This document shows positions 1 to 64,000 of a DNA stretch of 64,000 bases, piece by piece. The notes beneath the pieces are model-generated. The model saw only the letters and a list, made by a program, of their open reading frames with translations, ran no database searches and was not told the DNA's origin. Origin of the DNA: a virus; the IMG/VR virus record IMGVR_UViG_3300025875_000007, positions 1 to 64,000 of that record; one strand, given 5' to 3'. The translations under genes and the position numbers were made by a program. The stretch's first letter is position 1. The number at the start of each line of letters is the position of its first letter.

Positions 1-156
1 AGGGTTCTTGCGACCCTTGTGATGCTTGCGCTTATCGCCAGTTTCGTTTACTACACGATGGTACTGGTTCAGTTGTTCCAAACGCATGAGCCGGGCGTCA
101 CTCCTATTCAGGGGACCTGGCAAGAAGACGTCGGTGTTCAAGCATCTACAGATTAG
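1..156 (+). CDS. 3' end of an upstream gene (partial, runs off the window); hydrophobic segment
   Basis: Frame 1 is open from base 1 to TAG at 154-156. The translation ...VLATLVMLALIASFVYYTMVLVQLF... looks like a TM helix. The next gene's RBS follows directly. Confidence 0.35.
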   Translation, partial: RVLATLVMLALIASFVYYTMVLVQLFQTHEPGVTPIQGTWQEDVGVQASTD

Positions 157-164
157 AGGAAACA

Positions 165-764
165 ATGACACTGCCTTCGTTGGTAAGCTTCAGCGGTTAC
201 CGAGGGGTCGGTAGGGATACTGCTGCAGACCAGCTGGTTGCTAAGGCTCGGTTTGTGAAGTGCACTATCGACGAGCCTCTTGAGGAGGCTTTGCTCGCTA
301 TCGACCCTCTGATTCTGGATCCCTCGGGGAATTCTGTTGAGCGCTACTCTACGCTGAAGAATACCCTGGGCGACTATGCGAAGGAGGAGTACGCCGAGAT
401 CCCTCGACTTCTTGCAGTTCTCAAGACCTACTTCGGTCCTCAGGTTCTTGGTGCAGAGCACTGGACTGGTTTGACATACCAGCGAATTCGTGCCATTCGT
501 GAGATTAACAAGAGTGTTGCGCTCTCTGGTGTGGTCGACCAGCAGGAGCTGGACGCAGTGCGTGAGCTTGGTGGTGTGACGGTCTGGATCAATCGACCTA
601 GCATCAAGGTGCGGGTTGGTGACACCACCATTACCGCTGCGGATTGCGATGTCGTTGTTGAGAATGATGGAACATTCAAGGAATTTTATGCCAACATCGT
701 CGAAAGTCTGGAGGAGTGGAATGAGAAGCATCCTAAGGTTTCTGTTGAGGAAGAGGAAGACTGA
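165..764 (+). CDS. dNMP kinase-like P-loop protein
   Basis: The N-terminal SFSGYRGVGRDTAADQL resembles the glycine-rich loop of phage deoxynucleoside-monophosphate kinases, with Lys replaced by Arg. The C-terminal DVVVENDGT is typical of that family. An RBS precedes the ATG. Confidence 0.5.
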   Translation: MTLPSLVSFSGYRGVGRDTAADQLVAKARFVKCTIDEPLEEALLAIDPLILDPSGNSVERYSTLKNTLGDYAKEEYAEIPRLLAVLKTYFGPQVLGAEHWTGLTYQRIRAIREINKSVALSGVVDQQELDAVRELGGVTVWINRPSIKVRVGDTTITAADCDVVVENDGTFKEFYANIVESLEEWNEKHPKVSVEEEED

Positions 765-786
765 CAACCTCGTTCCTCTAACTCTG

Positions 787-1182
787 GTGCCCGTCGAGGT
801 ATTCGGAGAAGATGACGGTTATGGTCTCATGGACGCCGTGTCAGCCTGGAGTGACTGCAATCGGGCCGAGGGGCGCATCTACCGCGTCGAAGACTTCAGT
901 CCTGCCTACCGCCTTCCTGGAGAGTCTGTACAGGTCTGGGTTAGGCAGGAAGATGTAGAGTTCTTTCAGAAGAACTGGAGTTCAGATCCAGAGGAAATGG
1001 CCGCTACCAAAGAAAACGTGATTGAAGAGCTATTAGAGTCAATCCGCCTCACTCAGGAGTACGCACAGAACCCCGCAGTTGAGGGTTGGTCTTGGTACGA
1101 CACATACAAGAAATACCGACCCGAGGATGCTGAGCGTCTTCGGGCGTACTGGCAAAAGGGCGTCGACAACGGGACTTGGTGA
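787..1182 (+). CDS. hypothetical protein (start uncertain: GTG 787 or ATG 829; the track ORF opens at 616)
   Basis: The ORF 616..1182 overlaps the previous gene up to 764. The first in-frame starts after that stop are GTG 787 and ATG 829. Confidence 0.5.
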   Translation: MPVEVFGEDDGYGLMDAVSAWSDCNRAEGRIYRVEDFSPAYRLPGESVQVWVRQEDVEFFQKNWSSDPEEMAATKENVIEELLESIRLTQEYAQNPAVEGWSWYDTYKKYRPEDAERLRAYWQKGVDNGTW

Positions 1183-1258
1183 TGGCGGGAAATTCATTGT
1201 TGGTACCGACCCATAAGTTTATTGGGACCCATCCAGTAATTGATGGTCCATCTGTCTT

Positions 1259-1285
1259 TTGTTATGCAATGATAGATGGTAAAAT
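1259..1285 (+). promoter_or_regulatory. sigma70-like promoter candidate (TTGTTA-N15-TAAAAT, TGG immediately upstream of the -10)
   Basis: It lies in an AT-rich ~170-nt gap. TTGTTA is at 1259-1264 and the extended -10 TGG+TAAAAT at 1277-1285. An imperfect palindrome GGACCCATC/GATGGTCC sits at 1225-1249. Confidence 0.3.
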
Positions 1286-1350
1286 GTGTAATAGACACAG
1301 CTCGGATTCTGTACATCAAATCAACAACACAACCAATCAGGAGACAGACA

Positions 1351-1692
1351 ATGTGGGATAAGCGCGCAGAGCACCTCAAGACCGTTGACGGCCAGACTGT
1401 CAAGATGGTTCTGGACCAGGGACACGGTGACACGAAGCTGGTGAGCGTTCGACTGCTGGGCATTTACGGTCAGGAGTCTGACCAGCCGGGTGGTCCGGCT
1501 TGCAAGGAGTTCATCAACCGGTGGTTCGGAGATCACGGTGCAGACTCGACCGGGTCGGATCGTTGGGGCTTCATCGTGACGACCTCTCAGCTGCCTACGG
1601 GTGAGATCGTTGCGTCCATCACTGACATCACGATCTCTCACAACCTCAATGCTGAGCTGGCGGAGTTCATCCATGCAAACGGATTCAAGTAA
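1351..1692 (+). CDS. hypothetical protein with a weak staphylococcal-nuclease-like motif
   Basis: ATG 1351 is preceded by CAGGAGA. VSVRLLGIYGQESDQPGG resembles the SNase VRLxGIDxPE...QP segment, but the D/P positions are replaced. Confidence 0.5.
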   Translation: MWDKRAEHLKTVDGQTVKMVLDQGHGDTKLVSVRLLGIYGQESDQPGGPACKEFINRWFGDHGADSTGSDRWGFIVTTSQLPTGEIVASITDITISHNLNAELAEFIHANGFK

Positions 1693-1708
1693 GTATTCAT
1701 CCCGACCT

Positions 1709-1897
1709 TTGTCGGCTCGGGAAATCCAGGTTGTAACCCTTATCGCGGAGGGTAAGACCAATAAGCAAATCGGTAACGAACTAGGGTTGTCTGAATACAC
1801 AATCAAATCTCATCTGGATCGCATTGGCTCGGTCTTTGGTGCGAGAGATCGTGCCCAGATTGTGGCTATTGCGTTTCGTAAGGGTTTGCTTACTTAG
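1709..1897 (+). CDS. LuxR/FixJ-type HTH DNA-binding protein (stand-alone, ~62 aa)
   Basis: LSAREIQVVTLIAEGKTNKQIGNELGLSEYTIKSHLDRIGSVFGARDRAQIVAIAF is a near-textbook LuxR C-terminal HTH. TTG 1709 is the first start after the upstream stop; the track ORF opens at 1601. Confidence 0.75.
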   Translation: MSAREIQVVTLIAEGKTNKQIGNELGLSEYTIKSHLDRIGSVFGARDRAQIVAIAFRKGLLT

Positions 1898-1905
1898 GAG
1901 GCTGT

Positions 1906-2022
1906 ATGACTGGCACTCTATTAGACGCACCATTCTTCGAGCTAATTGGTCGTCTTGTTTGTATCTTTCTGCTTCTTTGGTTCTTATTTTGGTTTGGTCG
2001 ATACCTGGATAAGCGGGAATGA
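1906..2022 (+). CDS. small membrane peptide (38 aa)
   Basis: AGGAGG RBS then ATG 1906. [38 protein letters not shown] has one TM. Its stop overlaps the next ATG (ATGA). Confidence 0.4.
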
Positions 2023-3206
2023 TACAAGAACTATATCCCCACCAACAGAAGGCAGTTGAGGAACTTGACAACGGGAAGATCCTCTACGGGGGAACAGGAG
2101 CTGGCAAGAGTAAGACGGCTGCGGCTTATTACGTTCTACGAGAATCGCCGAAGCATGTTTACGTCATTACTACTGCAAAGAAGCGAGACAGCCTTGACTG
2201 GGAAGAGGAGTTCGCAGACTTCCACGTTTACCTCAGGGATGAGGAGCTTGAAGAGGCAGGAGTACTGCGCGAGCATGGAACTCTTGCCGTGGACTCTTGG
2301 AACAATCTCTGGAAGTACAAGGACGTAAAGAATGCTTTCTTCATCTTTGATGAGCAGCGCGTTGTGGGTAGTGGAGAATGGACTAACACTTTCATACGCA
2401 TTGCTAAAGCAAATCGATGGATTCTTCTCACCGCAACCCCCGGCGACACGTGGCTTGATTACATTCCAGTCTTTGTCGCAAATGGATTCTACAAGAATCG
2501 AACCGAGTTCAAGCGAGACCACTGTATTTTCTCGTTTCATGGGAAGTACCCGAAACTCGAGAGATATCTCGCTGTCGGAAAACTCGTACGGCTAAGGAAC
2601 CAACTGCTGGTTGAGATGCCCTTCGAACGGCACACGACCAGGGTAAGTCGAGAGGTCCTTTGTAGTCACGATTCTAAGAAGATGGAACAGGTCACCAAGA
2701 AGCGGTGGCACGTCTTCGAGGAACGGCCGCTGAAGGATGCGGGTGAGCTACATGGTGTTGCGAGGAAGGTTGCTAACTCGGATGACTCTCGCTTCTTGGC
2801 AATTAGAAATCTGCTAACCGTCCATCCGAAGATGATTGTCTTCTACAACTTCGACTATGAATTGGAGATCCTGCGTGAGCTTGCCGAAGACACAATTGTC
2901 GCTGAATGGAATGGTCATAAGCATCAGCCTGTACCGGATAGCGATAGTTGGGTGTATTTGGTACAGTACGTTGCCGGAAACGAGGGTTGGAACTGTACGA
3001 CTACTGACACAATGGTGTTTTACTCCCTCACGTATTCCTATAAAGTTTGGCATCAAGCGCATGGCCGGATTGATCGACTTAATACCCCGTTTGACACAAT
3101 GTACTATTATATCCTCCGTTCAAGTTCTTGGATCGATCTAGCGATTATGAAGAGTTTGAAGCTGAAGAAGAACTTCAACGAGATTAAGGATGGGGTTAAG
3201 TGGTGA
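2019..3206 (+). CDS. SF2 (DEAD/SNF2-like) DNA helicase
   Basis: Walker [12 protein letters not shown], motif II FIFDEQR, motif [11 protein letters not shown]. Confidence 0.85.
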
Positions 3207-3403
3207 ATCCCGTTAGAGTTAAAGTCGGACCGGCCCGTTGGGGGCATCACAGCTATGTGTATGAGTCTCGGCCACTACTTGAGGATTTCGTGTACAAGTA
3301 TTGGCGACCCACCGAAAGGTGGGCGATTAGTCGAGCCTGTCGAAAGCGGAAGCAGCTCATAGCCCATATGCATCGACAGCAACATGTTAGGACTGTGATC
3401 TAA
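3200..3403 (+). CDS. hypothetical protein
   Basis: Track ORF, translationally coupled to the helicase gene. Confidence 0.45.
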
Positions 3404-3620
3404 TAATTAGAGATCGAACACGACTCGACGAACTCCTCGAATCTTGGGGTGCTGCGGCTCCATACGAAGGAACCGGACTCAACCGACTCCCTGAGATCAT
3501 GGAGATCTGTTACGAGAGAGCGCGCGTTACTGGTGTTCGTCAGAAGCTGACTTGGAATGCCCAACACAAGTCATGGTTCGTTTTCAATCTGGAAGATCAA
3601 CCACTACCCTAGGAGCAATA

Positions 3621-3941
3621 ATGACAGACAAAGTGGTTGAGTGGGACATCGATGCGAATCTTCCGATGTACACTCGAGACTACTTGAAGATGAAGACCGA
3701 GGAAGTAAAGAATAGGCCCAGGGTAATTCTCGCAGGGACTACCGAAGCGGCCGTAAACTTCTGCAGAGAGCACAATTTGCACCCGACAGATGTCACTATT
3801 GTGCGAGGAATTACCTCGATTGAGGGTCTTCGATTCCGTTACGAGGATGTCTTTCGAGTTCCGGGATGGTCCAAGAGGACCGATATTGAGGAAATTGAGG
3901 ATCGAATTCTGTCCACGCACATCATTATGTGTCCTCGGTAA
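3621..3941 (+). CDS. hypothetical protein
   Basis: ATG 3621 is preceded by TAGGAGCAATA. The upstream part of track ORF 3552.. has no RBS. Confidence 0.6.
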   Translation: MTDKVVEWDIDANLPMYTRDYLKMKTEEVKNRPRVILAGTTEAAVNFCREHNLHPTDVTIVRGITSIEGLRFRYEDVFRVPGWSKRTDIEEIEDRILSTHIIMCPR

Positions 3942-3949
3942 CTGTCAAA

Positions 3950-4215
3950 TTTGCCAAGATTTTGCCAAGATTTGAAAAACGCTTGGTAAAGATCTTGAAA
4001 AATAAGGCTTCTTTTAGGGCTCGCCACATGGTAATATATGCTGAATTGTTGATCTTGATTTCAAGATCATTGGTAAATTTGGCCACTTTTCACGCTCAGC
4101 ACATGGTCATTTGCCAAGATTATACCCTCCCACTACCTTGTAGAGTAAAAGTGAATTACCATGTGGTAATAGGTACAGAGCTGTAAGAGTTTTTGATGAC
4201 GAAAATCTTGGCAAA
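3950..4215. repeat. iteron/operator-like repeat cluster in a ~295-nt non-coding AT-rich gap
   Basis: The 11-mer TTTGCCAAGAT occurs at 3950-3960, 3961-3971 (tandem) and 4110-4120, with its reverse complement at 4205-4215. A perfect palindrome TGATCTTGA-TT-TCAAGATCA is at 4050-4069, and GATCTTGA recurs at 3990. CCACATGGTAATA at 4024-4036 is matched by CCATGTGGTAATA at 4159-4171. Confidence 0.6.
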
Positions 4216-4236
4216 TAATCTGAGGAGTCATACAAA

Positions 4237-4545
4237 ATGGATGAGCAACCAAAGCACGAAGTTGAAGACGATTCTGACGACTTCGCCAGATCGTTAATTT
4301 CTCTGGTGGATCTCGTTCAAGGCGGAGCAACATCCGACGAGGCGTTGGGCATTTCTGCTTCGTATGGGAACCACGATCTTCGACAGTACCTTGAGCCCGG
4401 CGTAAACGGGAGACCACAAGTACGAGCCTTTGGTCCAGAACTGGCCACCCCATATCAAAACTCGAGAGACTTCTGGATCGCCCAACGCCGCGCAATAGCA
4501 CATCACTTCGCAACCTATCCGGATCCTGAAAATCGTAAGGAGTGA
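4237..4545 (+). CDS. hypothetical protein
   Basis: Track ORF with a GAGGAG RBS upstream of the ATG. Confidence 0.6.
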   Translation: MDEQPKHEVEDDSDDFARSLISLVDLVQGGATSDEALGISASYGNHDLRQYLEPGVNGRPQVRAFGPELATPYQNSRDFWIAQRRAIAHHFATYPDPENRKE

Positions 4546-4551
4546 TGCAAA

Positions 4552-4812
4552 ATGGACAACCGACCGGTTCTCGTTCGAATCGTTGCGGCTTTACAATCAG
4601 CCGGTATTCGAGGCGTGCCCTTTAATTCGATTACCTTAGTGTTGGGTACATCAGCTAATGAGAGACTTACAAAGGAGCTGGAAACGCTTGCCGCCCTTAC
4701 CGAGTCGTTTCCCATAAACACGTATCAGACGTTTGTGGGACTGCCAAAGACTAGTCGAACCGATGTCGATCCAAATGCGGTTGTCATTACTTGTTCGCCT
4801 ATACACGCCTAA
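4552..4812 (+). CDS. hypothetical protein
   Basis: Track ORF with an AAGGAG RBS upstream. Confidence 0.6.
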   Translation: MDNRPVLVRIVAALQSAGIRGVPFNSITLVLGTSANERLTKELETLAALTESFPINTYQTFVGLPKTSRTDVDPNAVVITCSPIHA

Positions 4813-4821
4813 GGAGAGCAT

Positions 4822-5148
4822 ATGTTAGTGTTTTGGCTATCGCTAGTCATGGCAGCTGCTGGCTGTCTTGGTTTGTTCTTGGCAGGCAAAGGCAAGTGGC
4901 AAGGCTGGGCGATTGGTTTAGCAGTCCAATCCGTGTGGATGGTCTTTGCAATTATTACCGAAGCCTACGGTCTCATCATCACCGCCATTATGTATGCGGT
5001 TGTTTACGGCCGAAACCTAATCAAGTGGTACAAAGAACGGGATGAGTCACGGTTTGCCACCAACGCGGTTGCTTCGGGGGTATATAGTGTTAATGAACTT
5101 CGAGAAATGTTAAGGAAGTCCGATGGAGGAAACCCGAGTAATTCCTGA
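4822..5148 (+). CDS. membrane protein (about 3 TM)
   Basis: AAGGAGAG RBS. Hydrophobic stretches: FWLSLVMAAAGCLGLFLAG, WAIGLAVQSVWMVFAII, GLIITAIMYAVVY. Confidence 0.65.
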   Translation: MLVFWLSLVMAAAGCLGLFLAGKGKWQGWAIGLAVQSVWMVFAIITEAYGLIITAIMYAVVYGRNLIKWYKERDESRFATNAVASGVYSVNELREMLRKSDGGNPSNS

Positions 5149-5620
5149 CTTCCCCGAGTATGGCGTCGCAAAAACCGGTGTCGTGTACAACCTATCAACC
5201 GAGAAGGTTCGGAAACCGTCTCTTACAAGAGAGGGCGCAGCTAAGATCACACTCTTTCGAGGAGGCAAGCCATACACACGATCTCTACCAAAGATTGTGG
5301 CCGATGTTTGGTTGTGGAATGATTTCGACCCACAAATCTTCGACACCCCGATTCATCTCGACAACGATCTATCAAACAACCATGTAGACAACCTGGCTTG
5401 GCGTCCTCGATGGTTCGCAGTCAAGTACCAACGACAGTACTGGAATGAAGAGTACCGTTACTCAAAGACTGTGGTCGAGGACATCAAGACAGGCGAGATT
5501 TACAAGAGTATTATGGACGCTTGTCAAAAGTACGGCTATCTCTACCTGGATGTGCTGAAGTCCTGTACGAAAGGAGACGAGGTTTACCCAACATGGAGGA
5601 AATTCCGGTTTCTGACCTAA
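5123..5620 (+). CDS. HNH homing endonuclease (NUMOD4-like N-terminus)
   Basis: IPDFPEYGVAKTGVVYN is NUMOD4-like. HLDNDLSNNHVDNLAW is an HNH_3-type core. Confidence 0.8.
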   Translation: MEETRVIPDFPEYGVAKTGVVYNLSTEKVRKPSLTREGAAKITLFRGGKPYTRSLPKIVADVWLWNDFDPQIFDTPIHLDNDLSNNHVDNLAWRPRWFAVKYQRQYWNEEYRYSKTVVEDIKTGEIYKSIMDACQKYGYLYLDVLKSCTKGDEVYPTWRKFRFLT

Positions 5621-5631
5621 CATGGTAATAG

Positions 5632-5659
5632 TTCGCGTACAATACGTGGCCTATAATAG
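5632..5659 (+). promoter_or_regulatory. phage promoter-motif copy (TTCGCG-N14-TATAAT)
   Basis: TTCGCG at 5632-5637, a 14-nt spacer, TATAAT at 5652-5657. It lies upstream of the nuclease/RNAP gene string. Confidence 0.5.
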
Positions 5660-5717
5660 AAGGGGTGAGGGTTTGCTTCTTGTTTTTGCCTGATTTTTCG
5701 ACGAAAGGGAGACTCTA

Positions 5718-6059
5718 ATGCGACGAAAGTTAGAGTCTCCCTTTCAATCTCGCTGGATTAAAAGGCTTGAGGCCGAATTTCCAGGCTGTATCATACTCAA
5801 ACTTGATGCCAACTATCGACAGGGCATTCCTGATCTCCTTATGCTCTGGGAGATTTATTGGGCTACGTTTGAAGTTAAGAAGACCCGACCGACGAAAGAA
5901 AGCGACTTCGAGCCAAATCAGGAATGGTACATAGCAAAGATGGACTCAATGTCGTTCTCTGCGTGCGTCTACCCCGAGAACGAAGAGGAGATCGTAGATG
6001 CGCTTCAACGACAATTCAAAACTCGCAGGGCAGCACTCGTTTCTAAGCGCAAGCAGTAG
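5718..6059 (+). CDS. VRR-NUC / PD-(D/E)XK nuclease
   Basis: GIPDLLML...ATFEVKK fits the PD...(D/E)xK pattern at VRR-NUC size. Confidence 0.65.
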   Translation: MRRKLESPFQSRWIKRLEAEFPGCIILKLDANYRQGIPDLLMLWEIYWATFEVKKTRPTKESDFEPNQEWYIAKMDSMSFSACVYPENEEEIVDALQRQFKTRRAALVSKRKQ

Positions 6060-6558
6060 CTCTTGGGTAAATTACGACGACGAGAAGCTTGATCGTGTTT
6101 ATCTGAGTCGACAGGCTGCAAAGCGTGGTACGGACTTTCACGATCTCGCCCAGCGATGCATCACGCTCAACCAAAGACTTCCTGAGTTCCCAGTTACGAC
6201 TATGGGGCTCTATGTTAACGATGCCATCGGCTTTCGGATGAAGCCTGAGGTTACCCTCTTTTATTCGATTAACGCATTCTGTACAACAGATTGCATTTCG
6301 TTTCGAAAGAACATGCTCCGGATTCACGACCTGAAGATGGGGCTTGGGCACACCTCAGAGCGTCAGCTTGAAGTTTATGCGGCTTACTTCTGTCTCGAGT
6401 ACGGTGTTCGTCCATTCGACATCGAGACCGAACTTCGGATTTATCAGAACAACGAGGCACGGATCTATGAAGCCGATCCTGTGACCATCTCTCTCATTAT
6501 GCAAAAGATCGTTGCGTTCGACAGGCGTATCAATCAGCTTAGGGAGGACTCTGAGTGA
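5998..6558 (+). CDS. PD-(D/E)XK exonuclease (Cas4/RecB-like phage exonuclease)
   Basis: The N-terminal HSFLSASSSSW matches the S(A/P)SSxxRW-type opening of phage exonucleases. IHDLKMG is the D-x-K motif and QLEVYAAY the QhxxY motif. ATG 5998 is the only start upstream of the first motif, which gives a 62-nt overlap. Confidence 0.6.
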   Translation: MRFNDNSKLAGQHSFLSASSSSWVNYDDEKLDRVYLSRQAAKRGTDFHDLAQRCITLNQRLPEFPVTTMGLYVNDAIGFRMKPEVTLFYSINAFCTTDCISFRKNMLRIHDLKMGLGHTSERQLEVYAAYFCLEYGVRPFDIETELRIYQNNEARIYEADPVTISLIMQKIVAFDRRINQLREDSE

Positions 6559-9287
6559 TTTTCCAGTATGAGGATTACATATCGCACTACGGAACTCCTC
6601 GGAAGTCTGGACGATACCCTTGGGGCTCCGGTACGAAAGATGAGAAGATCTATGAGGGAAGTTTTCTAGACATCACGTCTAAGATGGAACGTGATGGCAT
6701 GAAGCCCCTCGAGATCGCAAAAGGGTTCGGTATCACGACGACCCAGCTTCGTGCTCGCAAGACCATCGAGAGCAACGAGCGAAAGAATCAGAAGTTTGCA
6801 GATGTCAAGAAGCTCCATGACAAGCAAATGGGCCCTTCTGCGATTGGTAAGCAGTTAGGTCTTTCTGAGTCTTCTGTTCGCTCTGTGATTGCTTCGATGA
6901 ACAAGGAGCAAAAGGCGAACATCCATACCGTCGCCAAGATTCTTAAAGACGAAGTGGATGAGAAGAAGTACGTTCAGATTGGTACTGGTGTTGAGCATCT
7001 TCCCGTCATGGGCAACATTTCAGCAAACCGTCTGAAGAATGCTGTCGGTATTCTCGAAGAGGATGGCTACACAGTCCATTCTGTACAGGTGGACCAGATT
7101 GGCACTCCTGGACAAAAGACTACCGTTAAGGTTCTTACTCCTCCCGGAACGACGTATCGGGATGTGGACAACAACAAAGAACAAATTCGTCTTCCTGGTA
7201 AGTGGACCGATGATGGTGGCGACACTTTCCACGGTCCCAAGCCTCCTTTGAACATTGACCCTAAGCGGGTTGCGGTTCGATACAAGGAGCAAGGTGGTGA
7301 CGAGGCTGACGGTGTCATCTTTGTTCGTCCTGGCAAAGAAGACATCGCCATTGGCGGAAAGAACTATGCACAGGTTCGTATCGCTGTTGGTGGTACGCAC
7401 TATCTTAAGGGTATGGCCGTTTACAAAGACGACCTGCCTGATGGCGTAGATCTTCTGTTCAATACGAACAAGAGCGATACAGGCAACAAGCTCGACGCCA
7501 TGAAGAAGCAGGAGAAAGATCCGACTACCGCAACAAGGCGGAATCCAGACGGAACGCCCGATTTGGATTCTGCAAAGATTAATGAGACGAATCCCTTCGG
7601 ATCTCAGATTCGTCGGCAGATTCTTGATCTAGAAGGTAAGAAGGCCGTCTCGGCTATGAACCTTCTGGATGAAGAGGGAACTTGGTCTGACTGGAACAAG
7701 TCTCTTTCTTCTCAGGTTCTGTCTAAGCAGTCTCCTGTTCTGGCTAAGCAGCAGCTTGATGTCAAACGTCAGCGTATGAGGGAAGACCTTGACGAGATCA
7801 AGTCTCTGACCAACCCCGTTGTTCGTAAGCACCTTCTTGAGGCCTTTGCTGATGGTGCTGATTCTTCGGCAGTACACCTTGACGCTGCGCACATTCCTCG
7901 TCAGTCAACGCACGTTCTGCTTCCGGTTAAGAGTCTTAAGGCTAGTGAGGTTTACGCACCAAATTACGATGATGGCGAAACGGTTGTTCTGATTCGCTTT
8001 CCTCATGGTGGCAAGTTCGAAATTCCGGAACTCACGGTAAACAACAAGAATCGTGAAGCCATCAAGATGATGGGTAAGCGGCCTCCGGATGCTGTTGGTA
8101 TCAACTCCAAGGTTGCAGAACGACTTTCTGGTGCGGACTTTGATGGGGACACTGTTCTTGTCATTCCGAATAGTCCTAACAACCCTCGTCGTATTCGTAA
8201 CGAGGCAGCACTTAAGTCTTTGCAGGGATTCGATCCTAAGTCATACAAGCTTCCTGATGATGCACCAAAGATGTCTTCGAAGACTAAGGGCATTGAGATG
8301 GGTAAGGTTTCTAACCTTATCACTGACATGACGATTAAGGGTGCCAGCAACGAAGAGCTTGCTCGAGCTGTAAAGCACTCTATGGTAGTCATTGATGCTG
8401 AAAAGCACCATCTCGATTACAACAAGTCTTTTAGAGACCACGCCATTGGGGCTTTGAACGAACGATACATGAATGGGCCTAAGGGTGGAGCTTCGACTCT
8501 GATCTCAAGGGCTACGTCTATGGATCGTGGCGTTGACAAGATGGTTCCTCGTAAGGCATCTGAAGGCGGTCCTATCGATCCTAAGACGGGTCGTAAGATG
8601 CTAGTTCCTGATACCTATCTTACTCGTGATGGTGTTACTATCACTAAGAAGATGGACATTGAAAAGTTAGCGAATACTAATGACGCTTTCTCTTTGGTGT
8701 CTAAGGAACGTACTAAGATCGAGGAAGTTTACGCCGAGCATTCTAATGCTCTTAAAGAGTTTGCTAATGAGGCTCGTAGAGAGGTGTACGCATACAAGCC
8801 TCCTAGAGTAGACCTCAATGCTAAGAAGGTTTATAAGACTGAGGTTGCTAGCCTTGTGTCTAAGCTCAATGTTGCACGAGCTAATAAGCCTTTGGAGAGG
8901 CAGGCTCAACTCTTTGCCAATGCTGTGGTGGCTAAGCAGAAAGAAGCTGATCCCACCATGGATAGGGCTAGGCTTAAGAAGATTGAGGCCCAAGCATTAG
9001 CAACTGCTCGTGCTAGGGTACAGGCTAACAAGCACAAGATTGTACCTACTGATGAAGAGTGGGCCGCCATCCAGGCAAGGGCGGTTACACCTAACCAGCT
9101 TCAGCAGATGCTGTCTAATGCTGACCTAGATGCAGTGCGTACACTTGCTACACCTCGTGCTAGAACGGCTCTATCTCCTGCTAAGATAGCCCGTATCAAT
9201 AGCATGGCTGCACGAGGATTCAATCAGGCTGACATTGCTACTGCTTTGGGCCTATCCCCAGCAGTGGTTAGGGAAGTATTCAACTGA
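6555..9287 (+). CDS. candidate single-subunit two-barrel RNA polymerase (YonO-like) with fused HTH domains
   Basis: aa 279-304, GGTHYLKGMAVYKDDLPDGVDLLFNT, resembles the beta DPBB motif GRHGNKG...DMP..G..DIVLNP. aa 478-537, VLIRFPHGG...AVGINSKVAERLSGADFDGDTVLV, resembles the beta-prime NRAPTLHR...NADFDGDQMAV (ADFDGD at nt 8133-8150). HTH-like segments sit at aa ~50-70, ~92-115 and ~884-906. Confidence 0.6.
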   Translation: MIFQYEDYISHYGTPRKSGRYPWGSGTKDEKIYEGSFLDITSKMERDGMKPLEIAKGFGITTTQLRARKTIESNERKNQKFADVKKLHDKQMGPSAIGKQLGLSESSVRSVIASMNKEQKANIHTVAKILKDEVDEKKYVQIGTGVEHLPVMGNISANRLKNAVGILEEDGYTVHSVQVDQIGTPGQKTTVKVLTPPGTTYRDVDNNKEQIRLPGKWTDDGGDTFHGPKPPLNIDPKRVAVRYKEQGGDEADGVIFVRPGKEDIAIGGKNYAQVRIAVGGTHYLKGMAVYKDDLPDGVDLLFNTNKSDTGNKLDAMKKQEKDPTTATRRNPDGTPDLDSAKINETNPFGSQIRRQILDLEGKKAVSAMNLLDEEGTWSDWNKSLSSQVLSKQSPVLAKQQLDVKRQRMREDLDEIKSLTNPVVRKHLLEAFADGADSSAVHLDAAHIPRQSTHVLLPVKSLKASEVYAPNYDDGETVVLIRFPHGGKFEIPELTVNNKNREAIKMMGKRPPDAVGINSKVAERLSGADFDGDTVLVIPNSPNNPRRIRNEAALKSLQGFDPKSYKLPDDAPKMSSKTKGIEMGKVSNLITDMTIKGASNEELARAVKHSMVVIDAEKHHLDYNKSFRDHAIGALNERYMNGPKGGASTLISRATSMDRGVDKMVPRKASEGGPIDPKTGRKMLVPDTYLTRDGVTITKKMDIEKLANTNDAFSLVSKERTKIEEVYAEHSNALKEFANEARREVYAYKPPRVDLNAKKVYKTEVASLVSKLNVARANKPLERQAQLFANAVVAKQKEADPTMDRARLKKIEAQALATARARVQANKHKIVPTDEEWAAIQARAVTPNQLQQMLSNADLDAVRTLATPRARTALSPAKIARINSMAARGFNQADIATALGLSPAVVREVFN

Positions 9288-9583
9288 TGGAAGGAAGGGT
9301 AATGGCTGATACAGTAATTGAGCAAATGCTTAGCACAGTAGACAACCCATTCAATCCATTCCATCAGTTCAAAGAATGGCATCAATGGGATACACATGCT
9401 GGGTACCACACACTGGGTTACCTAGCCCGCATTGCAGTGGTATCGCCTGATCTGTCAGAGGCTGACTACAATCGTATCGTTGATGATGCAATGGAAGAGA
9501 TTGTAGCAGAGAACCTATATGGTGTGCACTGCAGGGTGACACCACTGACCAAGACACCACTGATGACACAGGCTGCAGCATAG
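9287..9583 (+). CDS. conserved phage protein of unknown function
   Basis: Track ORF coupled to the upstream stop; alternative ATG at 9302 after GGAAGG. I recall the DNPFNPFHQFKEW motif from other Gram-positive phage proteins. Confidence 0.6.
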   Translation: MEGRVMADTVIEQMLSTVDNPFNPFHQFKEWHQWDTHAGYHTLGYLARIAVVSPDLSEADYNRIVDDAMEEIVAENLYGVHCRVTPLTKTPLMTQAAA

Positions 9584-9590
9584 ACACCCC

Positions 9591-9842
9591 CATGCTGTAG
9601 CATGGCATGGCACGCCATGCATAGCACCACCCTTGCTGCCTACCAACCGATGCATACATTGGTCGGTTGGTAGGCAGTCAAGTATTCCTCACACAATTAT
9701 TCATGATGTCGCAATAGACGACGCAATTAATTATGAATAGTTGTGTGAGGAATACATGGCCTCTCGCCGTTTGCAACTTAACGGACACATCGGACATATG
9801 AGATAGGGGGGGGAGGGGGGTCTTCGCAAACCCACCCCCCTC
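9591..9842. repeat. cluster of five inverted repeats/hairpins in a non-coding gap
   Basis: CATGCT-GT-AGCATG at 9591-9604. GCATGGC-AC-GCCATGC at 9605-9620. 15-bp stem CTGCCTACCAACCGA/TCGGTTGGTAGGCAG at 9636-9677. 23-nt arms (22/23) at 9682-9704 and 9733-9755. G-run/C-run hairpin GAGGGGGG/CCCCCCTC at 9813-9842. Confidence 0.6.
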
Positions 9843-9935
9843 TTCCATCGCTGCCCTCCTATATTTTCCCCCGGCGGGAATTTTCGTGGGAGGTTTTCAT
9901 GATCATCTTCGGCGGGGTGCCTCAGGAGACAACCC

Positions 9936-10100
9936 ATGGACAAGCACTACCTAGCCCATCTACTTGAGATGTATCCCGTCGAGCACTTCCGAAGTCGCCT
10001 GAGTGAAGTCGTGGCCGTCTCGGATGCTAAGAAGCTCGGGGCCCGAAAGCAGTATGAGAAGAACAGGCAACGGAGGAGCCGCGACAGTGAGCATCGCTGA
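9936..10100 (+). CDS. small basic protein (54 aa), hypothetical
   Basis: ATG 9936 to TGA 10098-10100: MDKHYLAHLLEMYPVEHFRSRLSEVVAVSDAKKLGARKQYEKNRQRRSRDSEHR. It is below the track size cutoff. Confidence 0.35.
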   Translation: MDKHYLAHLLEMYPVEHFRSRLSEVVAVSDAKKLGARKQYEKNRQRRSRDSEHR

Positions 10101-10551
10101 TCCAGTTAGAGTAGAAGCGTTGCATAAGTCTGGTCTCTTACGTCATGACTTAGGTAAGCGCCTTGACATCCTGTGCGAAACCGCAACCGAGCTTGTAGGA
10201 TGTCCTGTCTCCTACATCAACCTTCTTGACAAAGAGCAGCAGTACACTGTTGGTAGCTATCCACCAAGGGTTCGCAAAAGCAGCAAGGTAGAAACTACCG
10301 GTTGTGAAGAAGTGATCGCTTCAAAGAATGTCGTCAACGTACCAGACACTCGTTTGCATCCTGTAATGTGTATGCGAGAGTTCGTGACCGTTGCGGGTAT
10401 GTTGGCCTACCTCGGTGTTCCAGTTCTTTATGGAAAGCAAGTGGTTGGATCGTTCTGTGCGTTGGACTATGAGCCACGCGAATGGGCGTTCTGGCAAGTC
10501 GAGGCTCTTAAGGGTCTCGCAAGTTTAACATCAGCCGCCGCGCTGAGATAG
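10087..10551 (+). CDS. stand-alone GAF-domain protein
   Basis: DPVRVEALHKSGLL...LDILCETATELVGCPVSYINLLDKEQQYTVGS...VPDTRLHP...YLGVPVLYGKQVVGSFCALDYEPREW follows the bacterial GAF pattern. GTG 10087 lies 9 nt after GGAGGA; the track ORF opens at 10003. Confidence 0.7.
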   Translation: MSIADPVRVEALHKSGLLRHDLGKRLDILCETATELVGCPVSYINLLDKEQQYTVGSYPPRVRKSSKVETTGCEEVIASKNVVNVPDTRLHPVMCMREFVTVAGMLAYLGVPVLYGKQVVGSFCALDYEPREWAFWQVEALKGLASLTSAAALR

Positions 10552-10572
10552 TCTAACGAACGGAGGCATTTC

Positions 10573-10962
10573 ATGCAGCATCTCCCCCTCATCAAGTTTG
10601 CATTTGTCGCTGCGGAAACTGCCCCTGCTACAGGGATGGGCTTCGATGCGATTGGTCCTTTTGTCAACGTCGGCATCGTCGGCATTATCCTGCTGTGTCT
10701 AGTCTTCAAGAAGTTCTTCGTCCCCGAGTGGGTACTTAAGGATGCAGAGGCCCGCCACCAAAGAGAGCGAGAAGAGAAAGACACTCGCCATGCACAAGAG
10801 ATGGCGGCTAAAGACGCCGACATCACTGAGCTTAAGAAGATGGTGGCAGACGGAGCAAAGCAACTTAACGACCAGGTCATCCCGGCCTTCACTCGGAGCA
10901 TTGACGTTAACCGGGAGTATGTAGAGCTTCTTCGGACTCGACGCTTACCACACGAGGGGTGA
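10573..10962 (+). CDS. membrane protein (1 TM + coiled coil), lysis-module-type
   Basis: TM VNVGIVGIILLCLVF followed by FVPEWVLKDAEARH...QVIPAFTRS. I recall this pattern from actinophage lysis-cassette membrane proteins. Confidence 0.55.
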   Translation: MQHLPLIKFAFVAAETAPATGMGFDAIGPFVNVGIVGIILLCLVFKKFFVPEWVLKDAEARHQREREEKDTRHAQEMAAKDADITELKKMVADGAKQLNDQVIPAFTRSIDVNREYVELLRTRRLPHEG

Positions 10963-10967
10963 ACGTC

Positions 10968-11138
10968 ATGAGTCAAGATCCGGAAGTAATGCGGCTCGCT
11001 GCCACAACAGCTCGAGCCTATGCAGTAGCTGAGCGCCTCGTTAATGAGCTTGACAAAACAGTCACCACATTGCAGTCGTTCATGAGAGATAAACCGCCAG
11101 TGTTCGAACCGTACCCCAAGGAAGGAGGAGCCGCATGA
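10968..11138 (+). CDS. small hypothetical protein (56 aa)
   Basis: ATG 10968; the stop overlaps the next ATG (ATGA at 11135). It is below the track cutoff. Confidence 0.4.
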   Translation: MSQDPEVMRLAATTARAYAVAERLVNELDKTVTTLQSFMRDKPPVFEPYPKEGGAA

Positions 11139-11698
11139 GCAGTGATGACCGAAACATGGAAGATCGCGTCACATCGCTAGAGCGGTTCGCGGAAGCAGTT
11201 ACGATTCGACAGGATGGCGAAGACCAACTCCAAGAGGGTGTTAGTCGCCTGTCTGACGAGACGAGCGCATTAACGTTGCTTTTGACTAAGGTCGACAGTC
11301 AGCAGCAACAGTTATCTGCGATCGATCGACGCACCGAGTTGGTAGAGGAAACTGCGGTTAGTCGTGATGAGCTGATTAACGCCCACGACGAGCAAGAGCA
11401 GCTTGCTCTTGATTTCCGCAAGCAGACATTAAAGCGTATCTATCTAACCGGAATGTCCATTGGACTTATCCTGTTTACTGGTATCGGTACTTTCCTGTGG
11501 GTGGACGACAAGAATACTAAAGCCACTTACAAACTCTGCATGGAGCGGAATGAAGAGGGCGACATCCTCCACGACATTCTGGTTGGACTGACTAAGGATG
11601 TTCCGCCGGAGGCACAGCAGCGGGAAGACATTATGGTCATTCGAGAAGGCATTCAGCGACTCGAAGATAAGATCGTAGATTGCGAGGCTATTTTTTAA
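11135..11698 (+). CDS. coiled-coil protein with a TM segment
   Basis: GGAGGAG RBS. A long heptad-like N-terminal half, then TM IYLTGMSIGLILFTGIGTFLWV. Confidence 0.6.
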   Translation: MSSDDRNMEDRVTSLERFAEAVTIRQDGEDQLQEGVSRLSDETSALTLLLTKVDSQQQQLSAIDRRTELVEETAVSRDELINAHDEQEQLALDFRKQTLKRIYLTGMSIGLILFTGIGTFLWVDDKNTKATYKLCMERNEEGDILHDILVGLTKDVPPEAQQREDIMVIREGIQRLEDKIVDCEAIF

Positions 11699-12045
11699 TG
11701 GACTTTGTCGATTTGTTCAAGTGGCTTGTCATCGGAAACGGTGTGGTCTTAGCCGTTCAGGCCCTTCGAGTGGTTTCTGTCTATAGTAGCGTCTACTCGC
11801 TTAGTCCGAAAGACTGGCGGAAGCAGCTTCCTCTGCACGTTTGGTTGATGGCGCTGTCATTCTTTATCTACGTCGCCACCAGTAGTGTCTACCTTGCCAT
11901 TCGACAGGACCAGGAGCTTGTTCGAGTTCTGGCCTATGGTCTTGCTGGAGCTATTGCGCAGTACGGGCTCTGGAATGTTCTCAAGTACGATAGGCGACGC
12001 TACAGCAAGGTCACGAACTTTCAGGATCCGTACATCGAGCCGTAG
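11698..12045 (+). CDS. membrane protein (3 TM), holin-like topology
   Basis: The ATG overlaps the upstream TAA. Three hydrophobic helices. It sits directly upstream of a lysin candidate. Confidence 0.5.
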   Translation: MDFVDLFKWLVIGNGVVLAVQALRVVSVYSSVYSLSPKDWRKQLPLHVWLMALSFFIYVATSSVYLAIRQDQELVRVLAYGLAGAIAQYGLWNVLKYDRRRYSKVTNFQDPYIEP

Positions 12046-12057
12046 GGAGGAGGACGA

Positions 12058-12744
12058 ATGTCCGACCTTGATATTGAGATCGTAAACCAGAAGTATCCTC
12101 AGCTTGGACGCATCAAGGTTCACGATCCAGCGTCTAAGGGTTTCCCTATGTTAGCCACAGTCAACAGGGATCTGTGGAAGACCAAGCTAAACAGGATCTA
12201 TGATCCGCGCACCAACCCGAATCAGTGTCACGGCGAGTGCACAGGTTGCGCAAACGCAATGATGCTGAATTCGGCAGGCAACCGAGTGACCGGTCAAGTT
12301 CTAGGCATGGACTATGCCCACAAGGTATATTCCGATGCCAGCGCCAACGACCCCTTCGAGGGAGCGTGGCCTCCTACCGATACGGGTTCTTCGGGTATTG
12401 CTGCAGCAAAGGCTGCCCAGAAGTTCGGTATGGGTGGAGAGTATCGCTGGATCTTCGGCGGAGCTGACGGAGTAATCGAGGCCGTTATGAGCGGTCGAGT
12501 CGTTAGCGCTGGTACCTGGTGGCACGAGGGTATGATGGAGCGCGACGACAAACTCTTCATTCATCCGACCGGCCCTCGGGTTGGTGGACACCAGTTTGTT
12601 ATCCGTGGGTACAACAAGCCCATGGACGCTGCTGTTATTCGTTGTTGGTGGGGCGGGTTCCGGGATGCTTATCTTCTGCGACCGGTTCTAGACGATCTTC
12701 TTCGCGCTGGTGGAGACGCCCACGTTCAGGATAGGAAATTCTAA
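12058..12744 (+). CDS. putative papain-like cysteine peptidase (endolysin candidate)
   Basis: GGAGGAGGA RBS. NPNQCHGECTGCANAMMLNS gives the Q...C nucleophile context and GGHQFVIRGYN a downstream His. Its position is in the lysis block. Confidence 0.4.
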   Translation: MSDLDIEIVNQKYPQLGRIKVHDPASKGFPMLATVNRDLWKTKLNRIYDPRTNPNQCHGECTGCANAMMLNSAGNRVTGQVLGMDYAHKVYSDASANDPFEGAWPPTDTGSSGIAAAKAAQKFGMGGEYRWIFGGADGVIEAVMSGRVVSAGTWWHEGMMERDDKLFIHPTGPRVGGHQFVIRGYNKPMDAAVIRCWWGGFRDAYLLRPVLDDLLRAGGDAHVQDRKF

Positions 12745-13214
12745 TGACTGAGTCTTCGCTTCTTTCAACCCTGCAGCATTCTCGTCGAGTGGACGAGCTT
12801 CTTCTTCAGCTGGTCATTGATATTCAGGGACGAATCACAAAGCATGACCAGTCGAAGATGGAAGATCCAGAGCTTGAGACTTTCGACAAGTTCAGCCCAA
12901 GGCTGAAGACCAGTACGTACGGCTCGGAGGAGTACAAGGGCTTTCTTCGGGAGATGAAGCCAGCTCTTGACCATCACTATGCGAACAACCGTCACCACCC
13001 CGAGCATTTTCCTAACGGTGTAGACGGCATGACGCTGGTGGATCTCGTTGAGATGCTGGCGGACTGGAAGGCAGCAACAGAGCGTCACGACGATGGAGAT
13101 CTCGAGAAGTCTTTCGAGATTCAGCAAGAGCGCTTTGGTATTTCGGAGCAGTTAGTCTCAATCCTTCGGAACACGGCAAAGGAAGCGGGCTGGCTAGCTA
13201 AGAAAAGTGTGTAG
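12744..13214 (+). CDS. HD-like metal-dependent hydrolase family protein (function unknown)
   Basis: Motifs KHDQSKM ... HHYANNRHHPEHF ... DLVEMLADW. Confidence 0.4.
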   Translation: MTESSLLSTLQHSRRVDELLLQLVIDIQGRITKHDQSKMEDPELETFDKFSPRLKTSTYGSEEYKGFLREMKPALDHHYANNRHHPEHFPNGVDGMTLVDLVEMLADWKAATERHDDGDLEKSFEIQQERFGISEQLVSILRNTAKEAGWLAKKSV

Positions 13215-13240
13215 GAACTCACCAGAAGGGAGTATAAACC

Positions 13241-13597
13241 GTGGCCACACGCCAAACAAATCATCCGAACGCTAGTAGAACTGCCCGGCGACCGGCCACA
13301 ACTCCCGAGGCTCGTGAGCATCAACTCATCTCGGCGGCGGTTGATCTAGCCGCCAAGCAGATTGCCGACGGAACAGCCTCGTCTCAGGTTATTACGCACT
13401 TTCTAAAGCAGGGCTCCATATCTGAGCAGCTGGCGCAAGAGAAAGCCCGACAGGATATTCGCCTGGCCGAGGCAAAGATCGAAGCGATGGCCTCAGCTAA
13501 GCGAGTCGAAGAGATGTACGGCGAAGCTCTTGCCGCTATGCGTGCTTATGGTGGCCACGAGCCCCTTCCTCAGCCGGAGTTCGACTATGACGATTAA
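13241..13597 (+). CDS. hypothetical helical protein (weak small-terminase-like candidate)
   Basis: GTG after GGGAG. The segment SSQVITHFLKQGSISEQLAQEKARQDIRLAEAKIEAM reminds me of small terminase subunits of Gram-positive phages. It is adjacent to an HNH gene. Confidence 0.5.
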   Translation: MATRQTNHPNASRTARRPATTPEAREHQLISAAVDLAAKQIADGTASSQVITHFLKQGSISEQLAQEKARQDIRLAEAKIEAMASAKRVEEMYGEALAAMRAYGGHEPLPQPEFDYDD

Positions 13598-14000
13598 AAC
13601 ATATACAGAGCTCGACGAGCTAGACACCTTTGAGGAGCGCTTTCGATATTTGGCGCTTCATGGAGATGTTGGTCGATCAACCTTTGGTTTTGATCGTCAT
13701 ATTAACCAACAATTCTACACCTCAAGACAGTGGCGTCAGATTCGACACCACGTCATTGCTCGAGATCTAGGTTGTGATCTCGGGGTTCATGGATACGATA
13801 TTCACGGACAGCTGTTGATCCATCATATCAATCCGCTAAGGCCCGAGGACATTGTCCATGCCAATCCGGATATTCTGGATCCTGAATTCTTGATTACTAC
13901 AACTCAAAGAACGCACAACGCCATTCACTTTGGTGACGAGAGACAACTTCCCCGGCCTCTCGCCTCAAGGCGACCTGGCGACACAACACCCTGGAAATAA
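13587..14000 (+). CDS. HNH endonuclease
   Basis: RQWRQIRHHVIARDLGCDLG...LIHHINPL...THNAIH. ATG 13587 overlaps the upstream stop; the track ORF opens at 13530. Confidence 0.8.
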   Translation: MTIKTYTELDELDTFEERFRYLALHGDVGRSTFGFDRHINQQFYTSRQWRQIRHHVIARDLGCDLGVHGYDIHGQLLIHHINPLRPEDIVHANPDILDPEFLITTTQRTHNAIHFGDERQLPRPLASRRPGDTTPWK

Positions 14001-14009
14001 GGAGAGAAC

Positions 14010-14543
14010 ATGGCTACGAAGGACACTGACAAGGACGCTCCGAAGGTTTCCGAGGAGTCCAAGCCTACCGAGGATTCCCCGGTTACTGAGGACACCCAGG
14101 TCGTTACTCCTGAGGCTCCCACGGTCGAGGAGACCCCGAAGGGTCTTCAGGACCTGGAGAACGTTAACGCTTCAGATGTTCCGAACCCCGACACCGAGGA
14201 CGTTCTTAAGGCTCATGACCAGAACGTTGCCAGGGCTACGGCACAGGATGCTCCCGCTATGGGTGTGCCGATGGGTGCTGTGAACGAGGCAGAGCCGACG
14301 GCGACGGAGAACCGTTTCTCGGGTCTTTACCCGAACAACACCTACCCGCTGGTTGATGGTGCGCTCGACGAGGTTCAGGAGAAGCGTAAGCAGGCTCGCG
14401 ATGAGGGTGCTCGTACTCGTCGTGTTTCTGATGACGCCACTCCGAGGGCTCCTCACCCGCCGCTCGCGGAGAAGTTCACGACGAACGACCATGCGGTTCC
14501 TCGCGCTGAGGCTGAGGCCGAGGCTGAGGACGTCGTCGCATAA
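14010..14543 (+). CDS. acidic Pro/Glu/Thr-rich protein, hypothetical
   Basis: Track ORF with an AAGGAGAGA RBS. Confidence 0.6.
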   Translation: MATKDTDKDAPKVSEESKPTEDSPVTEDTQVVTPEAPTVEETPKGLQDLENVNASDVPNPDTEDVLKAHDQNVARATAQDAPAMGVPMGAVNEAEPTATENRFSGLYPNNTYPLVDGALDEVQEKRKQARDEGARTRRVSDDATPRAPHPPLAEKFTTNDHAVPRAEAEAEAEDVVA

Positions 14544-14579
14544 TAGGTAGTACTCGGAAACTTCTAATAGGAGAAGACT

Positions 14580-14789
14580 ATGTCTAAGAAGTCTGAAGAG
14601 CGACCTCGCGAGAGTGCCCCTCCCGCCAGCGGACCTGTCTCTGCAGTTCCCACCCCCGATGTTCCAACTGCGGCTGCGCCTGTCTCGGCAGCTCCCACCC
14701 CGGATGTTATGGCTGAGCCGAAGAACACTCAGTCTAAGTCTAAGTCTACGTCTAAGTCGACGTCTAAGACTAAGTCTGATTCCGACTGA
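14580..14789 (+). CDS. low-complexity protein (PV/PT repeats plus (S/T)KS repeats)
   Basis: AGGAGAAGA RBS. APVSA(V/A)PTPDV is duplicated. The tail is SKSKSTSKSTSKTKSDSD. Confidence 0.5.
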   Translation: MSKKSEERPRESAPPASGPVSAVPTPDVPTAAAPVSAAPTPDVMAEPKNTQSKSKSTSKSTSKTKSDSD

Positions 14790-14811
14790 CGTTTTACCAA
14801 AGGAGATATCC

Positions 14812-14934
14812 ATGAGCGACAATGATCTTATTACACCAATTTATGATGAGCTCAATGAGGATAATCGAGCGGAGCCGCTTGACGCGGAGGTTCAGCATCT
14901 GGCAACCCCACAAGAGGTAGGTGACGAAGAATGA
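14812..14934 (+). CDS. small acidic protein (40 aa)
   Basis: AAAGGAGA RBS then ATG 14812. The upstream part of track ORF 14614.. is a frame shadow. Confidence 0.4.
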   Translation: MSDNDLITPIYDELNEDNRAEPLDAEVQHLATPQEVGDEE

Positions 14935-15833
14935 CAGGAATTGCAGGATTCGTTACTCGTGCAGCTGCTGGCCTCCGCGCTCCTAAATCAATTAGTCGAA
15001 AGATCACGCCCCAGCATGGTGGGGTTGCGCCGCACTATGGTGGTCCGCGTCAGCCTGCTGCTTCTTCTGGTGCAGATCATGCATCGTGTATCAGCACATG
15101 GCGTAACTGGCAAAAGTATCACATGGACACACACGGTTGGGCCGACATTGCCTACACCGGTGGTTTCTGTAATCATGGCTATGCATTCGCGGGGCGAGGC
15201 GCTGGTGTTCGTACTGCAGCTAACGGAACCAACACCGGCAACCAGAACTTCTATGCCGTGGTTTGGATCGGAGGCGAGGGTCAGGAGCCCACGAAGGAGG
15301 CTATTGACGCTCTAGATTGGTGGGTTAGCGAGCTTCGTAAGTCCGGAGCAGGAACGGCGGTCAAGCCACATCGATGGTTTAAGTCGACAGGGTGTCCTGG
15401 TGATCCCCTTGTAGGCTATGCTTCCAGTCGAGATGGTAAGGCCGTCCCCACAACTGCCATTACTCCGCCTACTCCTCCAGCTCCTCCAGGAGTTGATCGA
15501 GAGAAGACTAAGCAGATTCAAACCCTGCTAAAGCTGACGGCGGATGGTCTTTGGGGTAACGACACCGAAAAGCGTGCCGACCTCATGGTCAAGGCCAGCC
15601 GAGCTATCGTTGGATACCCAGTCAAGACTCCGGCTGCGTATGACATCGCTAGTGTTCAGTACGTCGTCGGTTCAAAGACCGACGGCATCTGGGGACCTAA
15701 ATCTCGTGCCGCACTCATCGAGTGGGTGAAGAAGATGCAGCGGGTTCTTGCACAAACAGCCGATGGTTCTTGGGGCCCCCGGACTGATCACGCGTTCAAC
15801 GTAGTTCGTCAAGCAAACAAAGGCCGGTTCTAG
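14931..15833 (+). CDS. N-acetylmuramoyl-L-alanine amidase (PGRP/Amidase_2) with PG-binding repeats; endolysin
   Basis: GWADIAYTGGFCNHG and STGCPGDPL are amidase_2 motifs. The C-terminal repeats ADGLWGNDT, TDGIWGPKS and ADGSWGPRT resemble PG_binding_1. Confidence 0.8.
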   Translation: MTGIAGFVTRAAAGLRAPKSISRKITPQHGGVAPHYGGPRQPAASSGADHASCISTWRNWQKYHMDTHGWADIAYTGGFCNHGYAFAGRGAGVRTAANGTNTGNQNFYAVVWIGGEGQEPTKEAIDALDWWVSELRKSGAGTAVKPHRWFKSTGCPGDPLVGYASSRDGKAVPTTAITPPTPPAPPGVDREKTKQIQTLLKLTADGLWGNDTEKRADLMVKASRAIVGYPVKTPAAYDIASVQYVVGSKTDGIWGPKSRAALIEWVKKMQRVLAQTADGSWGPRTDHAFNVVRQANKGRF

Positions 15834-15855
15834 TTGTCAAAATGGGAGGTGACTC

Positions 15856-16479
15856 GTGAGCGATAGTATTCTAATCAGTACCAAGAAGGCTCTGGACGTT
15901 CCAGAAAACTATGATGTCTTCGACCAAAACATCATTATGCACATCAACAGCGTGTTCTCAACTCTGTCTCAGCTTGGTATTGGTCCCGAAGAGGGATTTG
16001 AGATTGAGGATGACACTTCACTGTGGAGTCACTTCCTTGGCGGCAACGCAAAGTTCAACTTTGTAAAGACTTACATGTTCCTGCAAGTCAAGTTGCTCTT
16101 TGATCCTCCTGGTACATCGTTTCTTCAAGATTCAATCAAGGAGAAGATCAAAGAACTTGAGTATCGAATTGTTACCGAGGTAGAAACGCGTTCAACAAGA
16201 ATTAAGAGCGCGTTTAAGAGAATTAGTGCGAACCGTGGTGACGAACTTCGAGTTCATGTCGCAAATCCTGCAGGAAAAACTTATATCGATGATGCGGGAT
16301 CATACGAGGCGGTCTTTGTGCCATTGGGTGGGACGCGGGAAAGAAGCGCTAGTCTTGACACATCAAACAAGGCTAGAGGTGTTTTGTATCTAATGGTCAA
16401 TGTTGAAGACGGCACGTATACAGTTCGCAGGTTAAGTCCTAGGCGTACTATTCTCGTACTCGAGGTGAATGCAGAATGA
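15856..16479 (+). CDS. hypothetical structural-module protein (N-terminus resembles gp6-type head-tail connector)
   Basis: GTG after [40 protein letters not shown] resembles connector N-termini. Confidence 0.5.
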
Positions 16480-17771
16480 GTGGGTTTTTAGAACCACAGG
16501 TGGAAGTGTCGATTGACGGTCAGGAAGGACCTCCGGGGCCCATGGGACCACCAGGTCCTGCCGGGCCTCCCGGTTCTGATGGACCTCCTGGTCCTACTGG
16601 AGCAGATTCAACGATTCCAGGTCCACAAGGTCCACAAGGTCCTAGTGGGCCTCCTGGTCCTGAGGGTCTTGAGGGCGCGCCGGGACCCACGGGTGCCGAT
16701 TCAACCGTTCCGGGCCCTGCCGGTCCGGAAGGCCCCGAGGGTCCTCCAGGTCCTGCTGGTGCTGATTCAACTGTTCCGGGTCCCGCTGGTCCGGAAGGTC
16801 CTGAGGGTCCTGCCGGTCCCGAAGGTCCTACAGGTCCTGCTGGTGCTGACTCAACTGTTCCGGGTCCTGCTGGTCCAACGGGTCCCGAAGGTCCTGCAGG
16901 TCCTGCTGGTGCTGACTCAACGGTTCCGGGTCCTGTTGGTCCAACGGGTCCCGAAGGTCCTGAGGGTCCTGTCGGTCCTGAGGGTCCGGAAGGTCCTCCC
17001 GGACCTGCTGGTGCTGACTCAACTGTTCCGGGTCCTCCTGGTCCCGAAGGTCCGGAGGGCCCCAAAGGAGACACGGGAGATACAGGTCCTCAGGGTCCTC
17101 CCGGTCCTGCGGGAGAAGATGGTACGGGCGGTTCTTCTGGTTACCCCATGGTGGGTGGTTTTAGCGCTCGTGGTCCTGGCGATATTTCTATTGACGCCTG
17201 GGGTCCGATGGCTATGCTTTCAAAGAGCAGCTCTAGCCAGGCGGGAGGACTAGACCAAGGAGGCGCTTTTCTACAGATTGGAAGTGGAACTTCCACTGGA
17301 ACGGCGGTGCAGTATCAAATCAATACCGCCATTGCTCGTCGAGACGCAATGAGTCATTTGACTTTTCGGTTTACACTTGAACAGCTTGTTGCGCAGCGCT
17401 TTGTTCTTGGATTTATGTCTGACTTTTCCGTATCCGTTCTGACTGGTACCTATGCGATTCTTGAGTTCGACACAAACAATAGTGACACCACGTTTAAGTT
17501 CGTTAGCGCTATTACTGGTTCACGTACGGTGGTTGATACATTAGTCTCTCCTGGTCCAGGTAGTATTTTAGATTTAGACATCGAACTTCTTTCGAATGGA
17601 ACAAAGATGTCTCTTACAGATCTATCTGGTGCTGTTTTGGCTACCCATACCTTTGCCGATGCAGAAAGCGTTCCCCCAACCACTCCGCTTGAGATGGGTA
17701 TTGGTATCTTAAATCGGGAGGCCGCAGCCAAGGTGCTCAAGATGTACCGAGGCGTTTTGCGCCATCGATAA
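16476..17771 (+). CDS. collagen-like (Gly-X-Y) repeat protein with a globular C-terminal domain
   Basis: About 200 aa of uninterrupted GPxGPx triplets, punctuated six times by GADST(V/I)PGP, then a ~210-aa non-repetitive domain. Confidence 0.85.
16524..17130 (+). repeat. tandem coding repeats (collagen triplets; GADSTVPGP-containing units)
   Basis: GCTGA(T/C)TCAAC(T/G)GTTCCGGGTCC recurs about every 60-100 nt. Both other frames stay open, which produces shadow ORFs 16513..17253 and 16520..17074(-). Confidence 0.8.
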
Positions 17772-17810
17772 ACAGATCGACTCTAAGACTAGCAGAAAGG
17801 AAGGAGGGTT

Positions 17811-18353
17811 ATGGCCTTTGTAGATGACTTTTTAGAGCATTACGGCACCAAAGGTATGAAGTGGGGCGTTCGAAAGAAGAGTAAGCCTCGTCCAGCTTTC
17901 ATGCCGCCCGTTAAGTCTGGTTCTGGGAAGCCAAAATGGCAGTCGCCTCCGGCTAAAAAGGTTGCTACACCAACACCTTCGGCTCCGAGAAAGGTAAAGC
18001 CAACCCTTTTACCTTTCCAAAAAAAGAAGACGCCAAAGGTTCTCTCCGAGGAAGCGCAGCAGTTCCGCGATATTCGAGCAAAGGCTAAGCGTGATGGTGT
18101 TTCGGCACTGTCCAACAAGGAGCTTGAGCTGATCAATAAGCGCCTCGAGTTGCAGTCGAAGTACAATAAGGCGTTTCCCAAGAAGAAGAATCCTTTTGTG
18201 GAAGTGGCCATCGATGGAATTCTTTCCGACTACGGAACCAAAACCGTTGTTAAATTGGTAAAGGACAAGAACCCCGTGATGGGCCTTGCCGTCGAAGCGG
18301 CGCTGGAGCTCAACAAGCAATCCCGTAAGGGTAACTCGTCTAAGAACAAGTAG
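17811..18353 (+). CDS. Lys-rich protein with N-terminal HYGxxGMKWG motif
   Basis: MAFVDDFLEHYGTKGMKWGVRKKSKPRP. GGAAGGAGGG RBS. Confidence 0.7.
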   Translation: MAFVDDFLEHYGTKGMKWGVRKKSKPRPAFMPPVKSGSGKPKWQSPPAKKVATPTPSAPRKVKPTLLPFQKKKTPKVLSEEAQQFRDIRAKAKRDGVSALSNKELELINKRLELQSKYNKAFPKKKNPFVEVAIDGILSDYGTKTVVKLVKDKNPVMGLAVEAALELNKQSRKGNSSKNK

Positions 18354-18362
18354 GAGGATCGC

Positions 18363-18827
18363 ATGGATGTTTCAGACGCACCTGCTAGTCAGGGAATTAT
18401 GATTGCGTTCCTCCCGACGAATGCTGAATGGTGTAGCATGGAGCTTCCGCATATGACGCTCGTCTATGCGGGAACTACCGATAAGCGAACCCCAAGTGAT
18501 TTCAGCGCACTTGCGAAGGACGCATCAACAGTAGCTATGCTGTTTAGGCCTTTTGTTCTTCCTGTTATGGATCTCGCTGTTTTCGGCGAAGAGGATAAGG
18601 TCGATGTTCTGCGATTTCGTCTAACGCCAGAGCTGCTGGCGGCTAGACGTATTGTCGAAAAGTGGAACATGAGCCAACATTCGTTCAGGCCACATGCAAC
18701 AATTGGTCCAGCACAAACACATGTAGATGTTCGAGATTTTCCTCGAATGGTTCGCTTCGACCGACTCATGGTTGGTTGGGGCAACGAACATTTGACGTTT
18801 AATCTGAACAATAGATACGAGGATTGA
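18363..18827 (+). CDS. 2H phosphoesterase superfamily protein (LigT-like / Acb1-like)
   Basis: Two H-x-T motifs at the expected spacing: PHMTLVY and RPHATIGP. 154 aa. Confidence 0.65.
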   Translation: MDVSDAPASQGIMIAFLPTNAEWCSMELPHMTLVYAGTTDKRTPSDFSALAKDASTVAMLFRPFVLPVMDLAVFGEEDKVDVLRFRLTPELLAARRIVEKWNMSQHSFRPHATIGPAQTHVDVRDFPRMVRFDRLMVGWGNEHLTFNLNNRYED

Positions 18828-18841
18828 AGGGAGGGTTGGCG

Positions 18842-20590
18842 ATGGGTTTATCTAATACCGCAGTACCAAGATATTACGGTGAGTTTCGAGATGCAGTTCT
18901 AGATGGCGAGATTCCTGTAAATCGGGAAATCGCACTAGAGATGAATCGTATTGATGCACTCATCGCCAACCCGAACATCTATTACGACGACATGGCAGTG
19001 GAAGGTTTCATTCTCTATTGTGAGAAAGAACTTACCCTGACTGATGGAGGTGATCTGAATCTGCTCCCCTCATTCAAGGTGTGGGCGGAGCAAATCTTTG
19101 GCTGGTACTACTTCGTTGAGCGAAGTGTGTATGAGCCAGACCCAGACAACCGAGGCGGACGCTACGTCACCAAGACGATCCGAAAGCGTCTGACCACCAA
19201 GCAGTACTTGATTGTGGCTCGTGGAGCCGCCAAGTCCATGTATGCCGCTTGCATTCAGGCATACTACTTGAATGTTGATACAGACACCACGCACCAAATT
19301 ACAACTGCGCCAACCATGAAGCAGGCCGACGAGGTTATGTCGCCGTTTCGAACTGCGATTGTTCGTGCTCGAGGTCCTCTCTTCAAGTTCCTCACTGAGG
19401 GCTCGATGCAGAATACAACGGGCTCTAAGGCGATGCGTGTGAAGCTCGCATCGACAAAGAAGGGTATCGAGAACTTCCTTACGGGATCGATTCTCGAGAT
19501 CCGACCGATGGCAATCAACAAACTTCAGGGACTCCGTCCCAAAGTGTCCACAATCGATGAGTGGCTTTCGGGCGACCTTCGTGAGGATGTCGTTGGTGCG
19601 GTCGAACAGGGCGCGTCGAAGCTTGACGATTACCTTATTGTGGCTATCAGTTCCGAGGGTACTGTCCGTAACGGATCTGGTGACACAATCAAGATGGAGT
19701 TGGCTGACATCCTCAAGGGTGACTATCTTGCTCCTCATATTTCGATCTGGCACTACAAGCTTGATGAGCTGGAAGAAGTAAACGAGCCCGAGACATGGTT
19801 GAAGGCCAACCCCAATTTGGGAAAGACCGTCACTTACGAGACGTATCATTTGGATGTTGAGCGAGCTGAGAAGGCTCCTGCATCACGTAACGATATTCTC
19901 GCTAAGCGATTCGGTATTCCTATGGAGGGGTACACATACTTCTTCACGTACGAGGAGACTCTCCCCGACGAGCGCAAGCGAAGCTTCTGGAACATGCCTT
20001 GTTCTTTGGGTGCTGACCTTTCTCAGGGTGATGACTTCTGTGCATTCACTTTCCTGTTCCCGCTCTCTCGTGGAGCATTTGGCGTTAAGACTCGCAGCTA
20101 TATCACCTCTCTAACGTTAATGAAGCTACCGGGTGCTATGCGAGCAAAGTATGAAGAGTTTATCCGAGAGGGTAGCCTTCACGTTCTTGAAGGCACCATC
20201 CTTGACATGATGGATGTGTATGACGATCTCGATCGTTATATTCAGCATGAAAATTGGGATGTGCGAACCTTCGGATTTGACCCATACAACGCCAAGGAAT
20301 TTGTTGCACGTTGGGAAACCGAGAACGGCCCCTTTGGCATCGAGAAGGTTATTCAGGGAGCTCGGACGGAATCAGTTCCTCTGGGCGAGCTTAAGATTCT
20401 TGCCTCGGAAGGGCTGCTTCTCTTCGACCAGTCGTTGATGCAGTTTGCTATGGGTAACGCCATCACGCTTGAAGACACAAACGGTAACCGAAAGCTTCTT
20501 AAGAAGCGACAAGACGAGAAGATTGATAATGTGGCGGCCCTTATGGATGCCTACATTGCATGGAAGGCCAACAAGGAGGCGTTTGAGTAA
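18842..20590 (+). CDS. terminase large subunit
   Basis: Size and position upstream of the portal. P-loop-like VARGAAKS. ATG 18842 follows AAGGGAGGG; the track ORF opens at TTG 18824. Confidence 0.85.
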   Translation: MGLSNTAVPRYYGEFRDAVLDGEIPVNREIALEMNRIDALIANPNIYYDDMAVEGFILYCEKELTLTDGGDLNLLPSFKVWAEQIFGWYYFVERSVYEPDPDNRGGRYVTKTIRKRLTTKQYLIVARGAAKSMYAACIQAYYLNVDTDTTHQITTAPTMKQADEVMSPFRTAIVRARGPLFKFLTEGSMQNTTGSKAMRVKLASTKKGIENFLTGSILEIRPMAINKLQGLRPKVSTIDEWLSGDLREDVVGAVEQGASKLDDYLIVAISSEGTVRNGSGDTIKMELADILKGDYLAPHISIWHYKLDELEEVNEPETWLKANPNLGKTVTYETYHLDVERAEKAPASRNDILAKRFGIPMEGYTYFFTYEETLPDERKRSFWNMPCSLGADLSQGDDFCAFTFLFPLSRGAFGVKTRSYITSLTLMKLPGAMRAKYEEFIREGSLHVLEGTILDMMDVYDDLDRYIQHENWDVRTFGFDPYNAKEFVARWETENGPFGIEKVIQGARTESVPLGELKILASEGLLLFDQSLMQFAMGNAITLEDTNGNRKLLKKRQDEKIDNVAALMDAYIAWKANKEAFE

Positions 20591-21144
20591 TGATACTCAA
20601 TGAAACCAAACCGCCTCTGGCGGAGGCTGTGGACCTGGCACACTACGGAGTGCCAGGCATGAAGTGGGGGCGTCGTAAGGGTCGTTCGTCTAACGACGAG
20701 GACTATGACGATATGCTTGAGCAGGAGAGACACGAACGCAACAAGCGAATTGTTGCTGGAAGCGCTCTTGCTGCCGTTGGCGCGGTTGCTACGGTAGCCG
20801 TTCTACATAAGACCGGCGTTGTTAAAATCAATCCCGATCTCATTGCTAAGGGCAAGGAAGCCGCAGCTAAGCTTCGCGAGTCATCTGAGAAAGAGACAAC
20901 TCGCGGTAAGATTCCGTTCAACGCGGCTGCTGACGCATATAAAAAGTCTCGTGAACGGTACAAAGATTCTGACTTTGCAAAGCGTACGTTCGAGCCCGAT
21001 CGTGCTAACCCTCTTTGGCGCGTTGATAAAACAAAGACTCCGTTAGCTACCAGTCTTGCCGACGTGCTTTTGGGTAGAGGTGTTCACACGATTCACACAT
21101 TAAACAACGACGTTTGGGCCACTCCAGTCGGCAGAAAGAGGTGA
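20590..21144 (+). CDS. protein with HYGxxGMKWG motif and one TM
   Basis: LAHYGVPGMKWGRRKGRSSN. TM IVAGSALAAVGAVATVAVL. It lies between terminase and portal. Confidence 0.7.
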   Translation: MILNETKPPLAEAVDLAHYGVPGMKWGRRKGRSSNDEDYDDMLEQERHERNKRIVAGSALAAVGAVATVAVLHKTGVVKINPDLIAKGKEAAAKLRESSEKETTRGKIPFNAAADAYKKSRERYKDSDFAKRTFEPDRANPLWRVDKTKTPLATSLADVLLGRGVHTIHTLNNDVWATPVGRKR

Positions 21145-21147
21145 CGT

Positions 21148-22506
21148 ATGGCAGTACTAGGTACTCTTAGGCACGCCTGGAATGCGTTCCTCGACCAGCC
21201 GGGTCCAGATCCAGTTCGTGGTAACGCGCTGTCGAATTCGAGCTTTGGCATGGCGAGCTATTCGACCCGCCCTGATCGCAGCCCTCGCAATATGTCAAAT
21301 GAGCGATCTCTCGTCTCATCGATTTACACTCGCTTGGGTATCGATGTCGCGTCTATCGAAATGCGGCATGTTCGACTGGATGATAACGGCCGGTTCGCTG
21401 AGGAAATTGACAGTGGACTCAATAACTGTCTCAAGCTCGAGGCGAACATCGACCAGGCCGCCAGTCATTTCGTGCAGGATATTGCAAACACCCTCTTCAA
21501 CGAAGGTATTACTTGTCTTGTTCCGGTAGACACGGATCTGGATCCGTCAGAGTCTTCCGGATTCAACATCAAGACTATTCGTGTGGGCACGGTTGTTCAG
21601 TGGTTCCCTCGCAAGGTTCGGGTCAGTCTTTACAACGACCAAACGGGCCGACGTGAGGAGCTGACGCTAGATAAGAGTTTCGTTTCGATTATTGAGAATC
21701 CGTTCTATGCGGTGATGAACGAGCCGAACTCCACTCTTCAGCGTCTGATCCGGAAGCTCAATATTCTGGACGCCATTGACGAGCAATCTGGTTCTGGAAA
21801 GCTCGACATCATTATCCAGCTGCCGTACGTCGTTAAGTCTGAGGCACGCAAGCAGCAGGCAGAGCAGCGTCGTACGGACATTGAGGTTCAACTCAAGAGC
21901 AGCAAGTATGGTGTGGCTTACACCGATGGCACCGAGAAGATCACGCAGCTTAACCGACCGGTTGAGAATAACCTGCTCGCACAGGTTCAGTATCTGACTG
22001 AGATGCTATATTCTCAGCTCGGTCTGACCAAGGACCTTATTGATGGTAAGGCCACCGAAGAGGTCATGCTCAACTATTACAACCGTACAGTCGAGCCGAT
22101 TGTTCGGGCGATTGTTGAGGGTATGCGTCGATCCTTCCTGACAAAGACCGCTCGTTCTCAGAAGCAGTCTATTCTATATTTCCGTGATCCATTCAAGCTG
22201 GTGCCGGTTGGTAATCTGGCTGAGATTGCGGATAAGCTTGCTCGTAACGAGGTTCTTTCCTCTAACGAGATTCGTGGACTGCTCGGCTTCAAGCCGTCGT
22301 CGGAGCCAAAGGCCGATCAGCTGATCAACGCCAACATGCCGGTGAGTATGACTGGTGTTGGTGGGGCTACTGCTGAGGTTGTCGAGGGCGAGGTTGTTCC
22401 TACTGCTGCCATTGAAGCTGCACCTGCTCCTGAGCCCGCTCCTGATCCTGAGCTCGAAAGTCTTGAACTTGAACTGGAAGGCCTGGAATTGGAGTTGGAG
22501 CAATGA
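21148..22506 (+). CDS. portal protein
   Basis: 452 aa and immediately after the terminase region. Acidic (ELE)n C-terminus. Confidence 0.75.
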   Translation: MAVLGTLRHAWNAFLDQPGPDPVRGNALSNSSFGMASYSTRPDRSPRNMSNERSLVSSIYTRLGIDVASIEMRHVRLDDNGRFAEEIDSGLNNCLKLEANIDQAASHFVQDIANTLFNEGITCLVPVDTDLDPSESSGFNIKTIRVGTVVQWFPRKVRVSLYNDQTGRREELTLDKSFVSIIENPFYAVMNEPNSTLQRLIRKLNILDAIDEQSGSGKLDIIIQLPYVVKSEARKQQAEQRRTDIEVQLKSSKYGVAYTDGTEKITQLNRPVENNLLAQVQYLTEMLYSQLGLTKDLIDGKATEEVMLNYYNRTVEPIVRAIVEGMRRSFLTKTARSQKQSILYFRDPFKLVPVGNLAEIADKLARNEVLSSNEIRGLLGFKPSSEPKADQLINANMPVSMTGVGGATAEVVEGEVVPTAAIEAAPAPEPAPDPELESLELELEGLELELEQ

Positions 22507-23129
22507 GAACGGTAGACGAGTTTCTAACAGACGTTCTTCAGCACGAGTACGACCCGGTTAAGGCTCGCGAGTACTACCTTCGTACTCGAAAGCTTAAGGG
22601 ACGTAAGCGTAAGCGAGTTGAAGAGGACGAAGTTCCTATGAAGTCGCGTACCGGCGCAAAGCTGGTTGACTTCGATGGAGCTAACGGTGGGCGCGCCGTG
22701 TATGAGGACGGCAGCACCTATGATGGTGACGGATGGGATTCCGATACCAAGGGCAAGGGGCGCGGTTTAGATCGCTCCGAGCGATTCAGTAATGTGCAAA
22801 AGGGCATTGACTCTGTTCGAGCCAGTGTGCTTAAGAACATTAAGGATCCTGCCAAGCAAAAGGCTCGGTTGGCTCAGCTTGATGACCTTCAGCGTCGAAC
22901 CAACGCAGCGAAGGCGAAGGCTATTACAACTCGGAAGCCGACCGCTAAGGAAAGTTCCGATGCTCGTGCAGCGGTAAATAAGACTCAAGCCGCCATCAAT
23001 AAGCTTCGTGCTGGCGCAAAAAATTTCAAGAATGAAGCCGCTAGGAACGCGTACTTGGACAAGGTTGATGACATGCAGGAACGTCTCAACAAGACAAAGA
23101 CGCGACTTAAGATGAAGGCTGGGTCTTAA
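22503..23129 (+). CDS. K/R/A-rich helical protein (scaffold or internal-protein candidate), paralog A
   Basis: Its N-terminus DEFLTDVLQHEYDPVKAREYYLRTRKLKGRKRK is shared with the next gene. Confidence 0.65.
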   Translation: MRTVDEFLTDVLQHEYDPVKAREYYLRTRKLKGRKRKRVEEDEVPMKSRTGAKLVDFDGANGGRAVYEDGSTYDGDGWDSDTKGKGRGLDRSERFSNVQKGIDSVRASVLKNIKDPAKQKARLAQLDDLQRRTNAAKAKAITTRKPTAKESSDARAAVNKTQAAINKLRAGAKNFKNEAARNAYLDKVDDMQERLNKTKTRLKMKAGS

Positions 23130-23169
23130 TGCCGAAATACCTACTCGCGACCGAAAGGGGTCTGCGCAG

Positions 23170-23637
23170 ATGACAGACGTCGGAGAGTTCATCGACGATT
23201 TCCTACAGCATGACTACGACCCTGTTAAGGCTCGCGAGTACTACCTTCGTACTCGGAAGCTGAAGGGTCGTGCGGTCAAGAAGGTCAAGCAGCTTGCTGA
23301 CAAGGCCTGGGAGACCGATAAGGAGTACAGCGCAAAGGTCAATAAGGCTGCCGGGCAGCTGAACAGGGATCGAGCCCTGGCTAAGGCTGCTCGTAAAGAG
23401 CGTCTTGCTATGCAGCAGCGCAGGATCGATCAGGCCCGCGCAAAGGCACGCAAGGTCAAGGACCCGAAGAAGCGAGGTCTTGTCGAGAGGAAGCTTGATG
23501 CTCTCGAAAAGCGCCTTAAGAGTGGCTTCGGCAATGCCAAGCTCAGTCGGTCTAAGTCCAAGCCTCTTGGTGACATCAAGCTTGGAAAGCCCAAGAACCC
23601 CTTCGCGGGCGCCAAGCTTAGTCGGACTAAGTCATGA
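23170..23637 (+). CDS. K/R/A-rich helical protein, paralog B
   Basis: N-terminus GEFIDDFLQHDYDPVKAREYYLRTRKLKGRAVKK. A 32-nt DNA stretch is identical to paralog A. Confidence 0.65.
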   Translation: MTDVGEFIDDFLQHDYDPVKAREYYLRTRKLKGRAVKKVKQLADKAWETDKEYSAKVNKAAGQLNRDRALAKAARKERLAMQQRRIDQARAKARKVKDPKKRGLVERKLDALEKRLKSGFGNAKLSRSKSKPLGDIKLGKPKNPFAGAKLSRTKS

Positions 23638-23699
23638 CGAATACGTCCCGCTCCGTCGGAGCATGGGTTATCACCAACAAGTAGGAAGGAACAGCCAAA

Positions 23700-25760
23700 A
23701 TGGAAGCTGATTTCAGCGGTTACGCCACAAAGGCTGGCCTCAAGTGCTCCGACGGTCGGACCATCACTGCCGAGGCATTCAAGCACATGGACGGCATGAC
23801 CGTCCCGCTTGTTTGGCAGCATGGTCACGACAAGCCGGATAACATTCTGGGCCACGCAATTCTTGAGGCTCGCTCTGATGGGATGTACGCCTACGGTTTC
23901 TTCAATGGGACCACGCAGGGCCAGAACTCTGCTCTTCTGGTGCAGCACGGCGACATCAAGAACCTTTCGATTTACGCCAACCAGCTCAAGGAGACCCTGG
24001 TTCAGGGTAGCAAGAATGTCATTCACGGTGTGATCCGTGAGGTCAGTCTTGTTCTGTCTGGTGCCAATCCTGGTGCACTGATTGACCAGGTCCGGATCGC
24101 TCACAGCAGCGACCCGGATGACATCGAGGTTCTCGAGGACGCTGCTATTATCTTCACGGATGCTGAGCTTCAGCACTCTGATGAGGGTGACGACAGCGAG
24201 AACTCCGACGAGAACAACGATGACGACGATGACGAGGGCGACCTTGACCAGCTCGAGGCTGAGCTGGATGAGGTTGAGGCTGAGGTCGGTACGCCCGACG
24301 TCGCGCACGCCGAGTCTGACGATGATGAGGAGAAGACTGTCCAGGACATCTACGACTCGATGACCGAAGAGCAGCAGGCCGTCGTTCACATGATGGTTGG
24401 GGCAGCCCTCGAGGCCGCCGATGTTGAGCACAGCAACACCGACAGTGACACCAACACAGCAGACAACACTGACGAGGGTAACCTCAGCCACCAGGAAGGT
24501 ACGGACAACATGGGTAACGTTTTCGACCAGGGCAAGAGCAAGGCCTCCGAGGGCATCGTGCTTTCACACTCGGACGTCAAGGAGATCGTCGACAACGCCA
24601 AGGAGCTCGGCTCCTTCAAGTCGGCAATTGAGAGCTACGCGCTCTCGCACGGCATCGAGAACATCGAGCTGCTGTTCCCGGACGCCCAGCTGACGGGTGG
24701 GATGAACGTCCTGCAGCGTCGCACCGAGTGGGTCGCGCAGGTCATGGACGCGGTCAAGAAGTCCCCGTTCTCGCGCATCAAGAGCATTGGCGCGGACATC
24801 ACGGCCGACGAGGCTCGTGCGCGTGGTTACGTTCGTGGTAACCTGAAGAAGGAGGAGATCATCAAGCTCCTCCGTCGCGTTACGACCCCGACCACGATCT
24901 ACAAGAAGCAGAAGCTCGACCGCGATGACATCGTGGACATCACCGAGCTGGACGTCGTTGCTTGGCTCAAGGCCGAGATGCGCGTCATGCTCGAGGAGGA
25001 GCTGGCCACCGCTCTGCTCATCGGTGACAGCCGCGAGCCCGACGACCTCGACAAGATCGACGAGGAGAAGCTTCGTCCGATCGCGTACGACAACGAGGTC
25101 TACGCCCACCCGGTTACTCTGCCGTCGAACACCACGGCCGACGCGCTGGTCGAGTCCGTTCTGCGGGCTCGTAAGCACTACAAGGGCACGGGTCAGCCCA
25201 CGTTCTACACCACGGATGACATCCTCACGGACATGATCCTGGTCAAGGACAAGATGGACCGTCGTCTGTACAAGACGGAGGAGGAGCTGGCTGCGGCGAT
25301 GCGCGTTGCGCGTATCGTGGTTGTCGAGACCATGGAGCGCGCTCCGGACGTCCTCGGCATCATGGTCAACCTCGCGGACTACACCCTGGGTGCGGACCGT
25401 GGCGGCGCCATCTCGATGTTCGAGGACTTCGACATCGACTACAACCAGCAGAAGTACCTCATCGAGACGCGTGTCTCGGGTGCCCTGACCAAGTTCAAGG
25501 CTGCTGTCGTCATCAAGCGTACCTCTGGTACGACTGTTGTCGCGACCGCTCCCGCCTACAACGAGGCCACGGACACCATCACGATCCCGTCCGTCACCGG
25601 CGTCGTGTACTACGACGTCACCGACGCGGGCAACGAGGTTGTTGTTCCTGCCGGTCCGCTCGTCATCACCCGCACCACGGACATCGAGGCTCGTCCGTCG
25701 GCCGGTTACTCGTTCGCCCACAACACGGACAACGACTGGACGTACGCGTACGTCGCCTAG
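23700..25760 (+). CDS. prohead protease / major capsid protein fusion (HK97-type)
   Basis: The N-terminal VPLVWQHGHDKPDNILGH ... EVSLVLSGANPGA matches the prohead serine protease pattern. A ~100-aa D/E-rich linker follows, then a ~400-aa capsid-sized domain. Confidence 0.75.
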   Translation: MEADFSGYATKAGLKCSDGRTITAEAFKHMDGMTVPLVWQHGHDKPDNILGHAILEARSDGMYAYGFFNGTTQGQNSALLVQHGDIKNLSIYANQLKETLVQGSKNVIHGVIREVSLVLSGANPGALIDQVRIAHSSDPDDIEVLEDAAIIFTDAELQHSDEGDDSENSDENNDDDDDEGDLDQLEAELDEVEAEVGTPDVAHAESDDDEEKTVQDIYDSMTEEQQAVVHMMVGAALEAADVEHSNTDSDTNTADNTDEGNLSHQEGTDNMGNVFDQGKSKASEGIVLSHSDVKEIVDNAKELGSFKSAIESYALSHGIENIELLFPDAQLTGGMNVLQRRTEWVAQVMDAVKKSPFSRIKSIGADITADEARARGYVRGNLKKEEIIKLLRRVTTPTTIYKKQKLDRDDIVDITELDVVAWLKAEMRVMLEEELATALLIGDSREPDDLDKIDEEKLRPIAYDNEVYAHPVTLPSNTTADALVESVLRARKHYKGTGQPTFYTTDDILTDMILVKDKMDRRLYKTEEELAAAMRVARIVVVETMERAPDVLGIMVNLADYTLGADRGGAISMFEDFDIDYNQQKYLIETRVSGALTKFKAAVVIKRTSGTTVVATAPAYNEATDTITIPSVTGVVYYDVTDAGNEVVVPAGPLVITRTTDIEARPSAGYSFAHNTDNDWTYAYVA

Positions 25761-25775
25761 TAGGCAGGATAGCTC

Positions 25776-26117
25776 ATGGCAAAGTTCTACGGCAGGGTTG
25801 GCTACGGCATGTCGGTGGAGAAAGCGCCGGGCGTGTGGAAGGATGTCATCTCCGAGCAAGTGTATTACGGAGATGTAGTTCGCAACTCACGCGGTCTTCG
25901 TGATGGTAGTACAATCAACGATGACTTGACCGTCGGTAACTCCATTAGCATTGTCGCGGACGCTTACGCTCATAAACACTTCTTTGCCATTCGCTATGTT
26001 GAATGGGCGGGGACTCTGTGGGAAGTCGATGACGTTACCGTACAGAGTCCCCGCCTCCTTCTCCGGCTAGGAGGTGTATACAATGGGCCTAAGGCTCCAA
26101 CTCCAAGCACTCCTTGA
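25776..26117 (+). CDS. head-tail joining protein candidate
   Basis: MAKFYGRVGYG...PGVWKDVISEQVYYGDVVRNSR resembles proteins found between capsid and tail genes of Gram-positive siphophages. Confidence 0.55.
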   Translation: MAKFYGRVGYGMSVEKAPGVWKDVISEQVYYGDVVRNSRGLRDGSTINDDLTVGNSISIVADAYAHKHFFAIRYVEWAGTLWEVDDVTVQSPRLLLRLGGVYNGPKAPTPSTP

Positions 26118-26388
26118 GCTTCTGCTTGGAAGTGAGGCTGTATATTTCGAGCCGCCCAACAGTACGGAAATGGTATACCCCTGTATTGTATACAATAGGG
26201 ATTCCACAGATACCGGGCACGCTAATAATAAACCCTATCGGTTTACCAAGCGTTATCAGGTAACGGTTATCGACGAGGATCCTGATACCACCATTCCGGA
26301 TCGGGTTGCTGAGTTGTCCATGTGTACACATGACAGGTCGTTCGTGGTGAACAATCTCAACCATTACGTCTTTAGCTTATACTTCTGA
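26074..26388 (+). CDS. head-tail joining / tail completion protein candidate
   Basis: VYFEPPNSTEMVYPCIVYNRDSTDT...RYQVTVIDEDPD is a typical pattern. The start is ambiguous (26074 or 26083). Confidence 0.55.
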   Translation: MYTMGLRLQLQALLELLLGSEAVYFEPPNSTEMVYPCIVYNRDSTDTGHANNKPYRFTKRYQVTVIDEDPDTTIPDRVAELSMCTHDRSFVVNNLNHYVFSLYF

Positions 26389-26399
26389 AGGGAAGTAAC

Positions 26400-27059
26400 A
26401 TGCCAGCTCTTGAGTGGGACAAGGTCGGTGAGCGGTTCTTCGAGACCGGTGTCGACCGTGGTGTCCTCTACATTCCGACGGACGCGGGTGTTTACAGCAC
26501 CGGTGTCGCTTGGAACGGTCTCACGGCCGTTACCGAGACCCCGTCGGGTGCTGAGTCCAACCCTCAGTACGCCGACAACATCAAGTACCTCAACCTGATC
26601 TCCGCTGAGGAGTTCGGCGCTACGGTTGAGGCGTTCACGTACCCCGCTGAGTTCGCGCAGTTCGATGGTGCTGTTGTCGTTGGCACCGGCGTGACCATCG
26701 GTCAGCAGAACCGACGTGTCTTCGGTCTTTCGTACCGGACTCGCGTTGGTAACGACCTGCTGGGTACGGACCTCGGGTACAAGCTCCACCTGGTTTACGG
26801 TTGCCAGGCGGCTCCTTCTGAGCGTGGTTATGCCACGATCAACGACAGCCCGGAGGCTCTTGCCTTCAGCTGGGAGCTGACGACCACTCCGGTGGCCGTT
26901 GCGGGTCTGAAGCCGACCTCGCTGATCACGGTCGACAGCACCAAGGTTGCCGCTGGCGCCCTGGCTACGCTGGAGGCTGCTCTCTGGGGCGACGGTGCAC
27001 ACCTTCCGCTCCCGGACGAGGTCATCGGCATGTTCGGTGGCGCTCCGGCGACGCCGTAG
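26400..27059 (+). CDS. major tail protein
   Basis: MPALEWDKVGERFFETGVDRGVLYIP...GVAWNGLTAVTETPSGAE is a characteristic major tail N-terminus. Confidence 0.8.
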   Translation: MPALEWDKVGERFFETGVDRGVLYIPTDAGVYSTGVAWNGLTAVTETPSGAESNPQYADNIKYLNLISAEEFGATVEAFTYPAEFAQFDGAVVVGTGVTIGQQNRRVFGLSYRTRVGNDLLGTDLGYKLHLVYGCQAAPSERGYATINDSPEALAFSWELTTTPVAVAGLKPTSLITVDSTKVAAGALATLEAALWGDGAHLPLPDEVIGMFGGAPATP

Positions 27060-27098
27060 TTCACAGTAGTTAAATCTTGAGATAAAGGAGGCCAGAGA

Positions 27099-27644
27099 GT
27101 GCTCACGATTATGGTACCGATTGGTGAAGAGTCTTACAACGAGAAGACTCGGGAATTCATCAACTCGGAAGAATTTGAATTACAGCTTGAGCACTCTCTG
27201 GTCTCCCTCTCAAAATGGGAGTCTTTCTGGGAGAAACCCTTCCTTGGGTCCAGTGAGAAATCCTTCGACGAAATCTTGGGGTACATCAAGGACATGACCT
27301 TGACCCCCAATGTTCCTCCGGAGGTTTACCAGAAGCTCTCAAAAGCAAATTATGCTGACATCAATAAGCATTTAAACGCAAAGATGACGGCAACGTGGTT
27401 TACGGAAGACAAAAGACCATCTAGAACTGGTGAAGCAGTCACCGCCGAGCTTATCTACTATTGGATGGTTGCTTTACAAATCCCTTTTGAGTGTCAACAC
27501 TGGCACCTGAATCGTCTTCTGACACTTGTTAAGGTGTGCAGCAAGAAGAACGCTCCGCCTAAGAAGATGGGTCGAAGAGAAGCCGCTATGCAACAACGGC
27601 AGCTTAACGAGCAGAGGTTGGCCAAATACGGCACTAAGGGATAA
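27099..27644 (+). CDS. tail assembly chaperone candidate
   Basis: Position between the major tail and tape measure genes. GTG after AAAGGAGG. Confidence 0.5.
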   Translation: MLTIMVPIGEESYNEKTREFINSEEFELQLEHSLVSLSKWESFWEKPFLGSSEKSFDEILGYIKDMTLTPNVPPEVYQKLSKANYADINKHLNAKMTATWFTEDKRPSRTGEAVTAELIYYWMVALQIPFECQHWHLNRLLTLVKVCSKKNAPPKKMGRREAAMQQRQLNEQRLAKYGTKG

Positions 27645-27656
27645 TCGGGAGTAGTC

Positions 27657-28034
27657 GTGATTAGAATTGAATCGAAGGGTTCCTTCCTCAAGACGGAAGC
27701 ATTCCTTAAGAGGAACCACACTTCTAATGTTCGACGAATCCTAGAGAAGTACGGTCAGCAGGGCGTAGTCGCCCTTACTAATGCTACTCCTCGAAGGACA
27801 GGTCTAACTGCCGGTTCTTGGGATTACAAAATTATGACGACACAAAAAGGCCTTTCGCTTACCTGGGTAAACACCAACGTGGAGTCCGGATTTCCCGTAG
27901 CCGCTATGATACAGTACGGCTATACCACGGGAACAGGCGGATATGTCGCAGGTCAAGACTATATTAACCCGGCTCTTCGACCGATATTTGATCGAATGTC
28001 TGCTGAGATCAGGAGGGAGGTGAACAATGGCTAA
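27657..28034 (+). CDS. tail-module protein (HK97 gp10-like pattern)
   Basis: ATPRRTGLTAGSW ... IQYGYTTG resembles the gp10 family aP..TG.L ... EfGT pattern. Confidence 0.45.
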   Translation: MIRIESKGSFLKTEAFLKRNHTSNVRRILEKYGQQGVVALTNATPRRTGLTAGSWDYKIMTTQKGLSLTWVNTNVESGFPVAAMIQYGYTTGTGGYVAGQDYINPALRPIFDRMSAEIRREVNNG

Positions 28035-31000
28035 TGTTGACAATCATGTTGTAAAGGCGGTATTCGACAATGCCGCGTTCAAGAAAGGTACAGAGGGCGC
28101 GCTAAGGTCGCTTGAACTTCTCAAGGCTGGCATTAGTAATATTTCTGCGTCAGCCAGTAAGCTTAGTTCAATCAATATTAAGACCAACGCAAATAGCCTG
28201 CAGCCACTTAGTCAAGGCGTCGATGCTTTGGTTACGAAATTTTCAACGTTACAGGTAGCCGGTGTAACAGCCATTTCAAATATTTCAAACAAGGCTGTAA
28301 ACGCAGGCTTGGAGATGACCAAGTCTCTTACCATTGCGCCGATCTCTGGTGGTCTGGGCGAGTACGAGAAGAAGATCGGCTCTATTCAGACGGTTCTTGC
28401 AAACACGGCGGCTGCCGGAACGACCCTTGAAGAGGTCTCCGCTGCTCTTACCGACTTGAACCATTACTCCGATCAGACCATCTATAACTTCGGTGAGATG
28501 GCCAAGAACATTGGTACGTTCACCGCAGCGGGTGTCGATCTCGAGACGGCTACGGGTTCAATTAAGGGTATTGCCAACCTTGCGGCTCTTTCTGGTTCAA
28601 GCTCGGAGCAAGCCTCCGGAGCTATGTATCAGCTTTCGCAGGCGATCTCGTCTGGTAAAGTCAGTCTTATGGACTGGAACTCGGTAGTCAATGCCGGTAT
28701 GGGTGGTTCGGTTTTCCAGCGAGCTCTTGCCGAGACTGCTGTGGCCATGGGAAAGATGGAATCGAGCGCGCTTGCGCTTGATGGTCCCATGAAGAACGTT
28801 AAGATCAACGGTCAGTCTTTCCGAGACTCTATCTCGGCTGAGAATGGTCCTTCTTGGCTTACGTCTGACGTTCTTACCACCGCACTTCAGAACTTTACCG
28901 GTGACATGACCGAGGCTCAGCTCGTGGCGCAGGGCTTTAGTTCGGCCCAGGCTAAGGCCATCATGGATCAAGCCGCAATGGCTAGTGACGCGGCAACCAA
29001 GGTTAAGACTGCCTCTCAGCTTATGAGCACTCTCAAGGAGGGCGCCGAGTCTGGTTGGGCAGAGACCTGGGAACTCATTATTGGTGACTTCAACACTGCC
29101 CCTAAGGTCTTCACAAATATCAGCAAGACTATCGGTGGCATTATTGGTGGCGCTGCAGACTCGCGCAACAAGATGCTCGCCGCATGGGCTGAAGCTGGCG
29201 GACGGGATGATATTCTTCGAGGTTTTGCTTGGTCTTGGCGGGCCTTGCTGTCTGTTGTTAGGCCGGTCATTGAGGCGTTTCGGGATATTTTTCCGGCAAC
29301 AACTGGGCAGCGACTTGCCGAGCTTTCCAAGCAATTCCATACCTTCGCTCAGGGCTTAGTTCTGGGCGAGGAAAACATGGAAAACCTCCGGAGGACTTTC
29401 CGAGGAATCTTTGCTGTTGTTGGCATCGTTATGCAGGTCTTCAAGGGCGTTACCTCAGCCATATTTAGTCTTTTCTCCACAAGCCAAAGTGCGGGTGGCG
29501 GATTCCTTGCCTTTACGGCCATCATTGGTGACTTCCTTTACGGTCTCTCTAGGATCCTCACGTACAAGGATCCGATCGGGAAGTTCTTCGACGTTCTTGT
29601 TTCGCCGCTAACTCTGATCAAGCCGCTCATTAATCTTGTTGTAGATTTGGCTCAGGCAATCTCGGCCCTCTTCTCTGGCAACATCGGCTTCGATGAATTC
29701 TTCGGTAAGATCAGGGATTCGTTTGGCACATTCGGCGATTCCTTTGCTGCCATTGGCGATAAGATCGCTTCCTTCTTCGCTTCGATTGGTAGCGTTGTTG
29801 GTGGTGTCGCCACGAAGGCTGGCGGAACGTTCATTAGCGCATTGACCAAGCCGTTTAAGCCTCTTATGGGTCTTGTGATTAATCTTGGTCAAGCGTTTTC
29901 ATTGTTGTTCCGAGGTGACATTGGTGTCGACCAGTTCTTAAACAGCATTAAGCTCTCCTTCACCTTCTTTGGTTCTTCGCTTGACATTATCAAAGACAGG
30001 GTGCAGGAGTTCTTCGCTGGGATTGGCGACGCCTTTGACAGCTTTGCCACCTACCTGCAGAACAAGGCTAAAGAGCTTGCTGACGGTGGAAACCGAGTGG
30101 GCGCGGGTATCGTTGCTGGCCTGGGCGAAGTTGTACAGTTCTTCAGGGACTTCGCTACCAGGGTCACTGGCATCGTCGTCGGTCTTGTTACAGGGTTGAG
30201 CGCTGCTTCTCTAAACGCTGCCGGTTTCTTCAGCGATATCGGTGGTAGTGGCTTTGAGAAGTTTAAGAGCGTTCTAACGTCGGTCGTTGAAAAGATTACC
30301 GAGTTCCGCGAGAGTTTGAATATTTCAGACAATCTAGGTAAGGTTAATTCCGCTGCAGGCGCAACAGCCTCCGGGGGAGTTTCTGCTTTATCAAAGATGA
30401 TGACTATTGCTGGTGCAATCTGGTCGGGCATTAGTGGTATGTTCACTGGTCTTGGAAATCTTATTGGCCCGTTCCTTTCAGAGGTGGGCCAGTTCTTCAC
30501 GAATATAACTGACAAAATCGGTGACTACATCGGTACGATGGACAACCAAGAGCTGATTGGTGCAATCAACTCGGGTGTTCTTGTGCTGCTGTACGTGGCT
30601 TTCAAGCGCTTTATTGGTAACATGAATGGCACCCTTGGCTCATTCAAGGACATGGCTGACAACATCGGTGGAACCTTTGGTGCGCTTCAATCAAGCCTTA
30701 AGTCACTTACGGGTGCGGTTGTAGCAAGCACGGTTCTGCAGATTGCCATTGCGGTTGGTGTTCTAATTGGTGCCTTGTTCCTTCTGGCTAAGATTGATCC
30801 AGGAGCACTGAAGCAAGCACTTATTACACTAGCCGCTTTGTTCGCTCAAATGGCCGCTATGATGTTCACTCTGTCTAAGATTGATACCTCTAAGCTGGGC
30901 GCTATCGGCCTTTCCATGATTGCGGTCGCTACCGCCATTCTTATTCTTTCGTCGGCTTTGAAGCGACTCGGTGAGCTTGATCGAGAAGTTCTTATTCAGG

Positions 31001-32961
31001 GTGGAATTGCTGTCGCATCGCTTCTGGCCGCCATGGCTGGCTTTGCATACTTAGCAACGTTCGCTCCTGGAATTGTTGGCGCATCCGTTGCCATGGTTAT
31101 CATGGCTGGCGCACTCACGCTTCTAGCCGGAGTGATCGTTCTCTACTCGAAGATCCCATTCGAGACGATGATTCAGGGTCTTGCTGGCATGGCTGCAGTA
31201 ATGGTTGTGCTCGGTCTTTCACTGAAGGTGTTCCCCAAGACCGCTGCTGCAAGTGCTTTGGGTATTCTTATCATTGCTAACGCTCTGGTTCTTCTGGTTC
31301 CTGCGCTTGCGCTCTTGGGAACTCTACCCATTGACAATCTTGTTCAGGGTCTTCTGGCGATTGCGGGAATGATGCTTATTATGGCGGTGGCATCGAAGGC
31401 GATGACGGGTTCAATTCTTGGAGCAGCCGCCCTGATGATCATGGCGCAGGCGCTTATGGTTCTTGTTCCCGTTCTGGCACTACTGGGTGCTCTTCCGCTG
31501 GACGTTCTCGGCAAGGGACTTCTTGGTATCGCAGCCATCATGGCAATCTTTGTGGTCGGTATGTACGCCCTCACTCCCGTCATTGTGGTGTTGGGTCTCT
31601 TTGCAACCTCGCTGTTGATCGTGGGTGGCGCAATTGTTCTGGCCGCAACTGGATTCTATATCTTCGTCAAGGCCTTAGCTGGACTTCTACTTATTGGTGC
31701 AGCTGGCTTTGCTGTAATTACAGCAGGTGTTGCATCGCTTCTGGCTCTGCTACCGTTGCTTGCACAGCAGGCAGGTTATGCGTTTGTCACATTCGTTAAG
31801 GTTATTCGTGACTCCGCGCCTAAGCTGATCGAAGCCGCCGGGCATATTATTGAGACGTTTGCAGCTGAGATTGCTCGACGAGTTCCAGCTATTGCGGGTC
31901 ATGGCTTAGACATGATCATCGGTATTCTGAAGGCGATTAGAAGTCGCATCGGCGAGATCACAAACGTTGTTATCGACATTGTCGTGAACTTCATCACTGC
32001 AATTCGGGAACGACTGCCAACGATCATCCAAGCTGGTATCGACTTCATTGTCTCCTTTATGGATGGACTGGCAGCAGCCGTTCGAGGTGACAGAGAGCGG
32101 ATTGGCGAATCTGGCCATGACTTGGCTCTAGCCCTGATTGAGGGTTTGGCTAGTGGTCTGAGTTCTCTTTGGGGAACTGTCCAGAAGGCTATTGGCGATC
32201 TCGGTAGAGGGATCGTAAAGCGCTTCAAGGAGTTCTTCGGTATCAATTCGCCATCAACACTCTTTGCTGGTCTGGGTAAGAACATCGTTCAGGGTCTGGC
32301 CAATGGTATTAAGGGTGCTGTTCACCTCGCTAAGGAAGCCGCGCTGAAGCTGGCCGAGAAGCTTCCTGGTTGGGTGCAGAAGGTTCTTGGCATCAAGTCT
32401 CCTTCTACGGTGTTCGCAGAGATCGGTATGTATTCTGTTAAGGGTCTTGCACAGGGCCTTGACAAGAACGCAAATATGGTTGAAGGATCTGCGACCAACG
32501 TTGGCAATGCGGCAACGCGTGCGATGAAGGAGAGTCTTATGTCGCTCGCAAATATCAATGCGGATACCATGAACGTTAATCCGACCATCACGCCAGTACT
32601 TGACTTGACGGACGTCAAGAAGGGCTCTGCGGCTATTGATGGAATGATGGGTACCGGTTCGATGAGGGTCAACGCCACGGCGACAGTTACCAAGGCTACT
32701 GACGTTTCTGACGACTACAATCGCACTCGAGCCAGCGTTGCAAACGTGTCCATGCAAGAAAGGAACGACCTTCGGGCATTGGTTGCAACCCTTTCGTCCA
32801 AGGTTTCCAAGCGCGATATCGATCCTGTTCCGCCTCGTCCGGTCGAGTTCCACATCGGCACGGTTCAGGACGGCGACAGCCTTCTGCAGCGAGCGAGAGC
32901 TACTAACAGAATGCTGAGCTTGGCTGAGGGTGGAGATTCTGCACAATTGGAGAGTATCTAA
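28027..32961 (+). CDS. tape measure protein
   Basis: 1644 aa, Ala/Gly/Ile/Leu-rich with a long central hydrophobic block, in the canonical position. Confidence 0.9.
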   Translation: MANVDNHVVKAVFDNAAFKKGTEGALRSLELLKAGISNISASASKLSSINIKTNANSLQPLSQGVDALVTKFSTLQVAGVTAISNISNKAVNAGLEMTKSLTIAPISGGLGEYEKKIGSIQTVLANTAAAGTTLEEVSAALTDLNHYSDQTIYNFGEMAKNIGTFTAAGVDLETATGSIKGIANLAALSGSSSEQASGAMYQLSQAISSGKVSLMDWNSVVNAGMGGSVFQRALAETAVAMGKMESSALALDGPMKNVKINGQSFRDSISAENGPSWLTSDVLTTALQNFTGDMTEAQLVAQGFSSAQAKAIMDQAAMASDAATKVKTASQLMSTLKEGAESGWAETWELIIGDFNTAPKVFTNISKTIGGIIGGAADSRNKMLAAWAEAGGRDDILRGFAWSWRALLSVVRPVIEAFRDIFPATTGQRLAELSKQFHTFAQGLVLGEENMENLRRTFRGIFAVVGIVMQVFKGVTSAIFSLFSTSQSAGGGFLAFTAIIGDFLYGLSRILTYKDPIGKFFDVLVSPLTLIKPLINLVVDLAQAISALFSGNIGFDEFFGKIRDSFGTFGDSFAAIGDKIASFFASIGSVVGGVATKAGGTFISALTKPFKPLMGLVINLGQAFSLLFRGDIGVDQFLNSIKLSFTFFGSSLDIIKDRVQEFFAGIGDAFDSFATYLQNKAKELADGGNRVGAGIVAGLGEVVQFFRDFATRVTGIVVGLVTGLSAASLNAAGFFSDIGGSGFEKFKSVLTSVVEKITEFRESLNISDNLGKVNSAAGATASGGVSALSKMMTIAGAIWSGISGMFTGLGNLIGPFLSEVGQFFTNITDKIGDYIGTMDNQELIGAINSGVLVLLYVAFKRFIGNMNGTLGSFKDMADNIGGTFGALQSSLKSLTGAVVASTVLQIAIAVGVLIGALFLLAKIDPGALKQALITLAALFAQMAAMMFTLSKIDTSKLGAIGLSMIAVATAILILSSALKRLGELDREVLIQGGIAVASLLAAMAGFAYLATFAPGIVGASVAMVIMAGALTLLAGVIVLYSKIPFETMIQGLAGMAAVMVVLGLSLKVFPKTAAASALGILIIANALVLLVPALALLGTLPIDNLVQGLLAIAGMMLIMAVASKAMTGSILGAAALMIMAQALMVLVPVLALLGALPLDVLGKGLLGIAAIMAIFVVGMYALTPVIVVLGLFATSLLIVGGAIVLAATGFYIFVKALAGLLLIGAAGFAVITAGVASLLALLPLLAQQAGYAFVTFVKVIRDSAPKLIEAAGHIIETFAAEIARRVPAIAGHGLDMIIGILKAIRSRIGEITNVVIDIVVNFITAIRERLPTIIQAGIDFIVSFMDGLAAAVRGDRERIGESGHDLALALIEGLASGLSSLWGTVQKAIGDLGRGIVKRFKEFFGINSPSTLFAGLGKNIVQGLANGIKGAVHLAKEAALKLAEKLPGWVQKVLGIKSPSTVFAEIGMYSVKGLAQGLDKNANMVEGSATNVGNAATRAMKESLMSLANINADTMNVNPTITPVLDLTDVKKGSAAIDGMMGTGSMRVNATATVTKATDVSDDYNRTRASVANVSMQERNDLRALVATLSSKVSKRDIDPVPPRPVEFHIGTVQDGDSLLQRARATNRMLSLAEGGDSAQLESI

Positions 32962-33398
32962 TGAGTCGATCAGTTTTGGTATCGAGAACTGAATTGGGTC
33001 TCGGAGATCTTCAGCTTTCTGAAGAGAAGCGTTTCTATCTTCCAGATGGAACATTTAATGCGGGACAGACTACTCAGTCTCGAAAAACCCACGAAAGCCC
33101 ACAAGTTAAGGGTCGGTATCCATCAAGCATCATTGAGGGTAGTCGAACTGGAAACATTTCAGTTCACGTGATTGCTACTGAGGAAACGCTGCAAGCGGAG
33201 CTTCAGTTAGTAATCGATGCGATGGAACAGTTCCGATATATGTTAACTTGGAAGTTCGATGGACTAGGTGGCGTTTGGCAGTGTGAAAAAGCTGACTGGA
33301 CCCTCGGAGAAGGCGGTGTTCTTCACGTAAAGTTTTTACAGATCCACACACAAATCGTTCATTTCACAGTCCCTCATAACAGAATTAGTGGGTTTTAA
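32961..33398 (+). CDS. minor tail protein (hypothetical)
   Basis: Track ORF coupled to the tape measure stop. Confidence 0.6.
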   Translation: MSRSVLVSRTELGLGDLQLSEEKRFYLPDGTFNAGQTTQSRKTHESPQVKGRYPSSIIEGSRTGNISVHVIATEETLQAELQLVIDAMEQFRYMLTWKFDGLGGVWQCEKADWTLGEGGVLHVKFLQIHTQIVHFTVPHNRISGF

Positions 33399-33819
33399 TA
33401 TGGCTGGTGGATATGTTAGTGATGCCTTTGCCGATATTATTGTTGAAGCTATCTTAACTTGCGACGTTACCAAAGTTCCCAAGAGTTATTTCTTTGGTCT
33501 AACTCTTGAGCTTCCTTCTGATCAAAATGGGACTGGTTTGGTGGATCCCACACCGACTGAATACGAGCGAGTTGAAGTGCTTGCCGAAAGCATTTCTTGG
33601 AAATCAGTCGGTGTGGGATCCCGTACTATGGTTACGGGATTGGATATTGTTTTTCCTCAAGCTGTAACAGATTGGGGAAATATTAAGGGCTACACTCTCC
33701 ACGATTCGTTGACGGAGGGGATGTTCTTAGGGTATGGGGCTATCGTCCCGTATATCATCTCCGCAGGATTGACGGCTCGGCTACCGGCTGGGTCTGTTGC
33801 GCTTAGACTACCTATTTAA
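33388..33819 (+). CDS. minor tail-module protein (hypothetical)
   Basis: Track ORF overlapping the upstream gene by 11 nt. Confidence 0.6.
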   Translation: MGFNMAGGYVSDAFADIIVEAILTCDVTKVPKSYFFGLTLELPSDQNGTGLVDPTPTEYERVEVLAESISWKSVGVGSRTMVTGLDIVFPQAVTDWGNIKGYTLHDSLTEGMFLGYGAIVPYIISAGLTARLPAGSVALRLPI

Positions 33820-33827
33820 GGAATTTT

Positions 33828-34226
33828 ATGCCTACATTAATTACAGACGCTGAGCGAAATGCTGACGCTGACCGTGCTGCGGAACAAATTAAGTATTTGT
33901 CTGTGCACACAGCAAGTACAGAGCTTACCGGAACAGCCGAAGCAACGGGAGGCGATCCTCCTTATGCACGGAAGCCGGTTACATTTAATGCAGCAGGCAC
34001 CGCAGGACCACTTGGTGAGACGCTTCAACCGGCTACAGTAGGTGTGGCTTGGTCTAGCCAGGCGGTGTTTGATGTTGCTGCGGGTACGTACACGCACTGG
34101 GGTGCTTGGGATACCTTAACGGGTGGGGTGTTTAAGCGTGGCAACGACCTTTCTACTGTTCAAAATCCCACGGGACAGTCGGTCTTCGCTCTGAGTATTG
34201 GCGTTGGGCCATACTCGGGTGTTTGA
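33828..34226 (+). CDS. minor tail-module protein (hypothetical)
   Basis: Track ORF. Its general pattern is similar to the preceding gene. Confidence 0.6.
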   Translation: MPTLITDAERNADADRAAEQIKYLSVHTASTELTGTAEATGGDPPYARKPVTFNAAGTAGPLGETLQPATVGVAWSSQAVFDVAAGTYTHWGAWDTLTGGVFKRGNDLSTVQNPTGQSVFALSIGVGPYSGV

Positions 34227-34238
34227 GGAGTAGCATAG

Positions 34239-36437
34239 ATGAGTTCCTCACCGGTTAATGTATCATCATCTTCATCTGTATCTACTACAGACACCGTTGT
34301 TACCGGTTTGTCGCCAGTAGAGGTTGGTTCAGTAAATGTTGTACACACCAATGTCATTGACTTTGATGTGTATTCTGGTGAAAACGGCTTAATTCATATT
34401 CCATTTGAGTTTTCTGGAATTATGAGTCCTATATTTCCACCGCCAACCCAGCCTGTTGCTCTTGAACCTTTACCTAATCCAGACACGGCCCCTGTACTAG
34501 CTAAATCTAATACCGCTAGCGGTCATTTACTTCCCGGTAAGTATCGTTATTGTTATGCAGCGTGGAGAGGTGATAAACTACAAGCAACAGCACCCTCTCC
34601 AGTTGCTGAAATTACATTAACAACTGAGAATACGACCACTTTAGCCTATCCATCAATTCCTGGAGCGGACGGCTATCATGTTTATCGAGAGCAAGAACTT
34701 CATGTGTACACACCACCTCCGCCAGACGAAGAGCCCCCGCCGAGCGACGAGCCTGTCGATGAGCCTGGCGACCCGATCGTGACGGGTAACTGGGTGGATC
34801 GACCGGACCTTCCATTCGATGTTCCGGTCACATCCATTATGCGGTCTTCCACAAAGAAGTATTGGGCGCATTACTTCTTCACGTTCCCAGTTGCGTTCAC
34901 CTCAAATCAGGATAGCCCCACAGCTCCAGACGTAGATACTAGGCTTTATGCTGACGGTTCGCCGTACTCTACAGCAAACCAGTGGCATCGGTGGAATCCT
35001 CCATCTTATGGTTCGTATGCTGCTTACGGCGGCGAGGTTCGGGATCGTCCCGAATTCATGCGTCCGAAGCGACCTAAGGTCGAGTCGCCCACAAAGCCCG
35101 GTAAGATGCTAGATTTCCGAGTGCAGGATAAGATCACTGAAATTCGTCAGGCACAGGCAGCTGGTATTGATGGATTTACCCCCGACTGGCTCGACGTTCC
35201 TAAGACTGCTAAAGAGTATGACCTCAGCATCAAATCGTCTGATGGTGGAGCACCACATCGATGGCGGCAGATTATCGAGCTTTATGAGGCGTGTGCTGAG
35301 GTCAACAGGCAGGATGGACCGGGATCGTTTTATCTGGTTCCTATGCCTGATGGAACAACGCAGGCTACCTTAAACGCAACCAACTTGGCTAAGGCGATTC
35401 TGTACCTTCAGAAAAACTATCCTGGTGTGCATTACTTTAGGAATGGTAAATTAGTATTATCGCCATACTATCCTGAAAAGGCTCCGGATAAAACAGGTAC
35501 GGGTACGGTCCCCCTTAATTTCTGGAAGAGTGTCATCTCCACAATTAAGTCTGGCGGATATAGCACTTATTTCCTCCCTTGCTATCAAAACACATGGACT
35601 GCTGCAGCCCAGCAGCCAATGTTCAGGGGTATCACTAGTGGTATTTCTCAATGGGGAGATCGATCTCCTGCGCAATGTCGAGGTGAGAACTCTCGGAACC
35701 GCCTCATGCATCAGGTCATCAAGCGAGACTATCCCGGAAATGAATTTATGTGTCCGGTTGCTTTCCAGGACTTCCGTCCAAACCAGAAGAATTATTTCGA
35801 GAGCGACCATGCCGAGACGCTTCATGAATCATGGAAGACGGCAATCGGAGTTCCTGGAAGTACCAAGTACATTCCCGCACAGATGGTTCAGGTTCCGACC
35901 TGGAATGACTATGCTGAAGGTGCATATATTGCCCCAACGTATGCTCATGGTTGGGTCTTCCTAGATTTGTCTCTGTGGTATGCTATTCGTTGGAAGACCG
36001 GAAGCTATCCTAAGATTAACAAGGATGCTATCTATCTGACGCATCGAGTTCAGCCTACGGATAGTGACACTTCGACAACGATGAATTATACTGGTCCGCA
36101 GACAGCTTTTATGAAGAAGCGTTCTGATGGTATGACTGATCAAAACACCGTTAGTGTTGTTTGTTTCTTCAAAGCGGCAGATAATACGGTCATCTTTGAT
36201 ATTGGTGGTCGAACAGTAACTCGAACTGGAATTGGTTCGGGTCGGCAGGTTGTAAAAGTTCCGCTGCTGCCTATCGGCACGGGTCTTGTCAGCGTTAAGG
36301 CAATTCGGAACGGTTCGGAGATTGCTCGAGTTAGCTCCGCAGAGCGACGACGAGTCAAGACGACCAGGGTTGCTCAGGATCTTGGTTACTACGGCGCTAA
36401 GTCTTTACCGAATGCAAAAGTCAAGACGAGCGTTTAA
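34239..36437 (+). CDS. minor tail protein; possible glycoside-hydrolase/depolymerase domain
   Basis: FN3-like segment GKYRYCYAAW...GADGYHVYRE, a Pro-rich linker, and AAGIDGFTPDW that is reminiscent of GH71-type glycosidases (weak). Confidence 0.6.
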   Translation: MSSSPVNVSSSSSVSTTDTVVTGLSPVEVGSVNVVHTNVIDFDVYSGENGLIHIPFEFSGIMSPIFPPPTQPVALEPLPNPDTAPVLAKSNTASGHLLPGKYRYCYAAWRGDKLQATAPSPVAEITLTTENTTTLAYPSIPGADGYHVYREQELHVYTPPPPDEEPPPSDEPVDEPGDPIVTGNWVDRPDLPFDVPVTSIMRSSTKKYWAHYFFTFPVAFTSNQDSPTAPDVDTRLYADGSPYSTANQWHRWNPPSYGSYAAYGGEVRDRPEFMRPKRPKVESPTKPGKMLDFRVQDKITEIRQAQAAGIDGFTPDWLDVPKTAKEYDLSIKSSDGGAPHRWRQIIELYEACAEVNRQDGPGSFYLVPMPDGTTQATLNATNLAKAILYLQKNYPGVHYFRNGKLVLSPYYPEKAPDKTGTGTVPLNFWKSVISTIKSGGYSTYFLPCYQNTWTAAAQQPMFRGITSGISQWGDRSPAQCRGENSRNRLMHQVIKRDYPGNEFMCPVAFQDFRPNQKNYFESDHAETLHESWKTAIGVPGSTKYIPAQMVQVPTWNDYAEGAYIAPTYAHGWVFLDLSLWYAIRWKTGSYPKINKDAIYLTHRVQPTDSDTSTTMNYTGPQTAFMKKRSDGMTDQNTVSVVCFFKAADNTVIFDIGGRTVTRTGIGSGRQVVKVPLLPIGTGLVSVKAIRNGSEIARVSSAERRRVKTTRVAQDLGYYGAKSLPNAKVKTSV

Positions 36438-36440
36438 GTA

Positions 36441-36491
36441 ATTCAGAAGGAGGGTCTTCATATCTAAAAAGTGAAGACCCTCCTTCTGAAT
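36441..36491 (+). terminator. strong 20-bp hairpin (terminator candidate) inside the tail module
   Basis: ATTCAGAAGGAGGGTCTTCA (36441-36460) pairs perfectly with TGAAGACCCTCCTTCTGAAT (36472-36491) across an 11-nt loop, directly after the stop at 36437. Confidence 0.65.
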
Positions 36492-36543
36492 AATATTTAC
36501 TATGCCCATCACAACGTTCGGTAAAGTTTAGAGAGGTTCTATA

Positions 36544-39138
36544 GTGGAACTTATTGAAGTTACATATGCGTATGAAGGATCATTAGTTACCTCTGTAGAT
36601 ACGGGTATTTCGCCATTAGCTTATGAAGCTGATGGGTCTCAGATCAACCCTTATACCAATGTTGCATATCCGGTGGGCACCCTTCTAATTAATGATGAAA
36701 ATGGTATTCCCAGGATTTCGCAGATACCCTATTTGGCTGATGGTTCTCAACTTAACCCGCACACGGATGAACCATATCCAGTAGGTACCCTCTTAGTAAA
36801 TGATGTGTATGGGATTCCTCAAATAGTCTTTATGGCTGATGGTTCTCAAATTGATCCCACCACAAATGCTCCATATCCAGTGGGAACTTTGTTGGTAACT
36901 GACCTATACGGAGTACCTTATCCGGTCGGTTCTAATAAATTGGCTGGACCAATTATAACTGAAAACTCCACACAAACATGGGCTATTAATACGCAACCCC
37001 TCCGTAGAGAGTCTTTGATTTTTGATAGGCCTACAAAATTTGGACGATTTAAGCAGCCGATTGACTGGGCCCCCACTAATATAATTAGTGCGGACTGGGG
37101 TGTAATTCAAATTATTATCGACGGTATAGATGTTACATATTTCAGAGGGGTGCCTGCTGAAATGGGGCCTTGGTCGAGTAACGAGCCCAATGGAGATGCT
37201 GCGGCATCTATTTTCTTCTCTCAGATATCCTGGTGGGAGCGACCGGCCCACAACGACCTTACTTGGACACGACCTGGATCAGACGTCACTGTCCAGTTAG
37301 TTCGACCCGACGGCAGCACTAAGGTTCTCTTCGAGGGTATTCTTGTAGCGCATAAGTACTCGGGACAAGGTGTCGGAGTAAGCTACGATATTCTTGGCGT
37401 TCTATATCAAGCAGATCACACGCCTTATATTCAAGAGCTTTATAAGAAGAAGCGGGATATTGGTACAGCAATTGCCGATATTATGGACGGTACCGTTTCG
37501 CGTCACTTTGGTTTATGTAACCGCCCGGTAACGGGGATTATTACCGATATTCGTGGCTCGGGCGGCGGTCGTCTTACCCAAGGCGTGCAAGATATTCTTA
37601 GCACCGCGTGGACAGCCGATATTCACAACCAGTGGACGATTACTAATGAAGAGGGCCGCAAGCCCGTCATTAAGCTTAAGGATCGAGACACCCATCACTG
37701 GACTATGGCGATGGGTCATCCGGGCTTAGAGCTCGACATCACTAACGACACTCAAAATATTGTCAGTATGATTTGGGGTAGTGGAACCGGTCCCGAGGGC
37801 GACTCCTGGTTCAATGCTAAATATCCAGGAATTCGAATCGAAGAGGCTCCTGCATATCCTCAAGCTGCTGGTTCTACATTCACGGCGGGCGATGGTTCTA
37901 CCGGGTTCGATGAGTTCGCTGATGAGATGCGAACTCGGGGTTACACGATGTACTCGGGCGATACCTACGACCCTCGAGATGTGGATGAGGTAAAGGATGC
38001 TCAGCGTCGAGCGGGCATTCAGGTTGACGGTGTGGTTGGAGCTCAAACTTGGAATGCGTTATTTGGTGTTGGCGGAAATCACGTCAGTCTTAAAGGTGCT
38101 CATATCGCTCCAATCGCGGCGGTTACCGATAACATGGAGTTCCTCTATAGAGTTGATGGTTCTATAATCGGTCCTAACCCTGCCTACGATCGGAGTCGAC
38201 TTGCGATTGGTCGACTTATTGAGTACGGAGAGGTCAGTAAGGCTCAAGGTAGAGCGTTTGCTAACCGAGAGATTCAGCCTGCCCGAGAGTATGATCCTCA
38301 GTGGGTTGGTTCAGCGACGATCAACATGGATCCTGAGGAAGGATCTCGTTGGGAAATGCGAGCCGGACAAAATCTCTTTGTGAAGTATTTTCATCCTCCT
38401 CTGATGCAACTTGCTGAGGGCGTGGATGGGTTGCTGTTGCACATGAGTCAGGTCTCCGTTACACCGGGTGGTAGTGTCACAGCTCAGTTGTCATATTTGG
38501 CCCACGATATGACTACGCTATCTGCTCTTATGAAGCGCAACAAGAGCACGATTGATCCGGCTCGACGTACCAATCAGAATAGTCGTTCGTCCAAGGTGCA
38601 TCAGGACCGAATTATTCCATGGGATTCCGAAGCCGGTGGCGGTAAAATCCCCGTGCATAACTTGCAGGGAGGATTGTGGACCACCTTCCCAATCCCTGCT
38701 GGTGAATTGGGCACGATCAATAAAACAATGTATGTTTGCGCTACAACTTTGAGTTCTTCAGTTATTAATACTGCATTTCTTGCAGATGGAAGTTTGCCCG
38801 GAGGAAAGCGATTCTGTGTGGCAGTTTTCAATAAACCAGTCACCGCCAACTGGCTTGCTTCCGTGGTTGGAAATCCTCTTACAGCAGATGACATTTGGTC
38901 GAAGAAGGCTCCTCAGCTAGAAGCGGCGGGTTTAATCCAGGCCTTTGGAACTACCGGCCAAGCGGCTGGTTATTGGCCAGGACAGGAAACAAAGACCGAT
39001 CCTATAACAGGAAAGATGCTTGATGGCGCAACTTGGCCATGGGAATCTAAGTCGGCTCCATATCTGTTTATTGCTGAATTCTGCGAAGCTTCTACCAAAA
39101 TAGCAGGACTATTGCGGAATGCTCCCTTTGGAACCTAG
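36544..39138 (+). CDS. minor tail (tip) protein with N-terminal repeats and a PG_binding_1-like motif
   Basis: Three ~35-aa repeats ADGSQ(I/L)(N/D)P.T..(A/P)YPVGTLL(I/V).D..G(I/V)P (nt ~36628-36915). DAQRRAGIQVDGVVGAQTWNALF lies at ~37990-38070. Confidence 0.7.
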   Translation: MELIEVTYAYEGSLVTSVDTGISPLAYEADGSQINPYTNVAYPVGTLLINDENGIPRISQIPYLADGSQLNPHTDEPYPVGTLLVNDVYGIPQIVFMADGSQIDPTTNAPYPVGTLLVTDLYGVPYPVGSNKLAGPIITENSTQTWAINTQPLRRESLIFDRPTKFGRFKQPIDWAPTNIISADWGVIQIIIDGIDVTYFRGVPAEMGPWSSNEPNGDAAASIFFSQISWWERPAHNDLTWTRPGSDVTVQLVRPDGSTKVLFEGILVAHKYSGQGVGVSYDILGVLYQADHTPYIQELYKKKRDIGTAIADIMDGTVSRHFGLCNRPVTGIITDIRGSGGGRLTQGVQDILSTAWTADIHNQWTITNEEGRKPVIKLKDRDTHHWTMAMGHPGLELDITNDTQNIVSMIWGSGTGPEGDSWFNAKYPGIRIEEAPAYPQAAGSTFTAGDGSTGFDEFADEMRTRGYTMYSGDTYDPRDVDEVKDAQRRAGIQVDGVVGAQTWNALFGVGGNHVSLKGAHIAPIAAVTDNMEFLYRVDGSIIGPNPAYDRSRLAIGRLIEYGEVSKAQGRAFANREIQPAREYDPQWVGSATINMDPEEGSRWEMRAGQNLFVKYFHPPLMQLAEGVDGLLLHMSQVSVTPGGSVTAQLSYLAHDMTTLSALMKRNKSTIDPARRTNQNSRSSKVHQDRIIPWDSEAGGGKIPVHNLQGGLWTTFPIPAGELGTINKTMYVCATTLSSSVINTAFLADGSLPGGKRFCVAVFNKPVTANWLASVVGNPLTADDIWSKKAPQLEAAGLIQAFGTTGQAAGYWPGQETKTDPITGKMLDGATWPWESKSAPYLFIAEFCEASTKIAGLLRNAPFGT

Positions 39139-39216
39139 TGGGATTTCGGCCCTGCCCCTGCCGGATCTTCTATATATTAACTTATTTTCAAACTGCTATG
39201 GTCGGGAGGATTTCTA

Positions 39217-41100
39217 ATGGAGTGGGTCTATAACGCGTACTGGGGTACGCTCTGTGTTCATGTTGGCCCATACACAGGTGGCTCTTATCTGACCCCGCCT
39301 TCGGGACCACTTGAGTCTGGTACTGGAGAGTATTATCTTGTAGTTGCCGATCCGGCCACCGTTGAGGACCTTTCCTATGAGGGTTTTGGCGGAAGTATCT
39401 TCGCCGGTATTGGACAAGACGATTCAAAGCCCGAAGGATACTACACCTTCGACGACACCACTCCGGTTCCGGCGGGCTGGGATTTGTACATCATTTGGTA
39501 CGACGCGGGCTACAATGATCCGCCGTCTAATCCTCCGGACCCCACAACGTTATATTCTGCAGATCAAGCTGCGGGTGGTACACGAGCTGTGGGCGAGCCT
39601 CCTCCCCCGCCTCCAATTCCACCCGCTACTAATACAACCCCAGAGAAGGCTGCTGTAGCGGCCGATTTGTATCCCAATCCCGATCCTCCAACGAGAATTC
39701 ACAGCTACACCCTAGAGACCGCTGGCGTCACGTGGTGGGTTGTTCGATGCTATCCTCGTACAACCGACCCAGTTAGTGATGCATCTGGTGGCTTCACCGC
39801 CACGGTGCCCTCTGATGTTCAATTAACTGTGTGGCGAAGGAACGGATTGCCGCTGGGTGACGTCCCAGCAACCGAACCGATTGCTAGCGGGTCAGGTGCA
39901 GTTAGCGTACCCACATCTCCTGGCCAAGAGATGTACCTACTTCGAATTACGGGTAGCGGCGAGCGACGCGATGGTTTGATAATCGTTGGGCTTGGAATGA
40001 AGGTCGGACAGTATTGGGGAACGGCTGTCGATACCGACTGGCATATTGTTCCTGGCGAGCACACCGGCTGGGGACATATGTGGCCCGGCACGGAGTTCTA
40101 CGATGGATATGTCGGTTTTGTGGGTAGCTATATCGAAACTGGTTTGGTGGCGCATCAGGTTCACCGTCAGTTCGTTCACGATATCGGTCTTGATGGAACC
40201 ACTACGACTACCGATGGGACTAGTGAGCAAGCTCGCCAACTTGAGGATGGCGGCGCTAGTGTCTTTGTTCAGTCCAGTTTCGCAGAGGGTGGTTGGGGTC
40301 ACCTCGGTACTGAAGATCAAGGCTCAATTCATTATGATGACGCCACCGTTCAACATTACTGGAATATCGAGCTTGGAGCCCGTGCAGCAGACTTCATTAG
40401 GCGGGCCACCAATACTTCATGGACAGCTCCGCTAGACTGGGCCGAAATCATAGATATGCCAGCGGATTCTGAGGTCACATTTGATGATCTTAGTACTTAT
40501 CGTTGGGAAGCTGAGTATGACCTGGATTATTTTGAGTTGAATGAAAAAGTTCGACTTACTACCTATATGAAGGGTACTGGGTCTACGTATGGCGACAACC
40601 CTGTATACCATTACTGGACACGCGGTAAGATTGCCAACGATGATGGTCCGGGATATTTTGGACCTGACTCTGGGTACCACGACTTAGGTTACGTGAATGT
40701 AAGTCCAAACGCGGTTGCTTATGAAGAAAGTCACGGTCCAAACCAAATTCCACGTGGAGAACTCACGCTTCCTACGGAATATCCGCTCCGAACAGATTTG
40801 GATCGGGAAACATGGCGCGTTGCACCGAACAAGCACGCTGACGAGCGAGTAAACGAGTATGATCCTAGTCTGATTATCGGTCAGGGAATGGGTTGGGACG
40901 CCAAGTTTGTTATTCAGGTATATTTGATCTTGCGCATTCCGCGTTATCGCTTCCGGCTCTATTACATCGCTGGAAAGAAAGAAATCCCAATGCGTCAGCG
41001 CCATCGGGATGATGGACTAGCAACCGATGCTCGAGAGTTTAAAGGTCACGCTAGTTCTCAACAAGTTTCTAATCGTCGAGGCGGAAGGACATATTACTAA
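39217..41100 (+). CDS. minor tail / receptor-binding protein candidate
   Basis: 627 aa, last large gene of the tail block. GGGAGGA RBS. Confidence 0.6.
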   Translation: MEWVYNAYWGTLCVHVGPYTGGSYLTPPSGPLESGTGEYYLVVADPATVEDLSYEGFGGSIFAGIGQDDSKPEGYYTFDDTTPVPAGWDLYIIWYDAGYNDPPSNPPDPTTLYSADQAAGGTRAVGEPPPPPPIPPATNTTPEKAAVAADLYPNPDPPTRIHSYTLETAGVTWWVVRCYPRTTDPVSDASGGFTATVPSDVQLTVWRRNGLPLGDVPATEPIASGSGAVSVPTSPGQEMYLLRITGSGERRDGLIIVGLGMKVGQYWGTAVDTDWHIVPGEHTGWGHMWPGTEFYDGYVGFVGSYIETGLVAHQVHRQFVHDIGLDGTTTTTDGTSEQARQLEDGGASVFVQSSFAEGGWGHLGTEDQGSIHYDDATVQHYWNIELGARAADFIRRATNTSWTAPLDWAEIIDMPADSEVTFDDLSTYRWEAEYDLDYFELNEKVRLTTYMKGTGSTYGDNPVYHYWTRGKIANDDGPGYFGPDSGYHDLGYVNVSPNAVAYEESHGPNQIPRGELTLPTEYPLRTDLDRETWRVAPNKHADERVNEYDPSLIIGQGMGWDAKFVIQVYLILRIPRYRFRLYYIAGKKEIPMRQRHRDDGLATDAREFKGHASSQQVSNRRGGRTYY

Positions 41101-41633
41101 TGGCTCATGTAGCAAATGATGAGTACACTCCCCTTTTCAGCAATCGTGTGTACGATGTGCTGAAGTATATTGCGCTGGTCATTCTTCCCGCCGCAAGCGC
41201 TTTATATTTCGGGTTGGGTGAGATTTGGGACCTTCCCAAGGTCACCGAGGTTATCGGTACGATTTCTGTACTGGATACAGTTCTCGGTATGATTATTCGA
41301 TCCGATAACATTCGCTATCGAAATAGCGATGCTCGGTTTGACGGGAAGATTGCTGAGGTTGAGGTTAAGGGCGACAACAATTATTCGCTAGACGTCAAGG
41401 GTGATCCAGCAGAGGTTCTTGAGACTCAAGAAGAGGTTCTGCTTAAGGTCAGTCCGGAAGTGGCGCCAGTTGAGGTTGTTGAAACTCCTCCTTCGCCTAA
41501 GCCACCGCCTCGTAAGAGGGCTCCGCGTAAGAAGCCGGTGGTAGGAATTGCTCCGCCCGCTCCGGTCGAGCCTCCAGTTCCGGTGGTTTCTAAGAAAGTG
41601 ACACGCAAGGCTGCTCCGCGTAATCCTGAGTAG
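41100..41633 (+). CDS. holin (phage r1t holin family-like) with a Pro-rich tail
   Basis: FSNRVYDVLKYIALVILPAASALYFGLGEIWDLPKVTEVIGTISVLDTVLGMII matches my memory of the r1t-type holin pattern. Confidence 0.65.
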   Translation: MAHVANDEYTPLFSNRVYDVLKYIALVILPAASALYFGLGEIWDLPKVTEVIGTISVLDTVLGMIIRSDNIRYRNSDARFDGKIAEVEVKGDNNYSLDVKGDPAEVLETQEEVLLKVSPEVAPVEVVETPPSPKPPPRKRAPRKKPVVGIAPPAPVEPPVPVVSKKVTRKAAPRNPE

Positions 41634-41661
41634 GTCGCGATATTTACATCTCCTATAAAGG
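41634..41661 (+). promoter_or_regulatory. promoter-motif copy (GTCGCG-N14-TATAAA)
   Basis: TCGCG at 41635-41639, hexamer at 41654-41659, 29 nt before ATG 41688. Confidence 0.5.
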
Positions 41662-41687
41662 AAGCCCCCCTCTACGTTAGGAGAAAT

Positions 41688-41978
41688 ATGTTCAGCAAGA
41701 AGCCTTGCCCTGAAGAGACGGAGCTTAACACCGAGATCACTCGCGTGCTTGCCGTGCTTGCACGATGTGAGCCCGATTCCGACGAGTACACCAGCGCAGT
41801 CAAGAACCTCGCGACGCTGTACGCGCAGAAGGAGACCCTTCCTGTCACGCGCGTCAGCCCCGACACGTTCTGGACCGTCGTTGCCAACCTCGCCGGACTC
41901 GCTCTCGTCACGCAGTACGAGCGCGCGAACGTCCTCGGTGGTTACGCCATCAAGCTCGTCAGGCAGCTGAAGAACTGA
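41688..41978 (+). CDS. hypothetical protein (96 aa)
   Basis: Track ORF with an AGGAGA RBS. High GC3. Confidence 0.7.
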   Translation: MFSKKPCPEETELNTEITRVLAVLARCEPDSDEYTSAVKNLATLYAQKETLPVTRVSPDTFWTVVANLAGLALVTQYERANVLGGYAIKLVRQLKN

Positions 41979-42007
41979 GCAGTCCCCGCTAGACCCTTCC
42001 GAAGTCG

Positions 42008-42052
42008 GAGGGCACGCGAACCTTAAACAAGTTTGCGTGCCCTCTGATTTTC
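42008..42052 (+). terminator. intrinsic terminator
   Basis: GAGGGCACGC (42008-42017) pairs with GCGTGCCCTC (42035-42044), followed by TGATTTT. Confidence 0.7.
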
Positions 42053-42080
42053 GGTTGAATTACATATCCTCTAATTTTTG

Positions 42081-42108
42081 GTCGCGTGATATTCATCGCC
42101 TATAATGA
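42081..42108 (+). promoter_or_regulatory. promoter-motif copy
   Basis: GTCGCG-N14-TATAAT(42101-42106)-GA. Confidence 0.55.
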
Positions 42109-42137
42109 CCCGACTCCACCAATTCTAAGGAGATCCG

Positions 42138-42371
42138 ATGCACCCGACCCTCAAGGTTCTGGTGGCCATCTTCGTCACCACTCTTGCCAACCACAAGTTC
42201 TACCAGTACAAGCTTTCCATGCTCGACGACCTGCACCGCCAGGCCTCGATCAAGGAGTGCATGGAAGGGTGGACGCGCGGCTTCAAGGATGGTGAGCTGG
42301 AAGGCCGCCGGGCCATGTGGCTCGAACACCTGACCGATCCCAAGGCACCCTGGTACAAGTCCGAGTCCTAA
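42138..42371 (+). CDS. small protein (77 aa), N-terminal TM
   Basis: AAGGAGA RBS and its own motif promoter. Confidence 0.7.
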   Translation: MHPTLKVLVAIFVTTLANHKFYQYKLSMLDDLHRQASIKECMEGWTRGFKDGELEGRRAMWLEHLTDPKAPWYKSES

Positions 42372-42375
42372 GGCC

Positions 42376-42403
42376 GGAGCCCCTCACAAGGGCTCTAGTC
42401 TTT
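42376..42403 (+). terminator. conserved hairpin + TAGTCTTT module
   Basis: GAGCCC/GGGCTC stem, then TAGTCTTT at 42396-42403. Confidence 0.5.
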
Positions 42404-42429
42404 CGCGAGATATTCACGCCCTATAATGA
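42402..42429 (+). promoter_or_regulatory. promoter-motif copy
   Basis: TTCGCG-N14-TATAAT(42422-42427)-GA. Confidence 0.55.
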
Positions 42430-42454
42430 CCAGCCCTCAACCTCAGGAGTTCGC

Positions 42455-42565
42455 ATGAAGCTCAAGACCGTCCTCGTCAACCTCGGCGCCTTCGCCACCG
42501 TGTTCATCGCGGCCACCAAGGCGCTCGAGTACTTCGACAAGAAGAACAAGCTCCGCAACAACTGA
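42455..42565 (+). CDS. 36-aa membrane peptide
   Basis: CAGGAG RBS. MKLKTVLVNLGAFATVFIAATKALEYFDKKNKLRNN. It shares the stop of track ORF 42317..42565. Confidence 0.55.
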   Translation: MKLKTVLVNLGAFATVFIAATKALEYFDKKNKLRNN

Positions 42566-42585
42566 CCCGAGATCCGAGACCTCTG

Positions 42586-42616
42586 AAGTCTATGTAACCC
42601 ATAGGCTTTACGTCTT
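42586..42616 (+). terminator. conserved hairpin module
   Basis: AAGTCTATG/CATAGGCTT 9-bp stem, then TACGTCTT. Confidence 0.5.
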
Positions 42617-42642
42617 CGCGGATATTACACGGACTATAACGA
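42615..42642 (+). promoter_or_regulatory. promoter-motif copy
   Basis: TTCGCG-N14-TATAAC(42635-42640)-GA. Confidence 0.5.
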
Positions 42643-42668
42643 CCCCGCTCACAACATCAGGAGTAGAC

Positions 42669-42821
42669 ATGTTCGACCTGTCGCACCCCAAGTCCGTGAC
42701 CCTCATCGTGACGGTCAACCTCGACCCCGTTCCGGGTACCTTCCACACCCAGGAGAGTGCTCAGGAGGGCGTCCAGGCCATCCTCACCTCGATGATCCCG
42801 CACTACAAGCCCGACGTCTAG
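42669..42821 (+). CDS. 50-aa protein, hypothetical
   Basis: CAGGAG RBS then ATG 42669: MFDLSHPKSVTLIVTVNLDPVPGTFHTQESAQEGVQAILTSMIPHYKPDV. It is below the track cutoff. Confidence 0.5.
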   Translation: MFDLSHPKSVTLIVTVNLDPVPGTFHTQESAQEGVQAILTSMIPHYKPDV

Positions 42822-42854
42822 ATCCACCCGATGCACGCGTAGTCACAGACCTCT

Positions 42855-42879
42855 GAAGCCCTCATGGGTTTTAAGTCTT
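42855..42879 (+). terminator. weak hairpin + TAAGTCTT module
   Basis: GAAGCCC/GGGTTTT pair with wobbles, then AAGTCTT. Confidence 0.35.
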
Positions 42880-42880
42880 A

Positions 42881-42908
42881 TTCGCGAGAAAAACAAGCCC
42901 TATAATGA
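42881..42908 (+). promoter_or_regulatory. promoter-motif copy
   Basis: TTCGCG-N14-TATAAT(42901-42906)-GA. Confidence 0.55.
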
Positions 42909-42939
42909 CCCAACCACTACAACTGTTAGGAGCCCCACC

Positions 42940-43200
42940 GTGGACCTCAGCAGCAGCGTGATCATGCCTCGAGAAGACTTCATCGAGCTCACGACATGCG
43001 CCTTCAACCAGCCCCCCACGTCGCCCGCCGAGCGCGTCGCCGTCACCCTGCAGACCACCATCATCTTCGCAGGGATCGCCGCCGCCTTCAGCGGTGCCAC
43101 GTACGTCTGGTACCGGCTCATGTCGAAGCTCGAGTCGGAGAAGACCGAGAACGAGATCACCGTCATCGACGCCCGCGCCAACAGCTACAAGCAGCAGTAG
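42940..43200 (+). CDS. small membrane protein (86 aa)
   Basis: GTG after TAGGAG. TM VAVTLQTTIIFAGIAAAFSGATYVWY. Confidence 0.65.
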   Translation: MDLSSSVIMPREDFIELTTCAFNQPPTSPAERVAVTLQTTIIFAGIAAAFSGATYVWYRLMSKLESEKTENEITVIDARANSYKQQ

Positions 43201-43215
43201 ATCAGTCAAGACCCC

Positions 43216-43249
43216 GAGTCTATGCCCACCAGCATAGGCTCTAGGTCTT
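43216..43249 (+). terminator. conserved hairpin + TAGGTCTT module (repeat family copy A)
   Basis: GAGTCTATGC/GCATAGGCTC 10-bp stem. Confidence 0.55.
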
Positions 43250-43266
43250 CAAAATAGGAGTGTTTT

Positions 43267-43440
43267 ATGGCTGCATCCTTCGTCGATCCTAAACTTGATG
43301 AGTTCATAAAGTTCTTAGAAAGCCTTTCGGAAATTCCCCTGTCTCCTTGGCAAAAAGAGCTTGCAAAGGTGGTTTTAAGCGGTAAGAAGTTCCGCATCGT
43401 CCAAGGTCGCAAGGGATCGTACATCGTGACAGACGCGTAA
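43267..43440 (+). CDS. 57-aa protein, hypothetical (AT-richer insert, no motif promoter)
   Basis: TAGGAG RBS. MAASFVDPKLDEFIKFLESLSEIPLSPWQKELAKVVLSGKKFRIVQGRKGSYIVTDA. Confidence 0.45.
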   Translation: MAASFVDPKLDEFIKFLESLSEIPLSPWQKELAKVVLSGKKFRIVQGRKGSYIVTDA

Positions 43441-43459
43441 CTTTCACGCCCTATAGTGA
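43432..43459 (+). promoter_or_regulatory. promoter-motif copy (ACGCG variant)
   Basis: ACGCG(43433-43437)-N14-TATAGT(43452-43457)-GA. Confidence 0.45.
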
Positions 43460-43494
43460 AAGACCCATCGCCATCCCGACAGAAAGAAGTCGTC

Positions 43495-43719
43495 ATGACC
43501 ATGTTCGCCAAGCTCATCACCGAAGCCACCATCGAGGAGATCACCGAGACCAACGACGGTGTGCGCCCCGCCGACGAGACCCTGAACAACAACACGTTCT
43601 ACGTCTACCCGGACGCGCACACCGACGCCCACGCGGAGATCCTCACCCGAGCCGCCTTCGGCAAGAAGTACGCCTGGCACGACGTCAACTCGACCGACAA
43701 CATCGTCGTCCCGCGCTAG
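43495..43719 (+). CDS. small acidic protein (74 aa)
   Basis: ATG 43495 within track ORF 43456... AGAAAGAAG lies upstream. Confidence 0.6.
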   Translation: MTMFAKLITEATIEEITETNDGVRPADETLNNNTFYVYPDAHTDAHAEILTRAAFGKKYAWHDVNSTDNIVVPR

Positions 43720-43732
43720 TCCTTCACCAAGG

Positions 43733-43760
43733 CTAGGCCCCCTCCAGGGGCTTTAGTCTT
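43733..43760 (+). terminator. conserved hairpin + TTAGTCTTT (part of an exact 48-nt repeat)
   Basis: GCCCC/GGGGC stem. Positions 43721-43768 are identical to 44038-44085. Confidence 0.5.
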
Positions 43761-43762
43761 TG

Positions 43763-43790
43763 CTCGCGCAAAAGACATGGACCCTAATGA
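43763..43790 (+). promoter_or_regulatory. promoter-motif copy (degenerate hexamer CCTAAT)
   Basis: CTCGCG-N14-CCTAAT-GA. Confidence 0.4.
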
Positions 43791-43815
43791 AGGACCCCGA
43801 CCCAGAAGGAGAGAC

Positions 43816-44034
43816 ATGTCCAAGCAATTCAAGCGTTCCGACGCCTGCACCAAGCTCATCGAGTCCATCTACATGATCAGCTCCGGACCAGACATCACGC
43901 CCCCAGACCTCAACCGAGGCTTCCTGGAGGCGCTGACCTGCTTCGCCGCGACCATGAGTGGCCACACGAGCGTCATCGCAGGCACCGACAGCGACGGAGA
44001 AGTCGAAGACTTCATGTTCATCTTCCGCAACTAG
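43816..44034 (+). CDS. small protein (72 aa)
   Basis: GAAGGAGAGA RBS then ATG 43816 within track ORF 43777... Confidence 0.6.
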   Translation: MSKQFKRSDACTKLIESIYMISSGPDITPPDLNRGFLEALTCFAATMSGHTSVIAGTDSDGEVEDFMFIFRN

Positions 44035-44049
44035 CACCCTTCACCAAGG

Positions 44050-44077
44050 CTAGGCCCCCTCCAGGGGCTTTAGTCTT
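44050..44077 (+). terminator. conserved hairpin + TTAGTCTTT (second copy of the 48-nt repeat)
   Basis: Identical to the copy at 43733-43760. Confidence 0.5.
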
Positions 44078-44079
44078 TG

Positions 44080-44107
44080 CTCGCGTTATATTCATCTCCT
44101 ATAGTGA
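44080..44107 (+). promoter_or_regulatory. promoter-motif copy
   Basis: CTCGCG-N14-TATAGT(44100-44105)-GA. Confidence 0.55.
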
Positions 44108-44135
44108 AGACCCCCTACCCCATCAAGGAGATCCC

Positions 44136-44372
44136 ATGCACGGACCCTACGGCTTCGAGAAGACCACCCGCACGGTGGCCGACCTCCAGGAGGACGACCG
44201 ATTTTACATCGGTGGACTCATGTACAAGGTCCTCGGCGACCCGCTCACCAATTCGGTGAACGGCGAAGTCCAGGTCCGCATGTACCCCGTGTTCGTCGAC
44301 TTCCTCCCGGACATCACCGTCATGACCCTTCCCGGCCGGAACCCGATCGAGATCCACAACCAGCCCGCGTAG
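44136..44372 (+). CDS. small protein (78 aa)
   Basis: AAGGAGA RBS. Track ORF. Confidence 0.7.
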   Translation: MHGPYGFEKTTRTVADLQEDDRFYIGGLMYKVLGDPLTNSVNGEVQVRMYPVFVDFLPDITVMTLPGRNPIEIHNQPA

Positions 44373-44384
44373 ACCCTTCGAAGG

Positions 44385-44417
44385 CTAGAGCCCCCATCAC
44401 CATGGGCTTTAGTCTTT
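44385..44417 (+). terminator. conserved hairpin + TTAGTCTTT module
   Basis: AGCCC...GGGCT stem, then TTAGTCTTT ending at 44417. Confidence 0.45.
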
Positions 44418-44456
44418 GCAAATCTAAAAAATTCCCGGGGGAGGTTTTCAGTCAAA

Positions 44457-44484
44457 GTCGCGTAAAAAACACGCACTATAATGA
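44457..44484 (+). promoter_or_regulatory. promoter-motif copy
   Basis: GTCGCG-N14-TATAAT(44477-44482)-GA. Confidence 0.55.
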
Positions 44485-44511
44485 CCCGACCCATCTGATT
44501 GGAGAGCCCCC

Positions 44512-44730
44512 ATGCTCAACAAGCTCAAGAAGTCCAACCGGTACCAGTACACCTGTCCCGACGTCATCCACTACCGCAAGAACCAGTACCGGCTCGCGAT
44601 CTACTCCAACGTGTTCGCAGTCGCTACCCAGGTCCTCTTCTGGGGTGGCCTCGTCGCGATGAGCAAGCGCCTGGACCCGAAGCCGACCCTCAAGCCCGTG
44701 GAGCCCCTCAGCCCCTCCGACGCCAGCTAG
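44512..44730 (+). CDS. small membrane protein (72 aa)
   Basis: GGAGAG RBS. TM IYSNVFAVATQVLFWGGLVAM. Confidence 0.7.
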   Translation: MLNKLKKSNRYQYTCPDVIHYRKNQYRLAIYSNVFAVATQVLFWGGLVAMSKRLDPKPTLKPVEPLSPSDAS

Positions 44731-44745
44731 TCCCGTCAAGACCCC

Positions 44746-44779
44746 GAGTCTATGCCCACAAGCATAGGCTCTAGGTCTT
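44746..44779 (+). terminator. conserved hairpin + TAGGTCTT (repeat family copy B)
   Basis: The 35-nt core 44745-44779 is identical to 45953-45987 and differs by 1 nt from 43215-43249. Confidence 0.55.
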
Positions 44780-44787
44780 ACTGAAAT

Positions 44788-44815
44788 ATCGCGACATATA
44801 CATATCCTATAGTGA
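44788..44815 (+). promoter_or_regulatory. promoter-motif copy
   Basis: ATCGCG-N14-TATAGT(44808-44813)-GA. Confidence 0.55.
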
Positions 44816-44843
44816 ACGTCCATCTCTCACGAAGGAGTTTTAT

Positions 44844-44948
44844 ATGCCACGACTCATTCAGTACGTCCTCTGGACTTGGTTCTCGTGCATCCTCATGTAC
44901 GGCGGAACCATCCTGTTCGTCTTTGCGCTCGTCAGCATCATGACCTAG
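44844..44948 (+). CDS. 34-aa membrane peptide
   Basis: GAAGGAG RBS. MPRLIQYVLWTWFSCILMYGGTILFVFALVSIMT. Confidence 0.5.
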   Translation: MPRLIQYVLWTWFSCILMYGGTILFVFALVSIMT

Positions 44949-44974
44949 CTTCTACAGATCTAGTTCAAGGCTAC

Positions 44975-44998
44975 AGCCCTACACGGGCTTTAGTCTTT
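44975..44998 (+). terminator. conserved hairpin + TTAGTCTTT module
   Basis: AGCCC-TACAC-GGGCT, then TTAGTCTTT. Confidence 0.45.
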
Positions 44999-45003
44999 CG
45001 CAA

Positions 45004-45076
45004 GGGCCTATAGCTCAATTGGCAGAGCAGCGGACTTTTAATCCGCGGGTTCAGGGTTCGAGTCCCTGTGGGCCCA
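45004..45076 (+). tRNA. tRNA-Lys (anticodon UUU)
   Basis: Cloverleaf folded by hand. Acceptor GGGCCTA/TGGGCCC, D-arm AGCTCAATTGGCAGAGC, anticodon arm GCGGA-CTTTTAA-TCCGC, T-arm CAGGG-TTCGAGT-CCCTG. Confidence 0.85.
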
Positions 45077-45144
45077 CTCGCAAGGGGAGTCGTCACTAAG
45101 ATTTACCAACATGCAGTCCCCCATGATATTCTGCATGTTGGCTG

Positions 45145-45217
45145 GTCCTCATCGTCCAGTGGCCTAGGACTCCACCCTTTCAAGGTGGCTACGCGGGTTC
45201 GAATCCCGTTGAGGGCA
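45145..45217 (+). tRNA. tRNA-Glu (anticodon UUC)
   Basis: Acceptor GTCCTCA/TGAGGGC, D-arm GTCC-AGTGGCCTA-GGAC, anticodon arm CCACC-CTTTCAA-GGTGG, T-arm GCGGG-TTCGAAT-CCCGT. Confidence 0.85.
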
Positions 45218-45250
45218 CGATACATACCAACCAAAATAGGAGCGATAATT

Positions 45251-45445
45251 ATGGTTCAGATGGTTATTCAGAGGATTTCTGATAAGAAGTTTGCTTCGCT
45301 GCGCGGTTTCATGAACCACATAACGGACGCCGAATTCTTCGACGACGAAGTACATGCATTGGAAGTCATGCAAGACTACACGAAGAGCGGTACTCCATGC
45401 GAGTTGCTTTACGTCACAATCACCATGTCAAACGTAAAGGGCTAG
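45251..45445 (+). CDS. hypothetical protein (64 aa)
   Basis: TAGGAG RBS then ATG 45251. The upstream part of track ORF 45068.. overlaps both tRNAs and is rejected. Confidence 0.55.
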   Translation: MVQMVIQRISDKKFASLRGFMNHITDAEFFDDEVHALEVMQDYTKSGTPCELLYVTITMSNVKG

Positions 45446-45449
45446 TCTC

Positions 45450-45599
45450 ATGGAATCGGTTCAAATTGTAGTCACAAGACTAACGCCATCGCCAGGAGTA
45501 ACGCTTTACTCCATTCAAAACGCAGACGGTAAGGTGACGCAGGCGGAAGCGGTGGCTATACTTCGGGCAGCTGCTGATGATATGGAAAGTCGTAAATAG
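45450..45599 (+). CDS. hypothetical protein (49 aa)
   Basis: ATG 45450: MESVQIVVTRLTPSPGVTLYSIQNADGKVTQAEAVAILRAAADDMESRK. Confidence 0.4.
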   Translation: MESVQIVVTRLTPSPGVTLYSIQNADGKVTQAEAVAILRAAADDMESRK

Positions 45600-45604
45600 G
45601 ATCA

Positions 45605-45632
45605 CTCGCGAAAAAAACACGCCCTATAACGA
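45605..45632 (+). promoter_or_regulatory. promoter-motif copy
   Basis: CTCGCG-N14-TATAAC(45625-45630)-GA. Confidence 0.5.
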
Positions 45633-45661
45633 CCCTGTTCATCCGACAGATTGGAAATGTC

Positions 45662-45925
45662 ATGACCGACACCTCCGTCACCCCCACCACCGTCCCCACC
45701 GTCCCCCCGTCCCCGACGAGCGTCCCCGTGCCGCCCGCCGAGACCGAGACGGTCGCCAAGGTCGCCGGCGTCCTCGTGCGCGCGAAGGGTGGAGCCTCCA
45801 AGCTCCTCACCCGCTTCGCCGTGCCCGTCGCCACCGGTGCCCTGACCGGCCTCCTCGTCAACGCCAAGCGCAACCGCTCGGAGAACGAGGACGACGACGT
45901 GGTGGTCGACGAGTCGAACGACTAG
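45662..45925 (+). CDS. Pro/Thr-rich small protein (87 aa) with one hydrophobic segment
   Basis: Track ORF. High GC3. Confidence 0.65.
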   Translation: MTDTSVTPTTVPTVPPSPTSVPVPPAETETVAKVAGVLVRAKGGASKLLTRFAVPVATGALTGLLVNAKRNRSENEDDDVVVDESND

Positions 45926-45953
45926 TCCCATCCGCCTCAACAGATCAGGCCTC

Positions 45954-45988
45954 GAGTCTATGCCCACAAGCATAGGCTCTAGGTCTTT
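45954..45988 (+). terminator. conserved hairpin + TAGGTCTTT (repeat family copy C)
   Basis: GAGTCTATGC/GCATAGGCTC stem. Confidence 0.55.
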
Positions 45989-45991
45989 CTG

Positions 45992-46019
45992 TTCGCGATA
46001 TTTACATCGCCCATAGTGA
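45992..46019 (+). promoter_or_regulatory. promoter-motif copy
   Basis: TTCGCG-N14-CATAGT(46012-46017)-GA. Confidence 0.5.
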
Positions 46020-46140
46020 AGAAATATCCCTTACTATGGAGTGTAAGATGAGATCACTGTGTTATGTCAATAGCACCCCCGGAAGCCCTGACAAGCGGAC
46101 AAATTGTGAAACTTCTTTCCCTTTTATTTTTGGAGGAAAC

Positions 46141-46341
46141 ATGACACACGAGTATCGAGCGGCCGGAAGCATCGACCTCATGCCCCCCGCAACACTCGAA
46201 GATGTTGAAGCGTTCTGTAGAGAAGCTCGAAAGCTTGGTGTCTCTGAGAAGTCACCACTACACACAACCCGACAAGGACTAGTCGGTCCGATTGTAGGTT
46301 GGTATTTCTCAGTTCCTGTAGTACCGGCAGCTCCGCAGTAG
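46141..46341 (+). CDS. hypothetical protein (66 aa)
   Basis: TGGAGGAAAC RBS then ATG 46141. The upstream part of track ORF 46036.. is AT-rich and lacks an RBS. Confidence 0.55.
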   Translation: MTHEYRAAGSIDLMPPATLEDVEAFCREARKLGVSEKSPLHTTRQGLVGPIVGWYFSVPVVPAAPQ

Positions 46342-46369
46342 TTCGCGTAAAATACACATCCCATAGTAG
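46342..46369 (+). promoter_or_regulatory. promoter-motif copy
   Basis: TTCGCG-N14-CATAGT(46362-46367)-AG. Confidence 0.5.
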
Positions 46370-46493
46370 AGGAGTCCTGAAAAGGATCCGAGACACTAAT
46401 GTGTAGGTGAAAACCCTACCCGGAGTGGTAGCCATTAAAGATAAGGCTACTTAACGGACTGTTTTAGTTGGACAGTCACCTCCTCTATTTTTT
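46368..46493 (+). ncRNA. ~125-nt structured RNA / leader closed by a long-range stem and a U-run
   Basis: AGAGGAG (46368-46374) pairs with CTCCTCT (46480-46486), followed by ATTTTTT. Internal hairpins: GTAGCC/GGCTAC and GACTGT/ACAGTC. There is no credible ORF. Confidence 0.45.
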
Positions 46494-46515
46494 CGCCTCA
46501 ATTTAAGGGAGCTCG

Positions 46516-46719
46516 ATGGATGCACTTGCTCTAACAATCATGCAATTTTTGGACAGCGTCATTATCGTCGCTGTACTAGCGTTTGTTGTCTGGCTGGTTC
46601 TTAGCCTGACCCCGAAGCCTCGTCCCGTCTCGGGGCAAACATATCTCTACATCAAGCCGTCAGACGACGACTTCTTCGACATGATTACGGAGTTCCGCAA
46701 TGACATCCCTGGTAAGTAG
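46516..46719 (+). CDS. small membrane protein (67 aa)
   Basis: AAGGGAG RBS. TM VIIVAVLAFVVWLVLSL. Confidence 0.65.
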   Translation: MDALALTIMQFLDSVIIVAVLAFVVWLVLSLTPKPRPVSGQTYLYIKPSDDDFFDMITEFRNDIPGK

Positions 46720-47482
46720 GTTCAAGGCAATCGAGAAGCTGGCGATCGACAACTCGCCCGTTCTTCTGACCGCAATCGGTGTGGCCGGTGTCATCGGCAC
46801 TGCAATCCTGACCCACCGTGCGGCGCTCAAAACGCACCGCGTGCTCCTCGAGGTCGAGGACAACCAGCTCGCAAACAAGGAGCCATTCACGCCTCTGACT
46901 CCGAAGGAGAAGGTGAAGGCGACCTGGACGCACTACATCCCCCCGGTCGTCTCAGGCACAGCCACCATCACCGCCATCGTGCTGGCCAACCACATCAGTA
47001 CGAAGCGTGCGGCAGCCCTTGCTGTTGCGTGCACGATCTCGGAGAAGGCGTACACCGAGTACCGCGACAAGGTCGTAGAGCGATTCGGTGAAAAGGAAGA
47101 GAACCAGATCCGAAACGGTATCGCACAGGACCGGATCGATAAGGCGCCGCCCACCGAGGGCAACGTGCTCATGGTTTCTGGCGGTGATCACCTCTTCATG
47201 GAGATGTACACCGGCCGGTACTTCCGAAGCGATATCGAGACGATTCGTCGAGCCGAGAATCAGCTCAACCACAAGCTCAACACAAACGGCTACGCCACCG
47301 TGTCTGATTTCTATGACATGATCGGCCTTGCGCACACCGCCATCTCTGATGAGATTGGTTGGAACAGCGACAAGCTGATGGCTGTGGACTACCAGGCCAT
47401 CCTGAGCGAGGATGGTCAGCCGTGCGTTGCGATCAACTTCGTCACGGGTCCGGTCCGCGACTACACTCGGTTTCACGGCTAA
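46700..47482 (+). CDS. conserved phage protein with an N-terminal TM (paralog of 51245..52141)
   Basis: SPVLLTAIGVAGVIGTAILTHRAALKTH opening. C-terminal GYATVSDFYDMIGL...IGW pattern. Confidence 0.65.
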   Translation: MTSLVSRFKAIEKLAIDNSPVLLTAIGVAGVIGTAILTHRAALKTHRVLLEVEDNQLANKEPFTPLTPKEKVKATWTHYIPPVVSGTATITAIVLANHISTKRAAALAVACTISEKAYTEYRDKVVERFGEKEENQIRNGIAQDRIDKAPPTEGNVLMVSGGDHLFMEMYTGRYFRSDIETIRRAENQLNHKLNTNGYATVSDFYDMIGLAHTAISDEIGWNSDKLMAVDYQAILSEDGQPCVAINFVTGPVRDYTRFHG

Positions 47483-47534
47483 GGAACACTTCAAGCAGCT
47501 GCGCATATTCGAGCGAGGAAACGTAGTAGGCGAG

Positions 47535-47648
47535 ATGTGCGTTACTGAGGAGTGTCCTTCCTGCGGATCACGAGAGTCACGATACGCAGAGAACGATCTC
47601 ATGCAATGTGAGTACTGCCCGGCGATATTCCCGAAGCAGTTTCTGTAG
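47535..47648 (+). CDS. zinc-ribbon peptide (37 aa)
   Basis: MCVTEECPSCGSRESRYAENDLMQCEYCPAIFPKQFL has CxxC...CxxC. ATG 47535 within track ORF 47412... Confidence 0.45.
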   Translation: MCVTEECPSCGSRESRYAENDLMQCEYCPAIFPKQFL

Positions 47649-47735
47649 TACAAGGGGGTACGGCCTTAAGCGGCGTACTTAAACGACACTACTTTGTTGT
47701 GCGCCCCTCACAACCATCTCTTTAAGGAGACAAAT

Positions 47736-47924
47736 ATGCAGCCCAGCCTGTTCACCTACCAGACCTCGATCGACGAGCCGCCGCACCCCGACCCCAACGT
47801 TGTGGCACGCCTCGTGGAGGCGGAGCTGAGCGACTGCGAGTTCGGCTGCAAGATCTACCAGGACACCCGTAACTCGAACGTCCGTATCCTCGTCCACAGC
47901 GCGGTCTACGGCTGCCGCAAGTAG
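47736..47924 (+). CDS. small protein (62 aa), tandem paralog 1
   Basis: AAGGAGA RBS. LFTYQTSIDEPPHPDPNVVARLVEAELSDCEFGCKIYQD. Confidence 0.6.
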   Translation: MQPSLFTYQTSIDEPPHPDPNVVARLVEAELSDCEFGCKIYQDTRNSNVRILVHSAVYGCRK

Positions 47925-47934
47925 GAGTCTAATT

Positions 47935-48117
47935 ATGTCGGACAAGCTGTTTACGTACACGATCAGACAAGACCAGCTCGACAAGCACCCGGATCAGGCG
48001 GTTGTCAAGCGCTTGGTAGAAGCGTCTGCAAGTGACTGCACGGACGCCTGCAAGATCTACAAGGACCCTCAGACCACTTTGCGATTGCTGGTACACCGAT
48101 GCCCCCCAGCCGACTAA
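47935..48117 (+). CDS. small protein (60 aa), tandem paralog 2
   Basis: LFTYTIRQDQLDKHPDQAVVKRLVEASASDCTDACKIYKD aligns with the preceding gene. Confidence 0.6.
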   Translation: MSDKLFTYTIRQDQLDKHPDQAVVKRLVEASASDCTDACKIYKDPQTTLRLLVHRCPPAD

Positions 48118-48317
48118 CGCCCAGAAGCATTGCTGTAACATGCCGTAGATGCGGTAAATTCAAAAGGCGCGAGACAACAGTGCTCGATCGATACAATAAT
48201 CGATACTGCTTGGATTGCGCCATTGCCGTTGAACTGTGTGAGCTTTGCGGATCTACGAATCTCGACGACATATCCATGTACGGCCAACTCCACTACGACG
48301 ATTGGTGCTTAAAATAA
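48099..48317 (+). CDS. Cys-rich zinc-finger-like protein (72 aa)
   Basis: CRRCG...CLDC...CELCG give three CxxC pairs. Confidence 0.55.
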   Translation: MPPSRLTPRSIAVTCRRCGKFKRRETTVLDRYNNRYCLDCAIAVELCELCGSTNLDDISMYGQLHYDDWCLK

Positions 48318-48484
48318 TGCACAAGTTCATCAACGAGGTCCAGAAGGGCAACGTCATCATCGACGGCAGCAACCGTACTACGGTCTACAAGGTCGAGCCC
48401 TGCCCGTCTTCCAAGGGCACCAAGACTCACATCAACGGCAAGGACTGCTGGGAGAACTTCTCCGAAGTCCGAGTCCAGGACTAA
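48317..48484 (+). CDS. hypothetical protein (55 aa)
   Basis: The ATG overlaps the upstream TAA. It lies within track ORF 48245... Confidence 0.45.
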   Translation: MHKFINEVQKGNVIIDGSNRTTVYKVEPCPSSKGTKTHINGKDCWENFSEVRVQD

Positions 48485-48519
48485 TCCAGTTCCACATCCA
48501 AATTTTGAAGGAGCTAAAT

Positions 48520-48831
48520 ATGGCAACCAAAGAAGAAATCGACATCTTCACGCGAGTCAGCCAAAGGATCGAGCAGCAGGACGCTAGCCCCAGCGATTTT
48601 GCGAAGCGCGCCTATATTCGGGAGCTCAACGAGGGGCTCTACGAGATTGCTCTGTATGGACCGTTCTCGGATGAAGAGGTCGGCGGGCTCCTTAACGACG
48701 CCTTCGCTGACGCCATGGCGAGCGGAGGCGCAGACATCGAGGAAGTTCGTCTCACGGACGAAGACGCCTCCAAGCACTACATCAACCCACGCGAGTTCTG
48801 GATGAGACAGCTCGCAACACTTACGGAGTGA
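48520..48831 (+). CDS. hypothetical acidic protein (103 aa)
   Basis: GAAGGAG RBS then ATG 48520. Confidence 0.6.
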   Translation: MATKEEIDIFTRVSQRIEQQDASPSDFAKRAYIRELNEGLYEIALYGPFSDEEVGGLLNDAFADAMASGGADIEEVRLTDEDASKHYINPREFWMRQLATLTE

Positions 48832-48832
48832 A

Positions 48833-49438
48833 ATGATCACGAAGACCATCACGTTCGAGGACTTCAACGGTAAGACTCTTACCGAGGAGTTCTGCTTCCA
48901 CCTCTCTGAGGACAAGGTCATTGAGATGGAGCTGAGCAAGAAGGGCGGTCTTACTGAGTACATCAAGCGGATCGTTGCCGAGGAGGACGGTGAGAAGCTG
49001 GTTGCCATCTTCAAGGACCTCCTGACAAAGACCGTCGGTAAGAAGTCTCCGGATGGTCGTAAGTTCATCCAAAACCAGGAGATCACTGACGACTTCGTTC
49101 AGACCCCTGCATATTCCAAGCTCTTTGTTGAACTGTCTACGGATGCGGGCCAGGCTGCGGCATTCATCAACGGTGTTGTTCCCGCTTCGATGCAGGCGGA
49201 GATCAAGAAGAAGCAGCAGGCTGTTACTGATCTTCCGTCTGTCGAGGGTGCTGTTGCGCTCGCGCAGGATGCTCAGGCGTCTACCCCGCTCTCGCAGCAG
49301 GACGAGTTCGAGGAGAAGATGAAGGACCCGGATTGGGTTCCGACACAGAAGGACCTACAGAACATGTCTCCGGCACAGATCGCAGCCGCCTTCCAACGCA
49401 AGCAGGCTCAGACCGAGCGAGCTCAGAGCACTCCGTAG
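48833..49438 (+). CDS. conserved phage protein (201 aa), function unknown
   Basis: Track ORF, tightly coupled to the upstream gene. Confidence 0.65.
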   Translation: MITKTITFEDFNGKTLTEEFCFHLSEDKVIEMELSKKGGLTEYIKRIVAEEDGEKLVAIFKDLLTKTVGKKSPDGRKFIQNQEITDDFVQTPAYSKLFVELSTDAGQAAAFINGVVPASMQAEIKKKQQAVTDLPSVEGAVALAQDAQASTPLSQQDEFEEKMKDPDWVPTQKDLQNMSPAQIAAAFQRKQAQTERAQSTP

Positions 49439-49466
49439 TTCGCGTAAAATACACGGGCCATAGTGA
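49439..49466 (+). promoter_or_regulatory. promoter-motif copy
   Basis: TTCGCG-N14-CATAGT(49459-49464)-GA, starting 1 nt after the upstream stop. Confidence 0.5.
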
Positions 49467-49562
49467 GACCACTCAAAAGCCCGAAAGGGATTCATAGGAG
49501 CAATACCTCTAAAGCGCGAAAGCGAATCACAGGAGCAATACCTACGTGGTCTCTATTTTTTT
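49465..49562 (+). ncRNA. ~100-nt structured RNA with two 35-nt-period direct repeats, closed by an 8-bp stem + U7
   Basis: GAGACCAC (49465-49472) pairs with GTGGTCTC (49546-49553), then TATTTTTTT. Repeat units at 49476-49508 and 49511-49543 each hold a GAAA-tetraloop hairpin plus AGGAGCAATACCT. One base pair covaries between units (CCC/GGG vs CGC/GCG). Confidence 0.55.
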
Positions 49563-49598
49563 CGACCCCTCCCACACCCACTAGTTAGGAATCCAATT

Positions 49599-49958
49599 AT
49601 GACCGAGATCCGCGAGGACGAGATCGTCGACGCCGAGATTGTCAATGGCAACGACACCAAGTCCCTGAAGAAGTTCAACCCTGGGCGTAGCGGCCTCAAG
49701 CTGATCGCTACAAGCTCGGTCCGGTTTGTGGTCTCCTCTGCGATCACGACGCTCGTCCCGGTCGAGACCAAGAAGGAGAAGCGCAAGGTCTTCGTTGCGT
49801 CCATGGTGCTCTCCGGTATGCTCAACGAGCAAGTCAAGCCGTATGTCGACCGCGAGATCGACGAGGCAATCGACTTCTGCAAGGGCGTGGTCGAGCACAT
49901 CAACAAGATGCAGCAGGCGCAGGCAGAGGCCGCCGAGTCTGACGTTCCTAACCCGTGA
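49599..49958 (+). CDS. hypothetical protein (119 aa), two moderately hydrophobic segments
   Basis: Track ORF with a TAGGAA RBS. Confidence 0.65.
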   Translation: MTEIREDEIVDAEIVNGNDTKSLKKFNPGRSGLKLIATSSVRFVVSSAITTLVPVETKKEKRKVFVASMVLSGMLNEQVKPYVDREIDEAIDFCKGVVEHINKMQQAQAEAAESDVPNP

Positions 49959-49985
49959 CAGGCTAGACATTCGGAAGAGGCACCA

Positions 49986-50624
49986 GTGGATCAGTTCCCA
50001 GGCAACAGCAAGCTGCCCGATAGGGCACGGGCTCGCGAAGAGCCCCCTAAGAAGGTAGTAGAGAGCGTCGTTCAAGGGAAGGTCACTCGACGCAAGACCC
50101 CGATTGGTCGTCGTCTGACACAGAACCTGATTGGCGGCGACGCTCAGAGCGTCTGGGGTTACATGCTCGGGGAGATCGTAATTCCCTACGCTCGTGACAT
50201 GATCTACGAGGCCTTTGCGGGCGGTCTCGAGCGAGCAATCTTCGGAACCGAGTCCGGCGGACGCAGTCGGGGACGAAGTCGAGGGGGTCGTACTGACTAT
50301 CAGTCGCCCTTCAACCGCAATCGAGGTTCTTCGCGATACGACGAGCCTCGACGTGAGATGAGTAGGCGCGGTCGGAGTATGCACAGCTTCGACGAGATTG
50401 TGCTGGACAGCCGCATCGAGGCCGAGGAAGTGCTCGATCGCCTCGAGGCCATGCTCGACAAGTACGACAGCGTCACGGTTGCCGACTTCTACGAGCTTTG
50501 TGGAGTCGAGGCAACCTACACGGATCAGAAGTACGGCTGGACGAACCTTGCTAGCGCTAAGCCCCAGCGTATTCCCGGTGGTGGGCATCTAGTGCGGATG
50601 CCCCCTCCCGAGCCCCTCGACTAA
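49986..50624 (+). CDS. conserved phage protein (212 aa), function unknown
   Basis: Track ORF. I recall the C-terminal SVTVADFYELCGVEATYTDQKYGW pattern from other phages. Confidence 0.65.
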   Translation: MDQFPGNSKLPDRARAREEPPKKVVESVVQGKVTRRKTPIGRRLTQNLIGGDAQSVWGYMLGEIVIPYARDMIYEAFAGGLERAIFGTESGGRSRGRSRGGRTDYQSPFNRNRGSSRYDEPRREMSRRGRSMHSFDEIVLDSRIEAEEVLDRLEAMLDKYDSVTVADFYELCGVEATYTDQKYGWTNLASAKPQRIPGGGHLVRMPPPEPLD

Positions 50625-50782
50625 TGCCTAGTGAGGCTGAGGAGCGCCGGGCACTTCTTGAGGCATATCCTCCTGTCTCAGACAAGAAGAAGAGCCCGTG
50701 GGTTGAAAAAGTCAATAAGATGTCGAAGGCTCAAGTGCACGCCATCTATATTCGCCTGAAGGATCAGGGTGTGATTAAGTGA
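50624..50782 (+). CDS. hypothetical protein (52 aa)
   Basis: The ATG overlaps the upstream TAA and the stop overlaps the next GTG (GTGA). Confidence 0.45.
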   Translation: MPSEAEERRALLEAYPPVSDKKKSPWVEKVNKMSKAQVHAIYIRLKDQGVIK

Positions 50783-51258
50783 GCGGATGTTCTTGTGGCA
50801 CGCCTTATCAAGAAGGTATTCACGCATCGGATAAGTGCGTGTCCAGGCCCATGCGAGATAGGGGCTGGCTTCTCGTGGCGGAGGCAGTAGCCGCTAGAGC
50901 CGACTGTCGGAGACGACAGATCGGAGCAGTAATCGTAGATAAGCACGACCGCATTGTCAGCACCGGAAGAAATGGCTCACCTCCGGGTGGGCCTTCTTGT
51001 TTGCAGGGAGAGTGTCCTCGAGGGCTCTTAACCACTGACGAGCTTCCCCCTGACAGTTCGTATGACAGCGGTATCGGCAAGTGCGTGGCTGTTCACGCAG
51101 AGGCTAACGCCATGATATTTGGCGATCCCGCTAGAATGCGGGGCGGCACGATGTACATCAGCTGTCCCGTTCCACCATGCCCGGGCTGCCAGCGCTTGAT
51201 TGACGGCATGGGTCTCAAAGTCGTATTCAATTCCAAGGAGAACAATGAGCGTCGTTAG
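50779..51258 (+). CDS. dCMP deaminase (CMP/dCMP-type zinc deaminase)
   Basis: CVAVHAEANAM and PCPGCQRLI zinc-binding motifs. Confidence 0.85.
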   Translation: MSGCSCGTPYQEGIHASDKCVSRPMRDRGWLLVAEAVAARADCRRRQIGAVIVDKHDRIVSTGRNGSPPGGPSCLQGECPRGLLTTDELPPDSSYDSGIGKCVAVHAEANAMIFGDPARMRGGTMYISCPVPPCPGCQRLIDGMGLKVVFNSKENNERR

Positions 51259-52141
51259 TATGATTACGTCAAAGGCAGGATTAACCCTTCTCAAGGGCAA
51301 GAAGCACTCTCCTGTCATCCTGTTCACCGCCGGTGTGATCGGCTTCGGTGCGACGGTCTTTCTCGCCAGCAAGGCTACGCTGGAGCTGGGTGATCTCCTG
51401 GACAAGCACGAGAAGGAGCTGAACGACGCCCGCGACCTCCACGAGGTCAACCGGCTGCAGGACAGCAAGAAGGCCGATCGCGAGCACAAGAAGGTTTCTA
51501 CGGCGATCAAGCTGGTCTTCGTTCGGGACCTCGCGATTCTTTACGGTCCGGCAGTCGGCGTCGGCATCTTGTCTGTGGGTGCACTCACCGGTTCACACAT
51601 CATCATGAACCGTCGGTACACCAGCGTCGTCGCTGCTTACGCAACCCTCGACCGGTCCTTCAGGGAGTACCGCAGCCGGGTTGTGGAGGAGTACGGCGTC
51701 GAGACGGACAAGAAGTTCGTCAACGGAACCACCACTCGCGAGATCGTGTCTGATGACGGCAAGCAGGTCATGACCGTCGAGGAGGCTGCTGGTCTGTCGC
51801 CTTACGCAGCGCTCTTCGCTAAGGACACGACCTTCGACTGGTCGCCGCAGCCCGACTACAACCTGCACTTCCTTCGGGCGCAGCAGCAGATCGCGAATGA
51901 CATCCTGAATTCCAAGGGTTACATCTTCCTGAATGATGTTCGCAAGTCCCTTGGTCTTCCGCTTGTCCCGGAGGGTCAGGCCGTGGGTTGGTTCAAGGAC
52001 AACCCGCGTTCCAAGCACGACAACTGCGTTAGCTTCGGGATCTTCGACAACCCGAATGCGTTCAACGACTTCATGGCGGGCAAGGAAGGCGCTATCTGGC
52101 TGGACTTCAACGTCGACGGCGTTATCTACGATCTTATCTAA
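51245..52141 (+). CDS. conserved phage protein with an N-terminal TM (paralog of 46700..47482)
   Basis: AAGGAGA RBS then ATG 51245. SPVILFTAGVIGFGATVFLASKATLE opening. Confidence 0.65.
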   Translation: MSVVSMITSKAGLTLLKGKKHSPVILFTAGVIGFGATVFLASKATLELGDLLDKHEKELNDARDLHEVNRLQDSKKADREHKKVSTAIKLVFVRDLAILYGPAVGVGILSVGALTGSHIIMNRRYTSVVAAYATLDRSFREYRSRVVEEYGVETDKKFVNGTTTREIVSDDGKQVMTVEEAAGLSPYAALFAKDTTFDWSPQPDYNLHFLRAQQQIANDILNSKGYIFLNDVRKSLGLPLVPEGQAVGWFKDNPRSKHDNCVSFGIFDNPNAFNDFMAGKEGAIWLDFNVDGVIYDLI

Positions 52142-52156
52142 GGAATATTCTTAAAT

Positions 52157-52498
52157 ATGGACACCAAAGAGCTTACCGACAAGATCGCATATCTTCAGGG
52201 AACTGTTGACGATCTGTCCAATTTTCACCAGCAGGACTTTACGTACTTCTCACAGTGGCTGCGAGAGCTGGACACCAAGGTCAACGGATTTCAGAACACG
52301 CTTGTCAAGTTTGAGAAGACGGGTCAGTTCAATGCCCAGATCTCAGACGTGGTCAAGTCTGCGGTTCAGTCCGTTCCACTTGTTCAGGGACGAAACGTTT
52401 CAAAGTTGAAGATTGCGCTTGCTGCTGGTGCCGGTGTCTACATCGGGATCAAGGTCAACCAGGTTTACCAGACCCGTCAGTCGAAGAAGGAGCAGTAG
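52157..52498 (+). CDS. coiled-coil protein with a C-terminal TM
   Basis: Track ORF. LKIALAAGAGVYIGIKV near the C-terminus. Confidence 0.6.
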   Translation: MDTKELTDKIAYLQGTVDDLSNFHQQDFTYFSQWLRELDTKVNGFQNTLVKFEKTGQFNAQISDVVKSAVQSVPLVQGRNVSKLKIALAAGAGVYIGIKVNQVYQTRQSKKEQ

Positions 52499-52500
52499 GT

Positions 52501-53445
52501 ATGGCCAAGAAGGAAATCATCAATACCGACAATATCACCCTTCGTGTCGGCGAGGGCGCAGCAGACATGCTTGACACCGCGATCGAGCAGACCTCCGAGG
52601 CGATCGAGATTGCTGAGAAGGCTCTCGATCACGCTGAGCACGCTGTCGAGCGGGTTGTCACCGTCACGAGGCACAACCCGTGGATCATCGCTGGCGCATT
52701 CCTGGTCGGCGCTGGTCTCGGTGGGTTCATCGCGTACAAGATCGCCGAGAAGCGTCTGGCTGCCAAGTTCGACGCAGAGCTGAGCGAGCAGATTGCGGCC
52801 GCTAAGGCCTATCGGTCTCGGGTGGCCAAGGAGGGCGAGTTCGAGACGCCCGAGGGTGCTGTCAGCGCTCTGGTCCCTGACGAGGTCCAGGAGGCGGTGC
52901 GGTCGTATCAGGGTCGTCCTTCGGCGAGGCAGCCGCAGGTCCCGTACGACAAGCCCGAGAAGGTCGATCCTCGTCCTCCGGTGAACATCGTGGCTGAGAA
53001 CGTTGAGGTCACGGAGAACGTCACTGTAGTGGCGAAGGGCGATCCTCGTGACTGGGACTACAACGCCGAGGTGGCTGACCGGGAGCTCAACCCTGAGATC
53101 CCGTACACCATCTCGTTCGAGGAGTTCAACGAGAACAATGTGGGTCATGAGCAGACGACCATGACCTACTACGCGCAGGATCGGACGCTTGCTGACTCTC
53201 AGGATGGCATCGTCGACAACATCAACCATGTGATCGGTGACGACAACCTTCGCCGATTCGGTCACGGTTCGCATGATCCGAACGTTGTGTACGTCCGCAA
53301 CGAGAAGATCGACATGGACTTCGAGATCACCCGTAGCAACGGATCGTACCAGTCTGAGGTGCTGAACATCGATCCGGAGCCCGCGAGTCTGCAGCACTCT
53401 CGAACCCGTCGTCCGAACCGGCGAACGTGGAGAGCAGATGAGTGA
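52501..53445 (+). CDS. conserved phage protein with a TM
   Basis: TM WIIAGAFLVGAGLGGFIAY. I recall the C-terminal PYTISFEEFNE...TYYAQDRTLAD...VYVRNEKIDMDFEI pattern from Gram-positive phages. Confidence 0.65.
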   Translation: MAKKEIINTDNITLRVGEGAADMLDTAIEQTSEAIEIAEKALDHAEHAVERVVTVTRHNPWIIAGAFLVGAGLGGFIAYKIAEKRLAAKFDAELSEQIAAAKAYRSRVAKEGEFETPEGAVSALVPDEVQEAVRSYQGRPSARQPQVPYDKPEKVDPRPPVNIVAENVEVTENVTVVAKGDPRDWDYNAEVADRELNPEIPYTISFEEFNENNVGHEQTTMTYYAQDRTLADSQDGIVDNINHVIGDDNLRRFGHGSHDPNVVYVRNEKIDMDFEITRSNGSYQSEVLNIDPEPASLQHSRTRRPNRRTWRADE

Positions 53446-53966
53446 CCAAACCCCTTGACGAACTCTATCTGAGTTGGTTATACCAGTGCGTGGCAGATCC
53501 AAACGTTGCAAATCCAGCGCACACCTTCTGGAATTTGCTACAGCACTTGTTCACCAAAGAGTACGTCTGGCTTGTGCCAAACGACGACAATCGTGTGGCA
53601 GATGGACGTGCACTCAGAGATGAGTTCATTGAGGACCTGGGTCTGAATAACGTGGATCCGGATTGGTTAAATCTTGGGTGTTCCATGCTCGAGATGATTA
53701 TTGCGCTATCGCGGCGGCTCTCCTTCCTAGCCGAGGGAGAGCCCCGCGATTGGTTCTGGCATCTTATTAACAACCTAGGTCTCAATATCGACGATCGGCA
53801 ACGGTTCCCACGAAGCAGGGTAGAGGAGGTGCTTGACAGACAGATATGGCGAACATATAGATCAAATGGTGCTGGAGGGCTCTTCCCTCTCAAGCGCTCC
53901 CGTCGTGACCAACGTGACGTTGAGATATGGACCCAACTCAATGCATATTTGCGGGAGAATTACTAG
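53442..53966 (+). CDS. hypothetical protein (174 aa)
   Basis: Track ORF, coupled to the upstream gene. Confidence 0.6.
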   Translation: MTKPLDELYLSWLYQCVADPNVANPAHTFWNLLQHLFTKEYVWLVPNDDNRVADGRALRDEFIEDLGLNNVDPDWLNLGCSMLEMIIALSRRLSFLAEGEPRDWFWHLINNLGLNIDDRQRFPRSRVEEVLDRQIWRTYRSNGAGGLFPLKRSRRDQRDVEIWTQLNAYLRENY

Positions 53967-53982
53967 CACGAGAGGAGGGTAG

Positions 53983-56900
53983 ATGGACTTCTATTCGATA
54001 GGCACGAAGGAAGCAAAAAATGGCGTCTTAGAGATTTTCCCAGACTTCATTGTTGGGCGATCTAAGGACCTCATGGTTCGTGCCAATTCGTTTTATGCAA
54101 TCTGGGACGAAGCAGTAAAGCTGTGGTCCACTGACGAGTACGATGTACAGCGTCTTGTGGACGATGAGCTTCGCGAATTCGCCGATAAGAAGAAGGCCGA
54201 AGGCCTCTCGTGCAACGTGAAGTATCTCCGCTCGGTTGGCTCGGGCAGTTGGTATCGATTCCGGAATTTCGTCCGACAGGTTGCCGATAACAGCCATCAA
54301 CTGGACGACAAGTTGGTTTTCGATGGTCAGGAAACAAAGAAGTCTGACTACGTCAGTAGGAAGCTTCCGTACGCACTGACCCCCGGAGACTATTCGGCCT
54401 GGGATGAACTGCTGGGGGTCCTATATTCCACAGAGGAAAGGGCCAAGATCGAATGGGCAATTGGCGCGATTATTTCGGGCGACAGCAAAAAGATCCAGAA
54501 GTTCCTGGTTCTGTACGGTCCGGCGGGAACGGGGAAGTCGACGGTTCTGGACATCATCCAGAAGCTCTTCGTTGGCTACACGACCAGTTTCGAAGCCAAA
54601 GCCCTGGGATCGAACGGGAACGCCTTCGCGACGGAGGTCTTCAAGGGGAATCCCTTGGTAGCGATCCAGCACGATGGGGATCTGAGCAAGATCGAGGACA
54701 ACACGAAGCTGAACTCGATCATCTCGCACGAAGATATGACGATGAACGAGAAGTACAAGCCGTCGTACACAGCCAGGGTGAATGCCTTTTTGTTTATGGG
54801 TACCAACCAGCCTGTGAAGATCTCGGATGCCAAATCCGGTATTATCCGTCGACTGATTGACGTTCATCCGACCGGTGTGAAGATTCCGGTCAACCACTAC
54901 CACACGCTGGTAGGTAAGGTCGACTTCGAGCTGGGTGCTATCGCCCACCACTGCCTTGAGGTCTACCGCAAGATGGGCAAGAACTACTACAACACGTATC
55001 GTCCGCTTGAGATGATGTTGCAGACCGACGTCTTCTTCAACTTCATCGAAGCCAAATACGATGTCTTCAAGTCGCAGGACGGCACAACGCTGAAGCAGGC
55101 GTACACGCTCTACAAGGAATTCTGCAGCGACACAGGTATCGAGCGTATGCTGCCGCAGTACAAGGTTCGAGAGGAGCTTCGTAACTACTTCGAGGACTTC
55201 AAGGATCGCGCAACTGTTGGTGGCGAGGTTGTTCGAAGCTACTACTCCGGATTCTCAGCACACCCCTTCAAGGCTCCGGCCAAGGAGGCGAATACGTTTT
55301 CTCTGGTTTTGGATGAGACCACGTCTATATTTGATGAGGAGTACGCAAACTGTGCAGCCCAATACGCAAACGATGCGGGAACTCCGAAGAGCGCTTGGAC
55401 TCGCGTTCGAACGCATCTCGGAGATCTTCAGACAACTGAGCAGCACTTTGTCAAGGTGCCTGAGAAGCATATCGTCATCGATTTCGATCTCAAGGATGAT
55501 GCAGGAAACAAGTCGCTCGAGCGCAATCTGGAAGCGGCCAGTGTATGGCCCCCCACGTACGCGGAAGTCAGTCAGGGTGGAGGAGGCGTCCACCTACACT
55601 ACAACTATGAGGGCGATGTCGCCGAGTTAAGTCCCGTATATTCTGACGGCATTGAAGTCAAGGTCTACACGGGAAATGCTTCTCTTCGACGCAGGCTGTC
55701 CAAGTGCAACGCTGTCCCCGTTGCGACGCTAAATTCCGGTCTTCCGAAGAAGGAGAAGCCGAAGGTGCTACATCCAAAGGTTCTCTCTAGCGAGAAGAGT
55801 CTTCGTGACTTGATTGCTCGAAATCTGCGGAAGGAAATCCATCAGGGAACCAAGCCCTCGATCGACTTCATCCACAAGATTCTCGAGGACGCGTACAATA
55901 GCGATCTTCGCTATGACGTCACAGACCTCCAGCCGAAGATTATGGCTTTCGCAGCCGGTAGCAGCAATAAGGCTATGGAGTCTCTGAAGATCGTTCAGAA
56001 GATGAAGTTCACATCTGCAGATAAGGAAATGCTCCTTTCTGATGCTGCTAAAGTTGCCGTTCTCTCGAACAACGCTGGAGCTAAGGACGACCGCTTGGTC
56101 TTCTTCGATGTTGAGGTGTACCCGAACCTCTTCATCGTGTGCTGGAAGTACCAGGGTAGCGACACAGTCGTTCGAATGGTCAATCCCAGTGCACAGGAGA
56201 TTGAGCGTCTCTTCGTCTACAAGCTGGTTGGCTTTAACAACCGGAAATACGACAACCATATTCTTTACGCTCGGTACATGGGCTACTCCAACGAGCAGTT
56301 GTTCAGTCTTTCGCAAAAGATGGTCGTCGAGAACAACAAGAACGCAACCTTCGGCGAGGCCTACAACCTATCCTACTGCGATATTTGGGACTTCAGTTCC
56401 GTCAAGGAGAGTCTCAAGAAGTTCGAGATCATGCTTGGACTCAAGCACATGGAGATGGATATTCCTTGGGATCAGCCCGTTCCCGAGGAGTTGTGGCCGA
56501 AGGTCATCGAGTACTGTGTGAACGATGTGATCGCCACAGAGGCAGTATTCGAGGCTCGGAAGGGTGACTTCACCGCTCGTCAGATTCTGGCGGCGCTTAG
56601 TGGTCTGTCGATCAATGACAGCACCCCGAAGCACACCGCTAAGATCATTTTCGGTGGCGATCGGAACCCGCAGCAAAGCTTCGTCTACACCGATCTGAGT
56701 CGTGACTTCCCCGGATACACGCACAGCTTCGGTAAGTCTCAGTACCGTGACGAGGACCCGAAGGAGGGTGGCTATGTCTACGCAGAGCCAGGCATCCACA
56801 ACAACGTTGCTCTTCTTGACGTTGCCTCCATGCACCCGACCAGCCTGGTTAGACTTAATTATTTCGGACAGTACACCTCTAATTTCGAGGATCTCCTTAA

Positions 56901-57750
56901 GGCACGCCTTGCCATTAAGAACGGACGCTATGGCGAGGCACGTGAAATGCTGGGGGGTCGTCTTGCTCCCTACCTCACCGACGAAAAGGATGCTAAGGAC
57001 CTCGCGTACGCTCTGAAGATTGTCATCAACATCGTCTACGGTCTGACCTCGGCGAAGTTCGACAATCCCTTCAGGGACCCTCGCAACAAGGACAACATCG
57101 TTGCGAAGCGTGGCGCTCTCTTTATGATCGACCTGAAGCACCACGTTCAGGGTTTGGGATACACGGTCGTGCACATCAAGACCGACTCGATCAAGATTGC
57201 CGATGCGGACACGTTCATCATCGATGAGGTTTCCAAGTTCGGTGAGAAGTACGGATACGACTTCGAGCACGAGGCCACGTACGATCGTATGGCTCTCGTG
57301 AATGATGCGGTCTACATCGCTCGCAAGGCAGACTGTCTGGTCAATTGTTGGACGGCTACGGGTGCGCAGTTCATTCACCCGTACGTCTACAAGACGCTGT
57401 TTACTGGCGAAGAGGTCGAGTTCAATGACCTCTGTGAGACCAAGCAGGTCATGAAGGGATCCATCCACCTCAAGATCGGTGACGACCTTCGCTTTATCGG
57501 TCGCATCGGTCGGTTCATTCCTGTCAAGGAAGGTTCAGGTGGCGGAAGCCTGATTCGTGTCCACGAGGGCAAGGAATATGCCGTCACGGGTACTAAGGGT
57601 TTCCTTTGGAAGGAAGCCAACATGTTCGTCGAGGACGTTGATCAGATCGACATCGACTACTTCGAGAATCTGTCGGATGCTGCAGTAAGGTCCATCGAAA
57701 AGTATGGATCCTTCGAAGAGTTCATCGGAGAATACCCTAAGGAGCGGTAA
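53983..57750 (+). CDS. SF3 (D5/P4-like) helicase - AEP prim-pol - family B DNA polymerase fusion
   Basis: Walker A VLYGPAGTGKST (aa ~178). Prim-pol motifs IVIDFDLKD and GGGGVHLHY (aa ~495-555). PolB motifs: ExoI FFDVEVYPN, ExoIII YCVNDV, motif A LLDVASMHPTS, motif B KIVINIVYG, motif C IKTDSI. Confidence 0.85.
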   Translation: MDFYSIGTKEAKNGVLEIFPDFIVGRSKDLMVRANSFYAIWDEAVKLWSTDEYDVQRLVDDELREFADKKKAEGLSCNVKYLRSVGSGSWYRFRNFVRQVADNSHQLDDKLVFDGQETKKSDYVSRKLPYALTPGDYSAWDELLGVLYSTEERAKIEWAIGAIISGDSKKIQKFLVLYGPAGTGKSTVLDIIQKLFVGYTTSFEAKALGSNGNAFATEVFKGNPLVAIQHDGDLSKIEDNTKLNSIISHEDMTMNEKYKPSYTARVNAFLFMGTNQPVKISDAKSGIIRRLIDVHPTGVKIPVNHYHTLVGKVDFELGAIAHHCLEVYRKMGKNYYNTYRPLEMMLQTDVFFNFIEAKYDVFKSQDGTTLKQAYTLYKEFCSDTGIERMLPQYKVREELRNYFEDFKDRATVGGEVVRSYYSGFSAHPFKAPAKEANTFSLVLDETTSIFDEEYANCAAQYANDAGTPKSAWTRVRTHLGDLQTTEQHFVKVPEKHIVIDFDLKDDAGNKSLERNLEAASVWPPTYAEVSQGGGGVHLHYNYEGDVAELSPVYSDGIEVKVYTGNASLRRRLSKCNAVPVATLNSGLPKKEKPKVLHPKVLSSEKSLRDLIARNLRKEIHQGTKPSIDFIHKILEDAYNSDLRYDVTDLQPKIMAFAAGSSNKAMESLKIVQKMKFTSADKEMLLSDAAKVAVLSNNAGAKDDRLVFFDVEVYPNLFIVCWKYQGSDTVVRMVNPSAQEIERLFVYKLVGFNNRKYDNHILYARYMGYSNEQLFSLSQKMVVENNKNATFGEAYNLSYCDIWDFSSVKESLKKFEIMLGLKHMEMDIPWDQPVPEELWPKVIEYCVNDVIATEAVFEARKGDFTARQILAALSGLSINDSTPKHTAKIIFGGDRNPQQSFVYTDLSRDFPGYTHSFGKSQYRDEDPKEGGYVYAEPGIHNNVALLDVASMHPTSLVRLNYFGQYTSNFEDLLKARLAIKNGRYGEAREMLGGRLAPYLTDEKDAKDLAYALKIVINIVYGLTSAKFDNPFRDPRNKDNIVAKRGALFMIDLKHHVQGLGYTVVHIKTDSIKIADADTFIIDEVSKFGEKYGYDFEHEATYDRMALVNDAVYIARKADCLVNCWTATGAQFIHPYVYKTLFTGEEVEFNDLCETKQVMKGSIHLKIGDDLRFIGRIGRFIPVKEGSGGGSLIRVHEGKEYAVTGTKGFLWKEANMFVEDVDQIDIDYFENLSDAAVRSIEKYGSFEEFIGEYPKER

Positions 57751-57752
57751 AT

Positions 57753-58031
57753 ATGAAGAAGCGTGTTGTAGTTGGCGCAGTGCTAGTTGCTGGTGGAAGT
57801 TGCCTCGTTCTCAAGGGGATCCACCAGCTTCAAAACTCCAACATCGTGTTCCAAATGAAGCCCGAAGAGATCAAGCTCCCTCCGAAAGTGTTCCAGGAGC
57901 TCTCGAAGTACGCCTTCGCCATCCTTCCGTACTCTGGGTTCTGCGAGATCACGGGTTGCACCCACGAGATCCACGCGAATAACCCCGAGGGATATTCGAA
58001 GGCCATGTCCGAGCACCTCTCTACTCACTAA
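57753..58031 (+). CDS. small protein with an N-terminal signal/TM
   Basis: MKKRVVVGAVLVAGGSCLVL. Confidence 0.6.
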   Translation: MKKRVVVGAVLVAGGSCLVLKGIHQLQNSNIVFQMKPEEIKLPPKVFQELSKYAFAILPYSGFCEITGCTHEIHANNPEGYSKAMSEHLSTH

Positions 58032-58041
58032 GGCCTGAAAT

Positions 58042-58257
58042 ATGCCAGCAATCAGATATTTTGAGGTCGAAGAGACTCGAGTTGTTCGTGTTGCAGCCCA
58101 CGGTCCAGCCCAGGCAGGCATTATCGCTCAGGCAGCATTCGACCACGGACAGAACTCCGATAATGGTGTCGTAACCGGTAAGGGTCCTGTTGACGTCTGG
58201 GGAAACACCATGACAAGAATCAGGACTGTCAGCATTAACGTCGAGGAGGAGCGCTGA
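58042..58257 (+). CDS. hypothetical protein (71 aa)
   Basis: Track ORF. Its stop overlaps the thyX start. Confidence 0.55.
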   Translation: MPAIRYFEVEETRVVRVAAHGPAQAGIIAQAAFDHGQNSDNGVVTGKGPVDVWGNTMTRIRTVSINVEEER

Positions 58258-59027
58258 TGACCGACTTATTTGTGCCCGCTACGGTCACAGCAATCGGTAT
58301 TACCCAGGCATTGCCGGGGTTTAACGAGGTGCAAAATCAGACCGGATGGCGATCGGACTATCGCGAGAGCGACGCCGAGAGCATCATCGAGTTTGCCGGT
58401 CGAGGCTGCTACGAGAGTTGGGGTCGTCCGAATCCCGCGACCGCTACTGTTGCTGGATATCTCGATCACATCATGGATGTTGGTCACTTCAGTGTAATCG
58501 AGCATGGTTCGATCACCTTCTACTGTCGTGGACTGAGTCGGTCCCTGACGCATGAGCTGGTTCGTCACCGACACTTCAGCTACTCTCAATTGTCGCAGCG
58601 ATACGTGGATCCAGGAGCTGGAAAGAGCAACACGGGTCCGGTTCAGCCGCCGATCAGTGTGGGCGATGATGTGGCTGAGATGATTCTCCAAGAGGCGTGG
58701 GAGGATGCAAATATCCACTACGAGAAGCTGGTGGATCACTTCAAGATGAAGAACCCGAATGCCACTCGTAAGGAGTGGCGTCAGGCGGCTCGAGCAGTCC
58801 TTCCAAATATGACTGAGACTCGTCTGGTTTTGACCGGTAACTTCCGGGCGCTTCGTCACTACTTTGCCATGCGGTGCACCGAGGCTGCAGACGCCGAGAT
58901 CCGTCACTTCGCTTGTCTGATGTTGGACGAGTGCAAGAAGTATGCCCCTCATATCTTTGCCGACTTCGAGTTCGGCGAGCTTGAGGATGGCTCTCGAGTT
59001 GCGTCTAGCAAGTACAGCGAGGCGTAA
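58257..59027 (+). CDS. thyX: FAD-dependent thymidylate synthase ThyX
   Basis: ThyX signature RHRHFSYSQLSQRY. Size is typical. Confidence 0.9.
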   Translation: MTDLFVPATVTAIGITQALPGFNEVQNQTGWRSDYRESDAESIIEFAGRGCYESWGRPNPATATVAGYLDHIMDVGHFSVIEHGSITFYCRGLSRSLTHELVRHRHFSYSQLSQRYVDPGAGKSNTGPVQPPISVGDDVAEMILQEAWEDANIHYEKLVDHFKMKNPNATRKEWRQAARAVLPNMTETRLVLTGNFRALRHYFAMRCTEAADAEIRHFACLMLDECKKYAPHIFADFEFGELEDGSRVASSKYSEA

Positions 59028-59203
59028 TGGCGACCGAGGTCGATGTCACGGGGCGATTTGCCTGGCGCTTCAGTCTAGAAGAGCTTAAGGACTTCGTTTC
59101 TAAGGCGGAAGAGCATGGGCGCGAAGATATTGTCTGGTACGCCAGCGCTGGAGATCAACGAGAGCCTTCGGAATTGAGGCTCGAAGCTAGGAGTCTTAGA
59201 TGA
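59027..59203 (+). CDS. hypothetical protein (58 aa)
   Basis: The ATG overlaps the thyX TAA and the stop overlaps the next ATG (ATGA). Confidence 0.4.
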   Translation: MATEVDVTGRFAWRFSLEELKDFVSKAEEHGREDIVWYASAGDQREPSELRLEARSLR

Positions 59204-59451
59204 ACTGCGAAGTCTGCACGAACGAAATAAAGGCCATGTCCTTCAAGGGCACCGGCGTCTGTGGCGAAAACTGTCGAAAGGTGAGGGATAATGGCCGGGT
59301 CGAACTATCGAGAAGCGGTGGCCTTGGAGGACATCAGCCGAACGTTGAAGGAGATCTCATCAGCCTTGAAGGAGCAGAATCGCCTCCTCAAGAATCGCCT
59401 CCTCAAGAAGCGCTCGTCCCCTACCACCAAGGACCGGACGACATCGGATGA
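59200..59451 (+). CDS. Cys-rich small ORF; 3' extent doubtful
   Basis: MNCEVCTNEIKAMSFKGTGVCGENCRK looks real. Beyond ~59290 it overlaps 59291..59647 out of frame and turns low-complexity. Confidence 0.3.
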   Translation: MNCEVCTNEIKAMSFKGTGVCGENCRKVRDNGRVELSRSGGLGGHQPNVEGDLISLEGAESPPQESPPQEALVPYHQGPDDIG

Positions 59452-59647
59452 GCCCGTCGAAGAGCCGGTCGTTGAGGAAACCCCTAAGGGTCCCGCACGC
59501 AAGACCTACGGCTGGAGTATGGCCAATTCTGTCCAGCGTGACGGTGGTCTGAACATCGGAGACATCAAGATCGAGAAAGATGACTCCCACTGGTCTTGGA
59601 CTGGCGAAACCTGGGAGAGGATCGAGCTTCCCAGTGGACAAACGTGA
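59291..59647 (+). CDS. hypothetical protein (118 aa)
   Basis: Track ORF with a coiled-coil-like N-terminus. Confidence 0.55.
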   Translation: MAGSNYREAVALEDISRTLKEISSALKEQNRLLKNRLLKKRSSPTTKDRTTSDEPVEEPVVEETPKGPARKTYGWSMANSVQRDGGLNIGDIKIEKDDSHWSWTGETWERIELPSGQT

Positions 59648-59900
59648 GAAGCGCAAGGATCAGGAAGTCTTCTTAGTCATCTACAAGGGTGGCGAGAAGA
59701 TTCAAGTCGGTCACGCGATTCTGAAGGGTGACGGCAGCCTCATCGGACAGGTCTCCAAAGACGTGAGAAAAGAGATCACAGATCTCTTATTTGGAGGCCA
59801 ACTCGGTGACGTGTCCTTGAATCCCAGGACTGTCGTACCACCCGATATGTTGTATCACGACGTAATAAAGCGCATTCCCCCGAATATTCAGGAGCAATAA
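59634..59900 (+). CDS. hypothetical protein (88 aa)
   Basis: GTG 59634 within track ORF 59580... The start is uncertain. Confidence 0.5.
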   Translation: MDKREKRKDQEVFLVIYKGGEKIQVGHAILKGDGSLIGQVSKDVRKEITDLLFGGQLGDVSLNPRTVVPPDMLYHDVIKRIPPNIQEQ

Positions 59901-60412
59901 TGCCAGCACAAGTCTCAATTAATAGCTTACTCCATGAGAACGCCAGACTCATGTTCCGAAACTTCGCCGGTCGTGTCGAGCAGTACAACGACAAGGGGGC
60001 TCGAGGTTTCGTCATGTTCCTGGAGCCCGAGCGTGCCGAGGCGATGAAGGCCGAGGGTTGGAACATAAAGTACCTTCGACCTCGGGAAGAGGACGACGTT
60101 CCTCAGGCATATCTTCCGGTGGCCGTCAGTTACAAGATCCGGCCTCCGAAAATCGTGGTGATCACTTCTAAGGCTCGAACAGAGTTCGGCGAGGACGAGC
60201 TTCCGATGCTTGACTACGCGGAGATCAAGAACGCGGACATTATGCTCTCAGCTAGCAACTGGGACGTCAACGGCAATACGGGCATCAAGGCATATCTGAA
60301 GTCGGCGTTCCTTACGCTCAACGAGGACCCGTTGGAGCTGAAGTATGCCGAGGACCCTACTTTGGACCAGACTCCTGCTTTGGCTACGAGTTCGACTGCG
60401 AGTGAGGACTAA
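59900..60412 (+). CDS. conserved phage protein; possible OB-fold ssDNA-binding protein
   Basis: I recall the pattern FRNFAG...GARGFVMFL...GWNIKYL...LPVAVSY...NWDVNGNTGIKAYLKSAFLTLNEDPLELKY from replication modules of Gram-positive phages. The function is not established. Confidence 0.6.
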   Translation: MPAQVSINSLLHENARLMFRNFAGRVEQYNDKGARGFVMFLEPERAEAMKAEGWNIKYLRPREEDDVPQAYLPVAVSYKIRPPKIVVITSKARTEFGEDELPMLDYAEIKNADIMLSASNWDVNGNTGIKAYLKSAFLTLNEDPLELKYAEDPTLDQTPALATSSTASED

Positions 60413-60639
60413 TGAGGCTTCGAACCATCTGGACAATTCCAGCCATGACGGTTCGAGAACGTCTTCGCAGGACTCGTGAGTGGGCGGCTATGGAGGTGGG
60501 GGCTCGACTTCCGCTTCGTGTTCGATACTGGACGGCTATGCAGGAGATTGCTCATGCAACCCGAGACAGTAAGGACACCATGGCCACTCCTCTAGACGAG
60601 ATCCTCAAGAATCTTCGACACCCGAAGGTGATGAGCTAA
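60412..60639 (+). CDS. hypothetical protein
   Basis: Track ORF, coupled to the upstream gene. Confidence 0.55.
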   Translation: MRLRTIWTIPAMTVRERLRRTREWAAMEVGARLPLRVRYWTAMQEIAHATRDSKDTMATPLDEILKNLRHPKVMS

Positions 60640-60854
60640 TGGCTGCGGTCACGAAGATCTTGGCGGTCATGCAGAGGAGCGCCCTGAGCTACACGGCCTT
60701 CTCGAATTATATTCCGTTTGAGTTGACAGACGAGCGAGGCGTGGTTATCCGCACACTCATTATGTCTCGCAAGGACGTTAATGATCTCGGATGGCCTAAG
60801 GAGATCACGGTCACTATCGAATCCAGCAACACGCTGAATAATGGGAGAAATTGA
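60639..60854 (+). CDS. hypothetical protein
   Basis: Track ORF, coupled to the upstream gene. Confidence 0.55.
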   Translation: MAAVTKILAVMQRSALSYTAFSNYIPFELTDERGVVIRTLIMSRKDVNDLGWPKEITVTIESSNTLNNGRN

Positions 60855-61204
60855 TGCCTGGTCAGAATGAAGTCGAAAAGTACCCGCCGGGGTTCCACTC
60901 AAATGTTCGATTCGGGGATCGCGAGGAGGGTTACGATGACGGCCCTAGCGACGCTCGCATCGGCCCTCAGTTGGGCTACATGCAGGATAGCCTCTCAAAG
61001 CTGACCTCTTTGATCGAGAGTCTGGGTGAGAAGGTTTCTCCGATTCTTCTTCCGGAAGATTCGGTGAACGTGAACATGCCCATCACTGCGTCTCCTCCCC
61101 GTAAGCCAGCTAGCGAGGTCAGCAACATGATCGACGATCTCAATGGTCAGATTACTCAACTTCAGGGAATGGTTGTTCGGATTGCGGAGAGGGTGCAACT
61201 GTAA
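60851..61204 (+). CDS. hypothetical protein
   Basis: Track ORF, coupled to the upstream gene. Confidence 0.55.
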   Translation: MMPGQNEVEKYPPGFHSNVRFGDREEGYDDGPSDARIGPQLGYMQDSLSKLTSLIESLGEKVSPILLPEDSVNVNMPITASPPRKPASEVSNMIDDLNGQITQLQGMVVRIAERVQL

Positions 61205-61584
61205 TGGGACAGTCAAGGATCGTTCCAATTGCGGCGGATACCGTTGATATTCCTTCTCCGGGAATGTTCGCCTCGGCCGATTGGCGCGTTATCTCTCGAC
61301 ACGGGGAGAACTATTATCGGGCCTGTGGGGAAGTTGTGCAATCACATGAACAGGGCGGACACACCACGTGCGTCAAGCCCCTTCATCACCCCACCTGGCA
61401 GCACGAAGATTTTGAGGGTCGAATTAAGGACACCGTGGGCGTTGTTGATATCGAGTTTCAAATTCGAATGGACGCTCGAAATGTACTTAAGCGAACGGGC
61501 TTGAGTGAAGAGCAGATTTTCAACGCCCTAAATGCCCTGTCCTCCAGTGGTGTAAACCTGATTAAGGAGTCTCGTGACCACTGA
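61204..61584 (+). CDS. hypothetical protein
   Basis: Track ORF, coupled to the upstream gene. Confidence 0.55.
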   Translation: MGQSRIVPIAADTVDIPSPGMFASADWRVISRHGENYYRACGEVVQSHEQGGHTTCVKPLHHPTWQHEDFEGRIKDTVGVVDIEFQIRMDARNVLKRTGLSEEQIFNALNALSSSGVNLIKESRDH

Positions 61585-61762
61585 GCCGTCGGAGATGAAC
61601 GTTCAGGAGGAGGCCCAGGAGCTGGGTACTCTTCTCGACGAGTTCGAGCGTGTGGTGAATCTCCCTGATCCGGAGGAGAAGTTCTATCCGGTCAATCGTG
61701 CTGCTCGACGTACCGCTGAGAAGCGTAATCGAGCACTGATGAAGCGGAAGCCGCGTGGCTGA
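61574..61762 (+). CDS. hypothetical protein (62 aa)
   Basis: Track ORF with a GTG start after AAGGAG. Confidence 0.5.
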   Translation: MTTEPSEMNVQEEAQELGTLLDEFERVVNLPDPEEKFYPVNRAARRTAEKRNRALMKRKPRG

Positions 61763-61766
61763 AGCA

Positions 61767-61868
61767 ATGATCGCAGGCGCTGTCATATTCCTACTGGGAT
61801 TTGTCTGCGGCTGTGTATTCCTTGTCCTCGCAGCAAACGCCAGAAGGAATGGAGATAGGGATGGCTGA
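61767..61868 (+). CDS. 33-aa membrane peptide
   Basis: MIAGAVIFLLGFVCGCVFLVLAANARRNGDRDG. Confidence 0.35.
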   Translation: MIAGAVIFLLGFVCGCVFLVLAANARRNGDRDG

Positions 61869-62142
61869 CCTGTTCACGGCTAAACATGGCAATGGCGACG
61901 CGGTCGAAGCAAATCAGCTTAGGGCAGATAATGCTGAGGCCCTTTCTGTTTGGTGTGGCGGTGTCTTGGTCAAGGAGCATGATGCGCTAAAGCATGATGT
62001 CACCTACGCAGCCATCAACGTGCCTACGGTAGCCGGTAAGAAGCGCGCCCAAGAGGGGGATTGGATTATCAAGCGTCCAGCGGGTGACTTCTTTCCTGTT
62101 CAGGCCCATAGATTTGAGGAGCTCTTTGATCCCATCGAGTAA
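61861..62142 (+). CDS. hypothetical protein (93 aa)
   Basis: GGAGATAGGG RBS then ATG 61861 within track ORF 61801... Confidence 0.55.
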   Translation: MADLFTAKHGNGDAVEANQLRADNAEALSVWCGGVLVKEHDALKHDVTYAAINVPTVAGKKRAQEGDWIIKRPAGDFFPVQAHRFEELFDPIE

Positions 62143-62202
62143 TTGGCATTATTTACTCCTTACATATGCAGAAACCCCCTCCTGAAAGAGGAAAACAATC
62201 AA

Positions 62203-62589
62203 ATGCTAGAGACTTCGCAGTACGTCCGTAAGCCATTCAACATCGACGCCGTTCGAGTGACCGCTGAGAACATTCAGGAAGTCGCTCGGTGGGTCGACAG
62301 CGAGGTTCGCAACGACCAGCGTGACGGTCAGTACGTCAAGGTTCGCGTCCACAACCCCAGGAACGAAAAGCAGACCAAGGCCTACGTCGGCGACTGGGTG
62401 CTTTACGCCGGTACGGGCTACAAGGTCTACACCAACAAGGCGTTCCTCAAGGACTTCGATAAGGTCTCTGACGAGACAAAGATGGTCGACCCTGACGCCA
62501 AGAGGCGCAATGCAGACACCGAGGTTGTCGGTGTTATCGAGGGAGACGTCGTGGTTCCGAAGCGAGTCCCTCGAAAGAAGGCTAGCTAA
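62203..62589 (+). CDS. hypothetical protein (128 aa)
   Basis: AAGAGGAAAA RBS then ATG 62203 within track ORF 62143... Confidence 0.6.
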   Translation: MLETSQYVRKPFNIDAVRVTAENIQEVARWVDSEVRNDQRDGQYVKVRVHNPRNEKQTKAYVGDWVLYAGTGYKVYTNKAFLKDFDKVSDETKMVDPDAKRRNADTEVVGVIEGDVVVPKRVPRKKAS

Positions 62590-62809
62590 CAATGGGCCTT
62601 ACAAATATGCGAACGAGTGATATTGCAGCATTCTGTCTTGGCGGCTTCGTTGGGCTTGTGGCTGTCAAGCACGTCATTCTTTGAACTCTTCGCTAAGCTA
62701 CTGGTCTGTGCTGTAGGGGGCGCAGGTCAGGATTAGGGTGCTACGTGGGTTCTCCCGTCGAACGGAGCAGACGTACAGGCTGGTTACAAAGTCAGCCCAC
62801 CCGCCCAGC

Positions 62810-62883
62810 GGGCCCTTGGCCCAAATGGCAGAGGCAGGGGCCTTAAAAGCCCCGAGTTATGGGTTCAAGTCCCATAGGGCCCA
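62810..62883 (+). tRNA. tRNA with anticodon UAA (Leu by anticodon) but a short 5-nt variable loop
   Basis: Acceptor GGGCCCT/AGGGCCC, anticodon arm GGGGC-CTTAAAA-GCCCC, variable loop GAGTT, T-arm ATGGG-TTCAAGT-CCCAT, discriminator A. The D-stem has one mismatch. Confidence 0.7.
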
Positions 62884-62957
62884 CGAAACGCCCGGTAACG
62901 ACCCGGGGAAAGGAGATCGTCAGAGTCATGGCCTAATCCACTAATAGAGAAGAAAAT

Positions 62958-63329
62958 ATGAGTTCGGCCGAACTTTTGAAGAATGAAATTGCTACGACGT
63001 TGAGTCTGGGCTTGGGTCGAGGTGAAGACATCGATACGATCGCCGCAGATATCTTGCATGAATTGCTCGAAGCAGGAACTGAGCGAATCGAAGAAGCGTC
63101 TAGCACCTTCATCCGCCTAAGGCAAGCGATGAAAACGTACAACCCAATCCTAACCCTCTTAACAACGGAGAAACAGCATGGCGACCGACCCCAAGGACGG
63201 CGGCCCCACCACCGAGTCTCGCGAGGAGAAGCGAGTCGAGGTTTCGGAGCCTGCTCCGCCCACTCCGGCCAAGGAGACCGTCACGGAGACGACGACGGTC
63301 GAGCGCGAGAACTAGTATGGCTGGCCTGA
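62958..63329 (+). CDS. hypothetical protein; C-terminal third doubtful
   Basis: The N-terminal ~70 aa look genuine. After ~63180 the frame reads R/G-rich across a better-looking ORF in another frame. Confidence 0.4.
   Translation: MSSAELLKNEIATTLSLGLGRGEDIDTIAADILHELLEAGTERIEEASSTFIRLRQAMKTYNPILTLLTTEKQHGDRPQGRRPHHRVSRGEASRGFGACSAHSGQGDRHGDDDGRARELVWLA
63178..63315 (+). CDS. small acidic Pro/Thr/Glu-rich protein (45 aa)
   Basis: GGAGAAAC RBS then ATG 63178. High GC3. The stop is 1 nt before the next ATG. Confidence 0.4.
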   Translation: MATDPKDGGPTTESREEKRVEVSEPAPPTPAKETVTETTTVEREN

Positions 63330-63532
63330 AGGCAAGGGCTGTTCTCAAGACAAGCAGTCCGGCAAATCCTAAGGGCGGCCTGTTTCGCACTAGGTACTAC
63401 TTTCAAATTCTCGCAGCCAACGGCGAGCCGCTTTGTACTTCTGAGATGTACGTCTCTAGGAACAATGCGGTTGAAGGTATCTACGCTCTCGCAGATAGTA
63501 TGAGAGAAGTTCTCGACATCTACGAGAAGTAA
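63317..63532 (+). CDS. YegP/DUF1508-like protein
   Basis: YYFQILAANGEPLCTSEMYVSRNNAVEGIYAL matches the F.L.A.NGE.I..SE.Y.S...A..GI repeat pattern. Confidence 0.6.
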   Translation: MAGLKARAVLKTSSPANPKGGLFRTRYYFQILAANGEPLCTSEMYVSRNNAVEGIYALADSMREVLDIYEK

Positions 63533-63560
63533 TTCGCGAAAAAAACATGCGCTATGATGA
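63533..63560 (+). promoter_or_regulatory. promoter-motif copy
   Basis: TTCGCG-N14-TATGAT(63553-63558)-GA, starting 1 nt after the upstream stop. Confidence 0.5.
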
Positions 63561-63676
63561 GACCCCGTGTCGTCGCCGCCCAAATGTAAATTCAGGTGGA
63601 CATCCGATGGCACGGGGTCTCATCCAAGCCTTATGTTGCTTTCCGTTGATTAATTTCCGGACGAGACATAGGCTTT
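63559..63676 (+). ncRNA. structured 5' leader (two long hairpins) upstream of 63720
   Basis: The 11-bp stem GAGACCCCGTG (63559-63569) / CACGGGGTCTC (63611-63621) begins right after the hexamer. A second hairpin, GCCT(T)ATG...CATAGGC, lies at ~63626-63676. Confidence 0.4.
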
Positions 63677-63719
63677 CATTAATGCTCGTCAACCCATCCC
63701 AAATATAGAGGAGACTCTC

Positions 63720-63971
63720 ATGAGCACGTCCACGCTCGCCTTCGCCTTCGACCAGCCCAGCACGTGGAACGAGATGCGTGCCGCGATGTCGGACCGTTTC
63801 CGTGACAACAACGAGCGTGTCGGTCAAGCCTACTTCAACGCTCTGGTCATCGCCTGGCCCGAGGTCGCGGAGCTCGTCCGTGGCACCATGGCGGACCCGT
63901 TCTACGCCGAGGACATGAAGGACCCGCGCATGGCTCGGTTCTTCGACGTCGTCACGCCGTACTTCCTCTGA
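63720..63971 (+). CDS. hypothetical protein (83 aa)
   Basis: GAGGAGA RBS. Track ORF. High GC3. Confidence 0.65.
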   Translation: MSTSTLAFAFDQPSTWNEMRAAMSDRFRDNNERVGQAYFNALVIAWPEVAELVRGTMADPFYAEDMKDPRMARFFDVVTPYFL

Positions 63972-64000
63972 TGGGCGAGTCTACGGCACCGCCCTTGGGT

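Follow-up and report, generated by a model that had tools for sequence, protein, structure and literature searches.

YonO of the Bacillus prophage SPbeta is a single-chain DNA-dependent RNA polymerase for late genes, and the 1706 family was placed among five 'YonO-like' families (PMC2919709). The RNA polymerase motifs and terminal helix-turn-helix (HTH) segments of this family, here referred to as phrog_4291, have already been noted (NAR 2010, PMC2919709; bioRxiv 10.1101/842583), the same reading having been reached via HHpred and motif inspection. The family is thus not a new discovery, since the literature and the PHROGs and RefSeq annotation precede this work, and a literature search found no experimental work on it. 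Here, a window of 64,000 nucleotides (positions 1 to 64,000 of the IMG/VR virus record IMGVR_UViG_3300025875_000007) was analyzed, and its polymerase is probably best explained as a single-chain two-barrel enzyme of the phage-1706/actinophage family, with HTH modules that may read a phage motif. What is new is that this polymerase family is linked to a promoter-like motif which phages of widely differing hosts have in common, and to hints that the enzyme is carried in the virion.

The sequence-only reading had proposed an open reading frame at 6555-9287 encoding a YonO-like single-subunit polymerase. This ORF was confirmed on the plus strand with a GTG start codon and a product of 910 aa, and the quoted segments lay at the residues given for them (GGTHYLKGMAVYKDDLPDGVDLLFNT at 279-304, VLIRFPHGG from 478, and ADFDGD at 527-532). 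The profile phrog_4291 ("RNA-dependent RNA polymerase") matched the protein end to end (E = 0, 1154.8 bits), well outside what chance would give. Clustered at 90% identity, the relatives fell into more than 8,000 groups, and at 50% identity (E <= 1e-30) into at least 1,132; they were present in about 250 isolated phages, including those of Arthrobacter, Gordonia, and Streptomyces and Lactococcus phage 1706, with a best identity to any isolate of 52.6%. In GenBank, the label 'helix-turn-helix DNA-binding domain protein' is attached to most of the 250 deposits. The synteny around the gene was common to the 250 phage genomes, and the locus was composed as follows.

5718..6059, plus strand: VRR-Nuc-like nuclease ORF, gene 1 of the operon (synteny with Bilo gp55 and Circum gp96)
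5998..6558, plus strand: exonuclease of the Cas4 family; its ORF extends over the polymerase start codon (phrog_3953, E = 2.2e-70; synteny)
6555..9287, plus strand: gene of the RNA polymerase, 910 aa in one chain with two barrels and HTH modules at the ends (ORF, phrog_4291, AF2, Foldseek)
9287..9583, plus strand: small conserved ORF (phrog_4303, E = 1.4e-30; Bilo gp58, 1706 orf76, Circum gp99)
9584..9935, no strand: non-coding gap containing a terminator-like hairpin at 9866-9880 and four inverted repeats

The phrog_4303 ORF always lies 3' of the polymerase gene, and in the isolates it is the final gene before the genome end. The gap upstream of the late module is the counterpart of this physical end, and many related contigs stop 300-600 bp past the polymerase gene. 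The position of this gene is conserved: it closes the series of large replication-module genes and adjoins the genome end. Among the ORFs scanned in the window, which included part of the small ones, there was no other polymerase subunit, as the earlier reading had stated, and no sigma factor.

The AF2 model of the protein had a pLDDT of 79.2 overall and above 90 over both barrels. In the Foldseek search against the PDB, only two-barrel polymerases scored: the top 17 matches comprised QDE-1 (E = 1.2e-8), the non-virion RNA polymerase P74-26 gp62 (6.9e-6), and plant RDR2 (4e-5), followed by beta-prime/Rpb1, with low global TM-scores of around 0.3. The BFVD viral fold search returned P23-45 gp64, crAss-like proteins, and a phage protein annotated as 'RdRP', while PDB sequence and profile searches with the protein gave no match. 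The Pfam RdRP family reached E = 0.019, below the cut-off, and matched 21 of the 47 family members. The following elements of the core were delimited.

7269..7463, plus strand: first (beta-like) double-psi beta-barrel, aa ~239-303 (AF2 strands, invariants, fold matches)
7905..8168, plus strand: second (beta-prime-like) double-psi beta-barrel, aa ~451-538 (AF2 strands, invariants, YonO alignment)
8136..8150, plus strand: codons of D528-F-D530-G-D532, the catalytic Asp triad, invariant in all alignments
8277..8408, plus strand: two long conserved helices past the second barrel, aa 575-618 (AF2 H575-595 and H599-618)

The strands of the beta-like barrel (E239-242, 254-257, 271-278, 282-290, and 300-303) had a pLDDT above 90, and its invariant residues were D252-G253, YAQVR(271-275), T281-H282-Y283, K285-G286-M287-A288, P295, and D299. 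The beta-prime-like barrel (E451-457, 465-467, 476-481, 492-495, 513-516, and 533-538) carries R481-x-P483-H484 and the metal-binding loop SGADFDGD. D252, K285, R481, P483, D528, D530, and D532 were invariant in alignments of 47 and 11 homologs reaching down to 41% identity, the level of the Lactococcus phage 1706 homolog; K291 was not invariant. Judging from the spacing, D252 and K285 would be the equivalents of the Mg-B Asp and the NTP-binding Lys. The two helices past the second barrel, which carry the near-invariant MGxVSNLITDMT and ARAVKHSMVVIDAEKH and a GIxxGxxSNxIT pattern that aligns with YonO, are a candidate bridge-helix-like element. The proposed barrel order, beta-like before beta-prime-like, and the DFDGD loop were thus borne out, with ADFDGD at nt 8133-8150 as indicated and the three Asp codons at 8136-8150, and the structure prediction and fold search that had been suggested led to the single-chain two-barrel polymerases QDE-1, P74-26 gp62, and RDR2. 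By its modeled fold the protein belongs to the two-barrel polymerases, and its catalytic signature is intact and invariant across the aligned sequences. A relationship to the cellular RNA polymerase catalytic core is very likely, the phage protein being a one-chain version with DNA-binding modules at both ends.

These modules correspond to three HTH-like segments at residues 50-71, 93-115, and 889-909, all of which had been recognized previously.

6660..6920, plus strand: N-terminal tandem HTH module, aa 36-122 (Pfam HTH_23, E = 7.8e-5, below cut-off)
9177..9281, plus strand: C-terminal three-helix HTH, aa 875-909 (AF2 helices; HTH_38, E = 3.6e-4; GerE)

The recognition helices of the N-terminal module are TTTQLR (HTH1) and ESSVR (HTH2), a long helix joins HTH1 and HTH2, and T62, R66, E105, S106, and R109 are invariant. 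Modeled alone with AF2, this module had a pLDDT of 88.9, and a fold search with the model gave generic, non-significant HTH matches only. The C-terminal helices were predicted at H875-886, 891-898, and 902-909. While all HTH matches of the 910-aa protein itself were below the Pfam cut-offs, the N-terminal module of relatives passed them, and at the equivalent C-terminal site Sigma70_r4_2 reached 40.3 bits in the relative P0089, above the cut-off. Over the whole protein, Sigma70_r4_2 matched 43 of the 47 family members. HTH modules at the N- and C-terminus are thus supported at the family level, with relatives exceeding the cut-offs at both ends, whereas the 'sigma region 4' specificity that had been suggested was not specifically supported for this protein, given its scores below the Pfam cut-offs and the generic fold matches.

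The motif TCGCG-N14-TATAAT pointed out in the earlier reading is real, with five exact copies versus 0.08 expected. It was extended to the 30-bp motif TCGCG-N7-ACA-N5-TATAAT-GA, of which 16 copies were found, all on the plus strand, with position-matrix scores of 31-40 bits compared with a shuffle maximum of 19.

5633..5660, plus strand: copy heading the operon of VRR-Nuc, Cas4-like exonuclease, polymerase, and phrog_4303 (33.1 bits)
41635..41662, plus strand: first copy of the early array, 2 nt past the holin stop codon (34.4 bits; ATG 29 nt after the hexamer, with SD)
42082..42109, plus strand: copy (39.4 bits; ATG +32 with SD)
42403..42430, plus strand: copy (39.2 bits; ATG +28 with SD)
42616..42643, plus strand: copy (31.0 bits; ATG +29 with SD)
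42882..42909, plus strand: copy (39.6 bits; GTG +34 with SD)
43433..43460, plus strand: copy (34.1 bits)
43764..43791, plus strand: copy (31.7 bits; ATG +28 with SD)
44081..44108, plus strand: copy (37.5 bits; ATG +31 with SD)
44458..44485, plus strand: copy (40.3 bits; ATG +30 with SD)
44789..44816, plus strand: copy (34.6 bits)
45606..45633, plus strand: copy (38.0 bits; ATG +32)
45993..46020, plus strand: copy (37.3 bits; ATG +31 with SD)
46343..46370, plus strand: copy at the start of the replication module (35.0 bits)
49440..49467, plus strand: copy in the replication module (38.7 bits)
63534..63561, plus strand: copy in the replication module (36.4 bits)

Every small early gene is headed by the motif, as are three replication operons and the polymerase operon, and 11 of the 13 early copies are followed by a start codon with SD at a distance of 28-34 nt; the position-matrix scan found none in the structural module at 10-41 kb. 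Its spacing does not fit sigma-70, it contains neither a -35 element nor an extended -10, and the sigma-70 scan did not call it, the copy at 5633..5660 likewise not being flagged as a canonical site. The same architecture and positions were found in phages of Arthrobacter, Streptomyces, and Lactococcus, whose hosts are Actinobacteria and Firmicutes. In 80 IMG/VR relatives, 73 matches were on the plus strand and 4 on the minus strand, with 6 in shuffles. The matches peaked around 0.9 kb upstream of the polymerase gene, where 33 of 68 loci had a copy versus 1 of 68 controls, about half of the relatives having no copy detectable with the matrix used. The HTH recognition helices are invariant, as is the DNA motif, and it was by the same argument from co-occurrence that the P23-45 RNA polymerases were matched with their promoters.

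Further features hint that the polymerase travels inside the virus particle.

6579..6632, plus strand: invariant N-terminal peptide ISHYGTPRKSGRYPWGSG, aa 9-26, predicted to be disordered (pLDDT < 50)
17811..18353, plus strand: head-module ORF whose N-terminus carries the DUF7211 peptide HYGTKGMKWG (PF23847, E = 1e-12, above cut-off; regex match)
20590..21144, plus strand: ORF situated between the terminase (TerL) and portal genes, carrying the DUF7211 peptide HYGVPGMKWG (PF23847, E = 5e-9)

The peptide at aa 9-26, invariant in alignments A1 and A2 with phage 1706 included, has a DUF7211-like 'HYG...WG' motif, although Pfam does not call DUF7211 there, and is a candidate virion-incorporation or processing signal; in sequence, the DUF7211 peptide of the ORF at 17811..18353 resembles it. 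In Bilo, too, DUF7211 heads ORFs adjoining terminase and portal, and it also occurs in the 'structural protein' orf7 of phage 1706, whose polymerase homolog itself bears the annotation label 'structural protein'. In P0149, a polymerase core 52% identical to the 910-aa protein is fused to the portal protein and occupies the portal position of a head module, and in an independent sample the core directly follows the portal gene without fusion. These portal-linked cases, one fused and one split contig, belong to a different phage lineage, and the HTH modules are absent from them.

Taken as a phage-1706/actinophage-family enzyme, the two barrels, with the Mg-binding D528, D530, and D532 in the second, would form one active site in one polypeptide, and the N-terminal tandem HTH and the C-terminal HTH would replace a separate initiation factor. 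We consider it highly probable that the protein is the phage's own DNA-dependent transcriptase, and the chances are about even that its HTH modules recognize the 30-bp motif. The polymerase gene would then lie behind its own promoter type, and the resulting bootstrapping problem would be solved by an injected enzyme; that the enzyme's initial copies are carried in the virion and reach the cell together with the DNA is only a tentative proposal. The motif contains the bacterial -10 hexamer in perfect form and at the usual distance from the genes, which would allow host RNA polymerase to use it, either unaided or together with another phage factor. The enzyme could be a late-gene transcriptase in the style of YonO or T7, which we regard as rather unlikely. 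The host enzyme would then use the TATAAT of TCGCG...TATAAT as the -10 of early and middle promoters, and a phage activator at the -30 TCGCG box, for which T4 MotA is the model, would possibly help. The phage enzyme, made from the 5633 operon, would transcribe the ~32-kb structural and lysis module from the 9.6-9.95 kb gap as one or a few long, tightly packed operons, with its HTH modules recognizing a single late promoter or shutting off early promoters. The late genes of SPbeta do form one operon with a single start site transcribed by YonO, the polymerase gene here lies directly upstream of the structural module across the gap, and this motif-free module has only five gaps above 70 nt, which share no element. 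The consensus hexamer and normal start-codon distances also fit, and the motif copy before the polymerase gene is easily explained if the host enzyme reads the motif. However, the motif lacks the -35 or extended -10 and escapes the sigma-70 scan, and its non-sigma parts TCGC and TTACA are conserved across hosts as different as Streptomyces and Lactococcus. The scanned ORFs include no sigma factor or candidate activator except a small GerE-type ORF, no conserved late-promoter candidate was identified, and the virion hints fit an early role better.

The name given by PHROGs and RefSeq would make the protein an RNA-dependent RNA polymerase, or else a replication-associated, primer-synthesizing enzyme rather than a transcriptase, its place in the replication module being explained by work with the primase/polymerase, helicase, and nucleases. 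This is very improbable, even though the closest solved structures, QDE-1 and RDR2, are RNA-dependent enzymes, RdRP is the only Pfam polymerase match, and the gene ends the replication module beside the VRR-Nuc and Cas4-like nucleases. The 'RdRP' name derives from remote homology only, QDE-1 has DNA-dependent activity as well (PMC9508822), YonO and P23-45 gp64 of the same clade are DNA-dependent transcriptases, and the phage already has a 1,255-aa primase/polymerase; moreover, the fused HTH modules and the genome-wide promoter-like motif point to recognition of dsDNA promoters. A DNA-binding regulator with a catalytically dead or merely structural core would agree with the HTH annotation of most of the 250 deposited records and with standard Pfam searches, which detect the HTH modules only, but it has hardly any probability. 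Across more than 1,000 divergent clusters, with hosts of two bacterial phyla, the residues of the catalytic signature do not vary, a level of conservation not expected for a dead enzyme, and the portal-fused relatives keep the core while dropping the HTH modules.

Within the YonO/QDE-1-like clade, the 910-aa protein belongs to a separate family, that of 1706 and the actinophages. Like YonO, it is phage-encoded with both barrels in one chain, and RSPH...DNDGD...GIxxGxxSNxIT of YonO aligns in register at similar spacing by BLASTP. Orthology was rejected, as hhalign found nothing (probability 0.8%) and BLASTP gave E = 0.087. No terminal HTH segments were aligned in YonO, which was compared by alignment only, and the 50 kb around yonO in SPbeta are without the motif found here. 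The members of phrog_4291 (1706 ORF75, phages of the Arthrobacter clusters AM/AU/AW, Gordonia DJ, Streptomyces BI, Rhodococcus CC, Microbacterium EL, and Faecalibacterium phage oengus) are much closer, sharing full-length homology at 41-53% identity, the N-terminal peptide, the tandem N-terminal and single C-terminal HTHs, the catalytic motifs, the order of VRR-Nuc, Cas4 exonuclease, polymerase, small ORF, and genome end, and the motif. The source here is a metagenomic contig of ~87 kb, whereas most isolates are smaller (43-61 kb).

QDE-1 of Neurospora and plant RDR2, the best structural matches (E = 1e-8 to 1e-3, most of the chain aligned), share the single-chain two-barrel architecture at 10-12% identity and a global TM of ~0.3, but are eukaryotic RNA-silencing enzymes acting on RNA or ssDNA templates, without HTH modules or promoter-specific initiation. 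P74-26 gp62 and P23-45 gp64 are phage single-chain two-barrel RNA polymerases with significant fold matches. As with the P23-45 enzymes, conserved promoter motifs co-occur with the polymerase, although the promoters differ, and the alignment with gp64 (616 aa) left the HTH regions uncovered. P23-45 gp96, a virion RNA polymerase fused to the tape measure, is a precedent for covalent fusion of an RNA polymerase to a virion protein, the partner in the outliers of the phrog_4291 family being the portal. crAss-like proteins were among the weak fold matches. Phi14:2 gp66 is a very large virion protein, and N4 vRNAP has an unrelated, T7-like fold; both are very large, packaged in the virion, and injected. 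The N4-like vRNAP has ~3,400 aa. If the virion hints are true, the strategy would be the same as that of phi14:2 gp66 and N4 vRNAP, with the enzyme delivered together with the DNA for the early genes.

We conclude that 6555-9287 probably encodes a single-chain, DNA-dependent RNA polymerase that belongs to the phage itself and carries its own DNA-recognition modules. The open reading frame, which the sequence-only reading had placed there on the plus strand, begins with GTG, encodes 910 aa and contains every quoted peptide at its position. It is not a chance ORF. The family phrog_4291 ("RNA-dependent RNA polymerase") spans residues 4-907 with E = 0, and in a large protein collection the protein matched over 8,000 clusters built at 90% identity. 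When 1.84 billion representatives were searched exhaustively by profile, 1,132 clusters of the 50%-identity level passed E <= 1e-30, nearly all of them 870-1,070 aa long and sharing the end-to-end architecture of the window protein. A homologous gene was detected by tblastn in 250 deposited phage genomes, with the hosts Arthrobacter (95), Gordonia (55), Streptomyces (54) and Lactococcus (13, 1706-like), plus gut and oral siphoviruses. The highest identity among these genomes was 52.6%, and megablast found no close nucleotide relative of the polymerase region in phage genomes. The homologs from the isolated phages 1706 (Lactococcus), Bilo (Streptomyces) and Circum (Arthrobacter) aligned over the full length, including the N-terminal HYG..GRYPWGSG peptide, the tandem HTH, the core and the C-terminal HTH. 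An identical gene was present at 48047-50779 of the 86,798-bp ENA metagenome contig ena:ERZ27293403:k141_272686. Since the window continues about 18.7 kb past the end of this contig, the assembly may be circular or permuted, or a second source record may be involved, and the full genome may be about 87 kb, with about 23 kb beyond the window.

PDB sequence and profile searches returned no polymerase, only HTH look-alikes. Pfam gave RdRP PF05183 at E = 0.019, below its cut-off, with all HTH matches below threshold as well. The link to RNA polymerases was visible only at the fold level. The AlphaFold2 model, built on 47 homologs, had a mean pLDDT of 79.2, with values above 90 across residues ~230-310 and ~450-540. 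When this model was compared with the PDB using Foldseek, the ten best matches were QDE-1 (top E = 1.2e-8, probability 1.0), followed by the P74-26 gp62 non-virion RNAP (6.9e-6), maize and Arabidopsis RDR2 (4e-5 to 1e-3) and cellular RNAP beta-prime/Rpb1 subunits (E = 0.009-0.1); no fold other than two-barrel polymerases was found among the matches. The best matches among viral predicted structures were a phage "RdRP", P23-45 gp64 and crAss-like proteins. Six-strand patterns at aa 239-303 and 451-538 of the model fit two six-stranded barrels. The structure prediction and fold search proposed as a check thus returned two-barrel polymerases throughout, and the predicted strand patterns and Foldseek matches supported the anticipated order of a beta-like barrel before a beta-prime-like barrel in one chain.

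The DxDGD metal-A loop of the second barrel, D528-F-D530-G-D532, was invariant in 47 + 11 sequences, including all three Asp residues that had been assigned to metal binding. R481 and P483 were also invariant and lie 47 residues ahead of D528, compared with 45 in QDE-1; the corresponding R-x-P ahead of DxDGD is R446/P448 in Rpb1 and R962/P964 in QDE-1 (PMC2919709). In the first barrel, these enzymes carry two basic residues and a fourth Asp (Rpb2 K979/K987/D837; QDE-1 R738/K743/D709; PMC2919709). K285 and D252 of the window protein were invariant, with a compatible spacing of 33 versus 29 in QDE-1, which makes them putative equivalents. K291, the second first-barrel lysine of the sequence-only reading, was variable (K/G/R/S/H). 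Even in the Lactococcus 1706 homolog (41% identity), D252-G253, YAQVR, T281-H282-Y283, K285-G286-M287-A288, R481-x-P483-H484 and SGADFDGD were unchanged. Except for K291, the invariant residues appear from the alignments to correspond, in order and spacing, to the set that is invariant in all two-barrel RNAPs (PMC2919709). At the level of predicted fold and motif, the two-barrel assignment is secure.

The protein had been described as YonO-like, a label that was upheld in part. The best local alignment to YonO covered the second barrel only, with a BLASTP E of 0.087 that is not significant by itself, and it placed RFPH/RSPH, DFDGD/DNDGD and GIEMGKVSNLIT/GINIGEYSNNIT in a single register. A comparison of the family profile with the single YonO sequence by hhalign gave nothing (probability 0.8%). 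A YonO orthologue was ruled out, as there was no significant similarity to YonO across the polymerase core; the window protein is related to YonO at the clade level only. The promoter of YonO and any initiation factor it uses are unknown (PMC5467207).

The AlphaFold2 models predicted a pair of tri-helical units at residues 37-118, connected through a long helix, and another unit of three helices at 875-909; modelled on their own, residues 36-122 reached a pLDDT of 88.9. Pfam HTH scores in the window protein were below the cut-offs (Sigma70_r4_2 13.1 vs 25.7 bits; GerE 12.1 vs 23.5). Family-wide, matches were found in 47/47 members for HTH_23, 43/47 for Sigma70_r4_2, 40/47 for Sigma70_r4 and 28/47 for GerE, and in relatives such as the family protein P0089 the sigma-region-4 models exceeded their cut-offs at the second N-terminal HTH and the C-terminal HTH. 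The recognition helices TTTQLR and ESSVR contain invariant residues. The terminal HTH modules are confirmed by the models and the family counts. A sigma-region-4 identity is not established: a fold search with the N-terminal module gave no significant structural neighbour (E >= 0.19), and the weak matches of residues 36-122 were generic HTH folds (NarL, resolvase, transposase, sigma, Pax/Tc3). Therefore, the term "sigma region 4" cannot be claimed. The sequence-only reading had seen no other RNAP subunit, and neither a second RNAP subunit nor a sigma factor was found among the approximately 35 window ORFs scanned, which included part of the small ORFs.

The window is a siphovirus genome with all transcription in one direction. 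Its modules, the copies of a repeated promoter-like motif and the structures in the non-coding gap after the polymerase operon were located as follows.

Modules, motif copies and inverted repeats in the window
~10-41.6 kb, plus strand: late module, with terminase (18824), portal (21148), capsid/protease fusion (23700), tape measure (28027) and holin (41100)
41.6-46.4 kb, plus strand: array of small early ORFs
46.7-64 kb and 1-9.6 kb, plus strand: replication module, with primase/polymerase (53983), helicase (2019), HNH, VRR-Nuc and Cas4-like exonuclease
41635-46343, plus strand: 13 motif copies, the first starting 2 nt past the holin stop
46343 (the last of the preceding 13), 49440 and 63534, plus strand: replication-module motif copies found with the position matrix
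5633, plus strand: motif copy heading the VRR-Nuc/exonuclease/polymerase/phrog_4303 operon
9600-9620, unstranded: palindrome, the fourth inverted repeat of the 352-bp non-coding gap 9584-9935
9636-9650/9663-9677, unstranded: inverted repeat with perfect 15-nt arms, same gap
9679-9707/9730-9758, unstranded: inverted repeat with 29-nt arms, same gap
9798-9848, unstranded: inverted repeat with G-rich/C-rich arms, same gap
9866-9880, unstranded: terminator-like hairpin, same gap

The replication module ends with the polymerase as its last large gene, followed by the small conserved phrog_4303 ORF and the structured gap. In the isolated relatives, the point after the phrog_4303 ORF is the physical right end of the genome, the gap being the counterpart of their joined ends, and many related metagenomic contigs stop 300-600 bp past the polymerase gene. 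The conserved synteny of nuclease, Cas4-like exonuclease, polymerase, small ORF and genome end was thereby confirmed. Right past the gap, the late module opens with an ORF at 10087-10551 carrying GAF domains (precomputed Pfam PF13185, PF01590), a sensor-type domain unusual for a phage. The capsid gene at 23700-25760 is a protease-capsid fusion, with a full-length match to phrog_3270 ("head maturation protease") and a major-head-protein match, and the same fusion occurs in 1706 orf10 and Bilo gp9. The replication module contains two DUF6353 paralogs of phrog_2152 (46700-47482, E = 2e-77; 51200-52141, E = 4e-59), and the ORF between them at 48833-49438, distant from the tail genes, matched a tail-assembly-chaperone family (PF23803, E = 2.5e-42).

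The TCGCG-N14-TATAAT motif reported from the sequence is real, with five exact copies against 0.08 expected. A position matrix with the consensus TCGCG-nnAaAtACAyg-n-cCTATAaTGA found 16 copies at 31-40 bits and nothing between 12 and 31 bits, the shuffle maximum being 19. Neither the minus strand of the window nor the 32-kb late module contained a copy. Of the 13 early copies, 11 are followed, 28-34 nt past the hexamer, by a start codon that has a Shine-Dalgarno sequence, and thus behave as short-leader promoters. The leaders past each copy in the early array are C-rich (GACCC...), and at 42000-46000 the GC skew is strongly negative (-0.17, -0.14) despite all genes being on the plus strand, with positive values elsewhere in the window.

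The architecture, strand bias and genomic positions of the motif were repeated in the three isolated relatives, with nine copies in Circum (21-35 bits), five in Bilo and four weaker ones in 1706 (11-17 bits vs a shuffle maximum of 8.4). Circum and Bilo each have one copy directly ahead of the nuclease-exonuclease-polymerase operon; none of the four copies in 1706 is found there. A generic matrix applied to 80 IMG/VR relatives (45-67% identity) gave 73 plus-strand, 4 minus-strand and 6 shuffle hits, 32 of the motif hits falling in the bin from -1000 to -500 relative to the polymerase start. The best score within -1600 to -300 exceeded 10 bits at 33/68 loci, compared with 1/68 for an equal-length in-gene control, and the median position of the upstream copy was -919. 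The motif was absent from 50 kb of SPbeta. It was also absent from the contigs carrying portal fusions of the polymerase core, an uninformative result since these contigs comprise structural regions only.

The motif carries a perfect -10 hexamer, which host RNA polymerase could use, and has no -35 hexamer at sigma-70 spacing. A canonical sigma-70 scan around the polymerase gene revealed no excess of sites (14 vs 9.9 ± 3.2 expected) and made no call at the 5633 copy; a standard host promoter at this copy was therefore rejected. Phages of Actinobacteria and phages of Firmicutes have the non-sigma parts of the motif in common, an argument for recognition by a phage-encoded protein, and the window polymerase was the only conserved HTH-bearing protein identified. 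The promoters of the P23-45 RNAPs were assigned by the same logic of motif-enzyme co-occurrence. We give even chances to the motif being the promoter of the window polymerase. A 74-aa GerE/LuxR-type HTH protein (1673-1897; L007 5119-5343) is encoded directly ahead of the helicase and could be a further candidate factor acting on the repeated motif.

Several indirect hints in the family point to delivery with the virion. The 1706 homolog, orf75, is labelled "structural protein" in GenBank, as are two small replication-module ORFs of that phage; the labels in this record are reportedly derived from virion proteomics. Residues 9-26 of the window protein (ISHYGTPRKSGRYPWGSG) were invariant family-wide and predicted to be disordered. 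They resemble the 25-residue Pfam motif DUF7211 (HYGvKGMKWG), and Pfam made no DUF7211 call in the polymerase itself. DUF7211 was above threshold at the N-termini of the head-module ORFs 17811-18353 (before terminase) and 20590-21144 (between terminase and portal). It occurred twice in Bilo gp6 (locus L004, 2269-3171), a GNAT acetyltransferase adjoining terminase, and also in 1706 orf7 (locus L005, 2501-3889), a "structural protein" adjoining connector and terminase. From this distribution, the peptide looks like a portable signal, possibly for capsid targeting, portal docking or protease cleavage; no literature on DUF7211 was found. DUF7211 (HYGvKGMKWGvR) heads or separates domains in otherwise unrelated proteins by terminase or portal, and many PHROGs have this peptide as their sole common part. 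In the family proteins P0134 and P0138, a 2H phosphoesterase (2_5_RNA_ligase2) domain is fused ahead of a complete polymerase, so that the HYG peptide is internal. A weak 2H-like ORF lies at 18363-18827 of the window, between a DUF7211 ORF and terminase.

Two family outliers lack both HTH regions, and in these proteins of ~1,800 aa the polymerase core makes up the C-terminal half.

Loci of the two outliers
L088 1866-7235 (Logan SRR12949875_86554): P0149, portal-core fusion on a high-GC phage contig, uninterrupted for 1,789 codons
L089 2-5658 (SRR26502144_9484): P0159, core gene directly after the portal gene

The N-terminus of P0149 is the portal domain PF04860 (102.7 bits vs a cut-off of 39.1), and its gene stands between a terminase-like ORF (PDB TerL match, E = 4e-5) and the S78 prohead protease and major capsid protein genes. 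P0159, from an independent sample, occupies the same head-module position; the preceding ORF fragment is a portal C-terminus (E = 5e-9), which makes core and portal neighbours there and not a fusion. The two cores share 80% identity with one another and 52% with the window protein. The portal-fused and portal-adjacent forms were each seen on one contig. A read-through or assembly artefact was judged unlikely in view of the uninterrupted ORF, the portal position and the split version in an independent sample. Relatives of the P0149 portal (P0271-P0294) are giant portals of 1,100-2,250 aa with varied C-terminal domains (ADP-ribosyltransferase exotoxin PF03496, NUDIX, SAP, PI3/4-kinase, LAGLIDADG), which suggests a family of portal-tethered injected effectors. 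No literature on portal-RNAP fusions was evident. Virion association is thus plausible for the family. Head-module location or fusion was seen only in P0149 and P0159; for the window polymerase association is unproven, since its gene lies outside the head module, unfused to structural genes.

That the window polymerase itself enters the cell with the virion is possible, and we rate it somewhat below an even prospect. Such delivery would explain the start-up of an enzyme whose gene follows its own promoter type; alternatively, leaky host transcription from the TATAAT element could prime the polymerase. One joint reading, which we offer tentatively as rather unlikely in its entirety, would combine a self-sufficient, promoter-specific two-barrel RNAP with a built-in initiation factor and packaging via the DUF7211-like peptide. 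The tandem and C-terminal HTHs would read the ~30-bp TCGC[GA]-N5-TTACA-N5-TATAAT-GA, unchanged across phages of Actinobacteria and Firmicutes, and such constancy would amount to host-independent transcription. The invariant N-terminal peptide, acting as a signal common to cargo enzymes (GNAT acetyltransferase, 2H phosphoesterase), would package the polymerase into the capsid, and after injection the enzyme would switch on the early promoters; certain lineages would have turned this core into covalent portal cargo.

The chief alternative is a YonO/T7-like division of roles: the motif promoters would be served by host RNA polymerase, and the phage polymerase would start in the 9.6-9.95 kb gap and transcribe the motif-free late module. 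In SPbeta, YonO works in just this way, and the late module of the window is compact, almost without internal gaps and without a shared element. A search of the structural-module gaps for a second repeated element as a late promoter found none. We regard this division of labour as less likely than not. PHROGs and some RefSeq records already name the family RdRP; an RNA-dependent or primer-synthesising role of the window protein is very unlikely. In most of the ~250 cultured-phage genomes the gene is labelled simply "HTH DNA-binding protein"; a purely regulatory role is less likely still.

The polymerase nature of the family was proposed in 2010 for phage 1706 (PMC2919709) and in 2019-2021 for the actinophage supercluster in a preprint that noted the DxDGD motif and the HTHs at both ends (bioRxiv 10.1101/842583) but does not deal with promoters or transcription. 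A published assay of template-dependent RNA synthesis, or any other experimental study of phrog_4291, was not found in the literature. The window protein thus adds a member to a family whose polymerase nature had already been proposed. As far as our searches show, the cross-phylum promoter-like motif associated with the gene, the N-terminal peptide resembling DUF7211 and the portal-fused or portal-adjacent variants are unreported; their contribution lies more in making the locus useful for experiments than in altering how it is classified. Given the prevailing annotation, current descriptions of how this large and widespread phage supercluster organises its transcription are probably wrong.

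This family offers a tractable case for asking how the minimal one-chain relatives of cellular RNA polymerase locate promoters, with putative recognition modules fused to the enzyme, a sharply defined multi-copy candidate promoter, and ~250 cultured phages whose hosts are easy to work with (Arthrobacter, Gordonia, Streptomyces, Lactococcus). If the polymerase is delivered by the virion, the DUF7211 peptide would gain a function, and a third route for two-barrel RNAP delivery would be added to the known crAss-like cargo RNAP and P23-45 tape-measure fusion, the family outlier P0149 being fused to the portal instead.

Follow-up and report, generated by a model that had tools for sequence, protein, structure and literature searches.

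The terminase region of a viral genome fragment raises the question of why proteins that otherwise share no part should begin with the same short peptide, and what this peptide might do. The fragment, a stretch of 64,000 nucleotides (IMGVR_UViG_3300025875_000007:1-64000) that we refer to as the window, falls within the 1706-like phage supercluster; its large terminase subunit (TerL) gene shares ~73% nucleotide identity with the terminase genes of Gordonia, Streptomyces and Arthrobacter phages. The initial annotation had quoted one sequence from each of three encoded proteins, all of which we find where it placed them. It had described an HYG-x2-GMKWG motif common to gp17811 and gp20590, on either side of TerL and closely upstream of the portal gene, and an expanded form on the RNA polymerase candidate gp6555. 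For the two short proteins, motif and gene order are both borne out (Table 1).

Table 1. Features of the window discussed in this study
Feature	Position (nt)	Strand	Evidence and details
gp6555, 910 aa, HTH-flanked YonO/RdRP-like single-subunit RNA polymerase candidate	6555..9287	+	phrog_4291, HTH matches
N-terminal invariant peptide of gp6555, EDYISHYGTPRKSGRYPWGSG	6570-6632		aa 6-26
gp17811, 180 aa	17811..18353	+	DUF7211 at aa 4-24 (nt 17820-17882), Pfam 47.7 bits
gp18363, 154 aa, 2H phosphoesterase (LigT-like), motifs PHMTL and PHATI	18363..18827	+	Pfam 2_5_RNA_ligase2, LigT_PEase
Large terminase subunit (TerL)	18824..20590	+	Pfam TerL_nuclease, TerL_ATPase; phrog_9
gp20590, 184 aa	20590..21144	+	DUF7211 at aa 16-33 (nt 20635-20688), Pfam 35.8 bits
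Transmembrane-like helix of gp20590	20749-20805		aa 54-72, Kyte-Doolittle 19-residue mean 2.28
Portal protein	21148..22506	+	Pfam Phage_portal; phrog_12
gp22503 and gp23170, paralogous K/A/R-rich coiled-coil proteins	22503-23129 and 23170-23637	+	between portal and capsid gene
Protease-scaffold-major capsid fusion, 686 aa	23700..25760	+	phrog_3270 at 3e-232; Peptidase_S78
Acidic linker of the capsid fusion	24105-24599		aa about 135-300; H-[SA]-[DEN] sites at aa 159, 203, 244, 290

Both short proteins score above the gathering score (27 bits) of DUF7211 (PF23847), a Pfam family with a 25-position HMM that describes a conserved HYG...GMKWG peptide of 25 residues and to which no function is assigned. 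A profile of our own, searched against the 849 six-frame ORFs of the window, likewise recovered gp17811 (62.4 bits, E 8e-19) and gp20590 (43.5 bits, E 6e-13) and no other significant match, and a regex scan found exactly two strict copies of the motif, one in each protein; this two-protein match is far beyond chance. The motif is the sole part that the two have in common, the arrangement of a capsid-targeting sequence, that is, of a short N-terminal peptide on unrelated proteins. In gp17811, it is followed by a K/P-rich disordered linker, a helical ‘ALSNKELxxLxxRxxLxxxY’ module (aa 80-121), which is visible as a second conserved motif in the family alignment, and C-terminal helices. The protein resembles the C-terminal part of ReqiPoco6 gp015 (E 4e-9), residues 23-149 of which are matched by the neighboring 2H phosphoesterase gp18363 (E 1e-6); in relatives, one protein combines this 2H domain, on its N-terminal side, with the gp17811-type module. 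By its layout, gp20590, the sole gene product encoded between TerL and portal, corresponds to ReqiPoco6 gp020, with one strongly hydrophobic, transmembrane-like helix downstream of the peptide.

The initial annotation had also placed the motif on uncharacterized head-region proteins of other Gram-positive phages. This holds, and in a far more pronounced form than it had described. In 223 phage records, tblastn with the 27-aa peptide as query located 863 occurrences of the motif, about four per genome. Throughout the supercluster, it heads almost every gene from TerL to portal (one to eight per genome) as well as the gene 5' of TerL. We scanned six related cultured phages, where nearly all TerL-to-portal genes begin with it: N-terminal copies are found in 6/7 of these genes in ReqiPoco6, 8/9 in Qui, 5/6 in Mossy, 4/5 in Count and 3/3 in Rima, compared to 1/1 in the window, and one further copy lies in the gene 5' of TerL in these phages and in the window. 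The synteny is kept in three of three divergent metagenomic contigs. The cultured actinophage relatives have four to nine tagged genes per genome, and Lactococcus phage 1706 has a single protein with two copies (ORF7); one tagged protein per genome, gp20590 in the window, features a membrane helix. Most copies in cultured phages are situated within 10-25 residues of the start codon. On its 5' side, the TerL region of this lineage adjoins the lysis cassette.

A profile search with the motif yielded 27,773 matches among 1.84 billion representatives. The best 149 of these contain one to four motif copies, 147 of them two to four, and the 56 longest of the best 149, which we scanned, all match DUF7211 in Pfam. 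In such metagenomic polyproteins, the motif recurs two to four times together with 2H phosphoesterase (25 of the 56), GNAT acetyltransferase (3), LysM (1) and CW_7 (1) domains, so its position is not purely N-terminal. The attached domains look like cargo, which fits a targeting signal.

The peptide itself has the consensus [VI]-D-D-F-L-x-H-Y-G-[VT]-K-G-M-K-W-G-V-R-K, in which six positions (H, G, G, M, W, G) are invariant. AF2 assigns residues 1-30 of gp17811 a pLDDT of about 54 and residues 80-121 one of 94-96; for gp6555, the values are <50 for residues 1-30 and about 90 for residues 35-200. Both the DUF7211 peptide and the polymerase N-terminal peptide are predicted to be disordered on their own, beside well-folded domains, and the solved structures and fold matches that we searched offered no structural precedent for the peptide. 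Identical residues in different motif copies use the same codon in only 25-57% of cases, which points to selection on the peptide, i.e. at the protein and not at the DNA level. Furthermore, the variable motif positions are more similar within a genome (0.666) than between genomes (0.524; permutation p<=5e-4); for instance, all nine Qui copies read GMKWGK[RH]. The copies of one genome thus evolve in concert, which suggests one common, co-evolving partner; lineage-specific duplications could account for a part of this effect.

Two further peptides resemble the first half of DUF7211. One is a second N-terminal signature, ..EF[LI]..LQH[ED]YDPVKAREYYLRTRKLKGR, common to gp22503 and gp23170; its similarity to DUF7211 is weak (hhalign, P 0.006), and in Qui and Count the corresponding peptide of the portal-proximal coiled-coil proteins opens with DDF[IL]AHYA, the DUF7211 first half. 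The other is that of gp6555. This protein matches phrog_4291 over its full length (aa 4-907, E=0) and has a DFDGD catalytic-loop motif at aa 528, and the combination of DxDGD with full-length homology identifies it, at the level of sequence, as a YonO/RdRP-like two-barrel single-subunit RNA polymerase. Koert et al. (bioRxiv 10.1101/842583) described the family as a putative RNAP, assigned to the RdRP family with HHpred. The view that gp6555 bears an expanded form of the motif holds for the first half of its peptide, D-D-[FY]-L-x-H-Y-G-[VIT], but not for the second: gp6555 has no match to Pfam DUF7211 at E<=0.01 and does not reach the gathering score, and it obtained 4.3 bits (E about 1) in our window-wide profile search. 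The polymerase N-terminal consensus, ED-x-L-x-HYG-x-P-R-x-SGRYPWGSG, is nearly invariant in 121 homologs. When its profile is compared with that of DUF7211 in hhalign, 13 columns (xxDxLxHYGxxx) align with a probability of 80.5% (P 1.3e-5), and in cultured relatives both peptides have D-D-[YF]-L-A-H-Y-G-[IV] in common. As the remaining R-x-SGRYPWGSG is distinct and polymerase-specific, the gp6555 peptide is not a simple expansion of DUF7211, and its invariant second half may bind something else. Polymerase homologs are found in 250 phage records. Motif and polymerase occur together in about 220-250 cultured phages, with equal record counts for the five genera that contribute most records, Arthrobacter (95), Gordonia (55), Streptomyces (54), Rhodococcus (4) and Microbacterium (4), and for Faecalibacterium (2).

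A link of both peptides to the virion is suggested by two product labels in one GenBank record, that of Lactococcus phage 1706 (EU081845.1): orf7, with its two motif copies, and orf75, the polymerase homolog with the N-terminus QHYGTKRHSGRYPWGSG, are each labelled ‘structural protein’. The ‘structural’ labels in Pepy6 and Poco6 were assigned by similarity only.

A further connection leads to the protease-capsid fusion. Its acidic linker holds a helical repeat, TVQDIYDSMTEEQQAVVHMMVGAALE, and four H-[SA]-[DEN] sites; nine other window proteins, 3,262 aa in total, have a single such site. Repeat and sites are kept in seven cultured and two metagenomic relatives, and the site is present in all relatives, including directly before the capsid N-arm. 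Of 335 internal motif copies, 18% have the same pattern 9-11 aa upstream of HYG, where 4.2% would be expected (40% vs 9.9% for a relaxed pattern), and some DUF7211 polyproteins also contain the capsid-linker helical repeat together with a site. We consider H-[SA]-[DEN] a candidate prohead-protease site. The DUF7211 proteins of the window do not have it, and there is hence no sign of processing in them.

Given these observations, DUF7211 may be a short linear recognition peptide that serves as a virion-incorporation tag on accessory virion proteins of the 1706-like siphovirus supercluster, a reading for which we see an even chance. The initial proposal of a targeting or processing signal has thereby gained in substance, through the disorder of an invariant peptide, its selection at the protein level, its concerted evolution, the cargo-like domains, the candidate sites and the 1706 labels, but the internal copies do not agree with a strictly N-terminal signal. 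In the mechanism that we infer, from incorporation by means of the peptide and a receptor to cleavage and ejection, the procapsid would be built from the portal and the protease-scaffold-capsid fusion protein. Proteins of the TerL region would dock via the peptide on one conserved site in its interior, on the portal, a candidate receptor, or on the scaffold/capsid interior, and would consequently be enclosed ahead of DNA packaging. In fused polyproteins, the prohead protease would cut at H-[SA]-[DE] about 10 residues upstream of each peptide, such that each module begins with the tag, like the split-gene versions, and the cargo would exit the head along with the DNA. Predicted cargo includes 2H phosphoesterases, GNAT acetyltransferases and wall-binding LysM and CW_7 modules, as well as the single-pass membrane protein found once per genome (here gp20590) and the helical gp17811-type module. 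With its variant tag, in which the first half (D-D-[FY]-L-x-H-Y-G) is the same and the second half its own, gp6555 would probably be recruited in a related way and transcribe early genes on entry. Extended to the whole lineage, this amounts to a modular ‘address label’ system, which we put forward only tentatively: three D-D-F-L-x-H-Y variants, namely DUF7211 on accessory proteins, SGRYPWGSG on the polymerase and YDPVKAREYY on the portal-proximal coiled-coil proteins, would load an exchangeable array of enzymes, a membrane-channel protein and a YonO-like polymerase into the head for co-injection, with polyproteins cut by the protease at H-[SA]-[DE].

Other roles for the DUF7211 peptide have to be weighed against that of an incorporation tag. 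The prohead protease could dock on or recognize it, i.e. it would be a processing signal for the nearby H-[SA]-[DE], whereas entry into the head would be governed by other parts of the proteins, such as the ALSNKEL module or the scaffold-like helical repeat; in those polyproteins that have it, this repeat could assemble along with the scaffold. The candidate sites at a fixed distance upstream of internal copies and the same sites punctuating the protease-capsid linker speak for this, but most copies in cultured phages are so close to the start codon that there is nothing upstream to remove, the site precedes only 18-40% of internal copies, and the two window proteins do without it; we consider this explanation unlikely. 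It also overlaps with the incorporation tag, since the substrates of a protease that acts in the procapsid would have to be there as well. It appears still less probable that DUF7211 proteins assist assembly or packaging without becoming part of the virion, for example as the missing small terminase or as regulators that bind TerL or portal for a short time, with the motif as a TerL- or portal-interaction peptide during DNA packaging. The lineage has no annotated small terminase, the gp17811-type gene always adjoins TerL (in the window, only the 2H gene intervenes), and gp17811 combines a basic disordered region with a helical hairpin confidently modelled by AF2, which could oligomerize. However, Pfam and PHROGs yielded no match to a terminase small-subunit family, the AF2 model of gp17811 is without an HTH, and for packaging factors it would be atypical to number as many as nine in one genome and to include enzymes, wall-binding domains and membrane helices. 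To our knowledge, small terminases are not virion components, while 1706 ORF7 is deposited as a structural protein. Lastly, we regard it as very unlikely that the peptide binds an envelope component (peptidoglycan, teichoic acid or membrane) and directs proteins for entry or lysis to the envelope instead of the capsid. Wall-binding LysM and CW_7 domains in some multi-motif proteins, the recurrent membrane-helix protein, a lysis cassette closely upstream and a Gly/aromatic/Lys composition that we take to be loosely similar to wall-binding repeats could be explained in this way. Yet no signal peptides precede the motif, and in the membrane-helix protein it is predicted to face the cytoplasm, with RRKGR following it; moreover, wall-binding domains are rare (2/56), and the tag or its variant is attached to cytoplasmic-type enzymes (2H, GNAT) and a DNA-dependent polymerase-like protein.

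For the polymerase, the proposal that it is packaged finds indirect support in the label of 1706 ORF75, but is weakened by a peptide that is only half-similar to DUF7211. The gp6555 peptide might instead be a separate motif for promoter or DNA contact, autoinhibition or host-factor binding, an alternative that we think possible, if doubtful. It would agree with the missing DUF7211 match and with the invariant core SGRYPWGSG, for which DUF7211 has no counterpart; the AF2 model covers the first 200 residues of gp6555, and the peptide could thus fold back on the polymerase body. In cultured relatives, moreover, the polymerase gene is located at the extreme genome end, adjoining cos, and if this end enters first, the host polymerase could express it early without packaging. 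On the other hand, a separate motif does not account for the profile similarity over the common half, the D-D-[YF]-L-A-H-Y-G-[IV] shared within the same phages, the N-terminal position, invariance and predicted disorder of both peptides, their exact genus co-occurrence in the main genera or the structural label of ORF75.

If DUF7211 is a head-incorporation tag, this would provide a function for a Pfam family with >27,000 sequence clusters and explain why the lineage retains a variable gene array from terminase to portal. It would also predict injected anti-host enzymes (2H phosphoesterase, acetyltransferases), and the peptide would be a ready tool for equipping phage heads with foreign proteins. 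Existing phage collections allow a direct test of the idea.

In the literature that we searched, we found no account of the TerL-to-portal rule, the multi-copy polyproteins, the polymerase link or the proposed role of DUF7211. Related principles are known from other systems. In phage T4, a capsid-targeting sequence directs IPI-III and Alt into the prohead; this cargo is processed by the prohead protease and injected with the DNA. Likewise, encapsulin cargo-loading peptides and the C-terminal targeting segment of the HK97 protease are short disordered peptides that bind the interior of HK97-fold shells. Like the T4 signal (reviewed in PMC9026906), DUF7211 is a short N-terminal peptide common to otherwise unrelated proteins, but the two have no sequence similarity, and the lineage described here is siphoviral, with a protease-capsid fusion and an inferred role for the tag. 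Furthermore, T4 internal proteins lose their signal by cleavage at an L/I-x-E site once they have been targeted, whereas the candidate sites here are upstream of the tag, which would therefore be kept. With the encapsulin and HK97 peptides, DUF7211 would share the principle of a short disordered peptide on diverse cargo, although those are C-terminal and unrelated in sequence.

A second parallel is offered by polyvalent proteins and MuF-fused effectors, for which packaging, processing and injection have been predicted (Iyer, Burroughs, Anand, de Souza & Aravind 2017, PMC5512222). Like them, the DUF7211 polyproteins are multidomain proteins encoded among head genes, with 2H phosphoesterase and GNAT effector-type domains, and the metagenomic homolog P0282 (2H, LysM and three motifs) qualifies as polyvalent. 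By contrast, the window DUF7211 proteins are single-module in Pfam, instead of combining at least two effector-type domains in one polypeptide, and the modules of cultured DUF7211 phages are mostly separate genes. We detected no MuF, portal-fusion or metallopeptidase domains in the window or the 56 multi-motif proteins, and specifically no Phage_Mu_F match in gp17811, gp20590, gp22503 (Pfam, PHROGs) or these 56; modules are joined by a repeated 20-aa peptide here and by LPD domains in polyvalent proteins.

Finally, virion RNA polymerases are represented by N4 vRNAP, the YonO-like gp66 of crAss-like phages and the tape-measure-fused RNAP of P23-45 (PMC10770324; PMC11445570). While gp6555 and crAss gp66 both fall into the YonO/RdRP-like two-barrel class (Koert et al.), the known examples stem from podoviruses or a tape-measure fusion, and gp6555 would be a 910-aa HTH-flanked protein in a siphovirus head. 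Unlike for N4 vRNAP and crAss gp66, virion presence of a gp6555-type polymerase is suggested by the 1706 ORF75 label only. If true, easily cultured siphoviruses of Arthrobacter, Gordonia, Streptomyces, Rhodococcus, Microbacterium, Lactococcus and Faecalibacterium would carry a YonO-like RNAP in their virions, hundreds of cultured actinophages and lactococcal phages would begin infection with a virion polymerase, and the ‘bring your own polymerase’ strategy of N4 and crAss would extend to siphoviruses of Gram-positive hosts.

The initial annotation had described an N-terminal HYG-x2-GMKWG peptide on two short proteins, gp17811 and gp20590, and in expanded form on the YonO/RdRP-like RNA polymerase candidate gp6555 (910 aa), and all three N-termini are present in the window as stated. 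For the two short proteins the observation is confirmed, for gp6555 partly. Both short proteins exceed the gathering score of 27 bits of the Pfam family DUF7211 (PF23847; 47.7 bits for gp17811, 35.8 bits for gp20590), which comprises 25 positions and is of unknown function in Pfam, and the gene order bears out that they lie around the TerL gene and ahead of the portal. With our own profile of 36 motif copies they score 62.4 and 43.5 bits, respectively; no further significant match was found among the 849 six-frame ORFs of the window, and a regular-expression scan of the window yielded two strict copies, again those of gp17811 and gp20590.

Positions of the genes and regions discussed, in window coordinates
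Feature	Position (nt)	Remarks
gp6555, polymerase candidate	6555-9287	
GAF/GAF_2 protein	~10087-10551	154 aa
Phage_connect_2 protein	15856-16479	
Collagen-repeat protein	16476-17771	431 aa
gp17811, DUF7211 protein	17811-18353	
gp18363, 2H phosphoesterase	18363-18827	
TerL	18824-20590	
gp20590, DUF7211 protein	20590-21144	
Portal	21148-22506	
gp22503, coiled-coil protein	22503-23129	
gp23170, coiled-coil protein	23170-23637	
Acidic linker of gp23700	24105-24599	aa about 135-300; four H-[SA]-[DEN] tripeptides and helical repeat TVQDIYDSMTEEQQAVVHMMVGAALE

The window is part of an 86.8-kb metagenome contig and contains the entire head module of the supercluster of 1706-like phages, including the protease-capsid fusion (gp23700, 686 aa; phrog_3270, 3e-232). 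Its TerL gene has ~73% nucleotide identity to terminases of Gordonia (cluster DJ), Streptomyces and Arthrobacter phages, and gp6555 matches phrog_4291 end to end, with a DFDGD loop at aa 528. The supercluster unites the Streptomyces BI, Arthrobacter AM/AU/AW, Gordonia DJ, Rhodococcus CC, Microbacterium EL, Lactococcus 1706-like and Faecalibacterium FP_oengus phages, and its signature gene is an HTH-flanked YonO/RdRP-like putative polymerase of the same type as gp6555 (Koert et al., bioRxiv 10.1101/842583).

A motif search across phages, as had been proposed, places the peptide in this supercluster only: tblastn with a 27-aa peptide found 863 places in 223 phage records, or ~4 per genome. Six cultured genomes were scanned gene by gene. 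The motif heads six of the seven TerL-to-portal genes in ReqiPoco6 and occurs in eight of nine in Arthrobacter phage Qui, 5/6 in Mossy, 4/5 in Count and 3/3 in Rima; in each of these it is also found in the gene upstream of TerL (gp015 in Qui, and in ReqiPoco6 an extra internal copy in gp015), and Lactococcus phage 1706 has two degenerate copies in ORF7, the gene immediately ahead of TerL. Three divergent metagenomic contigs display identical synteny, with a gene for a ~900-aa HTH protein of the polymerase type ahead of the head module wherever the locus extends there; the polymerase-type N-terminal peptide was read in one of the three (L020). Directly upstream of gp17811, the window encodes a protein with six Collagen stretches and tail-fibre PHROG matches, preceded in the contig gene calls by a Phage_connect_2 protein.

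Beyond cultured phages, searching 1.84 billion representatives with a profile gave 27,773 matches at E<=1e-3, and among the best 149 of these, 147 proteins contain 2-4 motif copies. A typical polyprotein runs from a 2H phosphoesterase through repeated motif-plus-domain units to a last motif and a helical 'ALSNKEL' module, which is what gp17811 consists of. Pfam partner domains in the 56 longest of the best 149 are 2H phosphoesterase (25), GNAT (3), LysM (1) and CW_7 (1). gp18363 and gp17811 are split, order-swapped equivalents of the N- and C-terminal parts of ReqiPoco6 gp015, and Mossy gp13 (annotated 'RNA ligase') is likewise their single-gene counterpart. The largest metagenomic polyproteins (P0249, P0282) also repeat a peptide, F-[DN]-E-S-x-V-x-R-D-x-x-G-x-F-A-K, 2-4 times between modules. 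Just 16 short, uninformative fragments came from a word-indexed homology search that used the motif alignment; a literature search for 'DUF7211' or 'GMKWG' gave nothing relevant, and the motif is absent from the text of two genome papers (Klyczek 2017; Jacobs-Sera 2020).

Motif copies of one genome use the same codon at only 25-57% of identical residues, so the motif is conserved as protein and not as a DNA or RNA element; a DNA-level repeat or recombination site is ruled out by the scrambled synonymous sites. At variable motif positions, similarity is higher within genomes than between them (0.666 vs 0.524; permutation p<=5e-4), and all nine Qui copies, among them that of the gp17811 orthologue, read GMKWGK[RH]. 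This is a pattern that the ligand set of one co-evolving receptor would show. In an AF2 model of gp17811, built with a 40-sequence alignment, aa 1-30 are without secondary structure (pLDDT ~54), and a helical hairpin at aa 80-121 reaches 94-96. Foldseek with both AF2 models, of gp17811 and of gp6555 aa 1-200, gave only generic winged-helix folds and ReqiPepy6 gp013 as significant matches, and no relatives turned up when PDB sequences were searched for the motif profile, capsid fusion or portal. In roughly one tagged protein of each genome, gp20590 among them, a single hydrophobic helix follows the motif by 35-45 residues (Qui has three such proteins), and a hydrophobic helix is present in 25 of the 149 polyproteins; a general membrane-targeting role of the motif is therefore rejected. 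A type VII secretion signal of the WXG type was likewise dismissed, since G follows W directly, without the intervening residue of W-x-G.

A possible link to head maturation comes from gp23700, whose linker carries four H-[SA]-[DEN] tripeptides (LQHSD, VAHAE, VEHSN, LSHSD). The rest of gp23700 has none, and nine other window proteins (3,262 aa in total) have one. Seven cultured and two metagenomic relatives have 2-5 of them in their fusion proteins, whose linkers also contain the helical repeat TVQDIYDSMTEEQQAVVHMMVGAALE in 1-4 copies. Since the final tripeptide lies just ahead of the capsid N-arm in the five cultured relatives checked, we consider the tripeptides candidate sites of cleavage by the prohead protease. 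Some DUF7211 polyproteins carry the same helical repeat and an H-[SA]-[DEN] site. Of 335 internal motif copies, 18% have the tripeptide 9-11 residues ahead of HYG, compared with an expected 4.2%, and with a relaxed pattern the share is 40%, compared with an expected 9.9%. Cleavage there would leave each polyprotein module starting with the tag, as with the split genes, and would put the polyproteins in the procapsid, which is where the protease is active.

Two adjacent paralogous coiled-coil proteins, gp22503 and gp23170, are encoded after the portal and before the capsid gene. They share a second invariant N-terminal peptide, LQH[ED]YDPVKAREYYLRTRKLKGR, whose conservation extends to Poco6, Pepy6, Qui, Count, Rima and two relatives from metagenomes. 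The Qui and Count versions start DDF[IL]AHYA, which resembles the first half of DUF7211; the relation of the YDPVKAREYY peptide of these proteins to DUF7211 is weak (P 0.006). They may be scaffold-like or internal head proteins.

The polymerase peptide is near-invariant in 121 homologues (consensus ED-x-L-x-HYG-x-P-R-x-SGRYPWGSG). gp6555 has no DUF7211 match at E<=0.01 and scores 4.3 bits (E about 1) with our profile among the window ORFs, but hhalign aligns its N-terminus with DUF7211 over 13 columns of the common first half (probability 80.5%, P 1.3e-5). In cultured phages the polymerase peptide reads EDDYLAHYGILRRSGRYPWGSG, the DUF7211 copies of the same phages VDNFLAHYGVKGMKWGV. By sequence, the likeness is real but partial, with a common first half and a class-specific second half. 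In the model of gp6555 aa 1-200, pLDDT is below 50 for aa 1-30 and ~90 for the HTH domains that follow. Polymerase homologues occur in 250 phage records, and polymerase and motif counts are equal in Arthrobacter (95), Gordonia (55), Streptomyces (54), Rhodococcus (4), Microbacterium (4) and Faecalibacterium (2) phages; the counts by main host agree as well. Parallel lineage-specific change of both peptides was set aside: Rima drops the aromatic in both and Count departs, in too few genomes. Homologues of gp6555 aa 1-200 (P0051-P0170) are mostly predicted proteins of 150-340 aa with tag peptide and HTH module, some of them on contigs as long as 57-170 kb. Truncation or frameshift seems to account for most of them, and some may be stand-alone polymerase N-terminal modules.

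The genomes of cultured relatives close, ahead of the 3' cos end, with the polymerase gene followed by one small ORF. At 6555-10000 of the window, left-arm genes come directly after these two, which suggests that the contig is circularly permuted or concatemeric with respect to the packaged genome, with a physical end probably near 9.6-10 kb. In the parent-contig gene calls, a protein with GAF/GAF_2 matches lies between polymerase gene and head module; domains of this kind, which bind small molecules, are uncommon among phages.

The Lactococcus 1706 record (EU081845.1) labels both orf75, the polymerase homologue, and orf7, with the two motif copies, as 'structural protein', which is suggestive of their presence in the virion but not proof. 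The 'structural' notes of Pepy6 and Poco6 rest on similarity to these two ORFs only. The 2011 Pepy6/Poco6 paper by Summer et al. reportedly includes virion proteomics; reviews citing Garneau 2008 are without proteomic detail.

We propose that the peptide could be a docking label for a conserved procapsid site (portal or scaffold/capsid interior), which would recruit accessory proteins ahead of DNA packaging, to exit together with the DNA; the polymerase would be recruited by a variant label. The capsid-targeting or processing signal initially suggested is thus supported in part, by the distribution, the disorder, the 1706 labels and the candidate sites, whereas the polymerase peptide is only half alike. 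We give head incorporation about an even chance, and a variant tag on the polymerase a lesser one. The peptide may instead be a docking signal for the protease, whose candidate sites lie upstream of many internal copies, or the DUF7211 proteins, encoded on either side of TerL, may be a packaging factor or small terminase. The peptide may also bind the envelope, a reading to be set beside the hydrophobic helix of gp20590. Finally, the polymerase peptide, with its own second half, may be functionally unrelated to DUF7211.

The family was already catalogued as a Pfam DUF and the polymerase family described; new are the motif-polymerase connection, the genomic rule and the link to maturation. Although it has no sequence in common with any of them, a head-incorporation tag would work similarly to the capsid-targeting sequence of T4, to the polyvalent and MuF-fused head proteins (PMC5512222), albeit in a system without MuF, and to the virion polymerases of N4, crAss-like phages and P23-45.
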